A stretch of DNA of 64,000 nt, taken from NCBI GenBank assembly GCA_963667785.2, contig CAXXMU010000006.1, positions 896,001-960,000 on the forward strand, written 5' to 3'. Below are positions 1-64,000 of the stretch, piece after piece (positions within the stretch are counted from its first letter, which is position 1; each line of letters opens with the position of its first letter). Made by a program: the position numbers and the translations under genes. The DNA is from Alphaproteobacteria bacterium. GTDB lineage: Bacteria > Pseudomonadota > Alphaproteobacteria > UBA828. The notes under the pieces are model-generated. The model was not told where the DNA came from. It worked only from the letters and a program-made list of their open reading frames with translations, and made no database searches.

Positions 1-2
1 GA

Positions 3-191
3 CGATTAGGCATCGACCGCTTTGCGCGCGTCCCACACTGGGACGGGAGAATCGTCGGCGGCGACTTCCCTTGGAACATCAGGAATTCCGACCGCAGCGA
101 CGACGAAATCCTCGCAATGGATCAACGGATTGGCGAACGCGGGAAGGGACTGGACGTTGTCTCCGCAAAGCAGACAATAGCCGTCGCGTGA
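3..191 (+). CDS. 3' end of an unknown CDS truncated by the window edge
   Basis: Frame 3 is open from the window start to TGA at 189-191 (RLGIDRFARVPHWDG...AVA*); no recognisable motif. Confidence 0.3.
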   Translation, partial: RLGIDRFARVPHWDGRIVGGDFPWNIRNSDRSDDEILAMDQRIGERGKGLDVVSAKQTIAVA

Positions 192-494
192 GAGGCTCGA
201 AACGCCTCAGAGAGCGAAGCACCGGCACCTGATCGCGCCGTCAACTATCGAACGATCTCGCGACAATTCACCGGCGGTGAGTGCCGGTATCCGTCGCGAC
301 AGAACGCGCCGGATACGCCCTCGCCGTTCGTATTCGCATGCGACGGATCGACCTTGCGGACAGGGCCGTCGCCGGGGCCGAAGGGCCGGGGAGACCGCGT
401 CGGTCGCCGCATCGATGGCGCTCGCTCCGCGAGCCGCGCTATGCTTGGCCGTGCCCGAAGGAGCCGCCATTCTCGCGGCGGCAGGGAGGTGCCG

Positions 495-1760
495 ATGCTC
501 TCTCCGCGTGAGGCAATAAGATCCGTCGTCGTGGGCTCGATGCTTGCGCGGGAGCGCTGGCAGAGCGGGGTCGCGTTCAACCCGCTGTCGACCCGGACGG
601 CCCAGGACCCCTATCCCGTCTACGCGGCGCTCCGCGAGCGGGACCCGGTGCATCGCAGCAGGCTGATGAACGCCTGGCTGTTCTCGCGGCACGCCGACAT
701 CGACGTCATCCTGCGCGACCATCGCCGCTTCAGCAACGACCCGCGCAAGGGCAAGCTCAACCGCCGGCAGCAGGCCAACCTGCCGCCGGAGGACGAGTTC
801 ACGATGCTGTTCCTCGATCCGCCGGATCACAAGCGCCTGCGGGCGCTCGTCAACAAGGCCTTCACGCCCCGGGCGGTGAACGCGCTCGAGCCGCGCATCC
901 GCAGCCTGCTCGGCGCCCTGCTGGACGCGATCGACGACCCCGCCGGCTTCGACCTCATGGACGCGGTGGCCCGCCCGCTGCCCGTGATCGTCATCGCGGA
1001 GATGCTGGGCGTGCCGCCGGAAGACCGCGCGCAGTTCAAGATCTGGTCGGACCAGCGCGCGCGTTCGCTGGAGCCGGTGATCGACGCGCGCGAGCGCGCG
1101 GCCTCCAACGCCGCCGCGAAGGCGCTCGACGTCTACTTCCGGCCGATCATCGAGGAGCGGCGGACGGCGCCGCAGGAGGACATCGTGAGCGCGCTCGCGC
1201 AGGCGGAGGAGGAAGGCGACCGCCTCACCGAGCGCGAGATGCTGAACATGTTGCGCCTGCTGCTCATCGCCGGCAACGAAACCACCACCAACCTGATCGG
1301 CAATGGCATTCTCGCCCTGCTGCGCCATCCGGACGAGCTCCGGCGGCTCAGGGAGGAGCCGGACCTAATCCCCGCGGCGGTCGACGAGCTGCTCCGCTTC
1401 GATTCGCCGGTGCAGACGGACTTCCGCCGCGTGCTGGAGGACTGCGAGGTGAACGGCTTCCCGCTGAAGCAACGCGAGAACGTCGTCCTGATGCTCGGCG
1501 CGGCCAACCGCGACCCGGACGTGTTCGACGATCCCGACCGGCTCGACGTCGGCCGCGGCGACCGCTCCCACCTCTCGTTCGGACGCGGCATCCACCACTG
1601 CATCGGCGCCCCCCTCGCGCGTCTCGAAGGACGCATCGTCCTGGAGATGCTGCTGGAGCGCTTCCCGCGGATCGGCCTCGGCGACGGGAGCCCGCGATTC
1701 CGCAACAGCATCGTGCTGCGCGGCCTCGAATCCCTGCCGCTCCGCTGCACCGCGGCCTGA
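495..1760 (+). CDS. Cytochrome P450 (bacterial, CYP107/BioI-like)
   Basis: DPPDHKRLR, I-helix AGNETT, ExxR (ELLR), heme motif FGRGIHHCIG; GGAGGT RBS before ATG 495. Confidence 0.95.
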   Translation: MLSPREAIRSVVVGSMLARERWQSGVAFNPLSTRTAQDPYPVYAALRERDPVHRSRLMNAWLFSRHADIDVILRDHRRFSNDPRKGKLNRRQQANLPPEDEFTMLFLDPPDHKRLRALVNKAFTPRAVNALEPRIRSLLGALLDAIDDPAGFDLMDAVARPLPVIVIAEMLGVPPEDRAQFKIWSDQRARSLEPVIDARERAASNAAAKALDVYFRPIIEERRTAPQEDIVSALAQAEEEGDRLTEREMLNMLRLLLIAGNETTTNLIGNGILALLRHPDELRRLREEPDLIPAAVDELLRFDSPVQTDFRRVLEDCEVNGFPLKQRENVVLMLGAANRDPDVFDDPDRLDVGRGDRSHLSFGRGIHHCIGAPLARLEGRIVLEMLLERFPRIGLGDGSPRFRNSIVLRGLESLPLRCTAA

Positions 1761-1787
1761 CGCGCCGGCGCGACGGAAGACCCCAAA

Positions 1788-2024
1788 CTAGAGCACTGTC
1801 CAATCTTACGGAGTCACAGCGGCTCGACTCCCACCTCCCACCTCCCCCTGCCCCCTCCTCCCAGGAGGAGGGGGAAAGAAATCGGCGCCGCCCCTTCTCC
1901 CTCTCCTCCCGGCCGGGGAGGAGAGGGCCGGGGAGAGGTGGGGGAGTCTTCAGCCGCACTGCATACGAACGGGGGGAGCGCGCGACAACCGGACGCGACT
2001 TCGTCCGGTCGGAATGTGCTCCAG
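1788..2024. repeat. MITE/REP-like intergenic element with imperfect terminal inverted repeats and internal hairpins
   Basis: ctagagcactgtccaatc (1788) pairs imperfectly with ggtcggaatgtgctccag (ends 2024); internal hairpins ccccctcctcccaggaggaggggg, ccctctcctccccggccggggaggagaggg, accggacg-N6-cgtccggt. Confidence 0.7.
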
Positions 2025-2225
2025 CTCTATCAATCACTTATGCGATTGAGCGACGAAGATAAGCGTGTCTCCTGTCGATTCATGACATCTCATAGTGCTA
2101 TAAATGATATAGACTAAGCGCAATTCAGTGCCCGTCCATCGTCCGACGGGGCCCCGGTCATGCCGGGGGTTTCCGCGATGGGGCGGCGGGCAAGGGAGAT
2201 CGTGCCGAGCGAGGAGGAGCGGACC

Positions 2226-3464
2226 ATGCCGGACACCCCGCCCGCGCTCACCGTCCGCCGCAGCGTCCGGCGCCCGCTCCGCGCCCCCATGCGGCGCCTG
2301 GCCGGCCCCGCCTTCCCCCTGAAGCTCGCTTCCCGGCGACTCGGCCTTGCCCTCGTCGCTCTCTTGGTTGTCGGCCTTCAGTTGCCCACCCACGCCGACG
2401 CCGCCGGCCCCCTGTCCCTTCGAGACGCACATCGCGCCGTATGGAAAATGCACAACCCCGATGCAGTCCTTGAGCATTACAGCTTCGGAACAGCGACTTT
2501 CGTGGGGCCACGACTGGCCGTCACTAACTATCACGTCTTAGATGGTGTTTTAAATCACACCTCATATCAGGACATCGCCCTCTCACAGAAGGGAAGCGCC
2601 AGAACCCTCCGAATTCGTCGCATATTGGCCGTGTCCAGGACTTACGACCTCGCCCTCCTTGAAACCACTGTACCCGGCAACGGGTACCTGGAGCTTGCAA
2701 GCCATCGGAAAACCTCTCTCGAGCACCTCACACGGCTCACCCTGATAGGCTACCCCAAGACTTCCTTTCGAACCATGAAGCAAAAGGAGCGAACGCGAGT
2801 CCTGTATGAAAGCGAGTGGCATTACTCCATAGCTCTAGAGGCCCCACACCATTATCGGCACAAAGACAGCAAGGGCGCCAGCGGCGGACCCATTCTCAAC
2901 ACTCAGGGGAAAGTTATGGGAGTCATAGCTAGAGCCTCTTATAACCTGATCTTCGGAGTCAAGCTGGAGCATCTCAGGAGCCTCATCCGAGCCGGAACCG
3001 GAGCACGACAAGAGCCATGGTGGCTTACCCTCTGCACCAAATACAGATATTTGGGAGACTGCCTCAAGGCCGAGACCGAAAGTCTCCGTCGCCTCGCCGA
3101 GCGGGGCCATCCCATCGCCCAATACCGGCTATGGCTCCTGCACGAAGAAAGCGCGTACGGCGTGAGCCAGCTCAAAAAGTCTGCCGATAACGGCTTTGCA
3201 CCGTCCCTGCTCGACCTTGCCTACTTACTGACCGACGACACAAACAGTGATGACGATGAAAACAGTGACACAAAAAATGCTCAAGCCTTTCACTTAGCGC
3301 AACAAGCTGCAGAGCAACAGCTCTCCACAGCTCAAGCCGAGCTTGGCAAAATGTTACTAGAGGGAACGGGAACGCCAAAGAATAAATCACTTGCCATTTA
3401 CTGGCTAGAGCAGGCCGCAGACCAGGGCTTGAACAGAGCCAACAAGGCGCTCAAGAGGCCTTGA
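2226..3464 (+). CDS. Secreted trypsin-like serine protease with C-terminal Sel1-like repeats
   Basis: Hydrophobic signal-like segment ending ADA; triad TNYHV / DLALL / GASGGP; Sel1 repeats (AQAELGKMLLEGTGTPKNKSLAIYWLEQAADQG); body of gene lower in GC than flanks. Confidence 0.85.
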   Translation: MPDTPPALTVRRSVRRPLRAPMRRLAGPAFPLKLASRRLGLALVALLVVGLQLPTHADAAGPLSLRDAHRAVWKMHNPDAVLEHYSFGTATFVGPRLAVTNYHVLDGVLNHTSYQDIALSQKGSARTLRIRRILAVSRTYDLALLETTVPGNGYLELASHRKTSLEHLTRLTLIGYPKTSFRTMKQKERTRVLYESEWHYSIALEAPHHYRHKDSKGASGGPILNTQGKVMGVIARASYNLIFGVKLEHLRSLIRAGTGARQEPWWLTLCTKYRYLGDCLKAETESLRRLAERGHPIAQYRLWLLHEESAYGVSQLKKSADNGFAPSLLDLAYLLTDDTNSDDDENSDTKNAQAFHLAQQAAEQQLSTAQAELGKMLLEGTGTPKNKSLAIYWLEQAADQGLNRANKALKRP

Positions 3465-3565
3465 CTCCCTGCCGCTTCGCTTTACCAGGGCATGACGCAC
3501 CGGCGCGGCGGCGCCCTGCCCGGCCGGGCCGTTGCCGCACCACGAGAGAGCCAGAGGATCAGACC

Positions 3566-4264
3566 ATGCTCGACACCCCGCCCGCGCTCACCATCCGCCG
3601 CAGCTTCCAGCGCCCGTCCCGCGCCGCCATCGCCGCGCTCGAAGGCGCGCTGACCGGGCATGTGGCCGATGCGCTGGGCGGGCTCGGCGCCCTCGATGCC
3701 TCGATCAAGCCGCTGCCCGGCGCGCCGCCCGCCATGCGGAGCCTGGTCGGCCCCGCCTTCCCCTGCATGAACAGCCCGGCGGACCAGCTCGGGCTGGTCG
3801 GCGCGCTGGGCTTCGTGGAGCCCGGCGACGTGCTGGTCGCCGGCACAGAGGGCTATTGCGGCACCGCCGTCCTCGGCGACCTGATGGCGCACATGGCGCT
3901 GAACGGGGGCGCGGCCGGCGTCGTCACCGACGGCGCCGTGCGCGACACGCCGGGCATCATCGGGGTGGGGCTCCCGGTCTATTGCGCCGGCGTCAGCCCC
4001 AACTCGCCGCAGCGGAACGGCCCCGGCACGGTCGGGCTCGCCATCAGCATCGGCGGCGTCACCGTGAACCCGGGCGACGTGGTGGTGGGCGACGGCGACG
4101 GCATCGTCATCGTGCCTGCGGACAAGCTCGATGCGGTGGTGAGCCGGGTGGACGAGATCCGCCGCCAGGAGGCGGTGGTGGAGGCGAGCGTCAAGGACGG
4201 CCTCGTCTTCCCCGATTCCTGGCGCGCCTATCTGGAGCCGGGAGCCGCGAACTTCGTCGATTGA
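3566..4264 (+). CDS. RraA/HMG aldolase family protein
   Basis: VADALG, GDLMA, VVTDGAVRD, VNPGDVVVGDGDGIV motifs. Confidence 0.9.
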   Translation: MLDTPPALTIRRSFQRPSRAAIAALEGALTGHVADALGGLGALDASIKPLPGAPPAMRSLVGPAFPCMNSPADQLGLVGALGFVEPGDVLVAGTEGYCGTAVLGDLMAHMALNGGAAGVVTDGAVRDTPGIIGVGLPVYCAGVSPNSPQRNGPGTVGLAISIGGVTVNPGDVVVGDGDGIVIVPADKLDAVVSRVDEIRRQEAVVEASVKDGLVFPDSWRAYLEPGAANFVD

Positions 4265-4277
4265 TCGGGGCGGCGCC

Positions 4278-4985
4278 ATGGAACCCGCGGCAGTGCTCCG
4301 GCGCGCGACGAAGGTCGTGCTCTTCGACCTCTACGGCACGGTGGTCGATATCCAGGGCGGGCTGACCGAGGCGGTGACGCCTTATCTCGAGGAGAAGGGC
4401 TGGGACGGCTCGCCGCACCGCTTCGTCACCTGGTGGCGGCGCACCCATTTCGAGAACTCGATGATCGATTCGCTCTGCGACCGGGGCCACACGCCCTACC
4501 GCGAGATCAGCCACCGCGCCCTCTCCTACGTGATGGATCGCTGCGGCTTCGTCTACACGGCCGACGACGTGGTGCGGCTGGTGAGCCGGATCGAGACGCT
4601 CAGGCCCTTTCCCGAAGTGCCGGCGGCTCTGGAGCGGCTGCGTGGCGCGGGCTTCCGCCTCGCCATCCTCTCCAACGGCGATCGCGACATGCTGGCGGCA
4701 GCCATGCCCCATGTCGACATCGGCTTCGACCACGTGATCTCGGTGCAGGAGGCCGGCGCCTTCAAGCCCCACCGGCGGACCTACGCGAAGGCCGCGGAGA
4801 TCGTCGGAGTCGACCGCTCGGCCTGCCTGCTCGTCGCCAATCACGCCTTCGACTGCATCGGCGCCAAGGCCTACGGCATGCGCACCGCCTTCATCGACCG
4901 GCGCCGCCGGCCCTTCGGCGAGACCCCGCACCGGCCGGACCTCGTCGTCGAGGACGTCACCGCGCTGGCGGCGACGCTCGCATGA
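4278..4985 (+). CDS. Haloacid dehalogenase type II family hydrolase
   Basis: FDLYGTVVD, ILSNG, FKP, ANHAFDCIGA. Confidence 0.9.
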   Translation: MEPAAVLRRATKVVLFDLYGTVVDIQGGLTEAVTPYLEEKGWDGSPHRFVTWWRRTHFENSMIDSLCDRGHTPYREISHRALSYVMDRCGFVYTADDVVRLVSRIETLRPFPEVPAALERLRGAGFRLAILSNGDRDMLAAAMPHVDIGFDHVISVQEAGAFKPHRRTYAKAAEIVGVDRSACLLVANHAFDCIGAKAYGMRTAFIDRRRRPFGETPHRPDLVVEDVTALAATLA

Positions 4986-4996
4986 GGCGGGAGCCG

Positions 4997-6622
4997 ATGC
5001 GCGCGGACCATACCCATGCCGACTACGTCGTCATCGGCGCCGGCTCGGGCGGCGCGGCGGTCGCGGGCAGGCTGGCGGAGGATGCGCGCAGCCGGGTACT
5101 GCTGCTGGAGGCGGGGCCGAAGGACTCGAACCCGCTGATCCACATGCCGGCGGGCTTCACCCGCCTGCTCACCCATCGCACCCTCAACTGGCGGCGAGTC
5201 TCGGAGCCGGTGCCGGGGCTCGGCGGCCGGCGCATGCCCTTCCCCGCCGGCAAGGTGCTGGGCGGCTCCAGCGCCATCAACGGCATGCTCTACATCCGCG
5301 GCCAGGCGGAGGACTACGACGCCTGGCGCGACGCCGGCAACGAGGGCTGGAGCTGGGACGACGTGCTGCCCTACTTCCGCAAGGCCGAGGACCAGCAGCA
5401 CGGGGAGAGCGAGAGCCACGGCGCGGGCGGGCCCATCGGGGTGAGCGACACGCGGCCGAGCAGCCCGGCGTCGAGGCTCTTCCTCGAGGCCGCGGTGCGG
5501 AGCGGACTGCCCCGCCTCGACGACCTCAACACCGGCAATCAGCACGGCATCGCGCTGGTCCAGGGCACGATCAGGAACGGCAGGCGCATCTCCACCGCGG
5601 TCGGCTATCTGCGGCCCGCGGCGTCGCGGAGCAACCTGCGGATCGTGACCGGGGCGCTGGTGGAGCGCATCGTCGTGGAAGAGGGCGCCGCGACGGCCGT
5701 GGTCTATCGCGACGGAGCCGGCACCGCCGTCACCGTCCGGGCCGAGCGCGAGATCGTGCTGTGCGCCGGCGCCATCGCCTCGCCCCAGCTCCTGCTGCAA
5801 TCGGGCATCGGCGATGCGGCGGCGCTCAAGGCGCTCGGCATCGCGCCGGTGCATCACCTGCCGGGGGTCGGCGAGAACCTGCACGACCATCTGTTCGTCT
5901 TCGTGCAGCCCCGGCTGAAGAAGGGGATGCCGACGCTCAACGGCCTGCTCCGCAGCCGCCCGCGGCTTGCGCTGGAGGCGCTGCGCTACGGCCTCTCCCG
6001 CTCCGGCGCGCTGGCACTCACCTCGTGCGAGGTCTGCGGCTTTCTCGATTCGACCGGGCAGGGTGGCCGGCCCGATATCGAGATCACCTTCCGCCCGCTC
6101 AGCTTCGACCTTCTACCCGACGGCGGCTGGCGCCCGCACCCCTTCCCCGGCGGCACCAGCTCGGTCTGCGCCACCCGGCCGAAGAGCCGGGGGCGGGTGA
6201 CGCTCGCACGCGACGGGGACGATAGGCGGGGGGTCGCGATCCAGCCCAACTACCTGGCGGACGAGGACGACGTGATGAGCCTGGTGCGGGGCCTGCGCAT
6301 CCTGCGCCGCATCCTCGCCACCGAGCCCTTCGCCTCCTGCCTCGAGGCGGAGCACCGGCCCGGCGCCGACGTAGACAGCGACGAGGCGCTCGCCCGCTAC
6401 GTGCGGGAGACGGCGAGCACGGTCTATCACCCGGTGGGCACCTGCAGGATGGGCAGCGATGCCATGAGCGTGGTCGACGCGCGGCTCCGGGTCCACGGCA
6501 TTGCGGGCCTGCGCGTGGCCGACGCGTCGATTATGCCCGCGATCCCGTCCGGCAACACCAACGCGCCCACCATCATGATCGGCGAGAAGGCGGCCGACAT
6601 GATCCGCCGCGATCACAACTAA
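4997..6622 (+). CDS. GMC family FAD oxidoreductase (choline dehydrogenase-like)
   Basis: [53 protein letters not shown]; alternative start 4982. Confidence 0.93.
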
Positions 6623-6763
6623 GGCGTATCCGTCCTTGACGGATACGCGACAGGCCGCGACCGCGGCCCGCCGCTTATGCGGCGCGCCCGCATCGTGCGC
6701 TCCGCGCGCGTGGACGCGCGACGGCGCCGGCCGCAGGCCGGCTGCCGTGAGCGACAAAGAGGC
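6623..6763 (+). repeat. Structured intergenic repeat, copy 1
   Basis: Near-identical to the reverse complement of 10410-10521, with an extra internal segment of about 30 nt; begins with hairpin gcgtatccgtc-ctt-gacggatacgc. Confidence 0.85.
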
Positions 6764-6860
6764 TGGAGCGTTTCCGTGTAAATCGGACACGCTCCAGGGC
6801 GTTCGATCGGCGGCTGGCCGCCGTCTTGCTCCGCCTCGGGCAGGGCGTCATAGTGCGGCG

Positions 6861-7442
6861 ATGGAGTGGCGCCAGGCAGCGGAAAAGGAAACGCACCGCG
6901 AGGCGGAGGAGCCGCCAGTCCGGGCGTGCGAGCACCCCGCGTGCGACCTGCCGGCGGACCACAAGGCGCCGCGCGCGCCCGACGACCTCCGCTCCTGGCG
7001 CTGGTTCTGCCTCGACCATGTGCGCGACTACAACCGCTCGTGGAACTTCTTCGCGGGCTGGAGCCGGCACGACATCGAGCGCTTCCAGCACGACGACGTC
7101 ACCGGGCATCGTCCCACCTGGCCCTTCTGCCAGGGCCCGGGCGGACCCCGTCGGGAGGATCTGGAGGCGGCGTTCCGTGCCTTCTCGCGCGAGTGGTTCG
7201 GCGGCGAGGACGGGCGGGAGGAACGCCGGCGGCCGGGCGGCGATGCGTTCTCCGAGGCGACGCTCGAGGCGCTCGCGCTCTTCGACCTCACGCCGCCCTT
7301 CGACCTCGCCCAGCTCAAGCGGCGCTACAAGGCGCTGGTCAAGCGGCATCACCCCGACGCCAACGGCGGCTCGCGCGAATCCGAGGAGCTTTTGAAACAC
7401 ATCAATCACGCCTATAACTACCTCAAGCAGGAGTGCTCTTAG
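6861..7442 (+). CDS. J-domain (DnaJ-like) protein of the alphaproteobacterial cobST locus
   Basis: CxxxxC...WFCLDHVRDYNRSWNFF N-terminus; C-terminal HPD (KRHHPDANGG). Confidence 0.9.
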   Translation: MEWRQAAEKETHREAEEPPVRACEHPACDLPADHKAPRAPDDLRSWRWFCLDHVRDYNRSWNFFAGWSRHDIERFQHDDVTGHRPTWPFCQGPGGPRREDLEAAFRAFSREWFGGEDGREERRRPGGDAFSEATLEALALFDLTPPFDLAQLKRRYKALVKRHHPDANGGSRESEELLKHINHAYNYLKQECS

Positions 7443-7520
7443 CCACGGGCGGGGTCGATCGGACTGGCGCGGAAACGGCCGCCGGTAGCGGCCTTATTTG
7501 TGCGGGGAGGAATGCGCGCA

Positions 7521-8522
7521 ATGCAGAAGAGCGAGGCAGAGGCGATGGGCGCCAACGGCGCGGGCCCGGACATCAGGCTTTCCGTCAGCCAGACGTTCGG
7601 CATCGACACCGACATGGAAGTGCCGGCGTTCTCGGAGCCCACCGACCACGTGCCGGACATCGACACCGCGTACCGCTTCGATCGCGATACCACGCTCACC
7701 ATCCTCGCCGGCTTCGCGCACAACCGCCGGGTGATGATCCAGGGCTATCACGGCACCGGAAAGTCGACCCACATCGAGCAGGTGGCGGCGCGCCTCAACT
7801 GGCCCTGCATCCGCATCAATCTCGACAGCCACATCAGCCGTATCGACCTTATCGGCAAGGACGCGATCGTGATCCGCGACGGCGTCCAGGTGACCGAGTT
7901 TCGCGAGGGCCTGCTGCCCTGGGCGCTGCAGCACCCGACCGCGCTGGTCTTCGACGAGTACGACGCCGGACGGCCCGACGTGATGTTCGTGATCCAGCGC
8001 ATCCTCGAGGTCGACGGCAAGCTCACCCTGCTCGACCAGAACCGCGTGGTGCGGCCGCATCCCGCGTTCCGCATCTTCTCCACCACCAACACGGTGGGCC
8101 TGGGCGACACCACCGGCCTCTATCACGGCACGCAGCAGATCAACCAGGGCCAGATGGACCGCTGGAACCTGGTGGCGACGCTCAACTATCTCGACCATGA
8201 CGAGGAGGTGAAGATCGTGCTGTCGAAGGTGCCCTCGTACGAGACCGAGGAGCGCCTCAAGCTGATCCACGCGATGGTCGAGGTGGCGGCGCTCTCGCGC
8301 GCGGGCTTCATGGCCGGCGACATCTCCACCGTCATGTCGCCGCGCACGGTCATCCACTGGGCCGAGAACGCGGAGATCTTCGGCGATGTCGGCTATGCCT
8401 TCCGCACCACCTTCGTGAACAAGTGCGACGAGATGGAGCGGCCGATCATCGCTGAGTACTTCCAGCGGTGCCTAGGGATGGAGCTGCCCGAGTCCTCGGC
8501 GCCGCTGCAGCCGAGCGCCTGA
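7521..8522 (+). CDS. cobS: Cobaltochelatase subunit CobS (MoxR AAA+)
   Basis: GYHGTGKSTHIEQVAARLNWP, FDEYDAGRPDVMFVIQR, GTQQINQGQMDRW. Confidence 0.96.
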   Translation: MQKSEAEAMGANGAGPDIRLSVSQTFGIDTDMEVPAFSEPTDHVPDIDTAYRFDRDTTLTILAGFAHNRRVMIQGYHGTGKSTHIEQVAARLNWPCIRINLDSHISRIDLIGKDAIVIRDGVQVTEFREGLLPWALQHPTALVFDEYDAGRPDVMFVIQRILEVDGKLTLLDQNRVVRPHPAFRIFSTTNTVGLGDTTGLYHGTQQINQGQMDRWNLVATLNYLDHDEEVKIVLSKVPSYETEERLKLIHAMVEVAALSRAGFMAGDISTVMSPRTVIHWAENAEIFGDVGYAFRTTFVNKCDEMERPIIAEYFQRCLGMELPESSAPLQPSA

Positions 8523-8537
8523 GACGGAGCGCGCCCG

Positions 8538-10409
8538 GTGGCCCAGGAGGAGACCCCGGTCGAGACCTTCCAGCGGGCCGTTGGCTCGGCGCTCCGCGCG
8601 ATCGCCGGCGAGAGCGGCGAGGAGCTGCAGGTCTCCTTCGGCGCGGACCAGCCGCAGGTCGCGGGCGACCAGGTCCAGCTTCCGTTCCCGGCGCGCGATC
8701 TGAACGCGCTCGACGTGGAGCTCGTGCGCGGCTCGGCCGACGCGCTCGCGCTCAGGCTCCGCTATCACGACCAGGGCGCCCACGTGCGCGAGCAGCCGCG
8801 CGGCAGGACGGCGCGCGCGATCTACGACGCGATCGAGCAGACGCGGGTGGAGGCGCTGGGCTCGGGCCGGCTCGCCGGCGTCGCGGCGAACCTCGATTCC
8901 GCGCTGGAGCAGCGCTGCCGGCGCAAGGGCTACGACCAGTGCTCGACGCCCGAGGAGGTGCCGATCGCCGAGGCGCTGGCCATGCTCATGCGCGAGAAGC
9001 TCACCGGCCGGCTGCTGCCGCAGTCCGCCCGTCACATGGCCGACCTGTGGCGCCCCTGGTTCGAGACCAAGGGCGCCAAGCACACGGCGCGGCTGGTGCG
9101 GGCGATCGACGATCAGGACCAGTTCTCCTCGCTCTCGCGGCGCCTCATCAGGGACCTCGACCTGCCGGACGAGGATGCCGAGGATCCCGACGACGCCGAG
9201 GACCAGCCGAACCCCGACCAGACGGACGACGACGATTCGAGCCAGCCGGGCGAGGCCGAGCGCGGCGACGACGACGACACCGACAGCGACCGCGAGGCGG
9301 ACGCCGACGCGAGCGATGACAGTGAGACCGACGACGCGACCGACGAGGACGCCGACGCCTCGATGAGCGAGGGCGAGGAAGACGAGGAGGCCGGCCGGCG
9401 GCGCCTCCAGCCCGGCGGCACGCCGGGGAGCAGGGAGCCGCCCTACAAGGCGTTCACCACCCAGTTCGACGAGATCGTCAACGCGGCCGACCTCTGCGAC
9501 GGCGAGGAGCTGGCCCGGCTGCGCAACCAGCTCGACCAGCAGCTCTCGCAACTGCACGGCGTCATCAGCCGGCTTGCCAACCGCCTGCAGCGGCGCCTGC
9601 TCGCGCGCCAGACGCGGTCCTGGGAGTTCGATCTGGAAGAGGGGCTGCTGGACACCGCACGGCTCTCGCGCGTCGTCACCAACCCGCTCCATCCGCTCTC
9701 CTACAAGATGGAGAAGGAGACCTCCTTCCGCGACACGGTGGTGACGCTTCTCATCGACAATTCGGGCTCCATGCGCGGCCGGCCGATCATGGTGGCCGCC
9801 ATGAGCGGCGACATCCTGGCGCGCACGCTGGAGCGCTGCGGCGTGAAGGTGGAGATCCTGGGCTTCACCACCCGCGCCTGGAAGGGCGGCCAGTCGCGCG
9901 AGCGCTGGCTGGCCGAGGGGCGCACGCGCAATCCCGGGCGCCTCAACGACCTCCGCCACATCGTCTACAAGAATGCCGACGAGCCCTGGCGCCGGGCGCG
10001 GAAGAGCCTCGGCCTCATGCTGCGCGAGGGCCTGCTCAAGGAGAACATCGACGGCGAGGCGCTGCTATGGGCGCACGAACGCCTGCTGGGCAGGACCGAG
10101 GAGCGGCGCATCCTGATGGTCATCTCGGACGGCGCGCCGGTCGACGACAGCACGCTCTCGGTCAACGCGCGCAACTACCTGGAGCGGCACCTGCGCTCCG
10201 TGATCGACTGGATCGAGACCTTCTCGCCGGTCCAGCTTCTCGCCATCGGCATCGGCCACGACGTGACCCGCTACTACCGGCGCGCCGTCACGCTCACCGA
10301 CGCGGAGCAGCTCGGCGGCACCATGACCGAGAAGCTCGCCGAGCTCTTCGACGAGACTCCGCAGACCGAGCGCGCCTTCGAAGCCCGCCCGCGGCTCAGG
10401 AGCGCCTAG
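8538..10409 (+). CDS. cobT: Cobaltochelatase subunit CobT (vWA)
   Basis: Follows cobS; acidic linker; [30 protein letters not shown]. Confidence 0.96.
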
Positions 10410-10521
10410 GCCTATTTCGCTCACGGCAGCCGGCCTGCAGCCGGCGCCTGCGCGGGCGCGCCGCATAAGCGGCGGGCCGCGGTCGCGGCCTGTCGCGTGT
10501 CCGCCAAAGACGGATGCGCTC
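10410..10521 (-). repeat. Structured intergenic repeat, copy 2 (inverted relative to 6623-6763)
   Basis: Reverse complement reads gcgcatccgtctttggcggacacgcgacaggccgcgaccgcggcccgccgcttatgcggcgcgcccgc...ccggctgccgtgagcga. Confidence 0.85.
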
Positions 10522-10546
10522 TGGCAAAGGTCGACCGCCTCTCCGC

Positions 10547-11311
10547 TTACGCCAGGTGGGCGTCGAAGAAGGCCAGCGTCCGCTGCCAGGCGAGGGCGGC
10601 GTCGGCCTCGTCGTAGCGAGCGCTGGTGGGGTTGGCGAAGGCGTGGTCGGCCTCGTACCAGTGGTTCTCCGCGCTCTTGCCGGCCGCCGCCATCTCGCCC
10701 TCGAAGCCCTCGACCATCTCCTTGTTGATCCACCTGTCGCGCGTCGCGAAATGGCCCAGAACAGGACCGGCGAGGGCGGCGAGCTGCGCCCGCGTCCTCT
10801 TCACGTTGCCGTAGTAGACGACGGTGGCGTCGACCGGTGCCGCGAGCGACGCGTTGAGCGACCAGCGGCCGCCGAAGCACCAGCCGACGGTGCCGACGCT
10901 GCCGGTGCCGCTCTCGTGGCCCCGGAGCCAGCCGATCCACGAGGCGCAGGTGTCGGTGGCCGCCTCCGGCCGGACCCCGGTCGCCAGCTCTCGCGCCACG
11001 GCGGGATCGGCGGTGACGTTGCCGTCGTAGAGATCGATCGCGAGCGCCAGGTAGCCGGCGTCGCCGAGCGCGGCCGCGACCGACTTGATCTGGTCGTTCA
11101 GCCCCCACCACTCGTGCACCAGCATGACGGCGGGCGCAGGCAGCGCCGCGGGCCGGGCGAGCGCGGCGGAGATGTCCCGCCCGCCTGCGCTGGAGATGGT
11201 GACGGTCTCGAGCCCCGCGGCGGCGGCCCGGGCGAGGCGGCGGTCGGCGAGGACCGTCGCGAGCGGCAGCCCGGCGAGGCCGATCAGGAGGTCACGTCTT
11301 GCGATTCCCAT
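10547..11311 (-). CDS. Dienelactone hydrolase family protein with Tat signal
   Basis: ARRDLL Tat motif; HEWWGLN; nucleophile GWCFGG; HAFANP. Confidence 0.92.
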   Translation of the reverse strand: MGIARRDLLIGLAGLPLATVLADRRLARAAAAGLETVTISSAGGRDISAALARPAALPAPAVMLVHEWWGLNDQIKSVAAALGDAGYLALAIDLYDGNVTADPAVARELATGVRPEAATDTCASWIGWLRGHESGTGSVGTVGWCFGGRWSLNASLAAPVDATVVYYGNVKRTRAQLAALAGPVLGHFATRDRWINKEMVEGFEGEMAAAGKSAENHWYEADHAFANPTSARYDEADAALAWQRTLAFFDAHLA

Positions 11312-11451
11312 GGCGCATCGTCCTCCGTTGCGCGGTCGAGGCACCCATGGTCGGGCGCAGATGCGCCGCGCGCAAGGCGCGATCCGCCGCCCCTTGCTTT
11401 CTCCGCCCGGCGCGGCCCTGTATCCTCGCGCGGCTTCAGCGGGGGAGGGCC

Positions 11452-13179
11452 ATGGCGAGTTCGATCGAGGCGCGAGACATCAGCCGCAGGCGCGGCGCCG
11501 GCGCGCTGCTCAGGCGCGAAGAGGACCCGGCGAGACGCGCTGCCACCGGCGGCGATGCACTGATCGCGACCCTTCTCGACCACGGCGTCGACACCGCGTT
11601 CGGTGTGCCGGGCGAGAGCTACCTCGCCGTGCTCGAAGCGCTGCGGGACGCGCGCGAGCGGCTCCGCTTCGTCGTCACCCGCCACGAGTCCGGCGCCACC
11701 TTCGCCGCCTGCGCCTACGGCCGGCTGGCGCGCAAGCCGGGCGTCGCCTTCGTCACGCGCGGGCCGGGCGCCACCAACGCCTCCATCGGCATCCATACGG
11801 CACGCCAGGATTCGGTGCCTCTGCTCCTCTTCATCGGCCAGGTGCCCTCCGGCCAGCGCGGCCGCGAGTCCTTTCAGGAGATCGACTATCACCGCATGCT
11901 GGGGCCGATGGCCAAGGCGGTGTTCGAGCCGCGGACGCCCTCGGCGGTGGCCGCTGCGGTCGCCGAGGCCCACGCCATCGCCATCGACGGCAGGCCCGGC
12001 CCCGTCGCCATCGCACTGCCCGAGGACGTGACCGAGGGCGCGGCCGGCAATGCGCCGCCGCCGATGCGGCGCCCAGGGCGCGCGAGGCCGCCTGCGCCGG
12101 AGGCGATCCAGGACGTCGCCCGGCACCTCGCCGGGGCCCAGCGTCCGGTGGTGATCGCCGGTGAGATGGTCGGCTTCGAAGGCGCCAACGAGGCGCTCGC
12201 CGCCTTCGCCGAGGCCCACGGCTGCGGCGTGCTCAGCTCCTTCCGCCAGCAGGGGGTGCTGCCGTGCGGCCACCCCGCCTATCTCGGAACTCTCGGCCTC
12301 GCGCTGCCGCCCTATCAGGAGGCGCTGCTGGCGGAGGCCGACCTGGTGCTGGCCATCGGCACCCGGCTCGATCTCGCCACCACCCTCGACGACCGCGTGA
12401 TCGAGGAGGCCCGCGCCACGATCCACGTCTACCCGGATGACGACGCGCTGGCCGCGGCCGGCTGCGGCCTGCAGGTCTCCGCCGACGTCGCGCCGGTGCT
12501 GGAAGGGCTCGCGGCTGCCGCATCGGAGGCGCCGCCGGCGCCGCGGCGTGCCTGGCGGGCCACACAGCGCGCGGCGTTCGACGCCTTCCGGCTGGAGGCC
12601 GCCTCGCCGGCGCTGGGCGCGGTCGACCTCGCCGCCGTGGTGCGGACGCTGGCGGAGGCGGTCCCTGCCGACGCCACCATCGTCAACGATGCCGGCAACT
12701 TCTCCACCTGGCTGTTGCGCCACTTCCCGTACGAGCATCCGCTCTCCCAGGCCGCGCCGGCGGTAGGCGCCATGGGCTATGCCGTGCCGGGTGCCCTCGG
12801 CGCGCAGCTCGCCCGGCCCGGCAAGCGCGTGGTCGCGCTCGCCGGCGACGGCGGCTTCGGCATGACCGGGCAGGAGCTGATCACTGCGGTCGCCAACCGG
12901 CTGCCGATCGTCGTGCTGGTCTGCGACAACGGCGGCTACGGCACCATCGCCATGCACCAGTACAACCGCTACGGCACGGATGCGACCTACGGTATCGCGC
13001 TGCACAGCCCGGACTTCGCGGCCGCGGCCCGGGCCTGGGGCGCCGCTGCCTGGACGGTGGACGAGACCCGGGCGTTCGCGCCCGCGCTGGAGCAGGCGCT
13101 TGGCGCCGACGGGCCTGCGCTGATCCACCTCAGGACCGACATGCGCGACCTCGCCGCCTCCGGCGCCAAGATGCGGTGA
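11452..13179 (+). CDS. Thiamine diphosphate-dependent enzyme (acetolactate synthase large subunit-like)
   Basis: FGVPGES, RHE, TRGPGATN, GDGGFGM...DNGGYG. Confidence 0.92.
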   Translation: MASSIEARDISRRRGAGALLRREEDPARRAATGGDALIATLLDHGVDTAFGVPGESYLAVLEALRDARERLRFVVTRHESGATFAACAYGRLARKPGVAFVTRGPGATNASIGIHTARQDSVPLLLFIGQVPSGQRGRESFQEIDYHRMLGPMAKAVFEPRTPSAVAAAVAEAHAIAIDGRPGPVAIALPEDVTEGAAGNAPPPMRRPGRARPPAPEAIQDVARHLAGAQRPVVIAGEMVGFEGANEALAAFAEAHGCGVLSSFRQQGVLPCGHPAYLGTLGLALPPYQEALLAEADLVLAIGTRLDLATTLDDRVIEEARATIHVYPDDDALAAAGCGLQVSADVAPVLEGLAAAASEAPPAPRRAWRATQRAAFDAFRLEAASPALGAVDLAAVVRTLAEAVPADATIVNDAGNFSTWLLRHFPYEHPLSQAAPAVGAMGYAVPGALGAQLARPGKRVVALAGDGGFGMTGQELITAVANRLPIVVLVCDNGGYGTIAMHQYNRYGTDATYGIALHSPDFAAAARAWGAAAWTVDETRAFAPALEQALGADGPALIHLRTDMRDLAASGAKMR

Positions 13180-14438
13180 CGATGGCCGCCGCCGGCGAGA
13201 CCGACGAGGCGGACGACGCCGGAACGGAGGGCGCGGAGGGGGACGGCACGCCGGCCGGGACCTCGGACGAGGCTTCCGACGAGGCCGCGGTCGAGGCACA
13301 CGTTCTCAGCTCGATCGCCCAGGTGACCGCCGCCGACTGGGACCGCTGCGCGGGCACCGACAACCCCTTCGTCCGCCATGCCTTCCTCTCGGCACTGGAG
13401 GAGAGCGGCTCGAGCGCGGACGAGACCGGCTGGCACCCCCGGCACATCATCCTCAAGAGCAGTGCCGGCGCCGTCCTCGGCGCGGTGCCGATGTACCTCA
13501 AGAGCCACTCCTACGGCGAATACGTCTTCGACCACGGCTGGGCGGACGCGTTCGAGCGCGCGGGCGGGCGCTACTACCCCAAGCTGCAGGTCTCGGTGCC
13601 CTTCACGCCGGTGACGGGGCCGCGCCTGCTGGCGCCGGCGGGACCGCAGGCGGATGCGGTGCGGCAGGCGCTGCTCTCCACCTGCGTCGGCCTCTGCGAC
13701 CAGGCGGGCGTCTCCTCGCTGCACGTCACCTTCCCCCCCGAAGACGAGTTCGACCTGATGGGCGAGGCGGGGCTCCTGCAGCGCACCGGCATCCAGTTCC
13801 ACTGGCTCAACGAGGGCTACGAGAGCTTCGACGACTTCCTGGCTACCCTCGCCTCGCGCAAGCGCAAGCAGATCCGCAAGGAGCGGCAGGCGGTCGCCGA
13901 CGCCGGGCTTGCCATCCGGGCGCTCACCGGGCCCGAAATCGAGGAGCGCCACTGGGACGCATTCTTTGCCTTCTATCAGACGACGGGCAGCCGCAAGTGG
14001 GGGGTGCCCTACCTCACGCGGAGCTTCTTCAGCCTGCTCGGCGAGCGGATGGCCGAGGCGGTGGTGCTGGTGATGGTCGAGCGGGACGGCCGGCCCATCG
14101 CCGGCGCGCTCAATCTCGCCGGCACCGATACGCTCTACGGCCGCAACTGGGGCTGCGTCGAGGAGCACCGCTTCCTGCATTTCGAGGCCTGCTACTACCG
14201 CGCCATCGACCACGCCATCGCCCGCGGGCTGAAGCGCGTGGAGGCCGGCGCCCAGGGGCCGCACAAGCTCGCGCGCGGCTATCTGCCGGTGCCGACCTAT
14301 TCCGCCCACTGGGTCGCCGATCCCGGCCTGAGGGAGGCGGTCGCCCGCTACCTCGACCACGAGACGCGGGAGATCGACCGCGAGATCGCCGTGCTCGAGC
14401 GGCACGGCCCCTTTCGCCAGGGCGGCGACGGGGCCTGA
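13176..14438 (+). CDS. GNAT/FemAB-like protein (DUF482 type)
   Basis: HSYGEYVFDHGWADA, YYPKL..VPFTP, LHFEACYY, EAGAQGPHKLARGY. Confidence 0.9.
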   Translation: MTMAAAGETDEADDAGTEGAEGDGTPAGTSDEASDEAAVEAHVLSSIAQVTAADWDRCAGTDNPFVRHAFLSALEESGSSADETGWHPRHIILKSSAGAVLGAVPMYLKSHSYGEYVFDHGWADAFERAGGRYYPKLQVSVPFTPVTGPRLLAPAGPQADAVRQALLSTCVGLCDQAGVSSLHVTFPPEDEFDLMGEAGLLQRTGIQFHWLNEGYESFDDFLATLASRKRKQIRKERQAVADAGLAIRALTGPEIEERHWDAFFAFYQTTGSRKWGVPYLTRSFFSLLGERMAEAVVLVMVERDGRPIAGALNLAGTDTLYGRNWGCVEEHRFLHFEACYYRAIDHAIARGLKRVEAGAQGPHKLARGYLPVPTYSAHWVADPGLREAVARYLDHETREIDREIAVLERHGPFRQGGDGA

Positions 14439-14528
14439 GGGGGAAGGGCGGGCGGCGCCGCTTGCGCGCGGCACCCCGGCACCCCAAGATCGCCGCCACA
14501 CGCACCGCCGCGCCTGAGGAGAGACCGG

Positions 14529-15878
14529 ATGACAGCCTCCAATCTCGACGCGCTCACCCGCGACGCGCTCGACTACTACCTGTTCCCGCTCGCGACCAAG
14601 CAGGACATGCGCACGGACGGCCCGATGATCTTCTCGCGCGCGGCCGGGATGGAGATCACCGACGCGGCCGGCAAGACCTACCTCGACATGATGAGCACCC
14701 AGACCAGGGCGAGCTCGCTCGGCTACGGGCAGGAGCGCATCGCGCGCGCCATCTACGACCAGCTCATGTCACTCCACTACGCCGGCACTTTCGCCAACGT
14801 CGCCGACGTGACGATCCGCCTTTCGGCCAAGATCGCCGATCTCGCGCCCGGCTCCCTCACCGCATCGGTCTACGCCGGCAGCGGCTCGGAGGCGAACGAG
14901 ATGTCGATCAAGCTGGCCAAGCAGTATCACGCGGCCAAGGGCGACAAGCCACGCGCCCACAAGATCATCTCGCGCTGGGACGCATATCACGGCGCCACCA
15001 TGGGAGTGATCGGCAGCACCGACTATCTCGGCACCCGCGCCATCACCGAGCCGGGCGTGCCGGGCTACAGCCGCATCCCCGCGCCCAACCTCTACCGCAC
15101 GCCGTTCGGCATGGACCCGTCGGAGGTCTGCGACTTCTGCGTGGACTTCTTGGAGCAGCACATCGTCCACGAGGGGCCGGAGACGGTGGCCGCCTTCATC
15201 GCCGAGCCGGTGATGCAGGGCGACGGCGTACAGGTGCCGCCGGACGACTACTTCGCCCGGGTGCGGGCGGTCTGCGACAAGTACGACGTGCTGCTGATCG
15301 GCGACGAGGTGATCACCGGCTTCGGCCGTACCGGGCGCTGGTTCGCGCTGGAGCACTGGGGCGTCGAGTGCGACATCATGAGCACGGCGAAGGCGGTCAC
15401 CGCCGGCTACTTCCCGCTCGGCGCATCGACCGTGAGCCGCAGGGTCGCCGATGCGCTGCCGGTCTTCACCCACGTGCAGACCTACAACGGCCATCCCGGC
15501 GCCTGTGCCGCGGCGCTCGCCACCATCGACATCCTGGACAGCGAGAACCTGGTCGAGCGGGGCGCGGAGACCGGCGCCTACTTCCTCGATTCCATGCAGC
15601 GGCTGCGCGAGCTCGCCATCGTCGGCGACGTGCGCGGGCTCGGCATGTGGACCTGCATCGACTTCACCGCCGACAAGAAGACCAAGGCGCCGTTCACCGA
15701 CGACACGGTGAAGGCGATCACGCGCCGCATGGCCGATCTCGGCGTGCTCGGCGGCGAGGAAGGCACGGCGATCGAGTTCGGGCCGGCGCTCATCGCCACC
15801 CGCGAGATGGTGGATCGCACCGTCGACGTGGCCGAGCAGGCGATCCGCGAGGTGATGGCCGATCGCAACCTCGGCTGA
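14529..15878 (+). CDS. Class III PLP aminotransferase
   Basis: SGSEANE, YHG, AEPV, DEVITGFGRTG, TAKAVTAG. Confidence 0.94.
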   Translation: MTASNLDALTRDALDYYLFPLATKQDMRTDGPMIFSRAAGMEITDAAGKTYLDMMSTQTRASSLGYGQERIARAIYDQLMSLHYAGTFANVADVTIRLSAKIADLAPGSLTASVYAGSGSEANEMSIKLAKQYHAAKGDKPRAHKIISRWDAYHGATMGVIGSTDYLGTRAITEPGVPGYSRIPAPNLYRTPFGMDPSEVCDFCVDFLEQHIVHEGPETVAAFIAEPVMQGDGVQVPPDDYFARVRAVCDKYDVLLIGDEVITGFGRTGRWFALEHWGVECDIMSTAKAVTAGYFPLGASTVSRRVADALPVFTHVQTYNGHPGACAAALATIDILDSENLVERGAETGAYFLDSMQRLRELAIVGDVRGLGMWTCIDFTADKKTKAPFTDDTVKAITRRMADLGVLGGEEGTAIEFGPALIATREMVDRTVDVAEQAIREVMADRNLG

Positions 15879-15933
15879 GCCGCGCCCGCCGGCGCCGCCT
15901 CGCGCGGGTCGCGGATTGCCCTGACGCAGCCCT

Positions 15934-16590
15934 CTACGCGACGATGCTGTCGGCGCGGCGTTCGAGGGCGGCGATGGCGTCCGCCGCGGTGACGGGCCGG
16001 CCGGCGTTGGTGAGCGCCCGGATGAGCGTGAGCGCCGCTTCATGGCCTTGCGCGCTGGTGCCGGCCACACAGTCCTCCAGCACGAACACCCGGTAGTCGC
16101 GCTGGTAGGCGTCGCCCGCGGTCCACAGCACGCAGACATCGCTGCAGACGCCGGCGATCAGGAGCGTGTCGACGCCCAGGCGGCGCAGGTTCATATCGAG
16201 CTCGGTGCCGACGAAGATGCTGAAGCGCCGCTTGAGGATGCGGATGTCGCCCGGCTCGGGCGCCAGCTCGTCGACGATCTCGAAGCCCTCCGTGCCCTCG
16301 ATGCAGGGCGGTGCCGGCGGCTCTCCGGGCGCCGCGCGGGGATGCCTGCCGGTGACCCAGCCGCTCCGCCCGTCCCAGAGGAGGCGCCCGCCGTCGAGCC
16401 CGTCGGCGCGATGCACTTCCTGGCTGAACGCGACCGGCACCTGCGCGCGCCGGGCCGCGGCGACCACCCGGCCGATCCGCGTCACCATCCGCTCCGCCCC
16501 GATCGCGTAGGAGCCGACATCATGGTCGACGAAGTCGTTCTGCATGTCGACCACGGCCAGCGCCGGTCGTCCGATCTCCAGTCCGTCCAT
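15934..16590 (-). CDS. Isochorismatase-family cysteine hydrolase
   Basis: VVDMQNDF, KRRFSIF, GVCSDVCV; GGAGGA RBS. Confidence 0.92.
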   Translation of the reverse strand: MDGLEIGRPALAVVDMQNDFVDHDVGSYAIGAERMVTRIGRVVAAARRAQVPVAFSQEVHRADGLDGGRLLWDGRSGWVTGRHPRAAPGEPPAPPCIEGTEGFEIVDELAPEPGDIRILKRRFSIFVGTELDMNLRRLGVDTLLIAGVCSDVCVLWTAGDAYQRDYRVFVLEDCVAGTSAQGHEAALTLIRALTNAGRPVTAADAIAALERRADSIVA

Positions 16591-16619
16591 GGGTACGTCC
16601 TCCATTCCCTCTGGCCGGG

Positions 16620-17099
16620 CTACTGCGGGTCCTTCATGTCCATCCCGCCGTGGTCCATGTCGTCGTGGTTCATGTCGTCGCCGTGCTCCTTCATCTCACC
16701 GTGCATGTGCTCGGCCTGGCCGTCGTCGACACCGAAATCCACCTTCTTGACGACGCGATCCCGGGTCGGGCCGCTGACGTCCAGCGTCAAGGCCCACTCG
16801 CCCAGCATCTCGAGCTCCAGCGTGGCGGCGTAGTGGCCCGGCATCGAGCCGGGTACCGCCTGCACGGGCCGTACATTGTGCGCCAGCGGCATCGACGGCA
16901 TGTCGGCCTTGACGACGACCTCGGCACCCTCCACCGGGTCGCCGCTCTTCTTGCCCTTCAGCATGATCATGCAGTCGTAGGTGAGCCGTTCCGCCGTCGC
17001 GGTACAGCTCACGTCCGCCGCCACGCGCTCGCCCGCGAGCGCCGCGCCGCTCGCCGTCAGCATCGCCGACAGCGCAAGCACTGCTGTCACGTATCGCAT
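16620..17099 (-). CDS. Secreted YtkA/FixH-like protein with His/Met-rich tail
   Basis: Signal peptide; DMPSMP.AH, PGHY...LEMLGEW; tail HMHGEMKEHGDDMNHDDMDHGGMDM. Confidence 0.75.
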   Translation of the reverse strand: MRYVTAVLALSAMLTASGAALAGERVAADVSCTATAERLTYDCMIMLKGKKSGDPVEGAEVVVKADMPSMPLAHNVRPVQAVPGSMPGHYAATLELEMLGEWALTLDVSGPTRDRVVKKVDFGVDDGQAEHMHGEMKEHGDDMNHDDMDHGGMDMKDPQ

Positions 17100-17102
17100 C
17101 CT

Positions 17103-17819
17103 TCATCCTCCCCGTTGCAGACCCAGATAGGCGCTCACCAGCAGCTCGTGCTCGGCAAGCTCGGCCGCCTGGCCGTCCAGAATGATCCGTCCGCTCTCGA
17201 GCACGTAGCCCCTGTCGGCGATCGCGAGCGCCTGGCGCACGTTCTGCTCCACCAGCAGGATCGTCACCCCTGCGTCCCTCAGCCTGGCGATCAGGGCAAA
17301 GACCTCCTGCGCGGCGATCGGCGCGAGGCCGAGCGAGGGTTCGTCGAGCATGAGCAGCTTCGGTCGGGCCATCAGCCCGCGGGCGAGCGCCAGCATCTGG
17401 GCCTGGCCGCCGCTCAGCGCCGCGCCGCGCTCGTCGAGCCGGTCGCGCAGCATGGGAAAAAACGCCAGCACGCGATCGATGTCTGCTTCGGCCCGCGCGC
17501 GGCCGGGCACGTTGTAGGCGCCGAGCCGCAGGTTCTGCGCGATCGTCAGCCTGCCGAAGATCAGACGACCCTCCGGCACCTGCACGATGCCGCGGCGCAT
17601 GATCCGGTGCGGCGGCAGGCGGGTGATGGACTGTCCGAGAAAGTGGACCTGCCCGCCCGCCGGCCGCTCGATGCCGCACACCGCGTGCATCGTCGAGCTC
17701 TTGCCGGCGCCGTTGGTGCCGATCAGGGCGACGATCTCGCCCTCCCCGACCTTCAGCGACACGCCCTGGACGGCGCGGACCTTGCCGTAGCTGACCTGCA
17801 GGTCGCGGACCTCAAGCAT
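17103..17819 (-). CDS. livF: Branched-chain amino acid-type ABC transporter ATPase (LivF-like), set 2
   Basis: GTNGAGKS, LSGGQAQM, DEPSLGLAP. Confidence 0.9.
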   Translation of the reverse strand: MLEVRDLQVSYGKVRAVQGVSLKVGEGEIVALIGTNGAGKSSTMHAVCGIERPAGGQVHFLGQSITRLPPHRIMRRGIVQVPEGRLIFGRLTIAQNLRLGAYNVPGRARAEADIDRVLAFFPMLRDRLDERGAALSGGQAQMLALARGLMARPKLLMLDEPSLGLAPIAAQEVFALIARLRDAGVTILLVEQNVRQALAIADRGYVLESGRIILDGQAAELAEHELLVSAYLGLQRGG

Positions 17820-18567
17820 CGCCCGCGTCCCGGCCGAGATAGGCCTCGAGCACGTCGCTCTGCTGCAGGACCTCCTGCGGTGCGCCGTCCGCGATCTTGC
17901 GGCCGAAGTTGAGAACGCAGAGGCGCTGGCAGAGCGCCGAGATCAGGTCGAGCTTGTGCTCGATGACGACGCAGGTACGCCCCGGCACCGCGAAGTCGCG
18001 GATGAGCGCGGCCATCTCCGCCGTCTCCGCCGGGGTCATCCCGCCCGCCGGCTCGTCCAGGAGCAGCAGCGCAGGAGAACGCGCGAGCGCCCGGGCCAGC
18101 TCGAGGCGCCGCTGATCGGGGAGCGGCAGGCTGCCCGCCAGCGCATCCCGCCGGTCGGCGAGGCCGACGGCGTCGAGCAGGCCGTCGACCTCGGCCCTGC
18201 GCGCGCGTTCGCCCGCGGAGCGACCGGACAGGAGCGTCATGGGCCCGACGCCGGGCAGGCTGTGCTGCGCCACCCAGACGTTCTCGTGCACGCTCATGCG
18301 CCGGAAGATGCGCAGATTCTGGAAGGTTCGCGCGATGCCGCGCCGCACGATCCGGGCCGGCGCCTGATCGGTGATGTCCTCGCCGCGCAGCAGCACGCGG
18401 CCCGAATCCACCGGGTGAACGCCGGTGATGACGTTGAAAAGCGTCGTCTTGCCGGAGCCGTTGGGGCCGATGAGGCCGACCACCTCGCCGTCCGCGACCG
18501 CGAGGTCGATCTCCTCCAGGGCGGCGACGCCGCCGAAGGACCGGCTCAGGCCCTCAACCCTCAGCAC
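17812..18567 (-). CDS. livG: ABC transporter ATPase (LivG-like), set 2
   Basis: GPNGSGKT, ARTFQN, DEPAGG. Confidence 0.9.
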   Translation of the reverse strand: MLRVEGLSRSFGGVAALEEIDLAVADGEVVGLIGPNGSGKTTLFNVITGVHPVDSGRVLLRGEDITDQAPARIVRRGIARTFQNLRIFRRMSVHENVWVAQHSLPGVGPMTLLSGRSAGERARRAEVDGLLDAVGLADRRDALAGSLPLPDQRRLELARALARSPALLLLDEPAGGMTPAETAEMAALIRDFAVPGRTCVVIEHKLDLISALCQRLCVLNFGRKIADGAPQEVLQQSDVLEAYLGRDAGDA

Positions 18568-19489
18568 GCCGCAACCCCCGCCGCAGCCCTCGCCGCAACT
18601 CTCGCCACCGGACGCGCAGCCAGTGCACGGCGGCTTCGTCCAGCAGCCCGCGCGGGCGCACGATGAGCAGCACGGCGACGAGGCCGCCGAAGACGATCAT
18701 GCGGTAGCCGGAGATCGCGCGGATCGATTCCAGCAGGCCGATGTCGATGGCGACGCCGATCAGCGGCCCGAACGCCGTGCCCAGGCCGCCGATCAGGCCG
18801 TAGGCCAGGCCGTGCACGCCCAGCATGACGTTGAAGATCTTGGGCTCGACATAGGTCGTGAGGTGGGCGTAGAGCGCGCCCCCGATGCCGGCGACGACGC
18901 CGGCCAAGACGACGGCCAGGATCTTGTGGGCGGTGACGTTCAGCCCCTGCATCTCGGTCAGCATCGGGTCCTCGCCGATCATCCGGAAGATGGCGCCGAG
19001 GCGGGAGCGCTCGAGGATCAGGAAGCCGACGAGGACCACCGCCAGCAGCCCGTAGATGATCAGCAGGTACTCGAAGGCGGAAACGTTGCTGTCGTAGATC
19101 GCGCGAATGTCGCGAAAGCCGTCGGAGCCGTTGGGGCCGACCAGCTCGCCGTCGATCTCGACCTGATAGGTGAAGATCTCGAGGATCAGCCGCACCATCT
19201 CTGCGAAGGCGAGCGTCGCCACCGAGAAGTAGAGTCCGCGCAGCCGCACCGTCGGGATCGCCACCACCAGCCCCGCCACCCCGCCGAGCAGCGCACCCCA
19301 CACCAGGCCGAGCCAGAACGGCCAGCCCCACATCGCAGTCGCGATGCCGGAGCCATAGGCGCTGACGGCGAAGAACGCCTGCTGACCGAACGAGATCTCG
19401 CCGACGACGAGCAGCAGGTAGGCCGAGAGCGCGATGAACGAGATCATGCCGATGTTGGAGAGGACCGCGATGAGATAGTCGCCGCCCAT
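18554..19489 (-). CDS. livM: ABC transporter permease (LivM-like), set 2
   Basis: Multi-TM; LRGLYFSVATLAFAE. Confidence 0.9.
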   Translation of the reverse strand: MGGDYLIAVLSNIGMISFIALSAYLLLVVGEISFGQQAFFAVSAYGSGIATAMWGWPFWLGLVWGALLGGVAGLVVAIPTVRLRGLYFSVATLAFAEMVRLILEIFTYQVEIDGELVGPNGSDGFRDIRAIYDSNVSAFEYLLIIYGLLAVVLVGFLILERSRLGAIFRMIGEDPMLTEMQGLNVTAHKILAVVLAGVVAGIGGALYAHLTTYVEPKIFNVMLGVHGLAYGLIGGLGTAFGPLIGVAIDIGLLESIRAISGYRMIVFGGLVAVLLIVRPRGLLDEAAVHWLRVRWRELRRGLRRGLRRAEG

Positions 19490-19492
19490 CGC

Positions 19493-20392
19493 TCACACCC
19501 GCCGTGTCGCCGCCTGCTCGCGCTCGACGGCGAGCTGGCCCATGAGGCCGCCGGGCCGGAACACCAGAAACAGGAAGAGCAGGAAGTAGGCGGAGAGGTC
19601 GCGGTACTCGGTGCCCAGATACCAGATGCTCTGGGCCTCGACGACGCCGAGAAGCAGCCCGCCGAGGATGGCGCCCGGGATCGATCCCATGCCGCCCAGC
19701 ATCATGGCGATCAGCCCCTTGAACGTCGCCCAGAGCCCGAAGAGGGGCGTGATCTGCCCGTCCGCGCTGACGATCAGATAGGCGGCGACGCCGCCGAAGG
19801 CGGACGCGATGACGAAGGCGAGAGACATGACCGCGCCGACATTGATACCCATGAAGAGCGCCGCGCGCGGGTCCTCGGAAACGGCCCTGAGCGCAAGGCC
19901 GAAACGCGTGCGCTGCAGCAGCCAGTGGAGCCAGACGGTCATGACGGCCGCGCAGGCGAACATCACGACGTTCTCCAGCTTGAAGAAGAACGGGCCCAGC
20001 TCGACCGGAGCGGCGCTCACCAGCGGCGGGAAGAAGTAGGTCCGGTCGGGGAACACCACGGTCACGATCTCTTCGAGCTGCATCCAGATGACGAAGCTCG
20101 AGACCATCGACGCCACCGCCGCGCCCCGGCGAATGGCCCGGAAGCAGAGGCGCTCGACGTAGATTCCGGCGATCACCGCGCCCACCACGGTGGCCGCGGC
20201 GATGGCCACGGCATTGGCCCGGAACTCCATGTAGACCAGCGTGCCGACGAAGGCGCCGACCATGATCGACGGCCCGTAGGAGAGGTTGAGCCGGCGCATG
20301 ACGCCGAAGATCAGGGTGAACCCTATGGCGAGCAGGCCATAGGACGAGCCCAGCATGATGCCGTCGAGGCAGTTCTGGATGAAATCAACCAC
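19493..20392 (-). CDS. livH: ABC transporter permease (LivH-like), set 2
   Basis: Multi-TM; AIGFTLIFGV, GGMGSIPGA. Confidence 0.9.
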   Translation of the reverse strand: MVDFIQNCLDGIMLGSSYGLLAIGFTLIFGVMRRLNLSYGPSIMVGAFVGTLVYMEFRANAVAIAAATVVGAVIAGIYVERLCFRAIRRGAAVASMVSSFVIWMQLEEIVTVVFPDRTYFFPPLVSAAPVELGPFFFKLENVVMFACAAVMTVWLHWLLQRTRFGLALRAVSEDPRAALFMGINVGAVMSLAFVIASAFGGVAAYLIVSADGQITPLFGLWATFKGLIAMMLGGMGSIPGAILGGLLLGVVEAQSIWYLGTEYRDLSAYFLLFLFLVFRPGGLMGQLAVEREQAATRRV

Positions 20393-20434
20393 CGGCCTCG
20401 TCCCGCACCGCTGTCGGAGGTCCGGTCATGGGCC

Positions 20435-21203
<769 letters not shown>

Positions 21204-21211
<8 letters not shown>

Positions 21212-21971
21212 CCGCCGCCTCCACGCTGCCGCCGAGATAGGCCTGCTGGACCGCCTCGTCTTCCTGAATCGCGGCTGGCAGGCCCTCGGCGATCTTGCGC
21301 CCGAAGTTGAGCACCGCGATGCGGTCGGTCACGCCCATGACGAGCTCCATGACGTGCTCGACCAGGACGATCGTCATGCCCGCCCGTTGCAGGGTCCGCA
21401 GGCGGCCGTCCAGCGCGTGCACCTCCTCCAGGTTCATGCCGGCGGCGGGCTCGTCGAGCAGCAGGAGCCTGGGCTTCGTGGCAAGCGCGCGTGCCAGCTC
21501 GAGACGGCGCTGCTCGCCGAAGGAGAGGTTGGCGGCGAGCTCGTTCCGCTTGCCGGTCAGCCCGGCGAAGGCGAGCTGTTCGTCCACCGCATCGCGCGCT
21601 GCACCGGAGCCGAAGAACCACCGCTTGGCGAAGTTCTCGCGGCGGCGATCCTCGACCGAGTTCTGCGCCACCCACAGGTTCTGCCAGACCGTGAGGTGGC
21701 CGAACAGGCGGATGTTCTGAAAGGTGCGCGCCACGCCCGCCGCCAGCACCCGGTGGGGTGCTGCGCCGGTGATGTCGCGATCCTCGAAGACGACCCGCCC
21801 GCCGGTGACCGGCAGGACGCCGCAAATCAGATTGACCGTGGTGCTCTTGCCCGAGCCGTTGGGGCCGATCAGGCCGAAGATCTCGCCCTCTTCCACCGCG
21901 AGATCGAGCTCGTCGACGGCATGGACGCCGCCGAAGTGCTTGGTGAGAGATGTGAGCTGCAGGACCGGCAT
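21204..21971 (-). CDS. livG: ABC transporter ATPase (LivG-like), set 1
   Basis: GPNGSGKS, ARTFQNIRLF, DEPAAGM. Confidence 0.9.
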
Positions 21972-21975
21972 CGCG

Positions 21976-22878
21976 CTAGTTGCGGGTGTCGCGGGTGAAG
22001 AGCCCGCGGACGAGCTTGACGGAGCGCTCGTCGATCAGCCCGCGCGGCTGGATGTTCATGGCGAGCACGATCAGCGCCCCGAACAGCAGGTTTCGCCAGT
22101 CGCCCATGAAGCGCAGGCCTTCGACCAGGATCCCCTGGATGAAGATCACCGCCACGAGCGTGCCGAAGACATTGCGCAGCCCCCCCAGGATCGGATAGGC
22201 GATGGCGAAGGTCGCCAGCATGACGCCGAAGTTCAGGTGCTCGATGTGCGTCGTGTAGTGGGCGTAGATCGCGCCGCCGATGCCGGCGATGAAGCCGCCG
22301 GCGGCGAACGCGCCGACCTTCACCGCCGTCAGGTTGACGCCGACGCTCTGGGCCGCCAGCTCGTCCTCGCCGACCGCCCTGAGCACGGCGCCGGCGCGTG
22401 AGCGATCGGTCCACCAGAGCGCCAACATGACGAGGGCGACGATCACCCAGATGAAGATCGCGACATCCAGGGTGCTCCAGCCGTTCTCGGGAAAGAAGCG
22501 GATCTGCTTGAACCCTTCGCCGCCCTGCGGCCCCACGACGATGCCCTTCTTCTCGATCTGGTAGTCGAAGTTGAACCAGAAGAGGCGGATGAACTCGCCG
22601 AAGGCGATGGTCGCGACCACCAGCATCAGGCCTTTGATCCTGAGTGCGGGAAACCCGACGATGCCGGCCACGATGCCGGCGAGCGTGGCTGAGACCAGAA
22701 GCGCCGGAATGATGTGCCAGCCCGCCAGCACCGTGAGCATCGCCGAGACATAGGCGCCGATGGAGAAGAAGCCCGCCTGCGCCAACGTGACCTGGCCGGT
22801 CTGCAGGACGACGTAAGCGGACAGCCCGAGAAGCGTGTGGACGCCGATGATCTGGAGGAGCCCGAAGAAGAAGTCCAT
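21976..22878 (-). CDS. livM: ABC transporter permease (LivM-like), set 1
   Basis: Multi-TM; LRIKGLMLVVATIAFGE. Confidence 0.9.
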   Translation of the reverse strand: MDFFFGLLQIIGVHTLLGLSAYVVLQTGQVTLAQAGFFSIGAYVSAMLTVLAGWHIIPALLVSATLAGIVAGIVGFPALRIKGLMLVVATIAFGEFIRLFWFNFDYQIEKKGIVVGPQGGEGFKQIRFFPENGWSTLDVAIFIWVIVALVMLALWWTDRSRAGAVLRAVGEDELAAQSVGVNLTAVKVGAFAAGGFIAGIGGAIYAHYTTHIEHLNFGVMLATFAIAYPILGGLRNVFGTLVAVIFIQGILVEGLRFMGDWRNLLFGALIVLAMNIQPRGLIDERSVKLVRGLFTRDTRN

Positions 22879-22893
22879 CGCCTTCTCCCCCGC

Positions 22894-23775
22894 TCAGTCG
22901 CGCGCCACCGAGCGCGAGAAGATGCCGCCAGGCCGGAACACCAGGAACACGAACAGCAGCAGCATCACGTACATGTCCCGTTCGGTGACCCCTCTGAACG
23001 CCAGGAAGAAGTTCTCGAAGGCGCCGACCGCGAGGCCCGCGACGATGGCGCCGGGGATGCTGCCGAGGCCCCCGATCACGCAGACGATCAGGCCCTTGAC
23101 CGTGATCGGCACGACCAGCAGGGGCGAAAGCACGCCGACCGAGGCGCCGATCATGGCGCCGGCCAACCCCCCCAGCAGACCGGTGATGACGAAGGTGAGC
23201 GCGTTCGTGCGGTCCAGGCTGATGCCGGCGAGCTGGGCCGCGACCGGCTGTTGCGCCACCGCGCGGGTCGCGATGCCGAGGCGCGTGCGGTAGAGCATGA
23301 ACATGAGCACGACCATGGCGATCAGCGAGAGCACGAAGATGAAGATCAGATCGCCGCGCAGGCCGAAATCGCCCCACTCGATATAGATGTCCGCGAAGAG
23401 CGCCGGGTAAGGCTGGGGCATTCCGTCGGTCGCGTGAACCACGATCTCGTCGATCAGGATCAGCATGCCGACAGTCGCCATCAACGTGGCGAGCGGGCTC
23501 GCGAGCGGGATGAAGCGGAAGTTGGCGAGGTAGATCAGGAACGCGATCGCGCCGGAGCCGATCGCGGCGATGAGGAAGGTGACCAGCGCCGGCAGCGGCA
23601 CATAGGCGGCCACGGCGATGCTGACATAGGCGCCGGCGATGGAAGCCGCGCCATAGGCCAGGTTGATCTTGTGCATCACCCCGAAAATCAGGGTGAAACC
23701 GATGCCGATGAGCGCGTAGATGGAGCCGAACAGCAGGCCGTCCGTGATCGACTGAAAGAAGTCGAGCCAGTCCAC
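22894..23775 (-). CDS. livH: ABC transporter permease (LivH-like), set 1
   Basis: Multi-TM; GIGFTLIFGV, GGLGSIPGA. Confidence 0.9.
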   Translation of the reverse strand: MDWLDFFQSITDGLLFGSIYALIGIGFTLIFGVMHKINLAYGAASIAGAYVSIAVAAYVPLPALVTFLIAAIGSGAIAFLIYLANFRFIPLASPLATLMATVGMLILIDEIVVHATDGMPQPYPALFADIYIEWGDFGLRGDLIFIFVLSLIAMVVLMFMLYRTRLGIATRAVAQQPVAAQLAGISLDRTNALTFVITGLLGGLAGAMIGASVGVLSPLLVVPITVKGLIVCVIGGLGSIPGAIVAGLAVGAFENFFLAFRGVTERDMYVMLLLFVFLVFRPGGIFSRSVARD

Positions 23776-23812
23776 CCGATCATCCCCCGCTCGAGAGGCG
23801 TCGGCGAAAAGG

Positions 23813-23851
23813 AGGCGGGTGGGCGCCGGCGCGTGCGGCGCACACCCGCCC
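23813..23851 (-). terminator. Hairpin between the binding-protein and permease genes (attenuator or mRNA stabiliser)
   Basis: gcgggtg.gcgccg...cggcgc.cacccgc stem directly after the SBP stop codon. Confidence 0.45.
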
Positions 23852-23859
23852 GAAAACGC

Positions 23860-25071
23860 TTACTGCGACGGGTCGTGGAGGATGGCCCACTCGCCCGCCT
23901 GGGCATGCACGTAGAGGTAGGGCTTGACCGCCTCGCCCTCGTCCGTGCGCTGGATCTTGCCCAGCAGCCCGTCGGTTTCCTTCAGGGACGCCAGCCCGTC
24001 GCGGAGCTTGCGCCGGTCCGCGTCGACCGAATCGCCGTCGCCCGCGATTCCCTGGGCTTCCATGACATCCCTCAGGATCATCACGATCTCCCAGGCGGCG
24101 GCGCTGTGCAGGTCCGCGCTCCCCTCGTACTTCGCTGCCGCGTCGGCGGCGGCCTTGGCGGCCGGCGTGACCGGCGCGAAGCTGGTCGGGATGATGATGC
24201 CCTCGGCCTGCTCCGAGCAGCCCTGCAGGGTTTCCATGCTCGACGAGCTCGTGAGCCCGACCAGCAGCTTCGGCGTGACCCGCTGGCGCTTCATCTCCTT
24301 CAGCACGCCGCAGGTGGTGAAGGGATGCGCCGAGATGGCGACGATATCGGCCTTCGCCTTCTTCATCTGGCGCACCTGGGTGGTGAAGTTGGTGTCGTTC
24401 AGGAGCCACTTGGACTCACCGAGGACCTCGTAGCCCGCCTCGGGCGAGCGCTCCTTCATCACCTTGTGCCAGGTGAAGCGGGAATGGGCGAAGTCCTCCT
24501 CGACGCCGCCATAGACGGTCTTGAGATCCGGATGCTCCGAGCTGATCCACTGGAACAGCGCCCTGTACATCTCGCTCTCGTTGGGAACGTTGCGGAACGC
24601 CCACTGGGAAATCTTCGCCAGCCCGCCCTTGATGGCGGTATCGGTGAAGACCGGAATCTGAAGGCCGGAATCCCCGGCATCGTCGACGGTCTTCTGCAGG
24701 ATTCCGAAGAGCGGCTCGGCGACATTCGAGCAGGTCGGACCGATGGCGACCACCGCGCTGCTGCCGGCGATGCGCCGCAGCACGGAAATGCCCTCCTCCG
24801 CGTTGCAGCGATCGTCGTAGAACGTGAGCTCCATCATCGCCTTGGAGCCGTCGGCCAGCGTCACGCCGCCGCCCGCGTTCACGGCCTCGATCGCGCCGGT
24901 CAGCACCGCTTCCGTGTTGATGCCGAACGAGCGAACGACTCCGGACTTCGCGCCGAAGCCGGCGATCTGCACCGTCTTCTCCGCCGAGAACGCTTCGCTC
25001 TGTGTACCGAAGCTCGCCGCCACGGCAAGCGCGGCCACGGCGCCAAGCCTGACTAGCTTGCTATCCAACAT
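23860..25071 (-). CDS. ABC transporter substrate-binding protein (LivK/Peripla_BP_6 type)
   Basis: Signal peptide (AFSA), YDDRCNAEEG, IGPTCS, FRNVP; heads the operon. Confidence 0.9.
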   Translation of the reverse strand: MLDSKLVRLGAVAALAVAASFGTQSEAFSAEKTVQIAGFGAKSGVVRSFGINTEAVLTGAIEAVNAGGGVTLADGSKAMMELTFYDDRCNAEEGISVLRRIAGSSAVVAIGPTCSNVAEPLFGILQKTVDDAGDSGLQIPVFTDTAIKGGLAKISQWAFRNVPNESEMYRALFQWISSEHPDLKTVYGGVEEDFAHSRFTWHKVMKERSPEAGYEVLGESKWLLNDTNFTTQVRQMKKAKADIVAISAHPFTTCGVLKEMKRQRVTPKLLVGLTSSSSMETLQGCSEQAEGIIIPTSFAPVTPAAKAAADAAAKYEGSADLHSAAAWEIVMILRDVMEAQGIAGDGDSVDADRRKLRDGLASLKETDGLLGKIQRTDEGEAVKPYLYVHAQAGEWAILHDPSQ

Positions 25072-25500
25072 CTTGCTCTCCCCTTGCGTTGACATCGGAT
25101 TCTGTTCCGACCGACCCCGTGCGGTTCGGAGTTCACGATCTGGGCCGCCGCGAACGGTCGATCCGCCGCGGTCGGCACGTCGATGGCTCAATCCTATACC
25201 CGCCTCGCCGACGGAGACAGCGGATACTTGATTTGGCCCTACCACTTGGACAAGCCCTCGTCATGGGGAAGGTCCGGGTGCAGGAGATCCCAGGGCTGCG
25301 CGCGCCGCATAGATCTCCCGGCTCGGGCGGTACAGCCCGGCGCGCCGCGCAGCAGGGAGAACTCGCCCTCCATCACCATCACGGCCGGGCGTTCGCCGGC
25401 GACAGGCTCCGGCACCGCGTCCATCTCCTGTCGTCCGCAGCAACATGGTAAGGAAGATCGGGATGACAGCATCCGGCCTGAGGCCGAACCGGGAGAAACC

Positions 25501-26496
25501 ATGAGCAACAAAGCCGCCGTCATCCACGAGAAGGGCACGCCCGACGTCTTCCGCTGGCAGGACTGGCCGGTCGGCGAGCCGGGGCCGGGCGAAGCGCTGA
25601 TCCGCCACGGCGCCATCGGGGTGAACTACATCGACACCTACAACCGGCGCGGCATGCCGCATCCCTGGCCTGTGCCGCCGCTCCCCTTCGTCGTCGGCAT
25701 CGAGGGCGCAGGCACGGTCGAGGCGGTCGGCGACGGCGTGACAGAATGCGCGGTCGGCGACCGGGTCACCTATGCCAGCCCGCCCCACGGCGCCTACGCG
25801 CAACGCCGGGTGATGCCGGCCAGGCGGCTGGTCAGGCTGCCCGACGGGATCTCCGAGGAAGACGCCGCCGGCATCACGCTCAAGGGTCTCACCGCCCAGT
25901 ACCTCCTGCGCCGAACCTACCGGGTGCAGCCGGGCGATCCGGTGCTGGTCCATGCGGCGGCAGGCGGCATGGGGCTGATCCTCTGCCAGTGGGCCAAGCA
26001 CCTGGGTGCCGTCGTGATCGGCACGGTCTCCACCGACGAGAAGGCGGAACTCGCCAGGGCCCACGGCGCCGATCATGTGGCCGTCTATTCGCGCGAGGAC
26101 TTCGTGCCGCTGGTCATGGAGGTCACCGACGGCAAGGGCTGCCCGGTGGTCTACGAGAGCATCGGCAAGGACACCTTCACACGCTCGCTCGATTGCCTGC
26201 GCCCGCTCGGCATCCTGGCGAGCTACGGCCACGCCTCGGGCGCGCCGGACCCGGTCGACGTGGTGGACCTGGGCAGGCGCGGCTCGCTGTTCGTCACCCG
26301 TCCGGCGCTCATGCACTATGTCGAGGAGCGCGAGAACCTGGTCGCTGCGGCACAAGAATTGTTCGACGCGGTGTCGTCGGGGGCGGTGACGATCACCGTT
26401 CACAACCGCTATCCGCTGCGCGAGGCCGCGGAGGTGCACCGCGCCATCGAGGAACGGCGCACGACCGGCTCGACGGTGCTTCTGCCCTTCGCGTAG
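25501..26496 (+). CDS. qor: NADPH:quinone oxidoreductase (zeta-crystallin/MDR family)
   Basis: IGVNYID, GIEGAG, HAAAGGMG, GSLFVTRP. Confidence 0.9.
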   Translation: MSNKAAVIHEKGTPDVFRWQDWPVGEPGPGEALIRHGAIGVNYIDTYNRRGMPHPWPVPPLPFVVGIEGAGTVEAVGDGVTECAVGDRVTYASPPHGAYAQRRVMPARRLVRLPDGISEEDAAGITLKGLTAQYLLRRTYRVQPGDPVLVHAAAGGMGLILCQWAKHLGAVVIGTVSTDEKAELARAHGADHVAVYSREDFVPLVMEVTDGKGCPVVYESIGKDTFTRSLDCLRPLGILASYGHASGAPDPVDVVDLGRRGSLFVTRPALMHYVEERENLVAAAQELFDAVSSGAVTITVHNRYPLREAAEVHRAIEERRTTGSTVLLPFA

Positions 26497-26531
26497 CGCC
26501 CGCCCCGGCCATGCCCGCGAGGCACCAGAGC

Positions 26532-27182
26532 ATGCCTTACGAGATGCGGCTCTTCGAAGATGTCCTGTTCGGCGGTGAAGACATCCGCCTGGAAGAGCCC
26601 GCGCCGAGGGCGCTCTACGTCGCGGCCGGCAGCGTCTCGGTGGATGGAGAGGATGTCCCGCTGGACGAGGGAATCGTCCTGACGGGCGCGGCGACGGTGT
26701 GCGCCGGCGTCGATGGCGCCACGGTCTGGCGCTGGGAGGTCGGGCCCCTCACCGTCGAGGCCGGCGCAGGCGGTCATCGGACCACACTTCGCCTTGCCGG
26801 CCCGATCGATCCCGCCGCGATCGCCGACGAGCTCCTGATCCGGCTGGACAGCGTCGCCTTCCCGCCCGGGGGAGAAGCCCTTCTCCACACGCATCAGGGG
26901 CCCGGAATCAGATGCCTCCGGGAGGGGGAGATCAGGATCGATACGGAAGGCCGCTCCTCTTCCTACGCCCCCGGCGGCGCCTGGTTCGAGAGCGGGCCGG
27001 AACCCGTCTTCGCGCAGGCCTCGGCCACCGTCCCCAGCCGTTTCATTCGCACGATGGTCCTGCCACGACCGCTGCTCGGTGCGTCGTCCATTCGCTACGT
27101 CAGGGACAAAGACCGCGACAGGCCGAAGTCGCAGACCTATCGGGTGTATGGCGAGAGGCCCGTACGCCTCGATCAGGGATAG
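26532..27182 (+). CDS. Cupin-fold protein
   Basis: DSVAFPPGG...HTHQGPGIRCL..G...WFESGPEPV. Confidence 0.7.
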   Translation: MPYEMRLFEDVLFGGEDIRLEEPAPRALYVAAGSVSVDGEDVPLDEGIVLTGAATVCAGVDGATVWRWEVGPLTVEAGAGGHRTTLRLAGPIDPAAIADELLIRLDSVAFPPGGEALLHTHQGPGIRCLREGEIRIDTEGRSSSYAPGGAWFESGPEPVFAQASATVPSRFIRTMVLPRPLLGASSIRYVRDKDRDRPKSQTYRVYGERPVRLDQG

Positions 27183-27240
27183 GGGCACCGGCATCACGAT
27201 CCAGCGGCTGGCGGTGCGGGCGGGTTGAAGGAGAAGAGAG

Positions 27241-27996
27241 ATGCGCTGCAGCGGGATCGTCGCGATCGTCACCGGCGGAGCCATGGGCATCGGGCTCGCG
27301 ATCGTGCGGGCGCTCCTCGCGGAAGGGGCGCAGGTGGTCATCGCCGACAGCGCCGGCGCCGCGGAAGCCGCCGAGGCGGAGGGCGGCGCCCGGAAGGGTG
27401 TCGTCGGCGTCTCTTGCGACGTGTCGAGCCGAAGCGACACCGAGGCCATGGCGACCGCCGCGCTCGAGGCGTTCGGTCGCATCGACGTGCTGGTCAACAA
27501 CGCCGGGATCTACTCCACGCTCGAGATGACGCCCTTCGAGGACCTGGACATCGACGAGTGGCGGCGCGTTCTCGAGGTGAACGTCATCGGGCAGGCGATG
27601 GCGACCCGCGCGGTGGTCCCCGCCATGCGGCGGCAGGGCGGCGGCTCGATCGTCAACCTCTCGTCCGGAACACCCTTCAAGGGCGTCCCCTTCATGCTGC
27701 ACTACGTGGCGAGCAAGGGCGCCGTCAACGCGATGACGAGAGCGCTTGCGAAGGAACTCGGCGCCACCGACATAAGGGTCAACGGGGTGGCGCCCGGATT
27801 CACCCTGTCCGACGGCGTGCGCGCGAACCCGCATCAGATGGAGAAGCTTCAGGAAGTCTCGCGGCAGGCACGCGTCATCCAGCGCGATCAGCATCCGGAG
27901 GACATCGTGGGCGCGGTGATCTTCTTCGCCTCGCAGGACTCCGCCTTCGTCACGGGGCAAACGCTCGTCGTCGATGGCGGCGCCTACTTCCACTGA
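27241..27996 (+). CDS. Short-chain dehydrogenase/reductase
   Basis: TGGAMGIG, NNAG, YVASK. Confidence 0.95.
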   Translation: MRCSGIVAIVTGGAMGIGLAIVRALLAEGAQVVIADSAGAAEAAEAEGGARKGVVGVSCDVSSRSDTEAMATAALEAFGRIDVLVNNAGIYSTLEMTPFEDLDIDEWRRVLEVNVIGQAMATRAVVPAMRRQGGGSIVNLSSGTPFKGVPFMLHYVASKGAVNAMTRALAKELGATDIRVNGVAPGFTLSDGVRANPHQMEKLQEVSRQARVIQRDQHPEDIVGAVIFFASQDSAFVTGQTLVVDGGAYFH

Positions 27997-28028
27997 GCCG
28001 GATCGGCCGGGCTAGGATCGAGGTCGTC

Positions 28029-28922
28029 ATGATTCGCACCCACGGTCGCTATCCCTATTCCAACATCACCACCCGGCCGGTCTACGACTGGCCGAACGGG
28101 ACCCGTCTCGCGGTCTATGTCGCGGTCAACGTCGAGCAGTTCAGCTTCGGCGAGGGCAAGGGCGCGGCCATCGCGCCGCCGGACCAGGCGAACAGCCACA
28201 GCGTCTATTCGTGGCGCGACTACGGCAACCGGGTCGGCATCTGGCGCCTGCTGGAGCTGTTCGACGCCTTCGACGTCCCCATCGAGGCCCAGATGAATCT
28301 CGCCGTTTACGAACACTGCCCCGACATTCCGGCGGCGCTCAGGCAGCGCGGCCACGAGATCCTGGGCCACGGCATCACCAACTCGGACATGCAGGAGAGG
28401 CTCGACGAGGCGGACGAGGCGGCCCTGATCGCCGAGGTCACCGAGACCATCGCGCGCCACGAAGGCAGCCGGCCGGTGGGCTGGATGAGCCCCTGGCTCT
28501 CCAACAGCGCGGTCACGCCCGACCTGCTGCAGGAGGCGGGCTATCGCTACTTCATGGACTGGACCTGCGACGACCAGCCGATCTGGATGACGACGCGCGC
28601 GGGCCGCATCCTGGCGATGCCCTATCCGATCGAGTGCAACGATACTCGCGGCATCGTCTGGTACGGCCACACGGCCGCCGAGTTCGTGGACATGCTGATC
28701 GACGGCTTCGACGAGATGCTGGCCCAGAGCGAGAGCCAGCCCCTGGTGTGCCCGATCTCGCTCCATCCCTTCGTGATGGGGCGCCCCTATCGCGTGCGCC
28801 AGCTGCGCCGCTTCTTCGAGCACGTCGCAGCGGAGCGCGAGCGCATCTGGCTGACGCGCCCGCGCGACATCTGCGCCCATGTCGAAAGCCTGCCCCGGGG
28901 CACGGTGCCGGGCGATTCATGA
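28029..28922 (+). CDS. Polysaccharide deacetylase family (PuuE-like) protein
   Basis: WPNG.RLAV, WRDYGNRVG.WR, HEILGHG, DDQP, LHPF. Confidence 0.88.
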   Translation: MIRTHGRYPYSNITTRPVYDWPNGTRLAVYVAVNVEQFSFGEGKGAAIAPPDQANSHSVYSWRDYGNRVGIWRLLELFDAFDVPIEAQMNLAVYEHCPDIPAALRQRGHEILGHGITNSDMQERLDEADEAALIAEVTETIARHEGSRPVGWMSPWLSNSAVTPDLLQEAGYRYFMDWTCDDQPIWMTTRAGRILAMPYPIECNDTRGIVWYGHTAAEFVDMLIDGFDEMLAQSESQPLVCPISLHPFVMGRPYRVRQLRRFFEHVAAERERIWLTRPRDICAHVESLPRGTVPGDS

Positions 28923-28982
28923 GCCGCAGGGCGGCGCGCGACGCCACGGGACCCGCTCTCCCGCCTGGGCCGCGCCTCCCTC

Positions 28983-30392
28983 TCAGAGGCTCGGCCGGTG
29001 CTGCCGCCAGGGGCGCACGGCCTCCAGCGCGGCCCCGATGCGAAGCACCGTCAGGTCGTCGAAGCGGCGGCCGACGATCTGCAGGCCCGTGGGCAGCCCC
29101 TGCGAGGAGAACCCCGAAGGAACCGAGAGCGCAGGCAGCTTGAGCGCGTTGAACTGCATGGTCATGTCCATGCTCAGGTGGCGGCCGTCGGCATCGTCGC
29201 CCATGGAGCCGAGCTCGTCATAGTCGACGGTCGGCGCCGGGATCGCTTCGGTCGGGCACAGCAGCGCGTCGCAGCGCTCGAGGACGGGACGCAGCGCGTT
29301 CCAGGCCTCGGTGTAGACCGTCTCGGTCTTCATCAAATCGACCGCGCTCATCTCGTGGGCTTCCTCCATCGAGGCGACCACGGAGGGATGCATCCTGTCC
29401 CGCCAGCGCTCGAGATGCCGGCCGAAATGGGTGGCCTGGAACACCCCCCAATAGGCCCACCACGCCTCGTTGAACGCCCTGGTCCAGCCCAGCTCGACGG
29501 GCTCGATCTCCGCGCCGGCCTGCGCGAGGGCATCGGCTGCCGCACGCGTGTTCGCCTCGACGTCCGCGTCGACACGGTAGTAGCCGAGGTCGATGGAGAG
29601 GGCGAGGCGCAGGCCGCGAACGTCGCTCGGTGGCGGCACATCGATCGAGAGAGCGGGCGACAGGCTGTTGAGATCGCGCTCGTCCGGCCCCTGGCAGAGC
29701 TTCAGGAACAACGCCGCATCTGCCACGGTTCGCGAGAGAGGGCCGTGGCAGCACATGTAGTCGAATTGGGTCGGCAGGAACTCGAAGGGGATCCGGCCCG
29801 AGCTCGGCTTCAGCCCCACGCAGCCGCTGTGTGAGGCGGGAATCCGCACCGAGCCGCCGGCGTCCGAGCCTTCGGCGAGCGGCACGCATTCCGCAACCAC
29901 CGCGGCCGCCGAGCCGCCCGAGGACCCACCCGGCGTGTGCTCCGGGTTCCACGGGTTGCGGGTGATCCCCCAGAGGGGGCTGTCCGTGAGGCTCGAGAAG
30001 GCGAACTCGGGCGTCGTCGTCTTGCCCACCATGATGCCGCCAGCATCGCACAGGCGCTGCACCACGAGCGCGTCGTCGTCGGGCACCCAGTCCCTGTAGG
30101 CGTAGGAGCCGAACGTCGTCGTCTTGCCCTTGGTGGGCGTGAGATCCTTGATGGCGATGGGCACCCCGTGCAGGGGGCCGACATCGTCGCCTGCGGCGAT
30201 TGCCCGCTCCGCCGCCCTCGCCTGGTCAAGGGCCTCTTCCGGATAGGTGAAGCAGAAGCAGTTGAGCGTGGGGTTGACCTCCCCGATGCGCTCGAGCGCG
30301 TTCGTCACCAGCTCGACGGGCGAGAGCGAGCCGTCGCGGATGAGAGCGGCCGCCTCCGTTGCCGAGAGGTAGGAGAGTTCCCGATCGCTCAC
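28983..30392 (-). CDS. Amidase signature family enzyme
   Basis: GVPIAIKD, GGSSGGS, GSDAGGSVRIPA. Confidence 0.95.
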   Translation of the reverse strand: MSDRELSYLSATEAAALIRDGSLSPVELVTNALERIGEVNPTLNCFCFTYPEEALDQARAAERAIAAGDDVGPLHGVPIAIKDLTPTKGKTTTFGSYAYRDWVPDDDALVVQRLCDAGGIMVGKTTTPEFAFSSLTDSPLWGITRNPWNPEHTPGGSSGGSAAAVVAECVPLAEGSDAGGSVRIPASHSGCVGLKPSSGRIPFEFLPTQFDYMCCHGPLSRTVADAALFLKLCQGPDERDLNSLSPALSIDVPPPSDVRGLRLALSIDLGYYRVDADVEANTRAAADALAQAGAEIEPVELGWTRAFNEAWWAYWGVFQATHFGRHLERWRDRMHPSVVASMEEAHEMSAVDLMKTETVYTEAWNALRPVLERCDALLCPTEAIPAPTVDYDELGSMGDDADGRHLSMDMTMQFNALKLPALSVPSGFSSQGLPTGLQIVGRRFDDLTVLRIGAALEAVRPWRQHRPSL

Positions 30393-30479
30393 GGCTCATG
30401 CTCGATGGCAGGCGCTGCATCGCCGGAGGGGCGGAGGGCGGCGGTATCCAGCGTCATGTGCCCGTTCGAGACGGCCCGC

Positions 30480-30830
30480 TCAGCGCCGAGGGACGTAGCG
30501 CAGCGGATCGCAAGCCTCGACGGCCTCGCGTCGCTTGTAGAGCTCCACCAGGTTCGCCACTTCCACCAGCGACAGCGAGATCAGGTAGAGCCGGCTTGCC
30601 GGCGCGGGCATGTCGCCGTCCCGGTAGTCTTCGAGGTAACGAATCATCTCATCCAGCCGCGGCAGGGCGGCATCGTAGAAGGCGCGGATCTCGTCCATGG
30701 AGGACGCTTCCCGCTTTTCTGTGCGCGCGCGCTCCGGCTCCAGCGCCCAGTCGAGCCAAGGGGCGAGGTCCGCGAACGCCTCAGGCAGCGCGCTCTCAGC
30801 CATCGCGCAGAGCCTGTCCGCTTCGCCCAT
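30480..30830 (-). CDS. Small conserved hypothetical protein downstream of the Rieske oxygenase
   Basis: C-terminal part of the 30480..32000 ORF (LPEAFADLAPWLDWAL...SSMDEIRAFYDA); starts 5 nt after the oxygenase stop. Confidence 0.7.
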   Translation of the reverse strand: MGEADRLCAMAESALPEAFADLAPWLDWALEPERARTEKREASSMDEIRAFYDAALPRLDEMIRYLEDYRDGDMPAPASRLYLISLSLVEVANLVELYKRREAVEACDPLRYVPRR

Positions 30831-30835
30831 GAGGC

Positions 30836-32026
30836 TCACGCGTTCCGTCGGGCGCCGATGCGATCCTGCAAAACCCTGTGGAAGTGGCGGATCGCCAGCT
30901 CGTTGTCCTGCAGGATCACGTGCGACTTCGCGCCCGACGCGAGCCCCGCCTGCAGGGTCTCGTGCATGGCCGTGTCCTCTTGCAGCGTGTCCCTGTAGGT
31001 GCACTTGAAGTATTCCTGCCTGAGCCGCTCGCGCACGGACAGCGGCTCCCTGAAATAGATGCTGACCTCCCAGGTCGTGCGGTCCACCGCGAGCGGCCAG
31101 AAGTGATAGGTGAGGTAGCTCGTCGTCGAGCCGAGCTGATACAGCAGGATCACGAAGTTCGGGAAGATCACGAAGAAGTCGAACTCGCCGATCATCTGCG
31201 GGATGGTGAAGGCGCGCAGGAAGCCATCGAACTTGAAGAGCTCGGCCGCAAGCGCCGTCGGCTTCTGGCCCCGCTTGAATTCGCACGACCAGACGCTGTG
31301 ATTGTCGTAGAGCGTGAGGTCCCGGTAGCGACACTGCTTCTTGTCGTTCGTCACCAAGGCATCGCCCAGCACCCGGCGGTGCTGGAAGGGAAAGTGGTAG
31401 AGCTCGTTCTGGGCGTCGAGCCCGACCTTCCAGTTGGCCTGCTCGTCCACCAGGTAGGTCTGCATCAGCGGCATCTCGTGGAAGGGGCAGCCGTCGAGCT
31501 GCTCCGCCACCCCGCCGAGATACTCCCGCAGCGTCTCCGCAGGCTCCGGGTCGAGGTGCACGAAGACGAAGCCCTCCCAGATGTCCGACTTGATCGGCGT
31601 GAGACCATGCTCGGCCTTGTCGAGGTCGAAGAAGTTCTCCTCGTCCGGCACCCGGATGAGCGCACCCGTGTCGCTGTAGACCCAGTTGTGGAAGTGGCAG
31701 TAGACGCTGCCCGGGCACGAGCCCCGCTCGTCCAGCACCAGCGTGTTGCCGCGGTGCGAGCAGACGTTGTGGAAGCAGCGCACGACGCCGTCCGAGCCCC
31801 GCATGACGAGCACCGAGACCTTGCAGATGGCGATCTCGCGCACGAAGAAGTCGCCGGGCTCGGGCACGTCGTCCGCGCGGCCGACGTTGATCCAGGTGCG
31901 GCGGAAGATCAGGTCGCGCTCCAGCGCGTAATGCTCGTCGGAGAAGTAGGGCTCCGTGGGCACCGGCCCGGTGCCGAGCGCGGGGTACTTCTCCGCCCAC
32001 TGCTTCTCGCGCATGACGGTCTTCAT
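30836..32026 (-). CDS. Rieske non-heme iron oxygenase alpha subunit
   Basis: CSH...CHFH Rieske ligands; NWK, ELYHFPFQH, QED iron ligands. Confidence 0.93.
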   Translation of the reverse strand: MKTVMREKQWAEKYPALGTGPVPTEPYFSDEHYALERDLIFRRTWINVGRADDVPEPGDFFVREIAICKVSVLVMRGSDGVVRCFHNVCSHRGNTLVLDERGSCPGSVYCHFHNWVYSDTGALIRVPDEENFFDLDKAEHGLTPIKSDIWEGFVFVHLDPEPAETLREYLGGVAEQLDGCPFHEMPLMQTYLVDEQANWKVGLDAQNELYHFPFQHRRVLGDALVTNDKKQCRYRDLTLYDNHSVWSCEFKRGQKPTALAAELFKFDGFLRAFTIPQMIGEFDFFVIFPNFVILLYQLGSTTSYLTYHFWPLAVDRTTWEVSIYFREPLSVRERLRQEYFKCTYRDTLQEDTAMHETLQAGLASGAKSHVILQDNELAIRHFHRVLQDRIGARRNA

Positions 32027-32266
32027 GGAGCTTCCTGCGGGGTGTCTCGGCGTGAGGTGCGGCGGGGTGCCGTCGACCATGGCAGATGCAACGATAGCAC
32101 GGTCACACCTCGCACGCAGACTTGCGAGCGCTATTGGTTTCTTCTATCGTTCAAGTTCGTTGTGACCGTGGCGTATCGCTTCAAGTCTTCGGGGTCGTCT
32201 CCTCACTGGCACGGTGACACTTGAGGCAACGCCTACCGAACACACTCAGCAGAGGGATTGAGATTC

Positions 32267-32497
32267 ATGTCATCGACGGAAACCCGCCTCAGGACGCTCA
32301 TCAACGACAATCTCGACCTGGATCATGAACCGGATTTCGACGCGCGGTTCAGCGACGTCGGCGTTTCTTCGGTGGATGCGATCGCGTTCTTCAAGCTGGT
32401 CAATCAGGAATTCGACCTCGGGTTGGTAGCGGAAGAATGCACGCAGTTCGCAACCCTGCGCGACCTCGTAAGCTTCATCGACGCGCGCGCGGGCTGA
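32267..32497 (+). CDS. Stand-alone acyl carrier protein (SupB-like)
   Basis: 76 aa, acidic; DVGVSSVDA phosphopantetheine-type motif; TLRDLVSFI. Confidence 0.85.
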   Translation: MSSTETRLRTLINDNLDLDHEPDFDARFSDVGVSSVDAIAFFKLVNQEFDLGLVAEECTQFATLRDLVSFIDARAG

Positions 32498-32556
32498 ACG
32501 CCGCGCGTCAAGCGCGAGCATTCGACCGATTACCTCCAGCGTAACGTGAGCGAGAC

Positions 32557-32592
32557 CGGCCGCCTCCAGTTTCGGGGGCGGCCGTCGTTTCT
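32557..32592 (+). terminator. Probable intrinsic terminator after the ACP gene
   Basis: cggccgcctcc-agtttc-gggggcggccg followed by tcgtttct. Confidence 0.55.
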
Positions 32593-32672
32593 CGTACCCG
32601 GCCGGCGCGGGCGCATTTGATGCCGGTCCTCTCTCCACGGAGCACTGCCGCCCGCCAATCGCTCAGCGTGCC

Positions 32673-33572
32673 ATGACGACCGACGCGGTGTACGAGCTCC
32701 CCGAGCCTCTATCGGTGCTCGATGTCCGTCTCGACGCCGATACCGTCACCACCCTGCGTCAGCACGGCAATCCGTCCGGCCCGCGAATCGTCGTGAGCCA
32801 CGGCAGCGGGCTCGCCGTCGATCTCTATTTCCCGTTCTGGTCGTTGCTCGCGGACGATTTCGACCTGATGGTCTACGACCTCAGGAACCACGGCTGGAAT
32901 GACGTCGGCGCCCAAAGGCACCACAACATTCCGACCCTGATTCACGATCACGATCTAATTCTCGAGGCCATCGACCGCGACTATGGCAGCAAGCCGACCA
33001 TCGGCATCTTTCACTCCCTCACCACGCTCGTCGCCCTTCTTTCGTTCAGCAAGCTCTATGCCGCACTGGTTCTGTTCGACCCGCCCCTCACCAAGCCCGG
33101 CGAGAGTCAGATAGAGCTTCACGATGCTGCCGAGCGCGCGGCCGCCATGATTCGGAAGCGAGGGCATCGCTTCAAGAAGCGGGAGGACTATGTCCAACTG
33201 CTCGGCATTTTCCCGACCTTCAAGCGAGCCGTTCCCGGCGTGCACGAGCTCATGGCGCAGACGACGCTTCGGCCATCCGCAAGCGGCGAGGAATTCGAGC
33301 TTCGCTGCCCGCGCGAATACGAAGCGCAGCTCATGGACTATGCGCGGAGCTTCTTCCCGCTGCTGGATCTCGACCTGCTTGCCTGCCCCACGAAAATCAT
33401 CGGCGCGGACCCGACGCTTCCGCACGCGTATCTGCCGACGCTCGATCAGCGGGTGGCCTCGGCCATGGACTACGATTTCATCCCGGAGGCGACGCACTTT
33501 CTTCAACTGGAAAAGCCTGCCGAGTGCGTGGCCGTGACCCGCGAGTTCATCGCGCGGCACGGGCTCTCCTAG
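32673..33572 (+). CDS. Alpha/beta hydrolase (SupD/E-like, possible thioesterase)
   Basis: SHGSG oxyanion, YDLRNHG, nucleophile IFHSL, ATHFLQLE. Confidence 0.85.
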   Translation: MTTDAVYELPEPLSVLDVRLDADTVTTLRQHGNPSGPRIVVSHGSGLAVDLYFPFWSLLADDFDLMVYDLRNHGWNDVGAQRHHNIPTLIHDHDLILEAIDRDYGSKPTIGIFHSLTTLVALLSFSKLYAALVLFDPPLTKPGESQIELHDAAERAAAMIRKRGHRFKKREDYVQLLGIFPTFKRAVPGVHELMAQTTLRPSASGEEFELRCPREYEAQLMDYARSFFPLLDLDLLACPTKIIGADPTLPHAYLPTLDQRVASAMDYDFIPEATHFLQLEKPAECVAVTREFIARHGLS

Positions 33573-33615
33573 GGCGGGTTCGAGCGTCGCTCCGGCCGCC
33601 GCACGAGGAGCACGC

Positions 33616-36600
33616 TCAGGCCGGGGCCGCCGCCTGCGTCCCGAGCTTCCTGAGCCAGTGGCGCCGCCGCTGGAAGGGATAGCCTGGCAGCGAGATGCGG
33701 CGCCGCGTCTCGCCCGCAAACAGCCCCGCGAAGGAAACCGGCAGCCCCGCCTCGTAGGCGGCGGCCACCGCGGCCACGAACCCTGTGTCTCCTGATGCCG
33801 ACCGCCCGGACTCGCCGGCAGGCGGCGGGGTCAGGCTTGCGCTCGTCGTCGGCGCATTCGCCGAAGCCGGCCAGGCGCCGGCGAGCGCCGGTCCCAGCGC
33901 CGCTTGCGGGCCGAGCTCGATGACCACGTCTGCGCCCAGCGCCGCCAGGGCGCCCGCGCAACGCTCGAGCGGCGCCCGCTCCCGCGCCTGCCGCTCCCAG
34001 TACGCCGCATCCGGCGCAGTGCCGGGCTCGACCGGCCGGCCTGTCGCACCGCTTATCAGGCCGATCGAGGGCGGCGCGAGCGCGACACCCTCCAGCGCCG
34101 CTTCCGGATCGTCGCCTGCCGCGAGCCGCAGCCCGTCCTCGAGGCCCAGCACGCCGGCGGCCTGCGCCGCCGCGATCTCGCCTGCGCCCTCGCCGGCCAC
34201 CGCGCTCGGCCGGATGCCCACGCTCGACCAGAGCGCCATGAGCGCACACGCCAGCGCGTAAGTCGCGGGCCGCGACCATGCGGGGTCCTCCAGGGCGTTC
34301 GCCGGGCCGGACCGGGCGAACATCGCGTCGAGCAACGAGGCGCCCCGCGCCTCGCCAAGCGCCGCCTCGCAGCGGTCGAGCACCGCCCGCACCACCGGCT
34401 CGCTCTCGTAGAGCGCCTTGCCCATGCCCTGCCACTGGCTGCCCTCGCCGGGATAGACGAACGCGACCTTCCCCACGGTCGCCGTCTTCGCGGCTCCCCC
34501 GGTGCCCGCCACCGCCGTCAGTCGTTCCCGCAATGACGCCGCGTCGCAAAACACCACGCCCGCGCGACAAGCAAGATGGCTCCGCCCCACGCCTGCCGTC
34601 CATGCCATGTCCGAGAGCAGCGGACCGGAGGCGGCAGCGTCCGCCGCCAGATCGCCGGCGTGGTCGTCGAGCCACGCCAGATACCGCCCGGCCAGCGCCC
34701 TGACCGCCTCCTCGGACTTGCCCGAGAGCGGCAGAATACGGGTATCGCGCCCGGCGGACGCATCGTCCTCCGGCGACGGTTCCGCGACGGACTCCGGCAG
34801 GGAGGCCGCGACCGGCCGCGCCGGCCCCGCCGGCAGGTGCCCGTTCTCGCGTGGGCCGGCGGCGCCCTCGGCATCGGCGTATCCCTCCAGCACGACGTGG
34901 GCGTTCACCCCCGAAATCCCGAATGCGCTGACGCCGGCCCTCGGCGGCCGGTCGGGCGCGCGCGGCCAGTCCGCCGCCTCCGTGGTCACCCGCACCGGCA
35001 GCCGCTCCCACTCTATGAGCGGGCTCGGCGTGCGCAGGTGCAGGTGCTGCGGGATCACCCCCCGCGTCATCGCCAGCACCGCCTTGATGAGGCCGGCAAT
35101 GCCGGCGGCCGATTCGAGATGGCCGATGTTGGTCTTCACCGAGCCGATCAGCAGCGGACGATCGGCATCGCGTCCGCGGCCGTAGACCGCCGCCGCCGCC
35201 TGGACCTCGATGGGATCGCCGAAGGCGGAGCCCGCGCCGTGGGCCTCCAGGTAGTCCACCTCAGCCGGCGAAATGGCGGCCTGGGACAGCGCCTGCTCGA
35301 TCACCCGCTCCTGCGCTGGGCCGTTGGGGACCGTCGCGCCTGCGCTCGCCCCGTTCTGGTTGACCGCGGACCCGCGGATCACCGCCCAGATGCGGTCGCC
35401 GTCCGCTTCCGCCTCGGCGAGCCGCTTGAGGACAACCATCCCGCAGCCCTCGCCCCGCACGAAGCCGTCCGCGGCGGCATCGAAGCTCTTGCACACGCCG
35501 TCCCGCGAGAGCAGCCCGAGATCCGCCATCTCCCGGGTGATGGGGGCCGAGAGCACGGCGCTCACCCCGCCGACCAGGGCGAGGTCAGCCTCGCCGAGGC
35601 GCAGGCTCGTGACCGCCTGGTGCACCGCCACCAGCGACGACGCACAGTTCAGCTCGACCGGCATGGTGGGCCCGGCCAGGCCGAAGCGGAAGGCGAGGCG
35701 GCCGACCGCCATGCTCGCGGCGGTGCTCAGGTAGCCGATGCCGTAGTCGCCGCCCTTCATCAGGTCGCGGTACTCGCTGGTGGCGACACCGGCATAGACG
35801 CCGGTGCTGCTGCCCTTGAGCCCATCCGGATCGATTCCTGCGTCCTCGAGCGCCTGCCAGGTGGTCTCAAGCAGCATCCGCTGCTGCGGGTCCATTATCC
35901 GCGCCTCGATCGGTGAGATTCCGAAGAACCGCGCATCGAACTGATCGATCCCGTCGACGAATCCGGCGCGACCGAAGTCGGCATACTGGGCGGGCAGGTG
36001 CTCGACGAAATCCTCCCAGGGGCCGGCCTCGCGGCGCTCGTCCGTCACGGCATCGGCGCCGGCGTCGAGCTGGTTCCAGAAGCTCGGCAGGTCCGGGCCG
36101 CCGGGAAAGCGGCATGCCATGCCCACGATCGCGATGGCGTCCGCCGTGCCCTCGCCGTCGCGCCGCGCTGCCGCCACGGGCGCTGGCGCGGGCTGCGGCG
36201 CCGGCGCATCCGCTCCGACGATGTCGCCGAGCTCGCCCGTCAGGTGAGCGGCGAGCGCGGCTATGTCGGGGTAGTCGAACACCACGGTGTTGGAGGCCGT
36301 GTAGACGCCCCCGAACGCGCGGTTCAGGCGGTTGCGCAGCTCCACCGCCATCAGGGAATCCATGCCGAGGTCGAAGAACCCCACGGCGGGCGCCGGCGTC
36401 GTCGGCAGCCTCAGCACCGCCTTTACCTCGCCCTGCAGGAACGAGGCGAGCACCTCCTCGCGGGTCGCCGCAGGAGCCTCGCGCAGCCGGGCGAGCAGGT
36501 CGTCGGCGGAGGCATCGTCGGTGCCGTCGTCCGCGCCGTCGGACAGCAGGTCCTCCAGCAGCGGCGGGCGGGTTTCGAGGGATTCGCCGAACGCGACCCA

Positions 36601-39600
36601 GTCGCGCGCCACCACGACGCCGGTGGTGGCGTCCTCGCGCACCAGCCGGTCGAAGGCCCGAAGGCCCTGCTGCGGGGTGATCCACTCGATCCCGCCGGTC
36701 ACGGAGCGCCGGGTCATCCGCTCCCGCTGCTCCTCGGCCTCGCCGATCTCCGACCATGCGCCCCAGGCGATGGCCTGGCCCGGAAGCCCCAGCGCCTGCC
36801 GATGGGCGGCGAGCTGGTCGAGGAAGGCGTTGGCGGCTGCGTGGTTGGCCTGGCCCGGATTGCCGAGAACGCCGGCAACGCTGGAGAACAGCACGAACAT
36901 GTCGAGATCGCGGCCGGCGGTCGCCCGGTGCAGATGCCAGGCCCCCAGCATCTTCGGCCATAGCACCGTCTCGAACGTCTCCCAGCTCTGGTTGCCGATC
37001 GTGGCGTCCGACAGCACGCCGACGCTGTGGATGACGCCTGCGAGCGGCGGCAGGTCGGCGTCCATCCGGGCGAGCATCGCGTCGAGCGCGGCTGCGTCGG
37101 TCACGTCGGCGAGCTCCACCTGCACCGCGGCCCCCTGCCCGCGCAGCGCCTCGATCGCCGCCTCGACCTCGGGCTCGGGCGCCCGCCTGCCGTTGAGCAC
37201 GATGGCGCCGGCGCCGCGCTCCGCGAGCCAGCCGGCCACCGCGATGCCGATGCCGCCCAGCCCGCCGGTCACCAGATAGCTCCGGTCCTCGCGCAGCCGG
37301 CCCCTGGCGAGCGGCGAATTGGTGAAGATGATCTTGCCGATGTGGCGCGCGGCCTGCATGCACTTCATCGCGGACCCCGCCTCGGCCACGGGCCACCTGG
37401 CGTGGAGGAGCGGGGTCAGCTCGCCGGCCTCGAGCCGCGCCATCACGCGTCGCAGGATCTCGCCGGCCTTCGCGGGCTCTTCCTCCTTGAGAACGTCGAT
37501 CATGAGGATGGCGTAGGAGACGTCCGGCCGGAGCGCCGCCATCTCGTCCTCGCTCAGGATGTCCACCCTGCCCATTTCCACGAAGCGTCCGGCCTTGGCG
37601 AGGCACGAGAGGCTCGCCTCGATGTAGCCCTCGCCGGTCAGGCTGTTCAGCACCATGTCGACGCCGACGCCGCCCGTGGCCTCGAGGATGTCGCTGCCGA
37701 ACGCCGTCGTGCGGCTGTCGAATACGTGCGCCACGCCGAGCGAGCGCAGATAGTCGCGCTTGCGTGCGCTCGCGGTGGCGAACACCTCCGCGCCCGCCGC
37801 TTGGGCAAGCTGGATCGCCGCCAGCCCCACGCCGCCTGCGCCGGCATGAACCAGCACCCGGTCGCCGGCGTTCAGACCCGAAAGCTCGAACGAGAGCGCC
37901 GCCGAGACGAACGCCGTCGGGATCGTCGCAAGCTCGGTGACCGAGAACCCGGCCGGCGCCGGCACGATCATCTTTTCCAGGGTCACCGTCTCCGAGCCGT
38001 AGTTGCGGAAGGTCATGCCGACGACGCGGTCGCCCACGGCGACGCTCGTGACTCCCTCTCCCACCTCCAGCACCCGGCCGCAGAACTCGCCGCCCATGAA
38101 ATCGTCGACCAGGCCAATGGCGATGAACACGTCGCGGAAGTTGAGGCCGAAGGCCTCGATCGCGGCGCGGACCTCCCCCGGCTCCAGCGGCCGCTCCGGC
38201 ACCGGCACCACCTGAATGGCGTCGAGCGAGCCGCCGGCATCGGGCGCGAGCTCCCATCCCGGCTCCTCCGGCAGCGCCAGCCGGTCCGCGACGGCGGCGG
38301 CGCGGACCAGTCGGGCGCATTGGCGGCGGCCGAAGCGATAGGCGATGTGGGTCTCGTCATCGGGATAGAGCAGTTCGGTCGCGAGGTCGGTCGGCACCCA
38401 CGCATCGGCGGGATCGAGGTCGAGCATCCTCGGCTGCAGCCGGGGCGCTTCCCGCGCCGCCACCTTGCCCAGGCCCCAGAGCGTGGCGCCGGCCAGCTCG
38501 CCGCCGCGCTCCCGCTCCAGCACCTGAGCGCCGCGCGTCACGAACCAGAGGCCCTTCGACGGCGCCAGGTCGCTCTCAGCCAGCGCCTGCGTCAGCGCGA
38601 GCGCGCTTGCCGCCACGTGCTGCGCATCGGCCGCCATCTCGGCCGTGGTCGCCTGCGTGCCGTGGCCGTCCAGCCCGGCGAGATGCACCACGCCGGCAAG
38701 CGGCGGGTCGGCCGGCAGGTCGTCGAGCAGCGCGCGCCAGGAATCGCGATTCTCCGCCTCCACGGATTCGCTTGCGACACCGCTCGCCGCGTCCTCAGCG
38801 GCGCCGCGCGGGGCATCTCCGGCCAGCACCACCCGCTGGTTGTGCGCCGCCAGCTCGCGGGCCAACCCGTCCGCGACACCGCCCCGGTCGGCGGCCAGCA
38901 CCCAGACGCCGGGCGCCTCCGTCACCTCCGCCGGCCCCTGTGCCACGATCACGCCGCGGTCGGGGTTGGCGTCGGGGTCGGACTCGTCGAAGCCCAGGAT
39001 GGCCACGTCGCCGAAGCCGGCGTCGCCGAGGGCCTGCCGCCACACGGCAGGCGTCGCCAGCGCATGGTGCGGGCGGTAGTCGTCGGCGAAGCGCCACCAG
39101 CCGTCGAGCTGGCCGAAGGTCAGGTCCAGCCAGCCCTGGCTGCGCAGGTTCTCCAGCGCCACGAGCTGGCCGGAGGGCGCCAGCAGCGCGAGGCAGTGCG
39201 CCAGCGTCTCGTTCAGGTAGCGCGTGGCGTGCAGCACGTTGGACGCGATCACCAGGTCGTAGCCGTGGGCGTCGAAGCCCTGCTCCAACGGGTCCTTCTC
39301 GATGTCCAGCACCCGGTAGTCGATCGCCGCCTCGGCACCGCCGAAGCGCGATTCCGCCTCGGAGAAGAAGCCGGCGGAGATGTCCGTATAGATGAAGTCG
39401 TAGCCGCCAGCGGGAAGCTCGGGCAGCACCGCGGCGGTCGCCGAGCCGGTGCCGGCGCCCACCTCCAGCACCCGGAGCCGGCGCCCCGCCGGCAGGTCGC
39501 GCAACAGAGTCGCCGTCGCGTCCGCCAGCATCCGGTTCGCCGCGCGGGCCACCGGCGCCTTCAGGTAGAGATCGGCCGCCGTCGGCTCGCCGCTGCTGAA

Positions 39601-42600
39601 GAGCAGCGTGAGCGCATCCGCCTCGCCGCGCAGCACGTCCGCGAGCGCATTGGCGCTGCGCCGAAACAGCCCGATCTCGTTCGAGCCGTGGGCGTATTGC
39701 GCCGCCATCCGGCCCGCGAGGGTTTCCGTGTCGTCCGGCATGCCGTCGGGCAGCGGGTCTTCGGAGCCGACCGCAACGACGAACGCGCCGTCCGGCTCCT
39801 CCGTCAGCACGCCCGTCCTGGCCTGCATCTCGAGCAGCCGGCGGAAAAGGCGTACGTGCTCGTCACCCACCTTCAGCCTTTGCCGCAGGTCCTCGGAGTC
39901 CACCGACGCGCCGGCCTCCCGCTGCCAGCCGAGCCTGTCGAGCGTGGCCAGCGCATAGGCGTGCGACAGTTGCTCCAGGTCCGCCAGCAGGGCGGCCCGA
40001 TCGTCGGCCCCGACGCCCTCGTTCGCCAGATAGGCGGTGAAGAGGTCGGTCTCGGCCGTAACGTCGGATGGCGCGGTGAGGAAGTCGGCCGGCAGCACGC
40101 CGGGTGCCAGCGCGGCATCGCGCCAGACGACCTCGTAGAGAAGCTCGTCGATCCCTTCCACGGCCGCGAGCAGCGCCGCACGCGTCGCGCGCTTCACGGT
40201 GAAGCCGGCCAGCACCCCGATCGGCGCCCCGTCCGGCTCGTAGAGCAGGAGATCTGCGGCCTGGACCTCCGGCACGTCCCCGTTCTCCGCTTCCGCCGCC
40301 GCGCCCTCCGGGCCTTCCTTCATGCGCACGTGGCAGATCAGCCGCTCCGGCAGGCGGGCGGGCAGCCGGAGCCCGTCCCACGCGAAGGGTAGATAGGTGA
40401 TCCCCTCCTCGCCGCCATCGGCGCTGCGCGCCGCTCCGAAGACCTGGAAGCAGCCGTCCAGCAGCAGCGGATGCACGTCGAGCGCGCCGCTCTCCAGATC
40501 CGCCGGCAGCGCGACCTCGGCGATGGCCTCGCCCGGCCGCGCCCAGAGCGCCTCGATCGTGCGGAAGGACGGGCCGAGGTCGATCCCGACCGAGGCCTTG
40601 GCGCGGTAGTAGCCCGAGAGATCCACCGGCGAGAGAGCGGCCTTCAGGCCCTCGACATCGAGCGGGGCCGCGGCCGGCGCCGGGCCGGGCGGGCCGTCCG
40701 GGATGCGGCCCTCCGCGTGCAGTGTCCATCCGTCCTCGCCCTCGCCTCGGCTGAGGATGCGGACGCGACGCGACGCGCCGTCCTCATGGCCGTCGAGCAG
40801 CACCTGCACCCGCCGGCCCGCATCGGCGGCCCCGTCCTCGGCGTCTTCGTCCGGGAAGACCAGCGCGCTCTGCATCTGGAAGTCGTCGACGACCACCGCC
40901 TCGCTGCCCTCGGCGAGGGAGGCCGCCGCGGCCATGGCGCCATAGAGCGCGCCCGGCGCGATCAGCCGGCCGAAGACCCGATGGTCGGCGAGCCACGCCG
41001 GATCGGAGGGGAAGATTTCGGTGTCGAACGCGATCTCGCCGCTGGCGGACTCGTGGCGGCTGCCGAGCAACGGGTGGTCGCTTGCCTGCCGGCGCCGCTT
41101 CGGCATCTCGATCCAGTGCCGCTCGCGCTGGAACGGATAGCCCGGCAGCGCGACGCGGCGGCGCGTCTCGCCCGCGAAGAGCCCCGGAAATTCGAGCGGG
41201 AGCCCGGCTTCGTAGGCGCCCGCGACGGCGTCTGCGAAGCCGCCGCCGGAGCCCGGCGCCGGCGGCTCCTCGTCCTTCGACGGCCGAACGAGGCTCGAGA
41301 GGACCACCGGCGCGGGCCCGGCCGCCTCCGGCCACGCCATGGTCGTCATCGGCCCGAGCACGGCGTGGGGGCCGATCTCGATGACCGCATCCACGCCGAG
41401 CTCCGCCAGCGTCTCGATGCAGCCGCGGAAGGCCACCGTCTCGCGGGCCTGACGCCGCCAGTACGCCGCATCCGGCGCCTCGCCCTCTCCCAGCGGCCGG
41501 CCTGTCAGGTTGCTGACGAAGGTGAGCGACGGCGGCTGGAACGCGATCGTCGAGATCGCGGCTTCCAGATCGCCGAGTGCCGGCTCGATCATGGCGCTGT
41601 GGTAGGCCGGGCTCTTGCGCAGCCGCGCGACGCGCACCTCGTCGGCCTCGAAGCGCGCGAGCAGCGCCTCGATACCCGTCTTGGGCCCGCTCACCACCTG
41701 GTGGGCGCCATTGTCCGCGGCGATGCTGATGTCCGGCCCGTCGGAGGTCGCGTTCTGCTCGTCCAGCACCGGGGCGATGCGCGAAGCGGGCGCGAAGACG
41801 GCAGCCATGGCGCCCTCGCCGGGCAGCGCACCAATGAGGCTTCCCCGCGCCGCGGCGAAGCGCAGGCCCTCCTCCAGACCGAAGACGCCTGCGGTGTGCG
41901 CCGCCGCGATCTCCCCCAGGCTGTGCCCGATCACCACGTCCGGCCGGATGCCGATGCTGGCCCAGAGCGCCGCGAGCGCGCATTCGAGCGCGTAGATCGC
42001 CGGCTGCTTCCACTGCGGATCGTCCAAATCGCCTACAGCGCCGGGCCGGCCGAACATCACATCGAGCAGCGAGGCGCCGGCGCGGTCCTCCGCCAGCAGA
42101 GCGTCGCAGCGGTCGAGCACCGCGCGCACCACCGGCTCGCTGGCATAGAGCGCCGCGCCCATGCCGGGCCACTGGCTGGCCTGGCCGGTGTAGGCGAACG
42201 CGACCCTGGCCGCCGTCTGCGGGGCCGCCGGTTCGTCTCCCTCCTGCAGCGCCGCCAGGCCAACTCGCAGCGAGCCGTCGTCCTGGAACACCACGCCCCT
42301 GCGGTGGCTGAAGTGGCTGCGGCCCGCGGCAGCCGTCCAGGCCATGTCGGCGAGCGCGTCCGCGCCGGCGGCAGGCACGCCCGCCCACTCGTCGAGCCAC
42401 GCGAGATACCGCCCCGCGAGCGCGCGAAGCGCCCCGTCCGACTTGCCGGAGAGGGGCAGGACGCGTGTCAAGCGCGGGGCGGGCGCCGGCTCGGCCGTCG
42501 TCTCGCCGGCCACCGACGCCGGCAGGGAGATCGGGACCGCCTGCGCCGCGCCGACCGCCTCATGACCGTCGGCTGGCCGGGGCGGGGCGCCGTTCGGGGC

Positions 42601-43977
42601 GCCGTATCCCTCCAGCACCACGTGGGCGTTCGTGCCCGACCAGCCGAACCCGCTCACGCCGGCCCTCGGCGGACGGTCGGCGTCGTGCGGCCACGCCGTG
42701 GGGGTCGCCGTCACCTCGAGCGGCAGCCGCTCCCAATCGATTTCCGGTCTCGGGACCCGGAAATGGAGGTGCCTGGGAATCATCCCCCGGTTCATGGCTA
42801 GTACGGTCTTGATCACGCCGGCCACGCCGGCCGCCGCCTCGAGATGGCCGATGTTGGTCTTGACCGAACCGATCAGCAGGGGGCGATCCGCGTCGCGCCC
42901 GCGACCGTACGCCATGCCGGTTGCCTGCGCCTCGATCGGATCGCCCACATCTGTGCCCGTCCCGTGCGCTTCCACGTAGTCGATGTCGGCAGGCTGCAGC
43001 CCGGCCCGCCGCAGAGCCGCCTCGATGACCTTCTCTTGCGCCGGCCCGCTCGGGACCGTCAGGCCCGGGCTTGCCCCGTCCTGGTTCAGCGCCGAGCCGC
43101 GCACGACCGCCCAGATGCGGTCGCCGTCGGCCTCCGCCTCGGCCAGCCGCTTGAGCACCACGATGCCGCACCCCTCGCCGCGCACATAGCCGTTCGCGGC
43201 GGCGTCGAACGTGGCGCAGCGTCCGTCCGGCGACAGCATGCCGGCGTTGGCACGCATCTCCAGCAGTCGGCCCGAGAGGATCGCGTGCACGCCGCCGGCA
43301 AGCGCCAGGTCCGCCTCGCCCCGCTGCAGGCCGGTCACCGCCTGATGGATCGCGACCAGCGAGGACGAGCAGGCGGTGTCCAGCGCGAGCGCCGGGCCTT
43401 CCAGCCCGAGCGCGAAGGCGACCCTGCCGATCGCCGTGTTGAAGGAGGTGCCCGTGACGGAATAGAGGCTGACGGCGGGCTCGACCGGCTGGTCGGTGTC
43501 CAGGATCAGCCCGCGATACTCGTTGTTGCTGATCCCGGCATAGACGCCGGTGCGGCTGCCCTTCAGGCGGTCCGGATCCATCCCTGCGTCTTCGAGCGCG
43601 TGCCAGCAGGTCTCCAGCATCATTCGCTGCTGGGGGTCGAGCAGTTGCGCTTCGACCGGCGAGATGCGGAAGAAGGCGGCGTCAAACAGCTCGAGCTCGT
43701 CGAGATAGGCGCCGAACCGGCACGCCGGGGCCTGCGCGGCATCGGGGAACAGCGCGCCGATTCGCCCGACGCCGGAGCCGGGAACCCCTTCGATCACGCC
43801 GCTCTCGCCCGCCTCCAGCAAGCGCCAGAATGCGGAAATATCGTCCGCGCTGGGGAACCGGCACGCCATGCCGACGATCGCCACGGGCGAACCGGCCTCG
43901 GGGAATCCCGACTCGCGATCCTCGGGCCGGGCGTGCGCGTCGTCAGCGCGTCCGCCGCTCCCGTCTCGTTCCGTCAT
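33616..43977 (-). CDS. supA: Type I PKS KS-AT-DH-cMT-ER-KR-ACP-KS-AT* (SupA-like)
   Basis: KS1 DTACSSS/HGTGT/NIGH; AT1 GHSLG; DH HRVFGRLIAP; MT LEVGAGTG; ER HAGAGGVG; KR GGLGGIG; ACP GMDSL; KS2 ELNCASS; AT2 GEGAG. The PKS call is firm; the supA name rests on recalled architecture. Confidence 0.88.
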   Translation of the reverse strand: MTERDGSGGRADDAHARPEDRESGFPEAGSPVAIVGMACRFPSADDISAFWRLLEAGESGVIEGVPGSGVGRIGALFPDAAQAPACRFGAYLDELELFDAAFFRISPVEAQLLDPQQRMMLETCWHALEDAGMDPDRLKGSRTGVYAGISNNEYRGLILDTDQPVEPAVSLYSVTGTSFNTAIGRVAFALGLEGPALALDTACSSSLVAIHQAVTGLQRGEADLALAGGVHAILSGRLLEMRANAGMLSPDGRCATFDAAANGYVRGEGCGIVVLKRLAEAEADGDRIWAVVRGSALNQDGASPGLTVPSGPAQEKVIEAALRRAGLQPADIDYVEAHGTGTDVGDPIEAQATGMAYGRGRDADRPLLIGSVKTNIGHLEAAAGVAGVIKTVLAMNRGMIPRHLHFRVPRPEIDWERLPLEVTATPTAWPHDADRPPRAGVSGFGWSGTNAHVVLEGYGAPNGAPPRPADGHEAVGAAQAVPISLPASVAGETTAEPAPAPRLTRVLPLSGKSDGALRALAGRYLAWLDEWAGVPAAGADALADMAWTAAAGRSHFSHRRGVVFQDDGSLRVGLAALQEGDEPAAPQTAARVAFAYTGQASQWPGMGAALYASEPVVRAVLDRCDALLAEDRAGASLLDVMFGRPGAVGDLDDPQWKQPAIYALECALAALWASIGIRPDVVIGHSLGEIAAAHTAGVFGLEEGLRFAAARGSLIGALPGEGAMAAVFAPASRIAPVLDEQNATSDGPDISIAADNGAHQVVSGPKTGIEALLARFEADEVRVARLRKSPAYHSAMIEPALGDLEAAISTIAFQPPSLTFVSNLTGRPLGEGEAPDAAYWRRQARETVAFRGCIETLAELGVDAVIEIGPHAVLGPMTTMAWPEAAGPAPVVLSSLVRPSKDEEPPAPGSGGGFADAVAGAYEAGLPLEFPGLFAGETRRRVALPGYPFQRERHWIEMPKRRRQASDHPLLGSRHESASGEIAFDTEIFPSDPAWLADHRVFGRLIAPGALYGAMAAAASLAEGSEAVVVDDFQMQSALVFPDEDAEDGAADAGRRVQVLLDGHEDGASRRVRILSRGEGEDGWTLHAEGRIPDGPPGPAPAAAPLDVEGLKAALSPVDLSGYYRAKASVGIDLGPSFRTIEALWARPGEAIAEVALPADLESGALDVHPLLLDGCFQVFGAARSADGGEEGITYLPFAWDGLRLPARLPERLICHVRMKEGPEGAAAEAENGDVPEVQAADLLLYEPDGAPIGVLAGFTVKRATRAALLAAVEGIDELLYEVVWRDAALAPGVLPADFLTAPSDVTAETDLFTAYLANEGVGADDRAALLADLEQLSHAYALATLDRLGWQREAGASVDSEDLRQRLKVGDEHVRLFRRLLEMQARTGVLTEEPDGAFVVAVGSEDPLPDGMPDDTETLAGRMAAQYAHGSNEIGLFRRSANALADVLRGEADALTLLFSSGEPTAADLYLKAPVARAANRMLADATATLLRDLPAGRRLRVLEVGAGTGSATAAVLPELPAGGYDFIYTDISAGFFSEAESRFGGAEAAIDYRVLDIEKDPLEQGFDAHGYDLVIASNVLHATRYLNETLAHCLALLAPSGQLVALENLRSQGWLDLTFGQLDGWWRFADDYRPHHALATPAVWRQALGDAGFGDVAILGFDESDPDANPDRGVIVAQGPAEVTEAPGVWVLAADRGGVADGLARELAAHNQRVVLAGDAPRGAAEDAASGVASESVEAENRDSWRALLDDLPADPPLAGVVHLAGLDGHGTQATTAEMAADAQHVAASALALTQALAESDLAPSKGLWFVTRGAQVLERERGGELAGATLWGLGKVAAREAPRLQPRMLDLDPADAWVPTDLATELLYPDDETHIAYRFGRRQCARLVRAAAVADRLALPEEPGWELAPDAGGSLDAIQVVPVPERPLEPGEVRAAIEAFGLNFRDVFIAIGLVDDFMGGEFCGRVLEVGEGVTSVAVGDRVVGMTFRNYGSETVTLEKMIVPAPAGFSVTELATIPTAFVSAALSFELSGLNAGDRVLVHAGAGGVGLAAIQLAQAAGAEVFATASARKRDYLRSLGVAHVFDSRTTAFGSDILEATGGVGVDMVLNSLTGEGYIEASLSCLAKAGRFVEMGRVDILSEDEMAALRPDVSYAILMIDVLKEEEPAKAGEILRRVMARLEAGELTPLLHARWPVAEAGSAMKCMQAARHIGKIIFTNSPLARGRLREDRSYLVTGGLGGIGIAVAGWLAERGAGAIVLNGRRAPEPEVEAAIEALRGQGAAVQVELADVTDAAALDAMLARMDADLPPLAGVIHSVGVLSDATIGNQSWETFETVLWPKMLGAWHLHRATAGRDLDMFVLFSSVAGVLGNPGQANHAAANAFLDQLAAHRQALGLPGQAIAWGAWSEIGEAEEQRERMTRRSVTGGIEWITPQQGLRAFDRLVREDATTGVVVARDWVAFGESLETRPPLLEDLLSDGADDGTDDASADDLLARLREAPAATREEVLASFLQGEVKAVLRLPTTPAPAVGFFDLGMDSLMAVELRNRLNRAFGGVYTASNTVVFDYPDIAALAAHLTGELGDIVGADAPAPQPAPAPVAAARRDGEGTADAIAIVGMACRFPGGPDLPSFWNQLDAGADAVTDERREAGPWEDFVEHLPAQYADFGRAGFVDGIDQFDARFFGISPIEARIMDPQQRMLLETTWQALEDAGIDPDGLKGSSTGVYAGVATSEYRDLMKGGDYGIGYLSTAASMAVGRLAFRFGLAGPTMPVELNCASSLVAVHQAVTSLRLGEADLALVGGVSAVLSAPITREMADLGLLSRDGVCKSFDAAADGFVRGEGCGMVVLKRLAEAEADGDRIWAVIRGSAVNQNGASAGATVPNGPAQERVIEQALSQAAISPAEVDYLEAHGAGSAFGDPIEVQAAAAVYGRGRDADRPLLIGSVKTNIGHLESAAGIAGLIKAVLAMTRGVIPQHLHLRTPSPLIEWERLPVRVTTEAADWPRAPDRPPRAGVSAFGISGVNAHVVLEGYADAEGAAGPRENGHLPAGPARPVAASLPESVAEPSPEDDASAGRDTRILPLSGKSEEAVRALAGRYLAWLDDHAGDLAADAAASGPLLSDMAWTAGVGRSHLACRAGVVFCDAASLRERLTAVAGTGGAAKTATVGKVAFVYPGEGSQWQGMGKALYESEPVVRAVLDRCEAALGEARGASLLDAMFARSGPANALEDPAWSRPATYALACALMALWSSVGIRPSAVAGEGAGEIAAAQAAGVLGLEDGLRLAAGDDPEAALEGVALAPPSIGLISGATGRPVEPGTAPDAAYWERQARERAPLERCAGALAALGADVVIELGPQAALGPALAGAWPASANAPTTSASLTPPPAGESGRSASGDTGFVAAVAAAYEAGLPVSFAGLFAGETRRRISLPGYPFQRRRHWLRKLGTQAAAPA

Positions 43978-44288
43978 CGCACTGCTCCCGCCATGAGGAG
44001 ATCGGCATGGTCATTCTAACCCGTGCACATGCACGAGCGGCATACACATACAAGAGCCTTCCCGCCAGATGCGGCACGCGGGCGGCACGAGGGGCTCACA
44101 CGTCTCCCTCGGACGCCTGCAAGCCGGGCGATGGTATCAGGCGGAAGGCGCCTCCCGCATCCGGGTCGCGTCGGGCCAGCGCTCCCGCAGGCACGCGCCT
44201 AGCCCGCTCAAAGCCGAGCGCTACAAGGGGGAGCCCGGTTCTTCGACCGGAAGGAATCGCCCGTTTGCAACCTGTTGGACGAGCAGGA

Positions 44289-44302
44289 TGGCGGAGGGAG
44301 TG
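44289..44302 (-). other. Candidate att core resembling a tRNA (Ser-like) 3' end
   Basis: Reverse complement CACTCCCTCCGCCA, 150 nt upstream of the P4-like integrase at the core/island boundary. Confidence 0.5.
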
Positions 44303-44450
44303 TCCGCCGTTAGAACGTTTCGCTCTATCCCGGTATGTCTCCACAACACTCTGAAATAAGGCTTTTCATGAATGTGTCGCGTCTTGCACGGCCTCACGCC
44401 ATCCCGTACAATCCCGTCTAGTATAGGGAGTGGGAAAGAGGGTAATCGCC

Positions 44451-45686
44451 ATGGCGGACGGTCGAAAACCGAAGGGCAAGCACCCTGACAAGGCCCTGAG
44501 CCCGGCCTTCGTGCGCAAGGCCTCGAAGCCCGGACGCTACAACGACGGCAACGGGCTGTTCCTGAAGGTCGACCCCTCGGGCGCCAAGCGCTGGGGACAA
44601 AGGCTTGTCATCCACGGACGGCAGCGCACACTAGGACTTGGCGGGTGTGCGCTTGTGACTTTGGCCGAGGCGCGAGAGGCCGCACTGGCGAATCGCAAGA
44701 TCGCGCGGGCTGGCGGTGACCCGCTGGCGCAGCGTCGCCTCACGACCGATACCCCGACATTCGAGTCTGCAGCCGCGACCGTCATCGAGCTGCACCACCA
44801 CGGATGGCGCAACGAAAAGCACGCCGCCCAGTGGGAGGCCACGCTGCGCACCTACGTCCACCCGCACCTGGGCAAGCGATCCGTCGCAGACATCACGACC
44901 GCCGACGTCATGGCAGTCCTCATGCCGATCTGGAACGAGAAGCCCGAGACCGCCCGGCGCGTGCGCCAGCGCATCTCCACCGTGATGAAGTGGGCCGTGG
45001 CGCAGGGCTACCGGGGCGACAATCCTGCCGGCGACGCGATCGGCGCGGCTCTTCCCAAGCACAACGGCAAGACCAAGCGCCATCATCGAGCCCTGCCGCA
45101 CGGGGAGGTTGCGGCCGCCATCGAGGCGGTACGTGGCTCCAACGCCGGGAGGTCCGTAAAGCTCGCCTTCGAGTTTCTGGTGCTGACGGCCGCGCGCTCG
45201 GGCGAGGTCCGGCTCGCCACCTGGGACGAGATCGACAGGGACGCGAAGACCTGGACCGTACCGGCTTCACGCATGAAAGCCGGGCGCGAACATCGGGTGC
45301 CGCTGTCCGAACGCGCGCTCGCGATCCTCGATGAAGTGCAGGCGCTCTCCGACGGAAGCGGCCTCGTCTTTCCCGGCACCCGAACCGGCAAGCCGCTCTC
45401 GGACATGACGCTATCCAAGCTCATGCGCGACCTAGACCTCGACGCCGTGCCGCACGGCTTCAGATCGAGCTTCCGCGACTGGGCGGCCGAGTGCACTAAC
45501 GCCCCGCGCGACGTGATGGAGGCGGCTCTGGCCCACACGGTGCGTGACAAGGTCGAGGCCGCCTACAACCGCACCGACCTGTTCGAGCGTCGGCGCGCGC
45601 TCATGGATCAATGGGCCTCTTACCTCGACGGCGCCGCCGGCGCCGTCGTGACGATGGTGCGCCGTAAGGGACAGGCAAATGCGTGA
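44451..45686 (+). CDS. P4-like tyrosine integrase
   Basis: Arm-binding N-terminus DGNGLFL..SGAKRW; LTAARSGE, KAGREHRVPL, HGFRSSFRDW, LAH, AYNR. Confidence 0.95.
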   Translation: MADGRKPKGKHPDKALSPAFVRKASKPGRYNDGNGLFLKVDPSGAKRWGQRLVIHGRQRTLGLGGCALVTLAEAREAALANRKIARAGGDPLAQRRLTTDTPTFESAAATVIELHHHGWRNEKHAAQWEATLRTYVHPHLGKRSVADITTADVMAVLMPIWNEKPETARRVRQRISTVMKWAVAQGYRGDNPAGDAIGAALPKHNGKTKRHHRALPHGEVAAAIEAVRGSNAGRSVKLAFEFLVLTAARSGEVRLATWDEIDRDAKTWTVPASRMKAGREHRVPLSERALAILDEVQALSDGSGLVFPGTRTGKPLSDMTLSKLMRDLDLDAVPHGFRSSFRDWAAECTNAPRDVMEAALAHTVRDKVEAAYNRTDLFERRRALMDQWASYLDGAAGAVVTMVRRKGQANA

Positions 45687-46536
45687 ACGGGAGCGGAGAG
45701 CGGCACGGAAGCGACAGGACATGGAGGACGCCTATGCTGAGGCCTGTGGGATCGTCGACCACGTTCTGGCGCACCCGACGCTTCAAGACAGATTAGAGCT
45801 CAGTTTACGGTTCCCTGCTCTCTCTCCAGAGGAACAGCAGAGACAATTCCGCGACTTAGTAGAAGGAAATGCGAGGATCTGTCTGCATGGCCGACCTAAT
45901 GAGGGCATTCGGCCGGAACTCTGGTGCCACGCATTGATCGAGGAAGTTGACCTCCTGGCACATGCGCGACCCGCGCTGGAACGTGCCAAGGAGCTATACC
46001 GCGAAACAGGGACGCAAATGCCCATACGCTTGAGGGAGTGGTGTCCCGGTCCCTCCCCGTCCCGGCGGCGCGGGCCGCGTGGCCAAGCGCAAGGCATGAC
46101 AGCACTGCGCGACCACGTGCTCTCTATGCCAATCTCTGCGGTGAAATATGTTCAAGAACATAACCGTTGGCCCGAGCGTCTATCCCTTGGACGCGCGTTG
46201 TCGAAAGGAGAAGAGCCGACCGGTTACACGATCTGCGGCGCAGTTTGTGAAGTGGTCGCCGCACGCCATGGCGACTACAAAGTGTACCAGCGGGTCACCT
46301 ACCACATGGTTCGCAATGGCTGGAGACGGTACCAACGGAAAGATCGAACAAGTGTCGGGCGGCCAATCCTCCCGCCGCAAGGGCTGGCATCTGTCCTGAA
46401 CCCTCCCGACGGCACCGGTGAGCCCTTCCGGCGCTGGATGGGGGAGAGGACTGCACGCCACATCGCCGGTGAGCTCAATGCACCGACTGCTGACCCGATC
46501 CAAGACGGCTCGGCCCAAGATACCGACGCTGGCTGA
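45679..46536 (+). CDS. Hypothetical protein coupled to the integrase
   Basis: 285-aa ORF overlapping the integrase stop; no motif recognised. Confidence 0.6.
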   Translation: MRERERRAARKRQDMEDAYAEACGIVDHVLAHPTLQDRLELSLRFPALSPEEQQRQFRDLVEGNARICLHGRPNEGIRPELWCHALIEEVDLLAHARPALERAKELYRETGTQMPIRLREWCPGPSPSRRRGPRGQAQGMTALRDHVLSMPISAVKYVQEHNRWPERLSLGRALSKGEEPTGYTICGAVCEVVAARHGDYKVYQRVTYHMVRNGWRRYQRKDRTSVGRPILPPQGLASVLNPPDGTGEPFRRWMGERTARHIAGELNAPTADPIQDGSAQDTDAG

Positions 46537-46652
46537 CTGACAGGCGGGCAGTCTCAGCGAAAGCGCACCTGCAGTTATCTTTGCTTCACATGTGACCGTC
46601 GCAGGTTGCTACGCCTCCCTGTACGGCTTCACGCGCCACTGGAGGAAAGCGG

Positions 46653-46904
46653 ATGTCTGGCGACGATCAGCTCTTGCGGCTGCCCGCCGTGACCCAGCTC
46701 ACTGGTGTTTCTCGCAGCCGAATCTACTTGCTCATGCAATCGGGCGAGTTCCCGCGCTCGCTGAAGATTGGCCCCCGCGCACGCGCCTGGAGCAAGCGAG
46801 AGATTCTCGACTGGATGGCGCAACGCCAGCGAACGCGTCCCGGCGAGATGCCGGCAACACCCTCAACCGGTTCATGCGCCGCACGGGCGCGCTCGCCCTC
46901 TTGA
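46653..46904 (+). CDS. alpA: AlpA family regulator/excisionase
   Basis: LLRLPAVTQLTGVSRSRIY.LM..GEFP...IG.RARAW...EI.DW. Confidence 0.92.
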   Translation: MSGDDQLLRLPAVTQLTGVSRSRIYLLMQSGEFPRSLKIGPRARAWSKREILDWMAQRQRTRPGEMPATPSTGSCAARARSPS

Positions 46905-47386
46905 GCTACAGGAGCGATGTGGACCGGCTCTTGTCCTGCGCTTTCGATCTGCTGCTGCTGGACGCTCTCCAGAGAGTCCCCTTCACCCCTCACGGCATGT
47001 GGACGCTGGACAGGTATCTCAACGGGACGGCGCTTAGACTGCGGAGCAAGCTGGCGTTCCGCATCAACTACGACAGGGCTCGGGCCAAGGCGGGTCGTTG
47101 AGAGGAAGCATTGGACCGATGCGGCGCCGCGCCGTACCGGGCAAGCGAAGGGCCGACGGGATGGATACACGTCAGGTATTTAGCCTGATCCCGATGGTGG
47201 GCAGGAGATGGCCTGAGTAGCCAGGAGATAGATCGTTTGGAGGGTGCCGTGCCGTCTTCTGATCGGGAGTGGCCTGGAGGGATTTCCTGTGCCTATTGTC
47301 CAAGTACCTATTGGGTACCTGGTGGACGAAGGCGAAGAAGAGTTGAGCAGATACAGGACGTGCTCTGTTCCAGAAAACTTCCTCTC

Positions 47387-48457
47387 TCAATCCTCTGTGT
47401 TTTGTGGGACTGGCGGCCGCTCTTGCTGGATCACATCGACACGATCCTTGAGTGCACCAAAATCACTAGTGGCATTCTCCAGCCGTTCTTCGAGGTTCTC
47501 TATTCGCTCTGTAATGCTTTGAGCATTCTCGGTCGCCTGCTGCCGATCCGCCTTCACCTGCTGATGAACCTCATTCGTCGTTGTTACCACCTGACTCACA
47601 AGGGAATAACCTTGAACAATAATCGTAGCAATTGCCGCAACCACCAATATCGCAGTTGCAACACCTATCCAAGTGTAAAGTTTTCTGAATCGGTCGGTAG
47701 TGTCGCGTGATTTTTCGACAGAATCTCTAGCTTCTTCTGCCCCTTTTCGAGCTGTTTCAGCAGCGTTTCTGGTTTCATCCAAGGCTCCATGGAAAGCACT
47801 CTGTACTCCGCCTTGGGCGGTTACTCCGGATTTCAGAAAGTACGCAAGCGGATCGTCAAGGTCTTTTGCGTTGGGAAATGCTTTCAGATTCTCAGGTCTC
47901 CCTACACCCTCCTTATTATGCTGCTTCCAATATTCGCTTTCGGATAGTTTTGTAAATTCCACCCAAATAATCCCATCTCCACCACAAATTTCATAATTGT
48001 TATTTGTGAGGTTATGCAGCGGAATCAGTAGACTTCCCGAAAATCCAGAATCTACTAGTGGACCAGTTCCCAATAACAGACCCTTATGTACATGACGAAT
48101 GTGTAAGTTGAAACGCGCAGCGATATACTCCGGAAGAAACAATTGTTCTGCCATCCACAAATAAGTTATAGAGTTGCGGTGTAGTATAGTGGGTTTATCT
48201 TTCACTATTTCTCTACAACGGGGCTTCAATTGTCCTTCATCAGTGACAATCCAGTCATAAAGCTTGCCTAGAAACCGCATCTCGTATGACGCAGGCTTGA
48301 GAAGATCAGAGTCGAACGTCGCTTTGTCGAGAAGACATCCAATGTCGACATATTTCTTGATGTCAGCAGAATTCAGCAGCGCCGGAGCTATGTCTTGTGA
48401 ATAGGGATCATAGGCGTAGTTTTTGTTTTTCCGCCATTGTTGATGTGTTCTAGTCAT
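47387..48457 (-). CDS. dCTP deaminase/dUTPase-fold protein with C-terminal TM helix and coiled coil
   Basis: LLNSADI, LKPASYEMR, PLVDSGFSG.L...LHNL; TM IGVATAILVVAAIATIIV; GAAGGA RBS. Confidence 0.8.
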   Translation of the reverse strand: MTRTHQQWRKNKNYAYDPYSQDIAPALLNSADIKKYVDIGCLLDKATFDSDLLKPASYEMRFLGKLYDWIVTDEGQLKPRCREIVKDKPTILHRNSITYLWMAEQLFLPEYIAARFNLHIRHVHKGLLLGTGPLVDSGFSGSLLIPLHNLTNNNYEICGGDGIIWVEFTKLSESEYWKQHNKEGVGRPENLKAFPNAKDLDDPLAYFLKSGVTAQGGVQSAFHGALDETRNAAETARKGAEEARDSVEKSRDTTDRFRKLYTWIGVATAILVVAAIATIIVQGYSLVSQVVTTTNEVHQQVKADRQQATENAQSITERIENLEERLENATSDFGALKDRVDVIQQERPPVPQNTED

Positions 48458-48490
48458 TCTGTAGTCCTTCCGACGACGATTATGCTAACA

Positions 48491-49555
48491 CTAATTCTGG
48501 TCGCTTTTCTGCGTGAACGGCTCGGTAAACCATCCGGATTGGGGACGGTCGATAATGCGGCTAGGGCCTGATCCTACATAGTTGATTTTCTGTCCCAATT
48601 GAGATTCGAGAAGCGAAACGCATTTGCCTGCTCGAGAGCTGATAGTAGCGGACTCGTGAATCGCATAGTCAAAATAGTCTACGTGATTGAGAAAAATCAT
48701 GTTTGGAGAGTTCGCCCGAAGTGCCCGGAGCACGACCTCGTCATGAAACTCAGCGACTCGGCGGGGTCGCCCAGTAACTGTAGTGAACTCTGTCAGGTTG
48801 ACGTTGGCTCCGCTGCTGCGTGTGATTGACTCCCATGTGGTCTCAAGAGGGAGAGGACCAGAATTTCCGTGCACACGGATGGGAAATGAGCGGATGACCA
48901 GGGCAACGCAGTCGACAAGACGTGGGCTCAGTCCCGCCTCGGACAAAGCTCCTGCCGCAGTTGTGTCGCGGCTAGTTGAATATGGGTAGTGCCCGCCGTG
49001 CAGAATTGATAGCCCGAAGCCTTGGGTGCCTTCAATCATGACACGTTGTCCGTCTTCGAGGGCGACGGCCAGGACGTCGTCTAGGTCAGGACGAACGAAT
49101 TCACGAAGGCACTCAATGGTACCGGCAAACGTGATCGACGATCTCCGCATCGCTCGTTGCGCCACGGCCCCACCCACTCCCTGTCCCGTGGATGCTATTC
49201 CTTCCAGCAAGCCTGCGGCGCGCTCATCTGCTCTCATCGAATCGTCCAGCACGACGGCCGACGGATGAATCAACAAGCGGTCTTTCGTGAGGCCAGTTTC
49301 TTCCATTTCGCGCATGAGAATGGTGGAATCGAGGTAGGCACCCGCAGGAACGATACCGATAACGTCGTCGGTCAGGATTGGTGTGGGAAGATGCTGAAGA
49401 ACAATGCGACGTCCGTCCTCGACCACAGTGTGACCCGAGTTCGGTCCTCCTACGCGAATCGCGTATCGCGGTCGTTGCAGGCGCGCCAGCCAGTGTGCGA
49501 CCTTGCCCTTGCCTTCCGAACCGTATTGGCCACCGACTACTATGGTTACCGGCAT
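48491..49555 (-). CDS. Adenylosuccinate synthetase-family protein, short PurZ/PurZ0-like variant
   Basis: GGQYGSEGKGK, GGPNSGHT, EGTQG, YPYSTSRD, PIRVHGNSGPL, TTVTGRPRRV, NHVDY. Confidence 0.88.
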   Translation of the reverse strand: MPVTIVVGGQYGSEGKGKVAHWLARLQRPRYAIRVGGPNSGHTVVEDGRRIVLQHLPTPILTDDVIGIVPAGAYLDSTILMREMEETGLTKDRLLIHPSAVVLDDSMRADERAAGLLEGIASTGQGVGGAVAQRAMRRSSITFAGTIECLREFVRPDLDDVLAVALEDGQRVMIEGTQGFGLSILHGGHYPYSTSRDTTAAGALSEAGLSPRLVDCVALVIRSFPIRVHGNSGPLPLETTWESITRSSGANVNLTEFTTVTGRPRRVAEFHDEVVLRALRANSPNMIFLNHVDYFDYAIHESATISSRAGKCVSLLESQLGQKINYVGSGPSRIIDRPQSGWFTEPFTQKSDQN

Positions 49556-51633
49556 GCTAAGCGTTCACCTATTGTGTTTCGCAGGATGGTCTCCAGGTCT
49601 TGAATGGTGCCGTTGTTGTCGAGTGTAGAGTCTGCTAAGCTCCGCATGACTTGCACGTTCTGCTCAACCGGGTGGGTGTCAGCACGACGGAAGGCGTCTT
49701 CCGATGCATCTGCCTCCGAAGTGTATCGTCGGGCACGAAGGGCCAAGGTCGCTTCGACGTGAAGGTGGAGGGCCGTGGTTCCCCATCTTTCGCGCAAGAA
49801 GGCTCTATCCTCAGGGTGTCTCAACCCGTCAACCACAACCCGTGAGTAGTGTTCGACGCACGCGGCCAGCTTGTTTTGGAGTTGTCGTTGTCCGAAGCGG
49901 CTGCGATGAGCTTCCTCGCCGAATTCCTGAAGGGCGTCCCTCGTGACCGGGGTTCCACGTGCGCGAAGCTCTCTCGCAATGATTTCGCTGAATCGGCAAT
50001 ATTTAAATCCCATGCATTCCAATAATCTCGCTGCAGTGGTCTTCCCTGCCGCGATCGGTCCGCTAAGGCCAACCGCGATGGTGGATCGGAGATCAGGCGA
50101 GCGACGGTTGACCGTTGGCACGACCAAGTAGTCCTCCTCTGTGCTTCCGAGTGCTTCCCAGTAGCCTGCGAGCATGAACTGACCAACCAGGGCGGATGTC
50201 GTTGCGTCGAGTTCGTCATGAGAAACCCTGAGTTCGGTGCCAAGGTCAGCGTAACCGAAGCGGCGCAAACCTTCGGTGAGGTGTTTCAGGCTTGTCTTTT
50301 TTCTAGGGATCCCCAAGATGTCCTGGGCAGCTCCTGGGTAACTCTCAATGACGGGGATGCCAAGTTTCCTCAATCGAGTCGCTAAGTCGACGCCACGCCT
50401 AGTTAATCTCTGCATACTGGGAAGCAGCGCTGGATAAACATGAACGCCCCTACTGCGAAGTATGCGTTCTGCTTCTCGAACGATTCCAAACTCGCTGCGG
50501 CCAGGATCGTCGTCAAATTCCGAGATTCGTCCCTCTGGAAGTGAGAGTGGGGAGTCGATTGAAACGAGAAAGGGTTCGGTGTCCAAGGTTCTCTTGATTA
50601 AGTCGGCATCTGATGCGACCACATTCATCGTCAGATGTTGGCCCGTCAACGCCGCCCATCCCGACTTGCGTTTCTCGCTGCCGGTCAAATCAAGCCCGAC
50701 GATGGTGATGTCATCCAACATTGGTGCGTTCTCACGCAGCTCTGAATAAGTGAGTCTCGGACCGACGGTACCAGTGTATGGACTGATGGATATGGCATTG
50801 CCGTCGCTGACGGCTTCAGCATGCGGGAAGTAGATGCTCGATCGGGGGAAGAGGCCGCTGTTTGAAGAGAGCATGACGGTGGGATGTACTACCCGGCGGA
50901 TGACCTCCTCGAAGAGAAATTTCATGCCTTCGATATCGGCATGATTGTAGCGTACCAGTTCGCGTAAGGCGTTCAGGTCGCCTTCCTTGTAGTCGAACCA
51001 TAAGGATACAGCTTCGGCTCCTGTGATTCCGCTGAGTGACCCTTCGCGGGTAAGTCCGATCTCTTGCTCGATTTTCTTCTGCCCTCCGGTCAAGCCGACC
51101 CGCTTGGCCAAGTAGCGAAGGTCGACATGACACAGGCCGGACCAATCCGTCTCGAAGTGCTTGGTGAGAAACGGGAGGTCGAACAAGGACCCGTTGAAGG
51201 TCACCACGATGGGATGCTCGTGTAGATCATGTTCGAGCTGAGCGACCTGGCTGGGGTCGACCAGTACCGTGTAAGTGCCGCCGACGGACCAGCCAACTAG
51301 GGTGACTTGATCGTAGTGAGGGCTCAGGCCCGTGCTCTCGATGTCGAGGAACACAGAGCTTTCGGGGAAGGTGGCGGCGATACGGTAGAACTCACGCTTG
51401 GGCAGTTTTCGCGCGAAGAACTTGATGTCACGAGTGGCGAGAGCCTCCTCGGAAGCCTCCACGGCGGACTGCAGCGCACTGGCGCTCTTGCGGTAGAGGT
51501 CGAGCTGGATCGGTGTGTGGCGGATGAGCTCCATCCAATCGGAGACGCCCTGGGCCCATAGCCTAGCCTCCGCCGCCGCGGAGATTCTCGGAAGGTGCAG
51601 AAATGTGCGACGGAGCAACTTTGCTTCGGGCAT
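49546..51633 (-). CDS. Fusion of YprB-like DEDD/RNase H-fold exonuclease, DUF429 nuclease-like domain and P-loop NMP kinase
   Basis: RRTFLHLP; FLDIESTG, TFNGSLFD, YNHADI; GLDLTG, IDSPLSLP, ESYP, HDELDA; GPIAAGKTT, DGLRHPED; alternative start 51756. Confidence 0.85.
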   Translation of the reverse strand: MPEAKLLRRTFLHLPRISAAAEARLWAQGVSDWMELIRHTPIQLDLYRKSASALQSAVEASEEALATRDIKFFARKLPKREFYRIAATFPESSVFLDIESTGLSPHYDQVTLVGWSVGGTYTVLVDPSQVAQLEHDLHEHPIVVTFNGSLFDLPFLTKHFETDWSGLCHVDLRYLAKRVGLTGGQKKIEQEIGLTREGSLSGITGAEAVSLWFDYKEGDLNALRELVRYNHADIEGMKFLFEEVIRRVVHPTVMLSSNSGLFPRSSIYFPHAEAVSDGNAISISPYTGTVGPRLTYSELRENAPMLDDITIVGLDLTGSEKRKSGWAALTGQHLTMNVVASDADLIKRTLDTEPFLVSIDSPLSLPEGRISEFDDDPGRSEFGIVREAERILRSRGVHVYPALLPSMQRLTRRGVDLATRLRKLGIPVIESYPGAAQDILGIPRKKTSLKHLTEGLRRFGYADLGTELRVSHDELDATTSALVGQFMLAGYWEALGSTEEDYLVVPTVNRRSPDLRSTIAVGLSGPIAAGKTTAARLLECMGFKYCRFSEIIARELRARGTPVTRDALQEFGEEAHRSRFGQRQLQNKLAACVEHYSRVVVDGLRHPEDRAFLRERWGTTALHLHVEATLALRARRYTSEADASEDAFRRADTHPVEQNVQVMRSLADSTLDNNGTIQDLETILRNTIGERLACR

Positions 51634-51993
51634 GGGCAGGCAGCGACCCGTCGTTGGGACCTCGGCACCGAGAACTTGTAGCACAAAGCGTGCCAGAGCA
51701 ATGTGGTGTGGTTCGGCGCCTAGTACTGTGGTAATTAGGTTAACGAATTCAGACACTTATCGTTCAAGCCAGTATCGACTTGGAGCAAGGACTGGCATGA
51801 GGCGGCCAAGGGAGCATGGCCGAGGATGAAATAACTGGAGAGTGTGGAAGAGCCGGAACGCGACCAGGAGGGCTAGAAACGTCTTGACGCTAGGACATCT
51901 GTCCTGTCGAACGGTGCATGATCGGACCGGACGTGAGCGGGAGAACTGGGCTAGGCTGTCATGGAGGTCTGAGCTGGGGATAGGGCGGTAGAT

Positions 51994-52008
51994 GTTGCTA
52001 TTTTGTTC
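51994..52008. promoter_or_regulatory. Candidate alphaproteobacterial LexA (SOS) box
   Basis: GTTG-ctatttt-GTTC, one mismatch to GTTC-N7-GTTC, in an AT-rich divergent intergenic region. Confidence 0.35.
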
Positions 52009-52221
52009 TATTTGAGTGAGAATGGTGTTCGATCGGGTGATTGAAGACCAAGCCCTTGGGGATAGTGGAGATGGGTCTAACAGGGCGGAAGTGATCGCGT
52101 TTCCCGCCACGGGTGCCGGCAGCAATGCCGATTCGCGCCGATCGTCTCGAGAAACGGCGGGCGGGGGTTCTCCGAGGAGAAGTAGAACGGTTCGCTCTAG
52201 AGTCGCAGCAGGTGGAAGCGG

Positions 52222-55161
52222 ATGACAGAGCCGATCCTGAATGAGGTGCTGGAGGCTACCGGCTATCTATCTGACGGTGAGCCGGCACACGGTGTGTACC
52301 TGAGTGGGGAAGCCGATGGGCTACCCAGATTCCGCGATTTTTCGCCCGATGCGCTGTGGCGGAGCGAGTCGGCACTGACCGTCTATTTCAAGTACGAAAG
52401 TGAAGATCCTTCCGAGGAACAGATCGCAGCGTGGCAGCGCGAAATATGGAATCACGGGTTCGCGCCGCTTCTGTGGGTGATTTCGCCCGAGAGCATTGGA
52501 GTCTACAACGGCTTCAGCCGGCCTCGAGAAGCTGGAAACGCGACGGTGCATCTGCTGGACACGTTCGGTCGGATCGAGGAGGAGCTCGACAGGCTCGATG
52601 CACTCGCCGGTCGGCTTGCAATGGAGACGGGTGAGTTCTGGCGCCGGGCGCGGTCTGTGCACCGTAGAACGTGCGTCGACCGGCAGCTCCTGTCGGATTT
52701 GGGCTCACTCGAGGGGGACCTCGAGTCGGAGGACCTAGATCGTCCCGGTGCGCAGGGTCTGATTGGACGTTCGATATTTGCCCAGTATCTGATCGACCGG
52801 GGAATCGTTACGCGCGAATTCTTGGAAAGCGAGTACGGTCACGGGACGCTCTCTGACATACTACGGGATCGCCAAGCTACGAAAGAACTATTCGACTGGC
52901 TTCGCGATACCTTCAACGGCGATATGTTTCCTGCGGAGAGTTCGGGCCTACCGGGAACGCGACATTTGCAGCGGGTCGCAGACTTCCTTGACGCTGTGGA
53001 TCCAGAGTCGGGACAGAGAACATTCTTTCCATATCAGTTCGACGTGATACCGGTCGAGTTGATCAGCTCGATCTACGAACAGTTCGCGAATTCCGATTCG
53101 GAGCCCAACGATGATGAGAGTGAGGAGGATGTCCATTATACGCGACTGTCGCTTGTTTCTCTGGTCTTGGACGAGATCGCCGACGGATTGGGTGGACGTG
53201 AAACAGTCCTTGACCTGAGCTGCGGGTCGGGGGTGTTTCTGGTGGAAGCCCTGCGAAGGCTGGTCGTGCACCGCTGCAACGGGAAAAGGCCAAACCGCAG
53301 GGTGATCCGTTCTGTGTTGTACGATCAAATCTATGGCGTCGACATTAGCGAGGCCGCGGTGCGCGTCGCCGCGTTCAGTCTCTACTTGGCCGCGCTGGAA
53401 CTCGACCCGAATCCGAGACCGCCGAAGGAGCTTAGGTTCAGGCCTCTCATCGGTAGAACTCTGTTTATCGCCGATTCTCGAAACGTAGAAGAAACGCCGG
53501 AGGGCAGGCGGGCTTTGACGGAAGGGGGCGAACGAAGGGCATTCGATGTCATCGTTGGGAACCCGCCGTGGAGCTACCGAGGCAAAAAGGCCCGGGCAGC
53601 TGCAAATTCGACAAGCGAATCGAGAGGCATCCGCGCGCCACGGGGCGTGAGCCTGGACTTCGTCTTGAGGGCCTTGGATTTTGCAACTCCTGATACGCGA
53701 TTGGGCATGGTCTTGAGCGGCGTCCAGTTCTTCAGCCGCAGCGGAACGGGAGCGGCCGTGTTGCGGGGCCTTTTGGAGGAGCTTTCTCCGGTAACATTGG
53801 TGAACCTGTCGTACCAGTCGAGCTGGCTGTTTCCGCGGGGTAGCCTGCCAGCAATGGTCCTCTTGGCGAGGCACCGGCCTTCCACACATGACGCAATAAC
53901 AGCTGTGCAGGTGCCATGGTCGCCGGCGGGAGAGCAAAGCCATACATTTGAGATTGCGCGCGAGGACATCGTAACGCTGCCGATCTCCGATTGGATGCGT
54001 AAGCCGGAGTGCCTGAAGACCGCCTTTTTCGGGCTGGGTCGTGATTTGGCGCTGTTGGACAGGCTGACTGATCGCTATCGGTCACTAGGAGAGCAACTAC
54101 AGGCTCTGGATACCGAGTTGCGCGGCGGCCTCAAGTATGGAGACCGCAGCCGCGATGCGCGCTTTCTTCAGGATCTTCCTGTGCTGACCAAGACGGACGT
54201 GCGGCCATTTGTCGTGTCGGACGGCCTGCATCAATTCGATAGCGATTGGGCAGAGCGTCCGCGGAGCCGTGAAACTTATCGGGCGCCGTTGGTCTTGGTC
54301 CGGGAATTTGTTCAGGCAGGGGGTCGTGCAGTGTGCGCGGTGGCTGAGCGGGATGTTGTGTTCACCGATGCCCTCTTGGGTGCGACGATCCCGCGCGAGA
54401 AAGTTGGGATAGCCTATTTGATCGCGTCAATACTAAGTTCCTCGCTCGCATCGTGGTTCTTCTTGATGACCGGTTCGACCTTCGGGCTGTCGATGCGACG
54501 TTTGCTACTCCGGGACATCGAACACCTCCCAATTCCGTCTCTGGACAGGGCGTGTCGGTCGACGGCTGGGCAGCGGCTGATCGAACTTGGTCGACGGCGC
54601 AGAACGGATCGGCTGGCCGGTCGGGACTGGCGAGAGATTGATGAGGCGGTATTTGATCTCTACGAACTGGACGAGGCGGATCGCATCGTCGCTCGTGATG
54701 GGCTGGTCCGGGCGGGATGGCAGTGGAAATCTGGCAGGGTTGCATCGGCAAGGGCGGCCGAAATGGATGCGGACATGCTTATCTATGCCCAAACGTTCCT
54801 GTCAGCGGTCGATGCTTGGCTTGCCGAGGGAAAGCGACGCCGCATGAGGGGCGAATTATTTGATCTTTCCGCGAGCGCGCCGTACCGCGTGGTTCGCTTT
54901 ATCCTGGAAGATGAGATCGGTCCATCGACGACGGGCCTGGTAAGGACGGAAGGCAGACTGCGGGATGTGCTCGACCGGATCGGAGAACGGTTGAATGTGC
55001 GCATCGGAGAGGCCTTGGTGGGTCAACGCGCGTTGCGGGTGTATGGCCCGAACGAGGTTGTAATCATTAAGCCGGCTGCTCGCCGACACTGGATGGGCGT
55101 GTCGGCGCTGGATGATGCCGATGCCGTAGTCAGCGACAGCCTTTCAGGACTTGCGGGGTGA
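52222..55161 (+). CDS. N6-adenine DNA methyltransferase with target-recognition region (Eco57I/type IIG-like)
   Basis: Motif X HYTR, motif I LDLSCGSGVFL, YGVDI, motif IV VIVGNPPW; 979 aa. Confidence 0.9.
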   Translation: MTEPILNEVLEATGYLSDGEPAHGVYLSGEADGLPRFRDFSPDALWRSESALTVYFKYESEDPSEEQIAAWQREIWNHGFAPLLWVISPESIGVYNGFSRPREAGNATVHLLDTFGRIEEELDRLDALAGRLAMETGEFWRRARSVHRRTCVDRQLLSDLGSLEGDLESEDLDRPGAQGLIGRSIFAQYLIDRGIVTREFLESEYGHGTLSDILRDRQATKELFDWLRDTFNGDMFPAESSGLPGTRHLQRVADFLDAVDPESGQRTFFPYQFDVIPVELISSIYEQFANSDSEPNDDESEEDVHYTRLSLVSLVLDEIADGLGGRETVLDLSCGSGVFLVEALRRLVVHRCNGKRPNRRVIRSVLYDQIYGVDISEAAVRVAAFSLYLAALELDPNPRPPKELRFRPLIGRTLFIADSRNVEETPEGRRALTEGGERRAFDVIVGNPPWSYRGKKARAAANSTSESRGIRAPRGVSLDFVLRALDFATPDTRLGMVLSGVQFFSRSGTGAAVLRGLLEELSPVTLVNLSYQSSWLFPRGSLPAMVLLARHRPSTHDAITAVQVPWSPAGEQSHTFEIAREDIVTLPISDWMRKPECLKTAFFGLGRDLALLDRLTDRYRSLGEQLQALDTELRGGLKYGDRSRDARFLQDLPVLTKTDVRPFVVSDGLHQFDSDWAERPRSRETYRAPLVLVREFVQAGGRAVCAVAERDVVFTDALLGATIPREKVGIAYLIASILSSSLASWFFLMTGSTFGLSMRRLLLRDIEHLPIPSLDRACRSTAGQRLIELGRRRRTDRLAGRDWREIDEAVFDLYELDEADRIVARDGLVRAGWQWKSGRVASARAAEMDADMLIYAQTFLSAVDAWLAEGKRRRMRGELFDLSASAPYRVVRFILEDEIGPSTTGLVRTEGRLRDVLDRIGERLNVRIGEALVGQRALRVYGPNEVVIIKPAARRHWMGVSALDDADAVVSDSLSGLAG

Positions 55162-55829
55162 GGCTGCCGATCGACGTTCCGGTTGTAGCCGGCCGGCCAT
55201 TTGTCACGCTCGCGCGCGAGATTGTGGCAGGGATTTTACGGATCGTTGAGGACGGTTGGGCTCGGACGCTAGCGTCGTCAGACGTGGGGGCAGACAACGG
55301 GGAAGTGGAGATCACCGAACGGCTGCGGGAAGGGATGCGAGAAGCGGCCAACGCGCGGAAGATCGAGATCAGACTGGTCGTGCTTCCGGGCACCGAGTCA
55401 CGGTCGCGCCCAGGCATCTTGAGGCCGGACGGGAGAACGGACATTCCGCTGTTGGTGATCGAAATCTTCTTGCGTTACGGAGAGCACGATCCGCACGCGG
55501 TGATTGAATGCAAGCGAGTGGCTGGTTCAAGGGCGGATCTGTGTCGTGCATATGTCGTAGAGGGCATCGACAGATTTCGATCTGGAAAATATAGCGGGAA
55601 TCACGCGACCGGATTCATGATTGGCTATCTGGTGGCTGGAGATGCTAACTCAGCAGTGTTGGGCATAAACCGGTACCTAGAGGGCAAGTCGCGAGTCGCA
55701 GATAGTCTGGATCGCTCAAGTCTGGTTGCGGCCTCCTGGGCGTGGCAAAGCGTTCATCTACGTAGCGGAGGATTGTCGATCGAGCTGCATCATGCATTTC
55801 TAGCGTTCGCCGCTTTGGCCCGTGGATAA
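55158..55829 (+). CDS. Putative PD-(D/E)xK nuclease-fold protein
   Basis: EVEIT...GRTDI...IECKRV; GTGA overlap with the MTase. Confidence 0.7.
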   Translation: MRLPIDVPVVAGRPFVTLAREIVAGILRIVEDGWARTLASSDVGADNGEVEITERLREGMREAANARKIEIRLVVLPGTESRSRPGILRPDGRTDIPLLVIEIFLRYGEHDPHAVIECKRVAGSRADLCRAYVVEGIDRFRSGKYSGNHATGFMIGYLVAGDANSAVLGINRYLEGKSRVADSLDRSSLVAASWAWQSVHLRSGGLSIELHHAFLAFAALARG

Positions 55830-55931
55830 GGGACTAGAGCCCGACAGTATCTCTGGAGAGTTACGAGCTTAGTATGGTGACGAGCGTCGATGGTTGCACG
55901 GTGATTACCCATTACGATCCCACGATCCTCG

Positions 55932-56087
55932 CTACTCTGCTGCTTCGAGATCGTCGTCGATGCTATCGCCGATGCGCGCGGCGGAGGCCTTGACGGTGTC
56001 TCGGGCGAGATGGGTGTAGCGTGCCCTCGTCTGGACTTGCGTGTGGCCCAGCAGCTTCCCGATCATCGACAACCCCTCGCCAAGCGC
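55932..56087 (-). pseudogene. C-terminal fragment of a tyrosine integrase
   Basis: Translates ALGEGLSMIGKLLGHTQVQTRARYTHLARDTVKASAARIGDSIDDDLEAAE*; no upstream gene body. Confidence 0.85.
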
Positions 56088-56222
56088 TACCCCCCGCTCG
56101 CCCAAATCCATGACCGTCCACGAAAACGGGGCAACTCCATCAGGGCTTGGCAGCCCTTGCCGACTTGGGAGTTCAGCGTATGGCGGCGGCGCGTCGTAGA
56201 GGGATTCTCCCCCCTTCCGGCC

Positions 56223-57368
56223 TCACCCTGCGACCTCGGCGATACGGTTGGCGATGCGGTTGGCAGCCGACTTGACGGGATCATTTGCGAGGTGGGCATA
56301 GCGGGCGGTGGTCTGCACCTGGGTATGGCCAAGCAGCTTGCCGATCATGGGCAGGCCTTCGCCGACCAGGAGACCACCGCTGGCAAAGGAGTGGCGCAAA
56401 TCGTGGATACGGAGGTCGGCCAGCCCCGCCCGCGCTCGGATGCGCCGCCAAGGGTGTTGAAGGTCGGTCAGATGACTGTCCTCCTTGCGGCCGGCGATGA
56501 CCCACGGATTGTCACCCCGTCTCTCGATGCCACGCAGCACGGCGATGGCCGGGTCGCCGAGATGAACGACCTTGGCGCCCGTTTTCGTTTCCGGCAGCTT
56601 GAGTTCCCCGACCTCCAGATCGACATGCTCCCAGCGCAGCTTCTGAATCTCCGAAAGCCGGCAGCCGGTCAGCATGAGGAGCCGGATCGCTGCGATCGCC
56701 GCGGGAGTTTCTGAGCGCTCTTGTTCGATCTCCCGAAGGGCGGATCCAAGACGTTGATACTCGTCGTCAGATAGAAAGCGCTCTCGTTTCTCTTCCTTGA
56801 AGCGCTTCACATGGCGACAGGGGTTGGACCCATCGGGGCGGAGCTCCCAGAGCTCGGCCAAGTTGAACATCTTGGACAATACTCCGAGCGTGCGGTTTGC
56901 CTGGTAGGGCGTCTCGCGCAGGTCGTGATGGAGTGCGGCGATATTGCTCCGCTGGACGTCCGGGACACGCAGCTTGCCGATGCGCGGGTTGATGAAGAGT
57001 TCCACCGATCGGCGGTACTCCGCGGCCGTGCTCTGCTTGCAGTGGTTGGGGACATATTCCTTGAGGAAGCGTTCGCCCAACGTCCGCATGGTCGGTGCGT
57101 TGGATCTGCGTCCCTTGGGGTTCTTGCCGGCTCTCGCATCGGTGATGATCTCGGCGGCGCGGACGCGGGCATAGGCTGCGGAGACAGCGTGAGCCGGGCC
57201 GATGGTCATCTTGATGATCCGACCCTGGTAGCGGGTCTTGACGATGAACACCTTTCGACCGGAGGGATGGACGCGCACACCGAATCCCTTGAGGTCGTCG
57301 TCCCATACGACGCGCTCGCGCTCGTGGGGCTTGAGAGCATCGACGGTTCGCTTGGTGATCTTCGGCAT
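56223..57368 (-). CDS. Tyrosine integrase with arm-binding domain
   Basis: MPKITKR..WDDDLKGFGVRV; LTGCRLSE, KTG, HDLRHSFAS, LGH, ARY. Confidence 0.95.
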   Translation of the reverse strand: MPKITKRTVDALKPHERERVVWDDDLKGFGVRVHPSGRKVFIVKTRYQGRIIKMTIGPAHAVSAAYARVRAAEIITDARAGKNPKGRRSNAPTMRTLGERFLKEYVPNHCKQSTAAEYRRSVELFINPRIGKLRVPDVQRSNIAALHHDLRETPYQANRTLGVLSKMFNLAELWELRPDGSNPCRHVKRFKEEKRERFLSDDEYQRLGSALREIEQERSETPAAIAAIRLLMLTGCRLSEIQKLRWEHVDLEVGELKLPETKTGAKVVHLGDPAIAVLRGIERRGDNPWVIAGRKEDSHLTDLQHPWRRIRARAGLADLRIHDLRHSFASGGLLVGEGLPMIGKLLGHTQVQTTARYAHLANDPVKSAANRIANRIAEVAG

Positions 57369-57533
57369 TCCGGTCTTCCCTTGGCCCGAAATCGCAGGTA
57401 CTCTATAGGTACCTGGGAAACCCAACTCGGACGCAAGCATAGCTGCGTGCGGACAACGAGGGAAGAGAAATAATATAGGGAAATCAACGTACTGATAAGT
57501 CTGTGCATCAGGTGACAACGAAGTCATGCCAAA

Positions 57534-57578
57534 CTCATAACCTGAAGGTCGAAGGTTCAAGTCCTGCCCCCGCAACCA
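57534..57578 (+). pseudogene. 3' half of tRNA-Met(CAT) (att-site remnant)
   Basis: ctcataacctgaaggtcgaaggttcaagtcctgcccccgcaacca: anticodon loop, T arm, CCA; no 5' half upstream. Confidence 0.88.
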
Positions 57579-59216
57579 CCGAGACCGACATCTCCGGCAT
57601 GGGGATGTCGGTCTTCGTGTTTTCGCGCCCGTTTCCAGCCCATTCGAGGATCGCACCAAGATCGCCGTGCAGCACGGCGTCCATCTCGGCCCATTTCTCG
57701 CTCGGGGTGAGCACGATGCGCTCGATCAGGCCGCGGATGGCCGCCGCCGCCGCGTCGCGGTCCTCCGGATGGTCCAGCGCTTCGGCAAGCCGCGCCACCT
57801 TGCGCCGGTAGACGTCCGCGATGTTGGGGTGGATGTCCGGGAGGTCGGCGGGCGCCGCTGACAGTCTCTCGTTCAGCTCGTCCTGGCGCGCCTCCAGCTC
57901 GCGCAGCCGGTCCACCATACCCCGGACGTAGCCGCCGTCCTCGATGACGGCGATCATGGCGGCGATCTTCGTCTCGACCTGGGCCAACTCCTTCCGGTCG
58001 CTCGCGCCCGAGGCGCGGCGCTCCCGGTTGATCCGGTTGGTCTCCTCGGCCCAGGCCCGCATCGCCTCGGCGGCGGCCTCCGGCGCCATCAACCGGTCCT
58101 TCGGCCCGGACAGCACGCGCTCTTCGATCACGGAGCGGCGGATGCCGCGGCCGTTCGAGCATGTGCCGGTCATGATGTGGTTGGAGCAGCCGTAGCGGTC
58201 CTGGCCGCGCATGGAATAGGGGCCGCCGCAGACGCCGCATTCGAGCAGGCCCGAGAGCAGGTGGCGCGGCCGGTGGGCGCCGTTCAGCCGGTAGGCCCGC
58301 ACGCTTTGCGTGGCCTCGATGACGGTGGCGTATTGCACCGTGATCTCGCCCTGGCGGTCCTTCACCGCCTTCCAGAGATCGTCGTCGACGATGCGGAGTT
58401 CGGGCACATCCGCGACGATCCACTCCTCCGGCGGGTTGATCCGCGAGACCCGCTTGCCGGTCTCCGGGTTCTTGACGTAGCGCAGCCGGTTCCACACCAG
58501 CCGGCCGATATAGAGCTCGTTGTTGATGAGCCCCGCGCCCCGCTTCGCGTGGCCCCGGATGGTGGTATCCATCCAGAGCTTGCCCGAGGGGCCGGGGACG
58601 CCTTCCCCGTTCAGCCGCCGCGCGATCGCGCGCGGGCTGGCGCCGTCGGCAAACTCCCGGAACACCCGGCGCACGATCTCGGCCTCGGCTTCGTTGACCG
58701 TGCGCCCGCCGCGGACCGGATCGCCCGCGCCGTCGAACGACTTCACCACGTCGTAGCCGTAGCAGAGACCGCCGCCCGACTTGCGGCCTCGACCCGGCCG
58801 CGAAGCCCCCGGTGCGTCTTCGCCGCGAGGTCCTTCAGGAACAGCGCGTTCATCGTGCCCTTGAGCCCGACATGGAGCTCGCTGATCTCGCCCTCGGCCA
58901 GCGTCACCACCGTCACCCCGGCGAAGCGCAGGTGCTTGTAGAGCGTCGCCACGTCCGCCTGGTCGCGGCTCACCCGGTCGAGGGCCTCGGCGAGCAGGAT
59001 CTCGAACATCCCCCGCCGCGCGTCCTCCAGCAGCGCCTGGATGCCGGGACGCAGGATCATGCTGTCGCCCGAGATGGCGGAGTCCTTGTAGGCACCCGCG
59101 ATCTTCCAGCCCTCGCGCCCCGCGCGCTCGCGGCAGACCCGGAACTGGTCCTCGATCGACGCCGCCCGCTGCTGGTCCGAGGAGTAGCGGGCGTAGAGCG
59201 CGCAGCGCAGGGTCAT
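57535..59216 (-). pseudogene. Large serine recombinase with a single frameshift near 58784
   Basis: N-part YARYSS...EALDRVSR; C-part recombinase and Zn ribbon (CGVCG...C..H..TC); restoring one G gives EAGKSGGGLCYGYD. Confidence 0.88.
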
Positions 59217-59229
59217 GGCTTCCGGTCTC

Positions 59230-59394
59230 CTACTTCTCGCCGGCATCCTTCTCCGGCACGTTGTCGTTGGCGGCGTCGAGCCTCTCCAGCTCCTCGCGCG
59301 CGATGCGCCGGCCGATGAGCCGGGCCAGCGTCAGCACGGCGGTATCGACCCGTGTTTCCGCCTCGCCATTGTCGTTGGCCGCCACGCCGCGCAT
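59230..59394 (-). CDS. Small protein upstream of the serine recombinase
   Basis: AANDN...LARLIGRRIAREE...AANDN; its 3' end supplies the recombinase RBS region. Confidence 0.6.
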   Translation of the reverse strand: MRGVAANDNGEAETRVDTAVLTLARLIGRRIAREELERLDAANDNVPEKDAGEK

Positions 59395-59609
59395 GACGGC
59401 AATCCCCCGATCCTCGCTCTCCGGCATCCCCTCGCGCCTCCCGCAACACTACGCTCCCGGGAGTCCATTTGGCTGCGCGATTCGGCCATGTCAAACCGGA
59501 CATGTAGGGGATTTCCTGCATGGAATCATACACTTGAGTAGCACAGCGGGCGCTAGTGGGCTCATGCGGCGCCTGGAGCATGATCGAAAAGATTCTCCGG
59601 CCACGCGAC

Positions 59610-60011
59610 TCATGACCCTTCCCGATCGAAGAGCGGAATATCCATGGCGCGGGCGACATCGTTCATCCGCCGGTCGTAGCTCGCGAGTTCCACGTACTGG
59701 CCCTGATCGGCCAGATACGCGCACGACGCCAGATGCAGGGCGTCGAGAGTCCGCAGCGGCGCCGGACCCGGAAAGGCATCCAGCGCCCGGGCCAGAACCT
59801 GCGGGCTCAGCTCCAGCAGCGCGATCCGTCCGACAAGCCCGCGCGCTGATTCGCCGTGCGAGTCTGCAAGCCTGCGCGCGTGCAGCGCCGTCCATATCTC
59901 GTATTCGAGGAGCCGGCTGGACACCAGCGTCCCCTCCCAGAAAGAAGCCGGGGGCCGGCGGTCCTCGGTCAGCAGCCAGGCCAGCGCGACGGAGGTGTCG
60001 AGATAGATCAC
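59610..60011 (-). CDS. vapC: PIN-domain toxin (VapC family)
   Basis: IYLDTS, LRTLDALHLAS, SYDRRM. Confidence 0.92.
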   Translation of the reverse strand: MIYLDTSVALAWLLTEDRRPPASFWEGTLVSSRLLEYEIWTALHARRLADSHGESARGLVGRIALLELSPQVLARALDAFPGPAPLRTLDALHLASCAYLADQGQYVELASYDRRMNDVARAMDIPLFDREGS

Positions 60012-60301
60012 CGGTCGCACCGGCTCTCGTCGAGCTCGGTCAGAACCTCGTCCAGAGTGGCGACCGGGGCGGGCCTGGGCGGCGGTCCCGATCCTGCCAG
60101 CGCCGGCGGCGCGAGCACGCCCGACCGCACCGCCTCGGCAAGGAACGCATCGGCGAGGACGGGGCTGCGGCTCTCCCGCAGCGGGCCGAGCTCCGCCACA
60201 ACGCGGTCGCGGTCCGTCACCAGGATGGTCTCGCCCGATGCCGCGAGCCGGACGTACTCGCTTAGCCGGTTGTTCAGCGCCTTGATCCCGACCGATCTCA
60301 T
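60008..60301 (-). CDS. Phd/YefM-type antitoxin
   Basis: MRSVGIKALNNRLSEYVRLAASGETILVTDRDRVVAEL; GTGA overlap with the toxin. Confidence 0.9.
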   Translation of the reverse strand: MRSVGIKALNNRLSEYVRLAASGETILVTDRDRVVAELGPLRESRSPVLADAFLAEAVRSGVLAPPALAGSGPPPRPAPVATLDEVLTELDESRCDR

Positions 60302-60500
60302 GCGCCGAAGGTAGCCACCACGCCCTACCTCGTCAACTGGCGTTGAAGTCCCGCGCGCAGCCAAACGCAGGTCGTAGCCACAGGTGTTGATCGGCATGTA
60401 TCGTTGATGCCCATCTGCTCTCTAAATTCAGCGAGTTAGCATGCTGGTGGGCGTTCAACAGCCTTGCTGAACAATACCCGGCAAACCCAGGCGATTCGGA

Positions 60501-63101
60501 TCAAGAACCAAGTCGTTGTTCAAGGTGCTGGGCGAACGTTCCATTATCGGTTTCAGGGGGAACTTTTGCCAACAAGTTATCGAGATCGCCCGGACCGTAT
60601 GCGGTCAGCTCGTACCTGTCGATGCCGCACCACCTTGCAATCGTCTCGTCGAGTTCGTCGGTGTGCTTCGCTAAAGTCGTCAGCATCATCTCGGCGCCGC
60701 GCTCCGCGTGGGCGTCTCGTGTCTCCGACATTGAAATCAAATCCAGATAAGTCCAAGCGACCATAGAGTGCACGCCGCGCATTCCGGGCTTGATGAGCTC
60801 GGTGCGCATCAGCTTCCGCTCTTTAAATTCAGGCTTTTTCAGAGTAAATCTGCCTTTTCCTGCGGTTCTGTCCTGCACGAAAGACCAAATGACATCGGGA
60901 ATTGTCCCGTTGTCCTGGCCTCCATCGGAAAAAAACAAGTGGTGAATATAGGTTGCCACGTTGGAGAGGTAGCAGGCCATCGGAGAGAGGCGGCGGATCA
61001 CAGTCCCTCTCGCCTCCGTGATATCGATCGACTTGTCGGGCTGGGGTTCCGAGGGCAGTTCTCCATCGTCCGACGGGACTAGTTCCGCAACCTTAACGCC
61101 CTTCCAGACGCCTTCGGGTTCGACCTCTCGTATCTCGAACAGGCGAGGCTGGCCGTGCGTGTCGATTACCCTGAGGAGATCCTTTGCACTGCAGCGCCGC
61201 CAGACCGGCATTGACTCTGAATAGCGGACTTGTGCGGTCAAGGTTCCTGTCTCCGTGGCCTCCGGGCTAATGTCCACCTCCACGGATCGGACGTCGAACC
61301 TTCGGTAGACCGGGACGAAGCTGTCCGTATTGCCCCCCGTTTCGAGCCTCCAAGCCGTTCCTGAGCGAACCGCGCGTCTGTAGTCTTCCTCGCTCTCATA
61401 GGTTCCAACGACGGCGGAAATCTCGGTCTCCCTATTGTCGAACCGAAGGTTTCCGGGGTTTAGGTCGGCGAAATACATTCCCTGCTTGTGGATGCCGTCG
61501 ATCATCCGCGTAAGTTGGCGCAGGCGCAGGGCGCCCATGAGAAGGCGTTTCGGTGCCGGAAGGTTCCGCATTTCGACAAGTTTCTCAAGAAACGTTTCGC
61601 TTTTCTGAGCGGTTTCGCTCTTCGAAACATCATCAGCCCAGATCGGACTCGAACCGAGCCTGCCGGGGACCCTAGTGCCAACCACCAAGCGTGCAAGATC
61701 GTCCTGAATCCCGGAGAACAACTTCATGCGATTGACCGAACCGTCTTCCCCGCGGGACTGCTCGTAGTAGGAATCGCGCTTTCTGGACAGCATGCAGCGG
61801 AAAAGGACGGCGATGATCCCGTCCGACGGGAACTGGCCGTGCACATGGTCCCGGACTTGGTCGAACAACGGTGCCATATCTGCGGAAGTGGATGTCGCGC
61901 CCGATGCTGCCCTGTATCGATCGACGAGGACCTCCACGCTAGCCACGCCGGCGTCGCCGGATCGATCGAAGGGTCGCAGATGGTCGTAGAATCCCTCGGG
62001 TGACTTGCCAACGGTCAGCAAGTCGAACAACAAGGCACCAAGGCCGAAGACATCCGTGCGCAGCGATGGCTTCTTGTAGAACATGACCTGAGTTCTGTCG
62101 TCTTCGAACTCCTTCTTCCGTGCGGCCTTGAGGGTAATTTGGGAGCCTCCGCCGTTCAGGTGCTCCACTCCTATGACCTCATATCCCTTCTGTTCCCCAT
62201 CCTTCGAGAATACGGCAACATCGTTGCCTTCCATCAGCGTGTCGCGGAACTTCATGTCGGCGGTATGGAGAACGAGGCGTTGTCCTCCGTCGGGCACTTC
62301 CACCTTAACCTCGCACACGTCGAAAAAATCCTTCTGCTCGGGGGAGCGATAGTGGCGCGTCCCCGGAGGCAAGGCAGACTCGTAACCCGACGCGTGTCCA
62401 GAAGGCAGCACCTCGAGGAATCCGAAGTCACCGAGCGCGACTTCGACATCGTCACCCTTGCTTCGCAACATGACGTTTGCCGGCTTGATGTCGTGATGAA
62501 ACAGCTTCGCTGCGTGCAAGGCACGAAGGCCCGTGGCGACTTGGCTGACAATTTCGACAATGTGGCCTTCTCGCTCGGCAATGGTGAGATTCCTGAGCAC
62601 CTCGTAGCCCGGAGGCCCTGGCTTGTCGATCGTGCGCCCTTCTACAAGCCGACCGGCCGGAGCGCCTGCCTCCAAAACGTCCTTTAGCGTGCATTCGTAG
62701 TAGGGCATCACCAAGGCTTGATCCGACACCGAGACTCCGAGCTGGGCAAATTTGTCCTTCAGAGATTCGTAAGATTCACTCGAACAGAAATTCTCGGTCC
62801 AAGCAGTAGAGAGGACGAGATTCGACTCCAGTCCTTCGAGTTTGTGGCGACTCAACTCATCGCGGACTCGGACACCAGCGCGCATTTCATAACCGTTCCT
62901 GGCCCCCGAAATGTCTTCCTTCTTCACGGGATAGAACAGCTTGACGGCGCATCTCTGGTTCGCCGGATCTCTCGCCTCGAACACTGAGCCGTAGGACCCG
63001 TCTCCCAGTTTACGAGGGACTCCGTTGCTATCGACGACGAAGCGATACAGCAGTCGCTGGGCTGTATCTTCTTCTGTGGCCTGGGCCTCGAAGCTATACA
63101 T
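60501..63101 (-). CDS. Hanks-type Ser/Thr protein kinase with insertions and a second degenerate kinase-like region
   Basis: LGDGSYGSV, AVKLF, HHDIKPAN, DFG, GTRHYRSPEQ, DVFGLG; second YFADLNPGN. Confidence 0.88.
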   Translation of the reverse strand: MYSFEAQATEEDTAQRLLYRFVVDSNGVPRKLGDGSYGSVFEARDPANQRCAVKLFYPVKKEDISGARNGYEMRAGVRVRDELSRHKLEGLESNLVLSTAWTENFCSSESYESLKDKFAQLGVSVSDQALVMPYYECTLKDVLEAGAPAGRLVEGRTIDKPGPPGYEVLRNLTIAEREGHIVEIVSQVATGLRALHAAKLFHHDIKPANVMLRSKGDDVEVALGDFGFLEVLPSGHASGYESALPPGTRHYRSPEQKDFFDVCEVKVEVPDGGQRLVLHTADMKFRDTLMEGNDVAVFSKDGEQKGYEVIGVEHLNGGGSQITLKAARKKEFEDDRTQVMFYKKPSLRTDVFGLGALLFDLLTVGKSPEGFYDHLRPFDRSGDAGVASVEVLVDRYRAASGATSTSADMAPLFDQVRDHVHGQFPSDGIIAVLFRCMLSRKRDSYYEQSRGEDGSVNRMKLFSGIQDDLARLVVGTRVPGRLGSSPIWADDVSKSETAQKSETFLEKLVEMRNLPAPKRLLMGALRLRQLTRMIDGIHKQGMYFADLNPGNLRFDNRETEISAVVGTYESEEDYRRAVRSGTAWRLETGGNTDSFVPVYRRFDVRSVEVDISPEATETGTLTAQVRYSESMPVWRRCSAKDLLRVIDTHGQPRLFEIREVEPEGVWKGVKVAELVPSDDGELPSEPQPDKSIDITEARGTVIRRLSPMACYLSNVATYIHHLFFSDGGQDNGTIPDVIWSFVQDRTAGKGRFTLKKPEFKERKLMRTELIKPGMRGVHSMVAWTYLDLISMSETRDAHAERGAEMMLTTLAKHTDELDETIARWCGIDRYELTAYGPGDLDNLLAKVPPETDNGTFAQHLEQRLGS

Positions 63102-63909
63102 GGTCGTCTCCTTCCGTACGTTCACGCAGCAGCAAAAAGTGCTGCGGGAACACACCCGGTCGCCGGTCCGTTCCCGTCAATCGCCATGCCGCGTCGTACA
63201 CGTTCCGGTCCACCGTCACTAGAATCGGGTTTGTCGATGCTTCCCCGTTCTCCGACCCCACCGGAGTCGGAGTCCCGAGCGGAATGCGTTTGAAGGACCA
63301 TTTGATGTCGCCTTTCTTGGACGCGGTTTGCCGGTTGCGGCCAAATGAGATCATGTCGTTCAGACCAACGCCCTTCAGCTTCGTTCGGTCTTCACGGTCA
63401 AAGTGGACCCTCTGTCTGCTCCGTCGGGGACCTAGCATTGTGAAATCGACATATTCGACGTCGCCGAACACAATCACCTTTACCCAGGGAGCAATCTCCA
63501 ATTCGGTTTCGCCTTGGCCACCACCCTGCTCGTCGAAGACCAAGTGCGGGTAAAGACGGTACCGCACCGGAGCAAGGTCCAGCCTCACTTCACGTCGTTC
63601 GCCAGGCTCCGTTCCTGAGCGCGCGGCGAGCGCCTCGTCGGATGTCGCGATGACCGTCCCGTTTCGCGGGTCTTCGAGGGTGAGTTGCGGAAGCGAGGGG
63701 AATGTTGAGGGTGCCACCGACGTGCCTGGGGCCGAGTCTGCATCACCGGCCGCGACCTGGATGTAGATCGGGAAGTTCTCGATACGCAAGATGGTCGGGC
63801 TGTTGATATTGACGCTGCCCACAAGACTGCCGACAAGACTCGGATGGATCTGGAACAGACCATTGAGGGCAGTACTCAATAACCAGTTCATCAATTCATT
63901 GCCATTCAT
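63094..63909 (-). CDS. Hypothetical protein (possible FHA-like C-terminus) coupled to the kinase
   Basis: 271-aa ORF overlapping the kinase start by 8 nt; LNDMISFGR weakly resembles an FHA terminal strand. Confidence 0.6.
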   Translation of the reverse strand: MNGNELMNWLLSTALNGLFQIHPSLVGSLVGSVNINSPTILRIENFPIYIQVAAGDADSAPGTSVAPSTFPSLPQLTLEDPRNGTVIATSDEALAARSGTEPGERREVRLDLAPVRYRLYPHLVFDEQGGGQGETELEIAPWVKVIVFGDVEYVDFTMLGPRRSRQRVHFDREDRTKLKGVGLNDMISFGRNRQTASKKGDIKWSFKRIPLGTPTPVGSENGEASTNPILVTVDRNVYDAAWRLTGTDRRPGVFPQHFLLLRERTEGDDHV

Positions 63910-64000
63910 CTTGTGTCAGTCCTCTGAGCGTGTTCAATGTTGTGCATCGGGTTAACCCTAACTCATTTGATTCCTCACTCAACAGGAGAGCCGCGATTGT

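What the first reader, a model, noticed from the sequence alone, without database searches (positions are those of the whole stretch)
47387..51633. Candidate new anti-phage system: exonuclease-kinase fusion, PurZ-like synthetase and membrane-anchored dUTPase-fold protein
Seen: three co-oriented, tightly packed genes (10-nt overlap, 33-nt gap), lower in GC than the core. They sit inside an integrase-bounded island next to an MTase/nuclease pair, and no phage structural or replication genes are in the window. Known: PurZ converts dGMP to a succinylated precursor of dZMP (2-aminoadenine) in Z-genome phages. Some defence systems use modified nucleotides as signals (dITP in Kongming), and TM effectors are common in CBASS and Pycsar. 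Inference: the nuclease releases (d)NMPs from invading nucleic acid, the synthetase (with or without host PurB) modifies them and the fused kinase phosphorylates the product. The product then either activates the dUTPase-fold TM receptor (abortive infection) or poisons phage replication. I do not recognise this trio as a named system.
Basis: partly seen in the sequence, partly recalled or inferred. Interest (0 to 1): 0.92.

Follow-up and report, generated by a model that had tools for sequence, protein, structure and literature searches.

The report
Bacterial PurZ-like nucleotide-conversion operon
Three tightly packed genes on a foreign island encode a double nuclease fused to a nucleotide kinase, a bacterial cousin of the phage enzyme that makes the unusual DNA base 2-aminoadenine, and a membrane-anchored dUTPase-fold protein; the set recurs across many bacterial phyla, has no name, and is a strong untested candidate for a new antiviral system.

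Summary
Three minus-strand genes (47387-51633; 10-nt overlap, 33-nt gap; GC 0.49-0.59 against about 0.72 in the flanks) encode three proteins:

- A DEDD exonuclease + DUF429 (RNase H-fold) + dNMP-kinase-like fusion.
- A short adenylosuccinate-synthetase paralogue that carries the PurZ hallmark serine in place of PurA Asp13.
- A DCD/dUTPase-fold protein that lacks the deaminase glutamate and has a C-terminal transmembrane helix and coiled coil.

The genome has a separate canonical PurA and Dcd. None of 60 relatives has the full fusion gene.

The set is conserved. Of 46 loci with enough flank, 41 have the PurZ-like gene, 36 the DCD-TM gene, 34 the kinase and 18 an extra deoxynucleoside kinase. 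Natural fusions occur (kinase-PurZ-like; PurZ-like-DCD-TM). In some loci an AAA ATPase replaces DCD-TM, or PHP replaces the exonuclease.

No close relatives were found in viral contigs. There was no system-level PADLOC match, and nine literature searches found no description. Restriction-modification genes and integrases recur beside it.

Best reading (about 0.4): a mobile, membrane-tethered operon that converts DNA-derived guanine deoxynucleotides into N6-succino-2-amino- or 2-aminoadenine nucleotides, acting against phages. Whether the product is a poison or a signal is unresolved, and function is untested.

The parts
49546..51633 (-). Gene 1: a 695-aa fusion of an N-terminal helical region, a DEDD 3'-5' exonuclease, a DUF429 RNase H-fold domain and a dNMP-kinase-like P-loop domain. 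The ORF is open up to a GTG at 51756, but the ATG at 51633 fits the homologues.
50905..51354 (-). Exonuclease domain (PF13482, residues 135-284 of the 736-aa frame). The DEDD residues are invariant in 48 aligned homologues: D97, E99, D152 and D233 in 695-aa numbering.
   Evidence: E 1.2e-27; invariant columns; weak PDB hits to diDNase at 2.8e-4 and NanoRNase C at 0.64; PHROG polymerase exonuclease families.
50116..50712 (-). DUF429-type RNase H-fold domain (residues 349-547 of the 736-aa frame). Invariant acidic and His residues are D315, D360, D374, D376, E389, H472, D473, E474 and D476 in 695-aa numbering.
   Evidence: PF04250 precomputed on 4 of 120 homologues; two are named DUF429 by their source; (PDC-S44, 8.4e-6); passages of PMC3985635 and PMC4429107.
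49546..50094 (-). Nucleoside-monophosphate-kinase-like P-loop domain (residues 555-736 of the 736-aa frame), with the Walker A motif GPIAAGKTT.
   Evidence: CoaE, 28.4 bits; kinase part of the PADLOC dCTPase model, 1.8e-8; PHROG dNMP kinase, 3.2e-11; Foldseek: adenylate-kinase-related protein 3lw7 at E 4.5e-7 and TMt 0.81, then CoaE, AK and UMP/CMP kinases.
48491..49555 (-). Gene 2: a 354-aa short-form adenylosuccinate-synthetase paralogue of the Ser-type (PurZ-like). The motif is GSEGKGK.
47387..48457 (-). Gene 3: a 356-aa protein with a DCD/dUTPase-fold domain (about residues 20-225), a helical linker, one TM helix and a C-terminal coiled coil.
47615..47671 (-). Predicted transmembrane helix of gene 3 (residues 263-281).
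   Evidence: Kyte-Doolittle mean 2.6 over 19 residues. A TM is present in 116 of 116 homologues of 290 aa or more and in 35 of 36 in the loci.
52222..55161 (+). Context: a divergently oriented 979-aa type IIG restriction-modification-like N6-adenine methyltransferase.
   Evidence: Eco57I, N6_Mtase, MmeI_Mtase; PADLOC REase_MTase_IIG, 3.6e-45.
55158..55829 (+). Context: a 223-aa ORF that overlaps the methyltransferase stop by 4 nt. It matched no family.
   Evidence: 0 families each.
44430..45686 (+). Context: a tyrosine integrase (Arm-DNA-bind_3, Phage_int_M, Phage_integrase) at the left edge of the low-GC stretch.
56223..57659 (-). Context: a second tyrosine integrase at the right edge.

Best explanation
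This is a self-contained, horizontally mobile operon for deoxypurine nucleotide conversion. It most likely serves in conflict with phages.

**Proposed steps**
1. The two nuclease domains of gene 1 degrade DNA or RNA-DNA hybrid ends to 5'-mononucleotides. These domains are a DEDD exonuclease and a DUF429 RNase H-fold domain. In about 40% of relatives a deoxynucleoside kinase adds a second route to dNMPs.
2. The Ser-type PurA paralogue condenses a guanine (deoxy)nucleotide with aspartate, as phage PurZ/PurZ0 do. The product is N6-succino-2-amino-(d)AMP. Host PurB could convert this to dZMP.
3. The fused dNMP-kinase-like domain phosphorylates that product towards the di- or triphosphate.
4. The DCD/dUTPase-fold protein is not a deaminase. 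It binds or hydrolyses a dNTP at the membrane, either feeding or gating the pathway, and it tethers the pathway to the membrane.

The net effect is that aminoadenine-type or succinylated deoxynucleotides appear, and G/A pools are disturbed while an invader replicates. This sabotages phage DNA synthesis and is probably costly to the cell.

**Shown here:** gene order, domains, conserved catalytic residues, co-occurrence, natural fusions and accessory status.

**Inferred:** substrates, products, the trigger and the antiviral role.

**My sub-odds**
- The operon is a functional unit: 0.95.
- Gene 2 acts on a 2-amino purine nucleotide: 0.65.
- The chemistry is at the deoxy level: 0.6.
- The role is in conflict or defence: 0.55.
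For: **Conservation**
- The gene 1 + gene 2 pair is present in 11 of 11 genome loci. The DCD-TM gene is present in 8 of the 10 that reach past gene 2.
- Across 91 loci, 72 carry an EXO+DUF429 gene. Of the 46 of these with at least 2.3 kb downstream, 41 have the PurZ-like gene, 36 DCD-TM, 34 the kinase and 18 dNK.
- The loci span Gamma- and Alphaproteobacteria, Binatia, Acidobacteriota, Planctomycetota and Gemmatimonadota.

**Natural fusions**
- Kinase-PurZ-like: P0193, P0196, P0199, P0222, P0252, P0246.
- PurZ-like-DCD-TM: P0128.
- In some loci the kinase is a separate gene or is fused to the PurZ-like gene.

**PurZ-likeness of gene 2**
- Ser replaces PurA Asp13 in P0002, in 118 of 120 close homologues (2 lack the motif), and in 120 of 127 motif-bearing representatives.
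- PMC12884076 (passages) reports Asp13 in 99% of PurA and Ser in all 147 phage PurZ.
- PMC8342488 (passages) places that Ser next to the 2-amino group of dGMP.
- All Ser-type rows separate from Asp-type PurA (SH-aLRT 97).
- PHROG 'PurZ' family match, 1.6e-68.
- Like PurZ0, P0002 has a 2-residue insertion after the conserved Val, which P. horikoshii PurA lacks.
- A canonical PurA (565 bits) lies elsewhere in the genome.

**Deoxy-level chemistry**
- dNK (PF01712) is the fourth gene in some loci.
- The kinase matches the PHROG dNMP-kinase family and NMP-kinase folds.
- The third protein has the DCD/dUTPase fold.

**Catalytic residues are invariant** in the exonuclease, DUF429 and Walker A motifs and in the synthetase.

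**Gene 3 is not a deaminase.** The Dcd catalytic Glu is an invariant Pro, and the RSS motif is replaced.

**Accessory and mobile**
- The full fusion gene was found in 0 of 60 relatives; one same-order genome (G039) has only a partial exonuclease-domain match.
- Low GC.
- Integrases and a type IIG RM gene flank it.

**Neighbours elsewhere**
- N6-methyltransferases in 6 loci and integrases in 5.
- Among 148 immediate neighbours in 39 loci: type I methyltransferase (5 members), specificity subunit (4), type I REase (2), type IIG (2), capP (3), mad2/mad5 (5/3).

**Not phage-borne**
- No close relative of any of the three proteins was found in IMG/VR pattern scans.
- Phage PurZ/PurZ0 are at most 36% identical.

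**Toxicity precedent.** The phage Z-cluster is toxic in E. coli and puts Z into cellular DNA (PMC8342488).
Against: - There is no experimental datum of any kind.
- No PADLOC system matches, and P0002 hits no PADLOC model.
- In the 11 genome loci most neighbours are housekeeping genes such as GlyRS, PolA, GyrB and UvrD. Defence models each hit single proteins.
- I have no background rate for the neighbour counts, so enrichment is not demonstrated.
- Gene 2 fails the curated PurZ HMM cut-off (218 against 300 bits). It also lies outside the phage PurZ and PurZ0 clades. Its substrate could therefore differ: GMP, dIMP or another purine.
- No DatZ-like dATPase and no PurB are encoded in the operon.
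- The poison model explains neither the conserved membrane anchor nor the AAA ATPase that replaces DCD-TM in 10 loci.
- No sensor or trigger was identified, and a constitutive nuclease would be harmful.
- Five loci with ample flank carry the EXO+DUF429 gene without any partner.
Confidence: 0.4

Rival explanations
1. Signal-and-effector abortive infection. The nuclease, synthetase and kinase make an unusual nucleotide from invader-derived dNMPs. This nucleotide is an alarm signal. It binds the DCD-fold trimer, whose TM helices then damage the membrane. In variant operons the signal activates an AAA ATPase effector instead.
For: - The TM anchor is conserved (116 of 116; 35 of 36), but the number of helices varies from 1 to 3 and the tail is variable. 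This pattern resembles membrane effectors.
- The deaminase catalytic residues are lost while the nucleotide-binding core and a lid-like GGVQSAF motif are kept.
- DCD-TM is replaced by a TM-less AAA ATPase in 10 loci, as expected of swappable effectors.
- That ATPase weakly matches PADLOC IetA (2.9e-15).
- Precedents recalled from memory, not tested here: Kongming (dITP signal) and TM effectors in CBASS and Pycsar.
Against: - The natural fusion of the PurZ-like enzyme to DCD-TM (P0128) suits consecutive or complexed enzymes better than a producer and its diffusible-signal receptor.
- A three- to four-enzyme route is long for a signal.
- The DCD core is very strongly conserved (16 invariant and more than 60 near-invariant columns), as in enzymes.
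- No known signal-binding domain is present.
Confidence: 0.2
2. Self-DNA marking. The operon makes a modified purine deoxynucleotide (Z or an N6-succinyl derivative) that is incorporated into the host's or the island's own DNA. The mark would protect against restriction or work together with the neighbouring RM-type genes.
For: - N6-adenine methyltransferase / type IIG genes recur beside the operon: in the window and in 6 loci.
- Cellular polymerases accept dZTP (PMC8342488).
Against: - No polymerase, transglycosylase or dATP-excluding enzyme is conserved with the operon.
- RM neighbours occur in only a minority of loci.
- The Z-cluster is toxic to E. coli.
- Nuclease domains and a membrane anchor are not expected for a marking pathway.
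Confidence: 0.12
3. Nutritional salvage. This would be a membrane-associated pathway that recycles DNA breakdown products or deoxynucleosides and interconverts deoxypurines, with no role in conflict.
For: - All activities centre on dNMPs: nuclease, dNK, dNMP kinase and PurA-like.
- Many neighbours in genome loci are housekeeping genes.
- Many loci come from soil, sediment or sponge-type metagenomes, judging by contig names and labels only, which I did not verify.
Against: - The distribution is patchy: the full gene is in 0 of 60 relatives.
- The composition is foreign.
- Integrases and RM genes lie beside it.
- The modules are shuffled between loci.
- The Ser-type active site is known only from Z-base synthesis.
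- The genome already has canonical PurA and Dcd.
Confidence: 0.1
4. Remnant or cargo of a Z-genome phage or satellite. This would be a phage Z-base cassette stranded in the chromosome.
For: - Its nearest characterised enzyme family is phage PurZ/PurZ0.
- PurZ0 phages pair PurZ0 with Dut-like enzymes (L015 and L017 annotations).
- Integrases flank the island.
Against: - No close relatives of any of the three proteins were found in 2.9 million viral contigs by pattern scans.
- Identity to phage PurZ/PurZ0 is at most 36%, and the protein falls in a separate clade.
- The 14-kb island has no match to phage records.
- No phage structural or replication families were seen among the island ORFs tested.
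- Similarity of the DCD-TM family to the phage Dut-like proteins is limited to one motif (hhalign probability 15% and 9%).
Confidence: 0.03

Closest known systems
Phage Z-genome cluster (PurZ or PurZ0 with MazZ/DatZ or DutZ/DmtZ)
   Same: - It has a short PurA paralogue with Ser at the Asp13 position.
- It is paired with a dNTP-pyrophosphatase-superfamily protein. DutZ is a dUTPase-like enzyme in PurZ0 phages.
- It depends on kinases to reach the triphosphate.
   Different: - This operon is cellular and chromosomal, not found in viral contigs.
- Identity is at most 36%, in a separate clade, and below the curated PurZ cut-off.
- It brings its own dNMP-kinase-like domain, two nuclease domains and often a dNK.
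- The dUTPase-superfamily partner is of the DCD type and membrane-anchored.
- There is no DatZ, MazZ or DpoZ.
Archaeal-type short adenylosuccinate synthetase (PurA; P. horikoshii 2d7u/5k7x; NCBIfam PRK04293)
   Same: - It gives the best PDB sequence match (E 1.2e-49 over the full length) and the best NCBIfam hit (253 bits).
- It has the same short architecture.
- The Asn/His and TVTGRxRR motifs are conserved.
   Different: - Asp13 is Ser.
- The score is below the equivalog cut-off of 368.
- It is a second copy beside a canonical PurA.
- It is an accessory gene embedded in the operon.
Nucleotide-pool defence enzymes (anti-phage dCTP deaminase with an N-terminal kinase domain; dGTPase)
   Same: - The kinase domain of gene 1 matches the kinase part of the PADLOC dCTPase model (1.8e-8).
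- The theme of attacking dNTP pools is shared. The mechanism of those systems is recalled from the literature; bioRxiv 2021.04.26.441389 was seen in a search listing only.
   Different: - There is no zinc cytidine-deaminase domain.
- The DCD-fold protein here lacks deaminase residues.
- A synthetase and nucleases are present.
Kongming (dITP-signalling defence) and prokaryotic viperins (chain-terminator nucleotides)
   Same: The concept is shared: immunity through a modified (deoxy)nucleotide made from the normal pools. Details of both systems are recalled, not tested here.
   Different: None of their signature proteins is present: no adenosine deaminase, SIR2-type effector or radical-SAM enzyme. 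The enzyme families are different.
MS_RHII-RSD of Mycobacterium smegmatis (DUF429 fused to a RelA/SpoT synthetase) and other DUF429 fusions
   Same: A DUF429 RNase H-fold domain is fused to a nucleotide-metabolism domain. DUF429 of MSMEG5849 has RNase HII activity (PMC4429107 passages). Fusions to NUDIX and RelA/SpoT are noted in PMC3985635 and PMC3153485.
   Different: Here the partners are a DEDD exonuclease and an NMP-type kinase, within an operon that also has the PurZ-like and DCD-TM genes.
PUA-Calcineurin-HAD system and its linked 'modified base' operons (PMC12871103)
   Same: That preprint notes in passing an operon encoding adenylosuccinate synthetase in a conflict-system context, and it describes DNA-degradation-derived dNMPs as immune cues (passages).
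   Different: No PUA, calcineurin or HAD domain is present here. That paper's figures and supplements, which might show the gene content of its operon, could not be seen.

Membership tests
PurZ / PurZ0 (succino-amino-deoxyadenylate synthase) | Ser in place of the PurA catalytic Asp13 in the G-x-E-G-K-G loop | tested here: met
   P0002 has GSEGKGK. S13 is invariant in 52 aligned family members. The rule comes from PMC12884076 passages.
PurZ / PurZ0 (succino-amino-deoxyadenylate synthase) | Passes the curated NCBIfam PurZ model NF038379 (cut-off 300 bits) | tested here: not met
   218.3 bits.
PurZ / PurZ0 (succino-amino-deoxyadenylate synthase) | Falls inside the phage PurZ or PurZ0 clade | tested here: not met
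   The system clade (16 rows, SH-aLRT 97) is separate from the Vibrio-phage PurZ group and from the Archimedes/Hiyaa PurZ0 group. The backbone of the tree is weak.
PurZ / PurZ0 (succino-amino-deoxyadenylate synthase) | Insertion after the conserved Val that disfavours the ribose 2'-OH (deoxy selectivity) | tested here: inconclusive
   P0002 and PurZ0 (7vf6) share a 2-residue insertion (IRVhGNSG / IRVaGNSG) relative to P. horikoshii PurA (TRV--GAGP). S-2L PurZ has a 9-residue insertion. No structure-based test was done.
PurZ / PurZ0 (succino-amino-deoxyadenylate synthase) | Uses dGMP + Asp to make dSMP | not testable with these tools
   This needs an enzyme assay.
Housekeeping adenylosuccinate synthetase (PurA) | Asp13 general base; passes the equivalog cut-offs; is the genome's purine-pathway copy | tested here: not met
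   The residue is Ser, not Asp. Scores are TIGR00184 180.7 against 395.55 and PRK04293 253.1 against 368. A canonical PurA scoring 565 bits lies on another contig.
dCTP deaminase (Dcd / DCD-DUT) | DCD/dUTPase beta-barrel fold | tested here: met
   The AF2 model has pLDDT 82.7. Foldseek matches M. tuberculosis DCD-DUT at E 1.4e-10, as well as archaeal dUTPases and E. coli Dcd.
dCTP deaminase (Dcd / DCD-DUT) | Catalytic Glu in the ...LE(L/F)xN strand, and the R-S-S phosphate/deamination motif | tested here: not met
   An alignment to the genome's own Dcd shows ILELMN against LIPLHN, with an invariant Pro146, and GRSSYAR against LHIRHVH. The identity of the catalytic Glu is recalled from E. coli and M. 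jannaschii work.
dCTP deaminase (Dcd / DCD-DUT) | Passes TIGR02274 (92.8 bits) or Pfam DCD (27 bits) | tested here: not met
   P0001 scores 36.5 bits and 26.6 bits. Homologues in other loci pass Pfam DCD at 28.5-47 bits, and P0128 at 54 bits.
DEDD 3'-5' exonuclease (PF13482 RNase_H_2) | Family HMM above cut-off and the four acidic catalytic residues | tested here: met
   97.4 bits against 22. D97, E99, D152 and D233 are invariant in 48 sequences.
DUF429 (PF04250, RNase H-like clade D) | Family HMM match and conserved acidic residues on the first and fourth strands | tested here: inconclusive
   P0003 itself gives no Pfam PF04250 hit at E up to 0.1. PF04250 is precomputed on 4 of 120 close homologues, and two are named DUF429 by their source. 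The acidic residues are invariant. Foldseek rows were all taken by the kinase domain.
Nucleoside-monophosphate kinase superfamily (AK / CoaE / dNMP kinase) | Walker A P-loop, NMP-kinase fold, lid arginines | tested here: met
   GxxxxGKT is conserved at 90% or more; the two Binatia homologues lack the domain. Foldseek gives 3lw7 at TMt 0.81, then AK, CoaE and UMP/CMP kinases. PHROG dNMP kinase scores 3.2e-11. The substrate is not testable here.
Any named system in PADLOC-DB v2.0.0 | Signature proteins of a described or candidate system | tested here: not met
   P0002 hits 0 families. P0001 has only weak coiled-coil hits. P0003 has partial hits to the dCTPase kinase region, PDC-S44 and DEDDh. 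DefenseFinder and later PADLOC releases were not available.

The most novel reading that the evidence does not exclude
Bacteria themselves make 2-aminoadenine (Z) or N6-succino-aminoadenine deoxynucleotides as an immune weapon. A membrane-tethered nuclease-kinase-PurZ-like machine turns DNA breakdown products into a non-canonical purine that corrupts phage replication. The phage PurZ/PurZ0 enzymes that build Z-genomes were then captured from this large cellular radiation of Ser-type PurA paralogues, rather than directly from archaeal PurA.
Probability: 0.2. Interest if true: 0.92.

Novelty: categorically new. Interest (0 to 1): 0.82.

Why it matters
Until now PurZ-type chemistry (dGMP to the Z-base precursor) has been known only from phages that rewrite their own genomes. 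This work finds a large family of Ser-type PurA paralogues encoded in cells and spread by horizontal transfer. They sit in a fixed partnership with nucleases, nucleotide kinases and a membrane-anchored dUTPase-fold protein.

If the operon is antiviral, it would add a new mechanistic class of immunity: synthesis of a non-canonical purine nucleotide from DNA debris. It would also give a cellular origin for the phage Z pathway.

Each step can be tested directly with simple enzyme assays, LC-MS and phage challenge. Even if the role is not defence, the operon defines an undescribed deoxypurine pathway and gives a context for the uncharacterised DUF429 and DCD-TM families.

Tried and rejected

**Complex prediction.** The predicted complex of P0002 with the DCD domain of P0001 returned no verdict (score 0.00). 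It counts neither for nor against binding.

**Expression.** No RNA holder was listed for the operon. Read laying was therefore not used, and nothing can be said about expression.

**Signals and island ends.**
- Promoter and terminator scans of 46900-52300 were at the chance level (4 against 2.7 expected; 3 against 4.4).
- No att-like direct repeats bound the island, and the window holds no tRNA gene. The island ends are therefore undefined.

**Comparisons that gave little.**
- Profile comparison of the DCD-TM family with the Dut-like proteins of PurZ0 phages showed only motif-level similarity (probability 15% and 9%). I treat them as analogues within one superfamily.
- Foldseek on the whole gene 1 model returned kinase hits only (49 of the 50 listed ranks), so it gave no fold evidence for the two nuclease domains.
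- The ESM Atlas gave only 'hypothetical protein' clusters carrying DCD.
- The plasmid search with P0003 found 12 partial matches and none covering 80%.
- A stand-alone DUF429 beside a diadenylate cyclase on a Dyadobacter plasmid did not recur in four metagenome loci, so I dropped it as a lead.

**A rough proxy only.** Shared 'longest contig' lengths between the three top-120 homologue lists were 39, 53 and 25 pairwise and 18 for all three. This points to co-residence but is no more than a proxy.

**Limits of the neighbour counts.** The family counts on neighbours list only the 25 commonest families and have no background rate. I do not claim statistical enrichment.

**Literature.** Searches for a named system were. 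Supplements were closed. Figure S1 of PMC12871103 and Supplementary Fig. S8 of PMC12884076 may bear on the claim that the set is undescribed.

**Rejected readings.**
- Gene 3 as a dCTP deaminase: the catalytic residues are absent.
- Gene 2 as the housekeeping PurA.
- A prophage origin.

Full report
**Observation**

The stretch 47387-51633 holds three co-oriented minus-strand ORFs.

- Gene 1 is open from 51756. Homologues are typically 695 aa, and tblastn alignments in three loci begin at residue 42.
- Gene 1 and gene 2 overlap by 10 nt. Gene 2 and gene 3 are 33 nt apart.
- GC is 0.49-0.59 over 47-52 kb, against 0.71-0.76 in the polyketide synthase region to the left.
- The low-GC stretch runs to about 56 kb. 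Tyrosine integrases lie at 44430-45686 and 56223-57659.
- Divergent from gene 1 lies a 979-aa type IIG RM-like methyltransferase, followed by a 223-aa ORF that matched no family.
- No att-like repeat or tRNA gene marks the ends of the island.

**Gene 1: nuclease-kinase fusion**

- Pfam finds the PF13482 DEDD exonuclease (E 1.2e-27) and a CoaE-like P-loop domain.
PF04250 is precomputed on 4 of 120 close homologues, and two are named DUF429 by their source.
- DUF429 is an RNase H-fold family (PMC3985635, passages). One member has RNase HII activity (PMC4429107, passages), and the domain is elsewhere fused to NUDIX or RelA/SpoT domains.
- In 48 aligned homologues the DEDD residues, a set of acidic and His residues in DUF429, and the Walker A motif are invariant or nearly so.
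- The AF2 model is confident (pLDDT 87.7).
- Its kinase domain resembles an AMP-bound adenylate-kinase-related protein (TMt 0.81), adenylate and UMP/CMP kinases and CoaE.
- It also matches the PHROG dNMP-kinase family (3.2e-11) and the kinase part of the PADLOC anti-phage dCTPase model (1.8e-8).
- It therefore looks like a small-molecule nucleotide kinase, not a polynucleotide kinase.

**Gene 2: PurZ-like synthetase**

- It is a short adenylosuccinate-synthetase paralogue (PF00709, E 4e-43).
- Its best solved relative is P. horikoshii PurA, followed by PurZ0 of phage Archimedes (7vf6).
- It fails every curated cut-off: PRK04293 253 against 368, PurZ 218 against 300, TIGR00184 181 against 396.
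- It is not the housekeeping enzyme. A canonical PurA scoring 565 bits lies on another contig.
- The P-loop reads GSEGKGK. The catalytic Asp13 of PurA is Ser.
- According to PMC12884076 (passages), Asp13 is kept in 99% of PurA, and Ser replaces it in all 147 phage PurZ.
- PMC8342488 (passages) places that Ser beside the 2-amino group of dGMP.
- Ser is present in 118 of the 120 closest homologues; the other 2 lack the motif.
- Of the 150 best 50%-identity representatives, 22 lack the motif and one motif-bearing row was a close homologue counted above. Of the remaining 127, 120 have Ser, 4 Gly, 2 Asp and 1 Leu.
- P0002 also shares with PurZ0 a two-residue insertion after the conserved Val, which P. 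horikoshii PurA lacks. In S-2L PurZ a longer insertion at this place is linked to deoxy selectivity.
- The other catalytic motifs are invariant in the family.
- In trees (FastTree with 131 rows; IQ-TREE mixture model with 49 rows) all Ser-type rows separate from Asp-type PurA (97).
- The system's enzymes form their own clade (97), apart from the Vibrio-phage PurZ group, the PurZ0 group and a clade of kinase-fused forms. The backbone is poorly resolved.
- Phage proteins are at most 36% identical.
- Gene 2 therefore works like a PurZ by its active-site signature, but it is not a member of the described phage families.

**Gene 3: membrane-anchored DCD-fold protein**

- Sequence evidence for the DCD fold: DCD 26.6 bits, TIGR02274 E 3.7e-9.
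- Structure evidence: Foldseek E 1.4e-10 to M. tuberculosis DCD-DUT, plus archaeal dUTPases and E. coli Dcd.
- Aligned to the genome's own Dcd, the strand that carries the deaminase Glu reads LIPLHN instead of ILELMN. The Pro is invariant in 58 family members. The RSS motif is also replaced. It is not a dCTP deaminase.
- The core and a GGVQSAF segment, which aligns with the C-terminal lid of Dcd, are strongly conserved. This fits nucleotide binding or hydrolysis.
- After a helical linker comes one TM helix (263-281) and a variable coiled coil.
- A TM segment is present in 116 of 116 homologues of 290 aa or more and in 35 of 36 in the loci. The number of helices varies from one to three.

**Is it a system?**

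- Close relatives of gene 2 in species-representative genomes (11 loci, six phylum-level groups) always have gene 1 directly upstream. Eight of the ten loci that reach past gene 2 have the DCD-TM gene.
- A metagenome scan found at least 440 relatives of gene 1, of which 80 loci were kept.
- Of the 46 with at least 2.3 kb downstream, 41 have the PurZ-like gene, 36 DCD-TM, 34 the kinase and 18 a deoxynucleoside kinase (PF01712).
- Five have none of these partners: L059, L066, L075, L077 and L078.
- The modules shuffle between loci:
  - the kinase is fused to gene 1, free-standing, or fused to the N-terminus of the PurZ-like enzyme;
  - one representative fuses PurZ-like, DCD, TM and coiled coil in a single protein (P0128);
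  - a PHP domain replaces the DEDD exonuclease in three loci;
  - a TM-less AAA ATPase of about 700 aa is present in 10 loci, none of which has DCD-TM.
- The window's copy lacks the dNK gene.

**Mobility and context**

- None of 60 relatives has the full fusion gene, including 20 of the same genus. One same-order genome (G039) has only a partial exonuclease-domain match.
- No close relative of any of the three proteins was found in IMG/VR by pattern scans. The island has no megablast match to phage records.
- Neighbours differ from locus to locus.
- In the 11 genome loci they are mostly housekeeping genes, and defence models each hit single proteins.
- Across the larger set, N6-methyltransferase / type IIG genes recur in 6 loci and integrases in 5.
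- Among 148 immediate neighbours in 39 loci, PADLOC finds type I methyltransferases (5 members), specificity subunits (4), type I REase (2), type IIG (2), capP (3) and MADS components (5 and 3).
- I have no background rate, so this is suggestive and not a demonstrated enrichment.

**Mechanism**

Every enzymatic part points at deoxynucleoside monophosphates:

- nucleases that release them;
- dNK that makes them;
- a PurZ-like enzyme that should aminate C6 of a 2-amino purine nucleotide through a succinyl intermediate;
- an NMP-type kinase;
- a dNTP-binding DCD-fold protein.

The simplest pathway runs from DNA or deoxynucleoside to dGMP, then to N6-succino-2-amino-dAMP, then (through host PurB) to dZMP, and then to the di- and triphosphate. 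The phage version of this chemistry is toxic to E. coli and places Z in cellular DNA, and cellular polymerases accept it (PMC8342488).

I therefore favour an antiviral operon that makes a nucleotide poison or corrupts the pools (about 0.4).

The AAA-for-DCD-TM swap and the variable TM region support it. The PurZ-like-DCD-TM fusion and the enzyme-like conservation of the DCD core argue against it.

Lesser rivals are self-DNA marking (0.12), salvage (0.10) and a phage remnant (0.03).

The trigger, the role of the membrane anchor and the function of the AAA variant remain unexplained.

**Comparison with what is known**

- The nearest known system is the phage Z-cluster.
- The nearest concepts are nucleotide-pool defences, viperins and Kongming. 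My knowledge of the last two is recalled.
- PADLOC v2 has no matching system.
- Nine full-text searches found no description.
- The closest mention is one sentence in PMC12871103 about a modified-base operon encoding adenylosuccinate synthetase. Its figures and supplements could not be seen.

**Verdict**

This is a real, conserved, widely transferred and apparently undescribed multi-gene system built around a cellular PurZ-like enzyme. Its function is untested. Interest is high.

Noticed in passing
window 33616-43977 (-): A 3453-aa modular type I polyketide synthase ORF (KS-AT-DH-MT-ER-KR-ACP-KS-AT by eye in the translation) ends about 450 nt from the left integrase. The island is inserted right beside a biosynthetic gene.
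   Followed up: no
window 57535-58749 and 58743-59246 (-): A large serine recombinase appears split into two overlapping ORFs. The Resolvase N-terminal domain is in one, and the Recombinase + zinc-ribbon domains are in the other. This is probably a frameshifted or disrupted gene next to the second integrase.
   Followed up: partly
window 60501-63155 (-) and 63094-63909 (-): An 884-aa Ser/Thr protein kinase has a kinase domain that matches PADLOC mad6 (1.1e-19) and PD-T4-6 models. It is followed by a 271-aa ORF with no family. Both lie in a second low-GC stretch (0.57-0.60). This may be another defence-type locus.
   Followed up: partly
window 52222-55829 (+): A type IIG RM-like methyltransferase (979 aa) is translationally coupled (4-nt overlap) to a 223-aa protein with no family match in Pfam, PADLOC or PHROGs.
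   Followed up: partly
L008, L040, L041, L059, L070, L096, L097, L100, L101, L103: Ten loci carry a TM-less AAA ATPase of about 580-875 aa (PF00004; weak PADLOC IetA match, 2.9e-15), and none of them has the DCD-TM gene. L059 has the ATPase but none of the other partner genes (no PurZ-like gene). Three of the ten loci also carry a DUF7002 gene.
   Followed up: partly
L096:8165-11227, and likewise L101 and L103: In a proteins of about 960-1020 aa, a PHP phosphoesterase domain stands in place of the DEDD exonuclease, fused to DUF429 and the kinase. A dNK gene lies upstream in two of the three loci (L101, L103); a PurZ-like gene lies on the other strand in all three, seen as a kinase-PurZ-like fusion only in L096.
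   Followed up: partly
P0193, P0196, P0199, P0222, P0246, P0252 and about 20 further representatives: There is a large clade of Ser-type PurA paralogues with an N-terminal P-loop kinase fused on, giving proteins of 480-570 aa. Their genomic contexts were not examined.
   Followed up: partly
L030:496-1889, L034:988-2382, L008:3931-5411 (all -): A pair of genes recurs upstream of the operon on the opposite strand in three loci: a protein of about 240 aa with no family, plus DUF5343 (PADLOC candidate PDC-M34A, 7.2e-8). The 240-aa protein also sits between the PurZ-like and DCD-TM genes in L045-L047.
   Followed up: partly
L104:6992-7612 (Dyadobacter chenhuakuii plasmid NZ_CP099631.1): A stand-alone 206-aa DUF429-type protein is 51% identical to the DUF429 domain of gene 1. 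It lies just downstream of a gene annotated diadenylate cyclase. The pairing was not seen in the metagenome loci checked.
   Followed up: partly
G000:C5:189365-190402 (L108/L111): The window's genome holds a further 384-aa frame with two weak DCD-like matches (4.8e-9 and 3.0e-5). It may be a tandem-DCD protein.
   Followed up: no

What the first reader, a model, noticed from the sequence alone, without database searches (positions are those of the whole stretch)
48491..49555. PurA homolog with a mosaic PurZ/PurA active site in a bacterial island
Seen: the P-loop is GSEGKG, followed by TSRD, TTVTGRPRR and NHVD. Known (recalled, needs alignment): canonical PurA has GDEGKG (E. coli Asp13), and PurZ/PurZ0 replace that Asp with Ser to fit the guanine 2-amino group. 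PurA Arg303 contacts the IMP 2'-OH and is lost in PurZ, and the Asp of TKLD selects GTP. Inference: Ser13 with retained Arg303 and Asp suggests a GTP-dependent enzyme acting on GMP or dGMP, possibly making a ribo 2-aminoadenine precursor.
Basis: partly seen in the sequence, partly recalled or inferred. Interest (0 to 1): 0.82.

Follow-up and report, generated by a model that had tools for sequence, protein, structure and literature searches.

The report
Bacterial PurZ-like enzyme in nucleotide cassette
This extra, horizontally acquired copy of an adenine-pathway enzyme carries the serine signature so far characterised only in phage enzymes that make the unusual DNA base 2-aminoadenine, and it sits in a conserved bacterial gene cassette for deoxynucleotide conversion whose role, possibly anti-phage, is untested.

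Summary
Window 48491-49555 (-) encodes a 354-aa adenylosuccinate-synthetase homologue (PF00709, 4e-43) with GSEGKG, TSRD, TTVTGRPRR and NHVD. It is not the housekeeping enzyme: the genome has a full-length purA elsewhere, and this protein scores below every curated PurA and PurZ cut-off.

In trees it falls among serine-type short enzymes that also contain phage PurZ and PurZ0, but in its own clade. An AU test does not reject a position beside the Asp-type enzymes (p 0.146). It shares Ser13 and a GNSG insertion with PurZ0, keeps Asp at the GTP-selecting position (PurZ has Asn), and keeps the PurA-like Gly-Arg at 302-303.

It is the middle gene of a mobile cassette found in several phyla: exonuclease-DUF429-kinase, this enzyme, a membrane-anchored dUTPase-fold protein and often a deoxynucleoside kinase. 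Natural fusions join the enzyme to the kinase or to the dUTPase-fold domain.

Best reading: a GTP-dependent enzyme acting on a guanine nucleotide, dGMP rather than GMP. With host PurB it would give 2-aminoadenine deoxynucleotides. The "ribo" idea rests on Arg303 alone, which 58 of 163 serine-type rows also have. The biological role is open, and an anti-phage role is only a guess. No substrate was tested.

The parts
48491..49555 (-). PurX: a 354-aa serine-type (PurZ-like) adenylosuccinate-synthetase homologue. Key residues are Ser13, Lys16, Asn39, His42, Thr123, Arg137, Gln178, Ser195, Val228, the GNSG insertion at 230-233, Thr261, Gly262, Arg263, Arg265 and Asp293.
   Evidence: ORF and motifs. 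PF00709 at 4e-43. Best PDB matches: P. horikoshii PurA 1.2e-49, PurZ0 7vf6 1.5e-42, E. coli PurA 9e-36, phiVC8 PurZ 3e-31. Below all NCBIfam cut-offs. Site table. Trees.
49546..51756 (-). Upstream operon gene, 736 aa. Its stop overlaps the PurX start by 10 nt. Domains: N-terminal region, DEDDy 3'-5' exonuclease (PF13482, residues 135-284), DUF429-like RNase-H-fold domain (about 350-540) and a CoaE-like P-loop kinase (555-721).
   Evidence: Pfam RNase_H_2 1.2e-27 and CoaE 1.6e-6. DUF429 2.2e-4 on the excised middle part, just under the cut-off, and repeated in two orthologues. The PADLOC dCTPase model matches only the kinase part, 1.8e-8. Weak PDB hits to diDNase and dephospho-CoA kinase. The DIE, FD and YNxxD motifs and the Walker A motif are conserved in orthologues. 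It is paired with PurX in 11 of 11 related loci.
47387..48457 (-). Downstream operon gene, 356 aa, starting 33 nt after the PurX stop. It has a dCTP-deaminase/dUTPase-fold domain (about 28-172) that lacks the deaminase Glu (Pro instead) but keeps the Asp of VDSGF. A single transmembrane helix (about 263-281) and a C-terminal coiled coil follow.
   Evidence: PF22769 7.5e-6 at 26.6 bits (cut-off 27), while orthologues score 43-54 bits. TIGR02274 3.7e-9. PDB 9ln0 5e-4. Alignment and hydropathy of 9 orthologues. Atlas neighbours carry PF22769 or PF00692.
44430..45686 (+). Tyrosine integrase at the left edge of the low-GC island.
   Evidence: Phage_int_M 3.9e-31, Arm-DNA-bind_3 and Phage_integrase. 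GC falls from about 0.73 to 0.50-0.59 between about 46 and 57 kb.
52222..55161 (+). Divergently transcribed type IIG restriction-modification-like methyltransferase, 979 aa. This is island cargo and not a conserved part of the cassette.
   Evidence: PADLOC REase_MTase_IIG 3.6e-45; Pfam Eco57I and N6_Mtase. No tblastn match in the 11 related loci.
56223..57659 (-). Second ORF that resembles a tyrosine integrase near the right edge of the island. It was not scanned against any family library.
   Evidence: ORF list. The name is my reading of the translation, plus a weak BLASTP match (22% identity, 1.8e-5) to the same ORF of locus L033 that the first integrase matches at 4.4e-47.

Best explanation
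PurX is a catalytically intact member of the serine-type (PurZ-like) branch of short adenylosuccinate synthetases. It is not a purine-pathway PurA. By analogy with the only characterised serine-type enzymes (phage PurZ and PurZ0), it most likely phosphorylates O6 of a guanine nucleotide and then adds aspartate, giving N6-succino-2-amino-(deoxy)adenylate. GTP is the likely phosphate donor because the Asp of the guanine-recognition motif is retained.

It is the central enzyme of a horizontally mobile cassette of three or four genes. The inferred roles are as follows. The DEDDy exonuclease, the dUTPase-fold protein and, where present, the deoxynucleoside kinase would supply dGMP from DNA, dGTP or deoxyguanosine. 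PurX would convert it. The host's own PurB (present in this genome) would release dZMP. The P-loop kinase domain would phosphorylate it onward.

The net effect would be to drain G and A deoxynucleotides and produce 2-aminoadenine deoxynucleotides. My guess for the biological role is anti-phage manipulation of the nucleotide pool.

Shown here: the sequence features, the extra-copy status, the conserved cassette, the fusions, and the patchy, mobile distribution. Inferred: substrate, donor, deoxy preference, pathway order and the defence role.
For: Enzyme identity:
- Ser13 with every other catalytic position conserved.
- Ser in 163 of 175 aligned short homologues.
- The GNSG-type insertion after Val273 was found in 105 serine rows and in no row with the PurA-type RVGxGP loop. 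None of 119 Asp-type Elusimicrobia enzymes has it.
- Asp293 aligns with Asp333, whereas three phage PurZ have Asn.
- The IQ-TREE places PurX inside a 58-row serine-type group (SH-aLRT 97) that also holds PurZ and PurZ0, apart from Asp-type short enzymes and long PurA.
- A natural control: the short homologue in a Rhizobium plasmid deazapurine (toyocamycin-like) cluster, where I recall that the 2-amino group is removed first, keeps Asp.

Not housekeeping:
- A full-length purA lies at C2:93046-94302, 565 bits.
- PurX is below the NCBIfam cut-offs for archaeal-type PurA (253 against 368), purA (181 against 395) and PurZ (218 against 300).
- Island GC is 0.50-0.59 against 0.68-0.73 in the flanks.
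- No match at 1e-40 or better in 18 of 20 congeneric species genomes; 2 have 42-44% relatives. Five of 400 other genomes of the phylum have a match.

Cassette:
- The exonuclease-kinase gene is adjacent in 11 of 11 related loci.
- A dUTPase-fold partner is present in 10 of 12 cassettes with downstream sequence.
- A deoxynucleoside kinase (PF01712, 2.3e-24) is present in 6 of 12.
- Fusions exist: PurX-like plus DCD (P0125), and P-loop kinase plus PurX-like (6 of 6 long forms scanned).
- Host purB is present at 456 bits, over the cut-off.
- PurZ0 phages likewise pair the synthetase with a Dut-like dATP/dGTP pyrophosphatase (PMC12884076, passages and section 24 read).
Against: - No assay of any kind; the substrate, the donor and the sugar preference are inferred.
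- PurX keeps Gly-Arg at 302-303 exactly as the housekeeping PurA of the same genome does (VTGRPRR in both). In PurA this Arg contacts O2' of IMP (PMC8342488 section 8), so a ribonucleotide substrate is not excluded.
- The same paper says the PurZ serine is 3.7 A from the 2-amino group, too far for a hydrogen bond, so Ser is a correlate rather than a proven determinant.
- The AU test does not reject a tree that puts the PurX clade with the Asp-type enzymes (p 0.146, lnL difference 24.5).
- No true archaeal PurA could be put in the trees.
- Support for a defence role is weak. PurX matches no PADLOC model. The flanks of the 11 related loci are heterogeneous and largely housekeeping (glyS, polA, rlmJ), with only scattered defence-like hits among 97 ORFs (mad2 in 4, SoFic in 2).
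- The dUTPase-fold partner has lost the usual phosphate-binding Ser motif and one orthologue lacks the Asp, so it may bind rather than hydrolyse nucleotides. Why it is membrane-anchored is unexplained.
- The window's own cassette lacks the deoxynucleoside kinase.
Confidence: 0.5

Rival explanations
1. One reading: the same chemistry on the ribonucleotide. GMP, Asp and GTP give N6-succino-2-amino-AMP, leading to ribo-2-aminoadenine nucleotides for RNA, a signal or a cofactor.
For: Gly262-Arg263 is identical to the PurA loop, including that of the host's own PurA. In PurA this Arg contacts O2' of IMP (PMC8342488 section 8). The CoaE-like kinase family acts on ribose hydroxyls (my recollection of dephospho-CoA kinase; Pfam hit).
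Against: Arg at 303 is common among serine-type enzymes (58 of 163) and occurs in an annotated phage PurZ. PurX has the PurZ0-type insertion next to Val273, the loop that the S-2L study places closest to C2'. The partners are deoxynucleotide enzymes: a deoxynucleoside kinase in 6 of 12 cassettes, a dUTPase fold and a DEDDy exonuclease.
Confidence: 0.15
2. A signalling abortive-infection system. PurX, with the kinase, makes an unusual purine nucleotide as an alarm signal. The dUTPase-fold domain of the membrane protein is a degenerate nucleotide sensor, and its transmembrane and coiled-coil part is the killing effector.
For: The partner has one transmembrane helix plus a coiled coil in 9 of 9 orthologues. 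It lacks the deaminase Glu and the usual Ser phosphate motif, and one orthologue lacks the Asp. Enzyme plus membrane-effector pairs are a known layout of bacterial immune signalling (my recollection of CBASS, Pycsar and Thoeris).
Against: The Asp of the dUTPase motif is kept in 8 of 9. The deoxynucleoside kinase and the exonuclease fit bulk metabolism better than signalling. No PADLOC match for PurX or for the partner's fold domain.
Confidence: 0.15
3. A biosynthetic enzyme for another modified purine nucleoside or nucleotide (a natural product or a DNA hypermodification), as ToyG-type homologues are in deazapurine clusters.
For: A short homologue sits between folE and purB, next to queC, queD, queE and nitrile-hydratase genes on Rhizobium leguminosarum plasmids. 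A preprint notes adenylosuccinate-synthetase operons for modified bases linked to PUA-domain immune systems (10.64898/2026.01.15.699771, passages read).
Against: That Rhizobium enzyme has Asp, not Ser. No deazapurine or other tailoring genes accompany PurX in the window or in the 11 related loci.
Confidence: 0.1
4. A spare or stress-specific PurA that still makes adenylosuccinate from IMP.
For: Best single-sequence match is an archaeal PurA (P. horikoshii, 1.2e-49). All residues other than position 13 are PurA-compatible. The AU test cannot exclude a position next to Asp-type enzymes.
Against: Asp13 is reported as conserved in 99% of a 251-sequence PurA group (PMC12884076 section 24), and PurX has Ser. 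PurX is below every curated PurA cut-off. A housekeeping purA is present. The gene sits in a mobile, low-GC island.
Confidence: 0.05

Closest known systems
PurZ0 (GTP-using succino-amino-deoxyadenylate synthase of actinophages; structure 7VF6, Gordonia phage Archimedes)
   Same: Ser at position 13, the GNSG insertion after Val273, Asp retained at position 333, short archaeal-type length, and pairing with a dUTPase-fold enzyme (PMC12884076).
   Different: PurX forms a separate clade. It has Gly-Arg rather than Asn/Gln/Lys-Lys at 302-303. It is bacterial and chromosomal, not phage-borne. Neither partner has a close phage relative among 50,697 phage records: no hit for the dUTPase-fold protein and one weak partial hit for the 736-aa protein. 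GTP use by PurZ0 is my recollection of Tong et al. 2023, which is not held. The NAR 2026 text states the donor preferences the other way round.
PurZ (ATP/dATP-using enzyme of phiVC8, S-2L and SH-Ab 15497)
   Same: Ser13 and the overall fold family; NCBIfam PurZ model 1.2e-64.
   Different: PurX scores 218 bits against a cut-off of 300. PurZ has Asn at 333 and a longer insertion after Val273. No DatZ, MazZ or DpoZ genes lie nearby.
Archaeal-type short PurA (P. horikoshii 2D7U/5K7X) and Elusimicrobia housekeeping short PurA
   Same: Best pairwise match (1.2e-49). Same length class, the TSRD/TSKD motif, and Gly-Arg at 302-303.
   Different: These enzymes have Asp13 and the RVGxGP loop without the insertion. 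PurX scores 253 bits against a cut-off of 368 for NF003295.
Nucleotide-depleting anti-phage enzymes (defensive dCTP deaminase, dGTPase)
   Same: The kinase domain of the 736-aa protein matches the kinase part of PADLOC's dCTPase model (1.8e-8). The proposed logic, starving or poisoning phage DNA synthesis, is the same.
   Different: No cytidine-deaminase or HD dGTPase domain is present. A synthetase step would create a new nucleotide rather than only destroy one. No experimental link to defence exists.
ToyG-type adenylosuccinate synthetase homologues of deazapurine nucleoside clusters
   Same: A short PurA-like enzyme recruited outside primary purine synthesis and encoded on mobile DNA.
   Different: The Rhizobium example keeps Asp and is flanked by folE, purB and the queCDE genes. 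I recall the ToyG naming; no call supplied it.

Membership tests
PurA, housekeeping adenylosuccinate synthetase (EC 6.3.4.4) | Catalytic Asp13 in the GDEGKG P-loop | tested here: not met
   PurX has Ser13. E. coli and the genome's own PurA have Asp.
PurA, housekeeping adenylosuccinate synthetase (EC 6.3.4.4) | Score above the curated equivalog cut-offs | tested here: not met
   NF003295 253 against 368, TIGR00184 181 against 395.55, NF002223 148 against 402.
PurA, housekeeping adenylosuccinate synthetase (EC 6.3.4.4) | It is the genome's purine-pathway copy | tested here: not met
   A full-length purA lies at G000:C2:93046-94302, 565 bits. PurX lies on a low-GC island.
PurA, housekeeping adenylosuccinate synthetase (EC 6.3.4.4) | Uses IMP, Asp and GTP | not testable with these tools
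   Needs an enzyme assay.
PurZ (ATP-dependent dGMP enzyme of Z-genome phages) | Ser in place of Asp13 | tested here: met
PurZ (ATP-dependent dGMP enzyme of Z-genome phages) | Asn at position 333 (loss of guanine recognition for the donor) | tested here: not met
   PurX has Asp293. phiVC8, ZP6 and SH-Ab 15497 have Asn.
PurZ (ATP-dependent dGMP enzyme of Z-genome phages) | NCBIfam NF038379 cut-off and clade membership | tested here: not met
   218 bits against 300. PurX lies outside the PurZ clade, which has support 100.
PurZ (ATP-dependent dGMP enzyme of Z-genome phages) | Phage genome context with DatZ, MazZ or DpoZ | tested here: not met
   The island has no such genes. No close relative in IMG/VR with this single-sequence query.
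PurZ0 (GTP-dependent phage enzyme) | Ser13, Asp333 and the GNSG insertion after Val273 | tested here: met
PurZ0 (GTP-dependent phage enzyme) | Membership of the PurZ0 clade, with Asn/Gln/Lys-Lys at 302-303 | tested here: not met
   Separate clade. PurX has Gly-Arg.
PurZ0 (GTP-dependent phage enzyme) | Partner Dut-like pyrophosphatase (DutZ) | tested here: inconclusive
   A dUTPase-fold partner is present, but it is membrane-anchored, has no tblastn match in phage records, and its activity is unknown.
Serine-type short adenylosuccinate-synthetase radiation (operational group containing PurZ and PurZ0) | Ser13 with the co-varying insertion, and placement inside the group in trees | tested here: met
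   Caveat: AU p 0.146 for the alternative beside the Asp-type enzymes.
Anti-phage defence system | Match to a known defence model, or consistent defence-island context | tested here: inconclusive
   PurX matches 0 PADLOC families, and the partners give only weak or partial hits. The window's island carries a type IIG RM-like gene and integrases, but the flanks of the 11 related loci are mostly housekeeping.
Anti-phage defence system | Protects cells from phage | not testable with these tools
   Needs a phage challenge of a strain carrying the cassette.

The most novel reading that the evidence does not exclude
Bacteria, not only phages, carry a self-contained pathway to 2-aminoadenine (Z) deoxynucleotides. 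This mobile cassette would turn G nucleotides into dZ nucleotides. It could do so as an immune weapon that poisons or starves phage DNA synthesis, or to place Z in the DNA of the cell or the island. The much larger set of uncharacterised serine-type homologues (728 representatives at 1e-30 or better, including kinase fusions next to DUF7002 and YfbR-like genes) would then be a family of such cellular systems.
Probability: 0.25. Interest if true: 0.9.

Novelty: new variant of a known kind. Interest (0 to 1): 0.68.

Why it matters
As far as I recall, and in the papers read here, 2-aminoadenine synthesis has been characterised only as a phage trick to escape restriction. Here the signature enzyme type turns up on bacterial chromosomes and plasmids, in a conserved cassette of its own. 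It has dedicated kinases, a dUTPase-fold membrane protein and an exonuclease, and it is spread patchily over several phyla.

If the chemistry holds, one of two things follows. Either cells use the phage base against phages, or some cellular or mobile DNA contains Z. Either result would be new biology, and a source of enzymes for making Z nucleotides.

The natural variation at positions 302-303 and 333 inside one family also gives a ready-made test of what sets sugar and donor specificity in these enzymes.

My ten searches of the held library found no paper that describes this cassette. Those of PMC12884076 and of the PUA-Cal-HAD preprint may list such bacterial homologues or operons.

Tried and rejected
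Housekeeping PurA: rejected on Ser13, the curated cut-offs and the second purA copy.

Phage or prophage origin of the cassette: not supported. The dUTPase-fold partner has no tblastn match in 50,697 phage records and the 736-aa protein has one weak partial match. IMG/VR gave only 28-29% relatives of PurX, though this single-sequence query finds close relatives only.

The type IIG RM-like neighbour as part of the system: rejected, because it is absent from all 11 related loci.

A DNA polymerase A next to the cassette in L009: it has a full 5'-3' exonuclease domain and is 953 aa long, as housekeeping PolI is, so it is not a DpoZ.

The strong 'GajB/DRT' hits in the flank scan come from one UvrD-like helicase in L004.

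Getting true archaeal PurA sequences failed. Searches seeded with the two Asp-type short proteins returned bacterial serine-type homologues and Elusimicrobia enzymes.

No att repeats, tRNA gene or clear promoter or terminator were found for the island or the operon.

The literature search was badly designed and uninformative. The DUF429 search mostly returned DUF4297 papers.

I did not run complex prediction, because the report does not need a binding claim. I did not use sequencing-run tools.
Full report
**What is there**

It matches Pfam PF00709 at 4e-43.

Its closest solved relatives, in order, are:

| Structure | E-value |
|---|---|
| Short PurA of Pyrococcus horikoshii | 1.2e-49 |
| PurZ0 of Gordonia phage Archimedes (7VF6) | 1.5e-42 |
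| E. coli PurA | about 9e-36 |
| phiVC8 PurZ | 3e-31 |
| S-2L PurZ | 4.5e-28 |

NCBI's curated models put it below every cut-off:

| Model | Score (bits) | Cut-off (bits) |
|---|---|---|
| Archaeal-type PurA | 253 | 368 |
| PurZ | 218 | 300 |
| TIGR purA | 181 | 395 |

The genome has a normal full-length purA on another contig (565 bits) and a purB (456 bits). The gene in question is therefore an extra paralogue.

**Active site**

I aligned PurX with these sequences:
- E. coli PurA.
- The genome's own PurA.
- An Asp-type short PurA.
- Three annotated phage PurZ.
- Three PurZ0-clade phage enzymes.

Read in E. coli numbering, PurX keeps Lys16, Asn38, His41, Thr129, Arg143, Gln224, Ser240, Val273, Thr301 and Arg305. 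Three positions make the mosaic:

| E. coli position | PurX | PurA | PurZ0 clade | PurZ |
|---|---|---|---|---|
| 13 | Ser | Asp | Ser | Ser |
| 302-303 | Gly-Arg | Gly-Arg | Asn/Gln/Lys-Lys | Lys-Lys, Lys-Arg, Lys-Leu |
| 333 | Asp | Asp | Asp | Asn |

- Across 175 aligned homologues, 105 serine rows have this insertion and none has the PurA-type loop.
- The other 41 serine rows were not classified by my pattern.
- None of 119 Asp-type Elusimicrobia enzymes has it.
- The S-2L structural paper places this loop next to C2' of the sugar. It describes Arg303 as the O2' contact in PurA (PMC8342488, section 8 passages).
- The two sugar-side features therefore point in opposite directions in PurX.

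Arg at 303 is not rare in serine-type enzymes. It occurs in 58 of 163, against Lys in 81. Gly-Arg together occurs in 21, and 12 of those belong to the PurX clade.

**Family**

A full scan of 1.84 billion representatives found 7,425 homologues at 1e-3 or better and 728 at 1e-30 or better.
- By regular expression, the P-loop residue is Ser in 118 of the 120 closest homologues; the other 2 gave no match.
- Among 149 representatives it is Ser in 117, Gly in 4, Asp in 2 and Leu in 1. The remaining 25 gave no match; many of them are shorter than 300 aa.

Two trees were built: a FastTree of 175 rows and an IQ-TREE (LG+C20, quick search) of 65 rows.
- Both separate long PurA, Asp-type short PurA and one large serine-type group.
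- In the IQ-TREE that group has 58 rows and SH-aLRT support of 97.
- Inside it, PurZ (100), PurZ0 (99), a kinase-fused clade (96) and the PurX clade (100) are distinct.

Three caveats apply.
- The search was quick and has no bootstrap support.
- I could not obtain true archaeal PurA.
- An AU test does not reject a tree with the PurX clade on the Asp-type side (p 0.146).

The NAR 2026 study of viral PurZ homologues reports Ser in all 147 phage sequences of its PurZ group and Asp13 in 99% of its 251-sequence PurA group. It sampled at most two prokaryotic sequences per phylum (PMC12884076, section 24). That sampling may explain why this bacterial radiation does not appear there.

**Context**

The gene lies on an island of about 13 kb with GC 0.50-0.59, against 0.68-0.73 in the flanks.
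- The island is bounded by integrase genes.
- It also carries a type IIG RM-like gene.

PurX is the middle gene of an operon. Its start overlaps the stop of the upstream 736-aa gene by 10 nt, and the 356-aa gene follows after 33 nt.

The 736-aa protein combines four parts:
- A DEDDy exonuclease (PF13482, 1.2e-27).
- A very conserved DUF429-like RNase-H-fold domain (2.2e-4 on the excised segment, repeated in two orthologues).
- A CoaE-like P-loop kinase.
- An N-terminal region with no family match.

The 356-aa protein has these features:
- A dCTP-deaminase/dUTPase fold without the deaminase Glu.
- The motif Asp retained in 8 of 9 orthologues.
- One transmembrane helix and a coiled coil in 9 of 9 orthologues.

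Across related loci from Gammaproteobacteria, Alphaproteobacteria, Binatia, Acidobacteriota, Planctomycetota and Gemmatimonadota:
- The exonuclease gene and PurX are adjacent in 11 of 11.
- Counting the window and one more genome, 10 of 12 cassettes have the dUTPase-fold gene. In L004 it is split over two frames. L011 has an AAA ATPase instead, and L007 has nothing.
- Six of 12 have a fourth gene, a deoxynucleoside kinase, which the window lacks.
- Two of 12 (the Binatia loci) lack the kinase domain.

Gene fusions tie the parts together.
- One representative is PurX-like plus the DCD domain.
- All six long forms scanned are P-loop kinase plus PurX-like.

**Distribution**

| Genomes searched | With a match at 1e-40 or better | Notes |
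|---|---|---|
| 400 other genomes of the phylum | 5 | 1 triad cassette, 4 kinase fusions |
| 20 congeneric species genomes | 2 | only 42-44% relatives |

The kinase-fused type sits beside DUF7002 in 3 of 4 loci and beside YfbR-like HD genes in 2 of 4. I recall that DatZ of Z-phages belongs to the YfbR-like fold family.

Plasmid-borne relatives exist in cultured bacteria:
- A two-gene version (PurX plus the dUTPase-fold gene) lies next to a toxin-antitoxin pair on a conjugative Sinorhizobium medicae plasmid.
- A kinase fusion lies between transposase and integrase genes on a Burkholderia thailandensis plasmid.

A useful contrast comes from Rhizobium leguminosarum plasmids. There a short homologue lies between folE and purB in a queC/queD/queE/nitrile-hydratase cluster, and it has Asp, not Ser. 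That is what one would expect if Ser goes with a 2-amino substrate and Asp with a substrate lacking it. The pathway logic of such clusters is my recollection.

**Function**

The best-supported reading is a GTP-dependent synthetase acting on a guanine nucleotide. The partners point to deoxynucleotides. With host PurB the product would be dZMP.

The biological role is not shown.
- A defence role fits the mobility, the patchiness, the window's island and the kinase resemblance to the defensive dCTP deaminase.
- Against it, PurX has no PADLOC match.
- The flanks of the related loci are mostly housekeeping, with scattered defence-like genes among 97 ORFs: mad2 in 4 and SoFic in 2. The strong helicase hits come from one UvrD-like gene.
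- A signalling model with the membrane protein as effector, and a role in making another modified purine, remain open.

**Literature**

All ten searches of the held library were used. None found a paper that describes this cassette or a bacterial PurZ-like defence system.
- Searches were uninformative.
- The nearest mention is one sentence in a 2026 preprint about adenylosuccinate-synthetase operons for modified bases linked to PUA-domain systems.

- Tong et al. 2023 is not held.
- Supplements were closed.

**Verdict**

The gene is a new variant within the PurZ/PurA superfamily, in a new cellular context. The ribo-Z suggestion is the weakest part. The chemistry and the role need the bench.

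Noticed in passing
window 33616-43977 (-): A single 3,453-aa ORF with repeated ketosynthase, acyltransferase, dehydratase, methyltransferase, enoylreductase, ketoreductase and carrier-protein-like stretches, that is, a modular polyketide synthase. It lies just left of the island in high-GC host DNA. I read this from the translation only and ran no family scan.
   Followed up: no
window 52222-55161 (+) and 55158-55829 (+): A type IIG RM-like methyltransferase (PADLOC 3.6e-45). Its stop overlaps the start of a 223-aa ORF that has no Pfam, PADLOC or NCBIfam match. It may be a separate two-gene defence system on the same island.
   Followed up: partly
window 45679-46536 (+), 46653-46904 (+), 57535-58749 (-): Three further island ORFs. 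The first is 285 aa with no family match. The second is a small ORF that looks like an AlpA-type regulator. The third looks like the C-terminal part of a large serine recombinase. The last two names are by eye only.
   Followed up: no
L031-L034 and L040 (kinase-PurX fusions): A separate clade of serine-type enzymes is fused to an N-terminal P-loop kinase. It is followed by DUF7002 in 3 of 4 genome loci and preceded by a YfbR-like HD gene in 2 of 4. The Burkholderia thailandensis plasmid copy has a 216-aa gene downstream that was not scanned. This looks like a second uncharacterised cellular 'Z-like' cluster.
   Followed up: partly
L039 (Rhizobium leguminosarum plasmid pCC283b_4, 6375-14723): A toyocamycin-like deazapurine gene cluster on a plasmid. 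It holds folE, an Asp-type short adenylosuccinate synthetase, purB, queE, an IMP-dehydrogenase-like gene, a nitrile hydratase subunit, queC, a HAD gene, a phosphoribosyltransferase and queD.
   Followed up: partly
PMC12884076, section 24: [quoted passage not shown] Three things suggest the order is reversed: the residue pattern seen here (Asp333 in PurZ0, Asn333 in PurZ), the paper's own introduction (PurZ uses ATP), and a 2025 preprint.
   Followed up: partly
L004 9103-10051: In this Gammaproteobacteria MAG the dUTPase-fold gene matches in two pieces in different frames. This is either a frameshift or an assembly error.
   Followed up: no
L041, L042 (two congeneric genomes): Their 42-44% PurX relatives are reported with one TGA inside the match. 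I did not examine this.
   Followed up: no
P0254 and 10 other rows of the 175-row alignment: A few members of the serine-type group carry Asp (P0254, which still has the GNSG insertion), Gly (5) or Leu (1) at position 13. These may be reversions or inactive copies.
   Followed up: no
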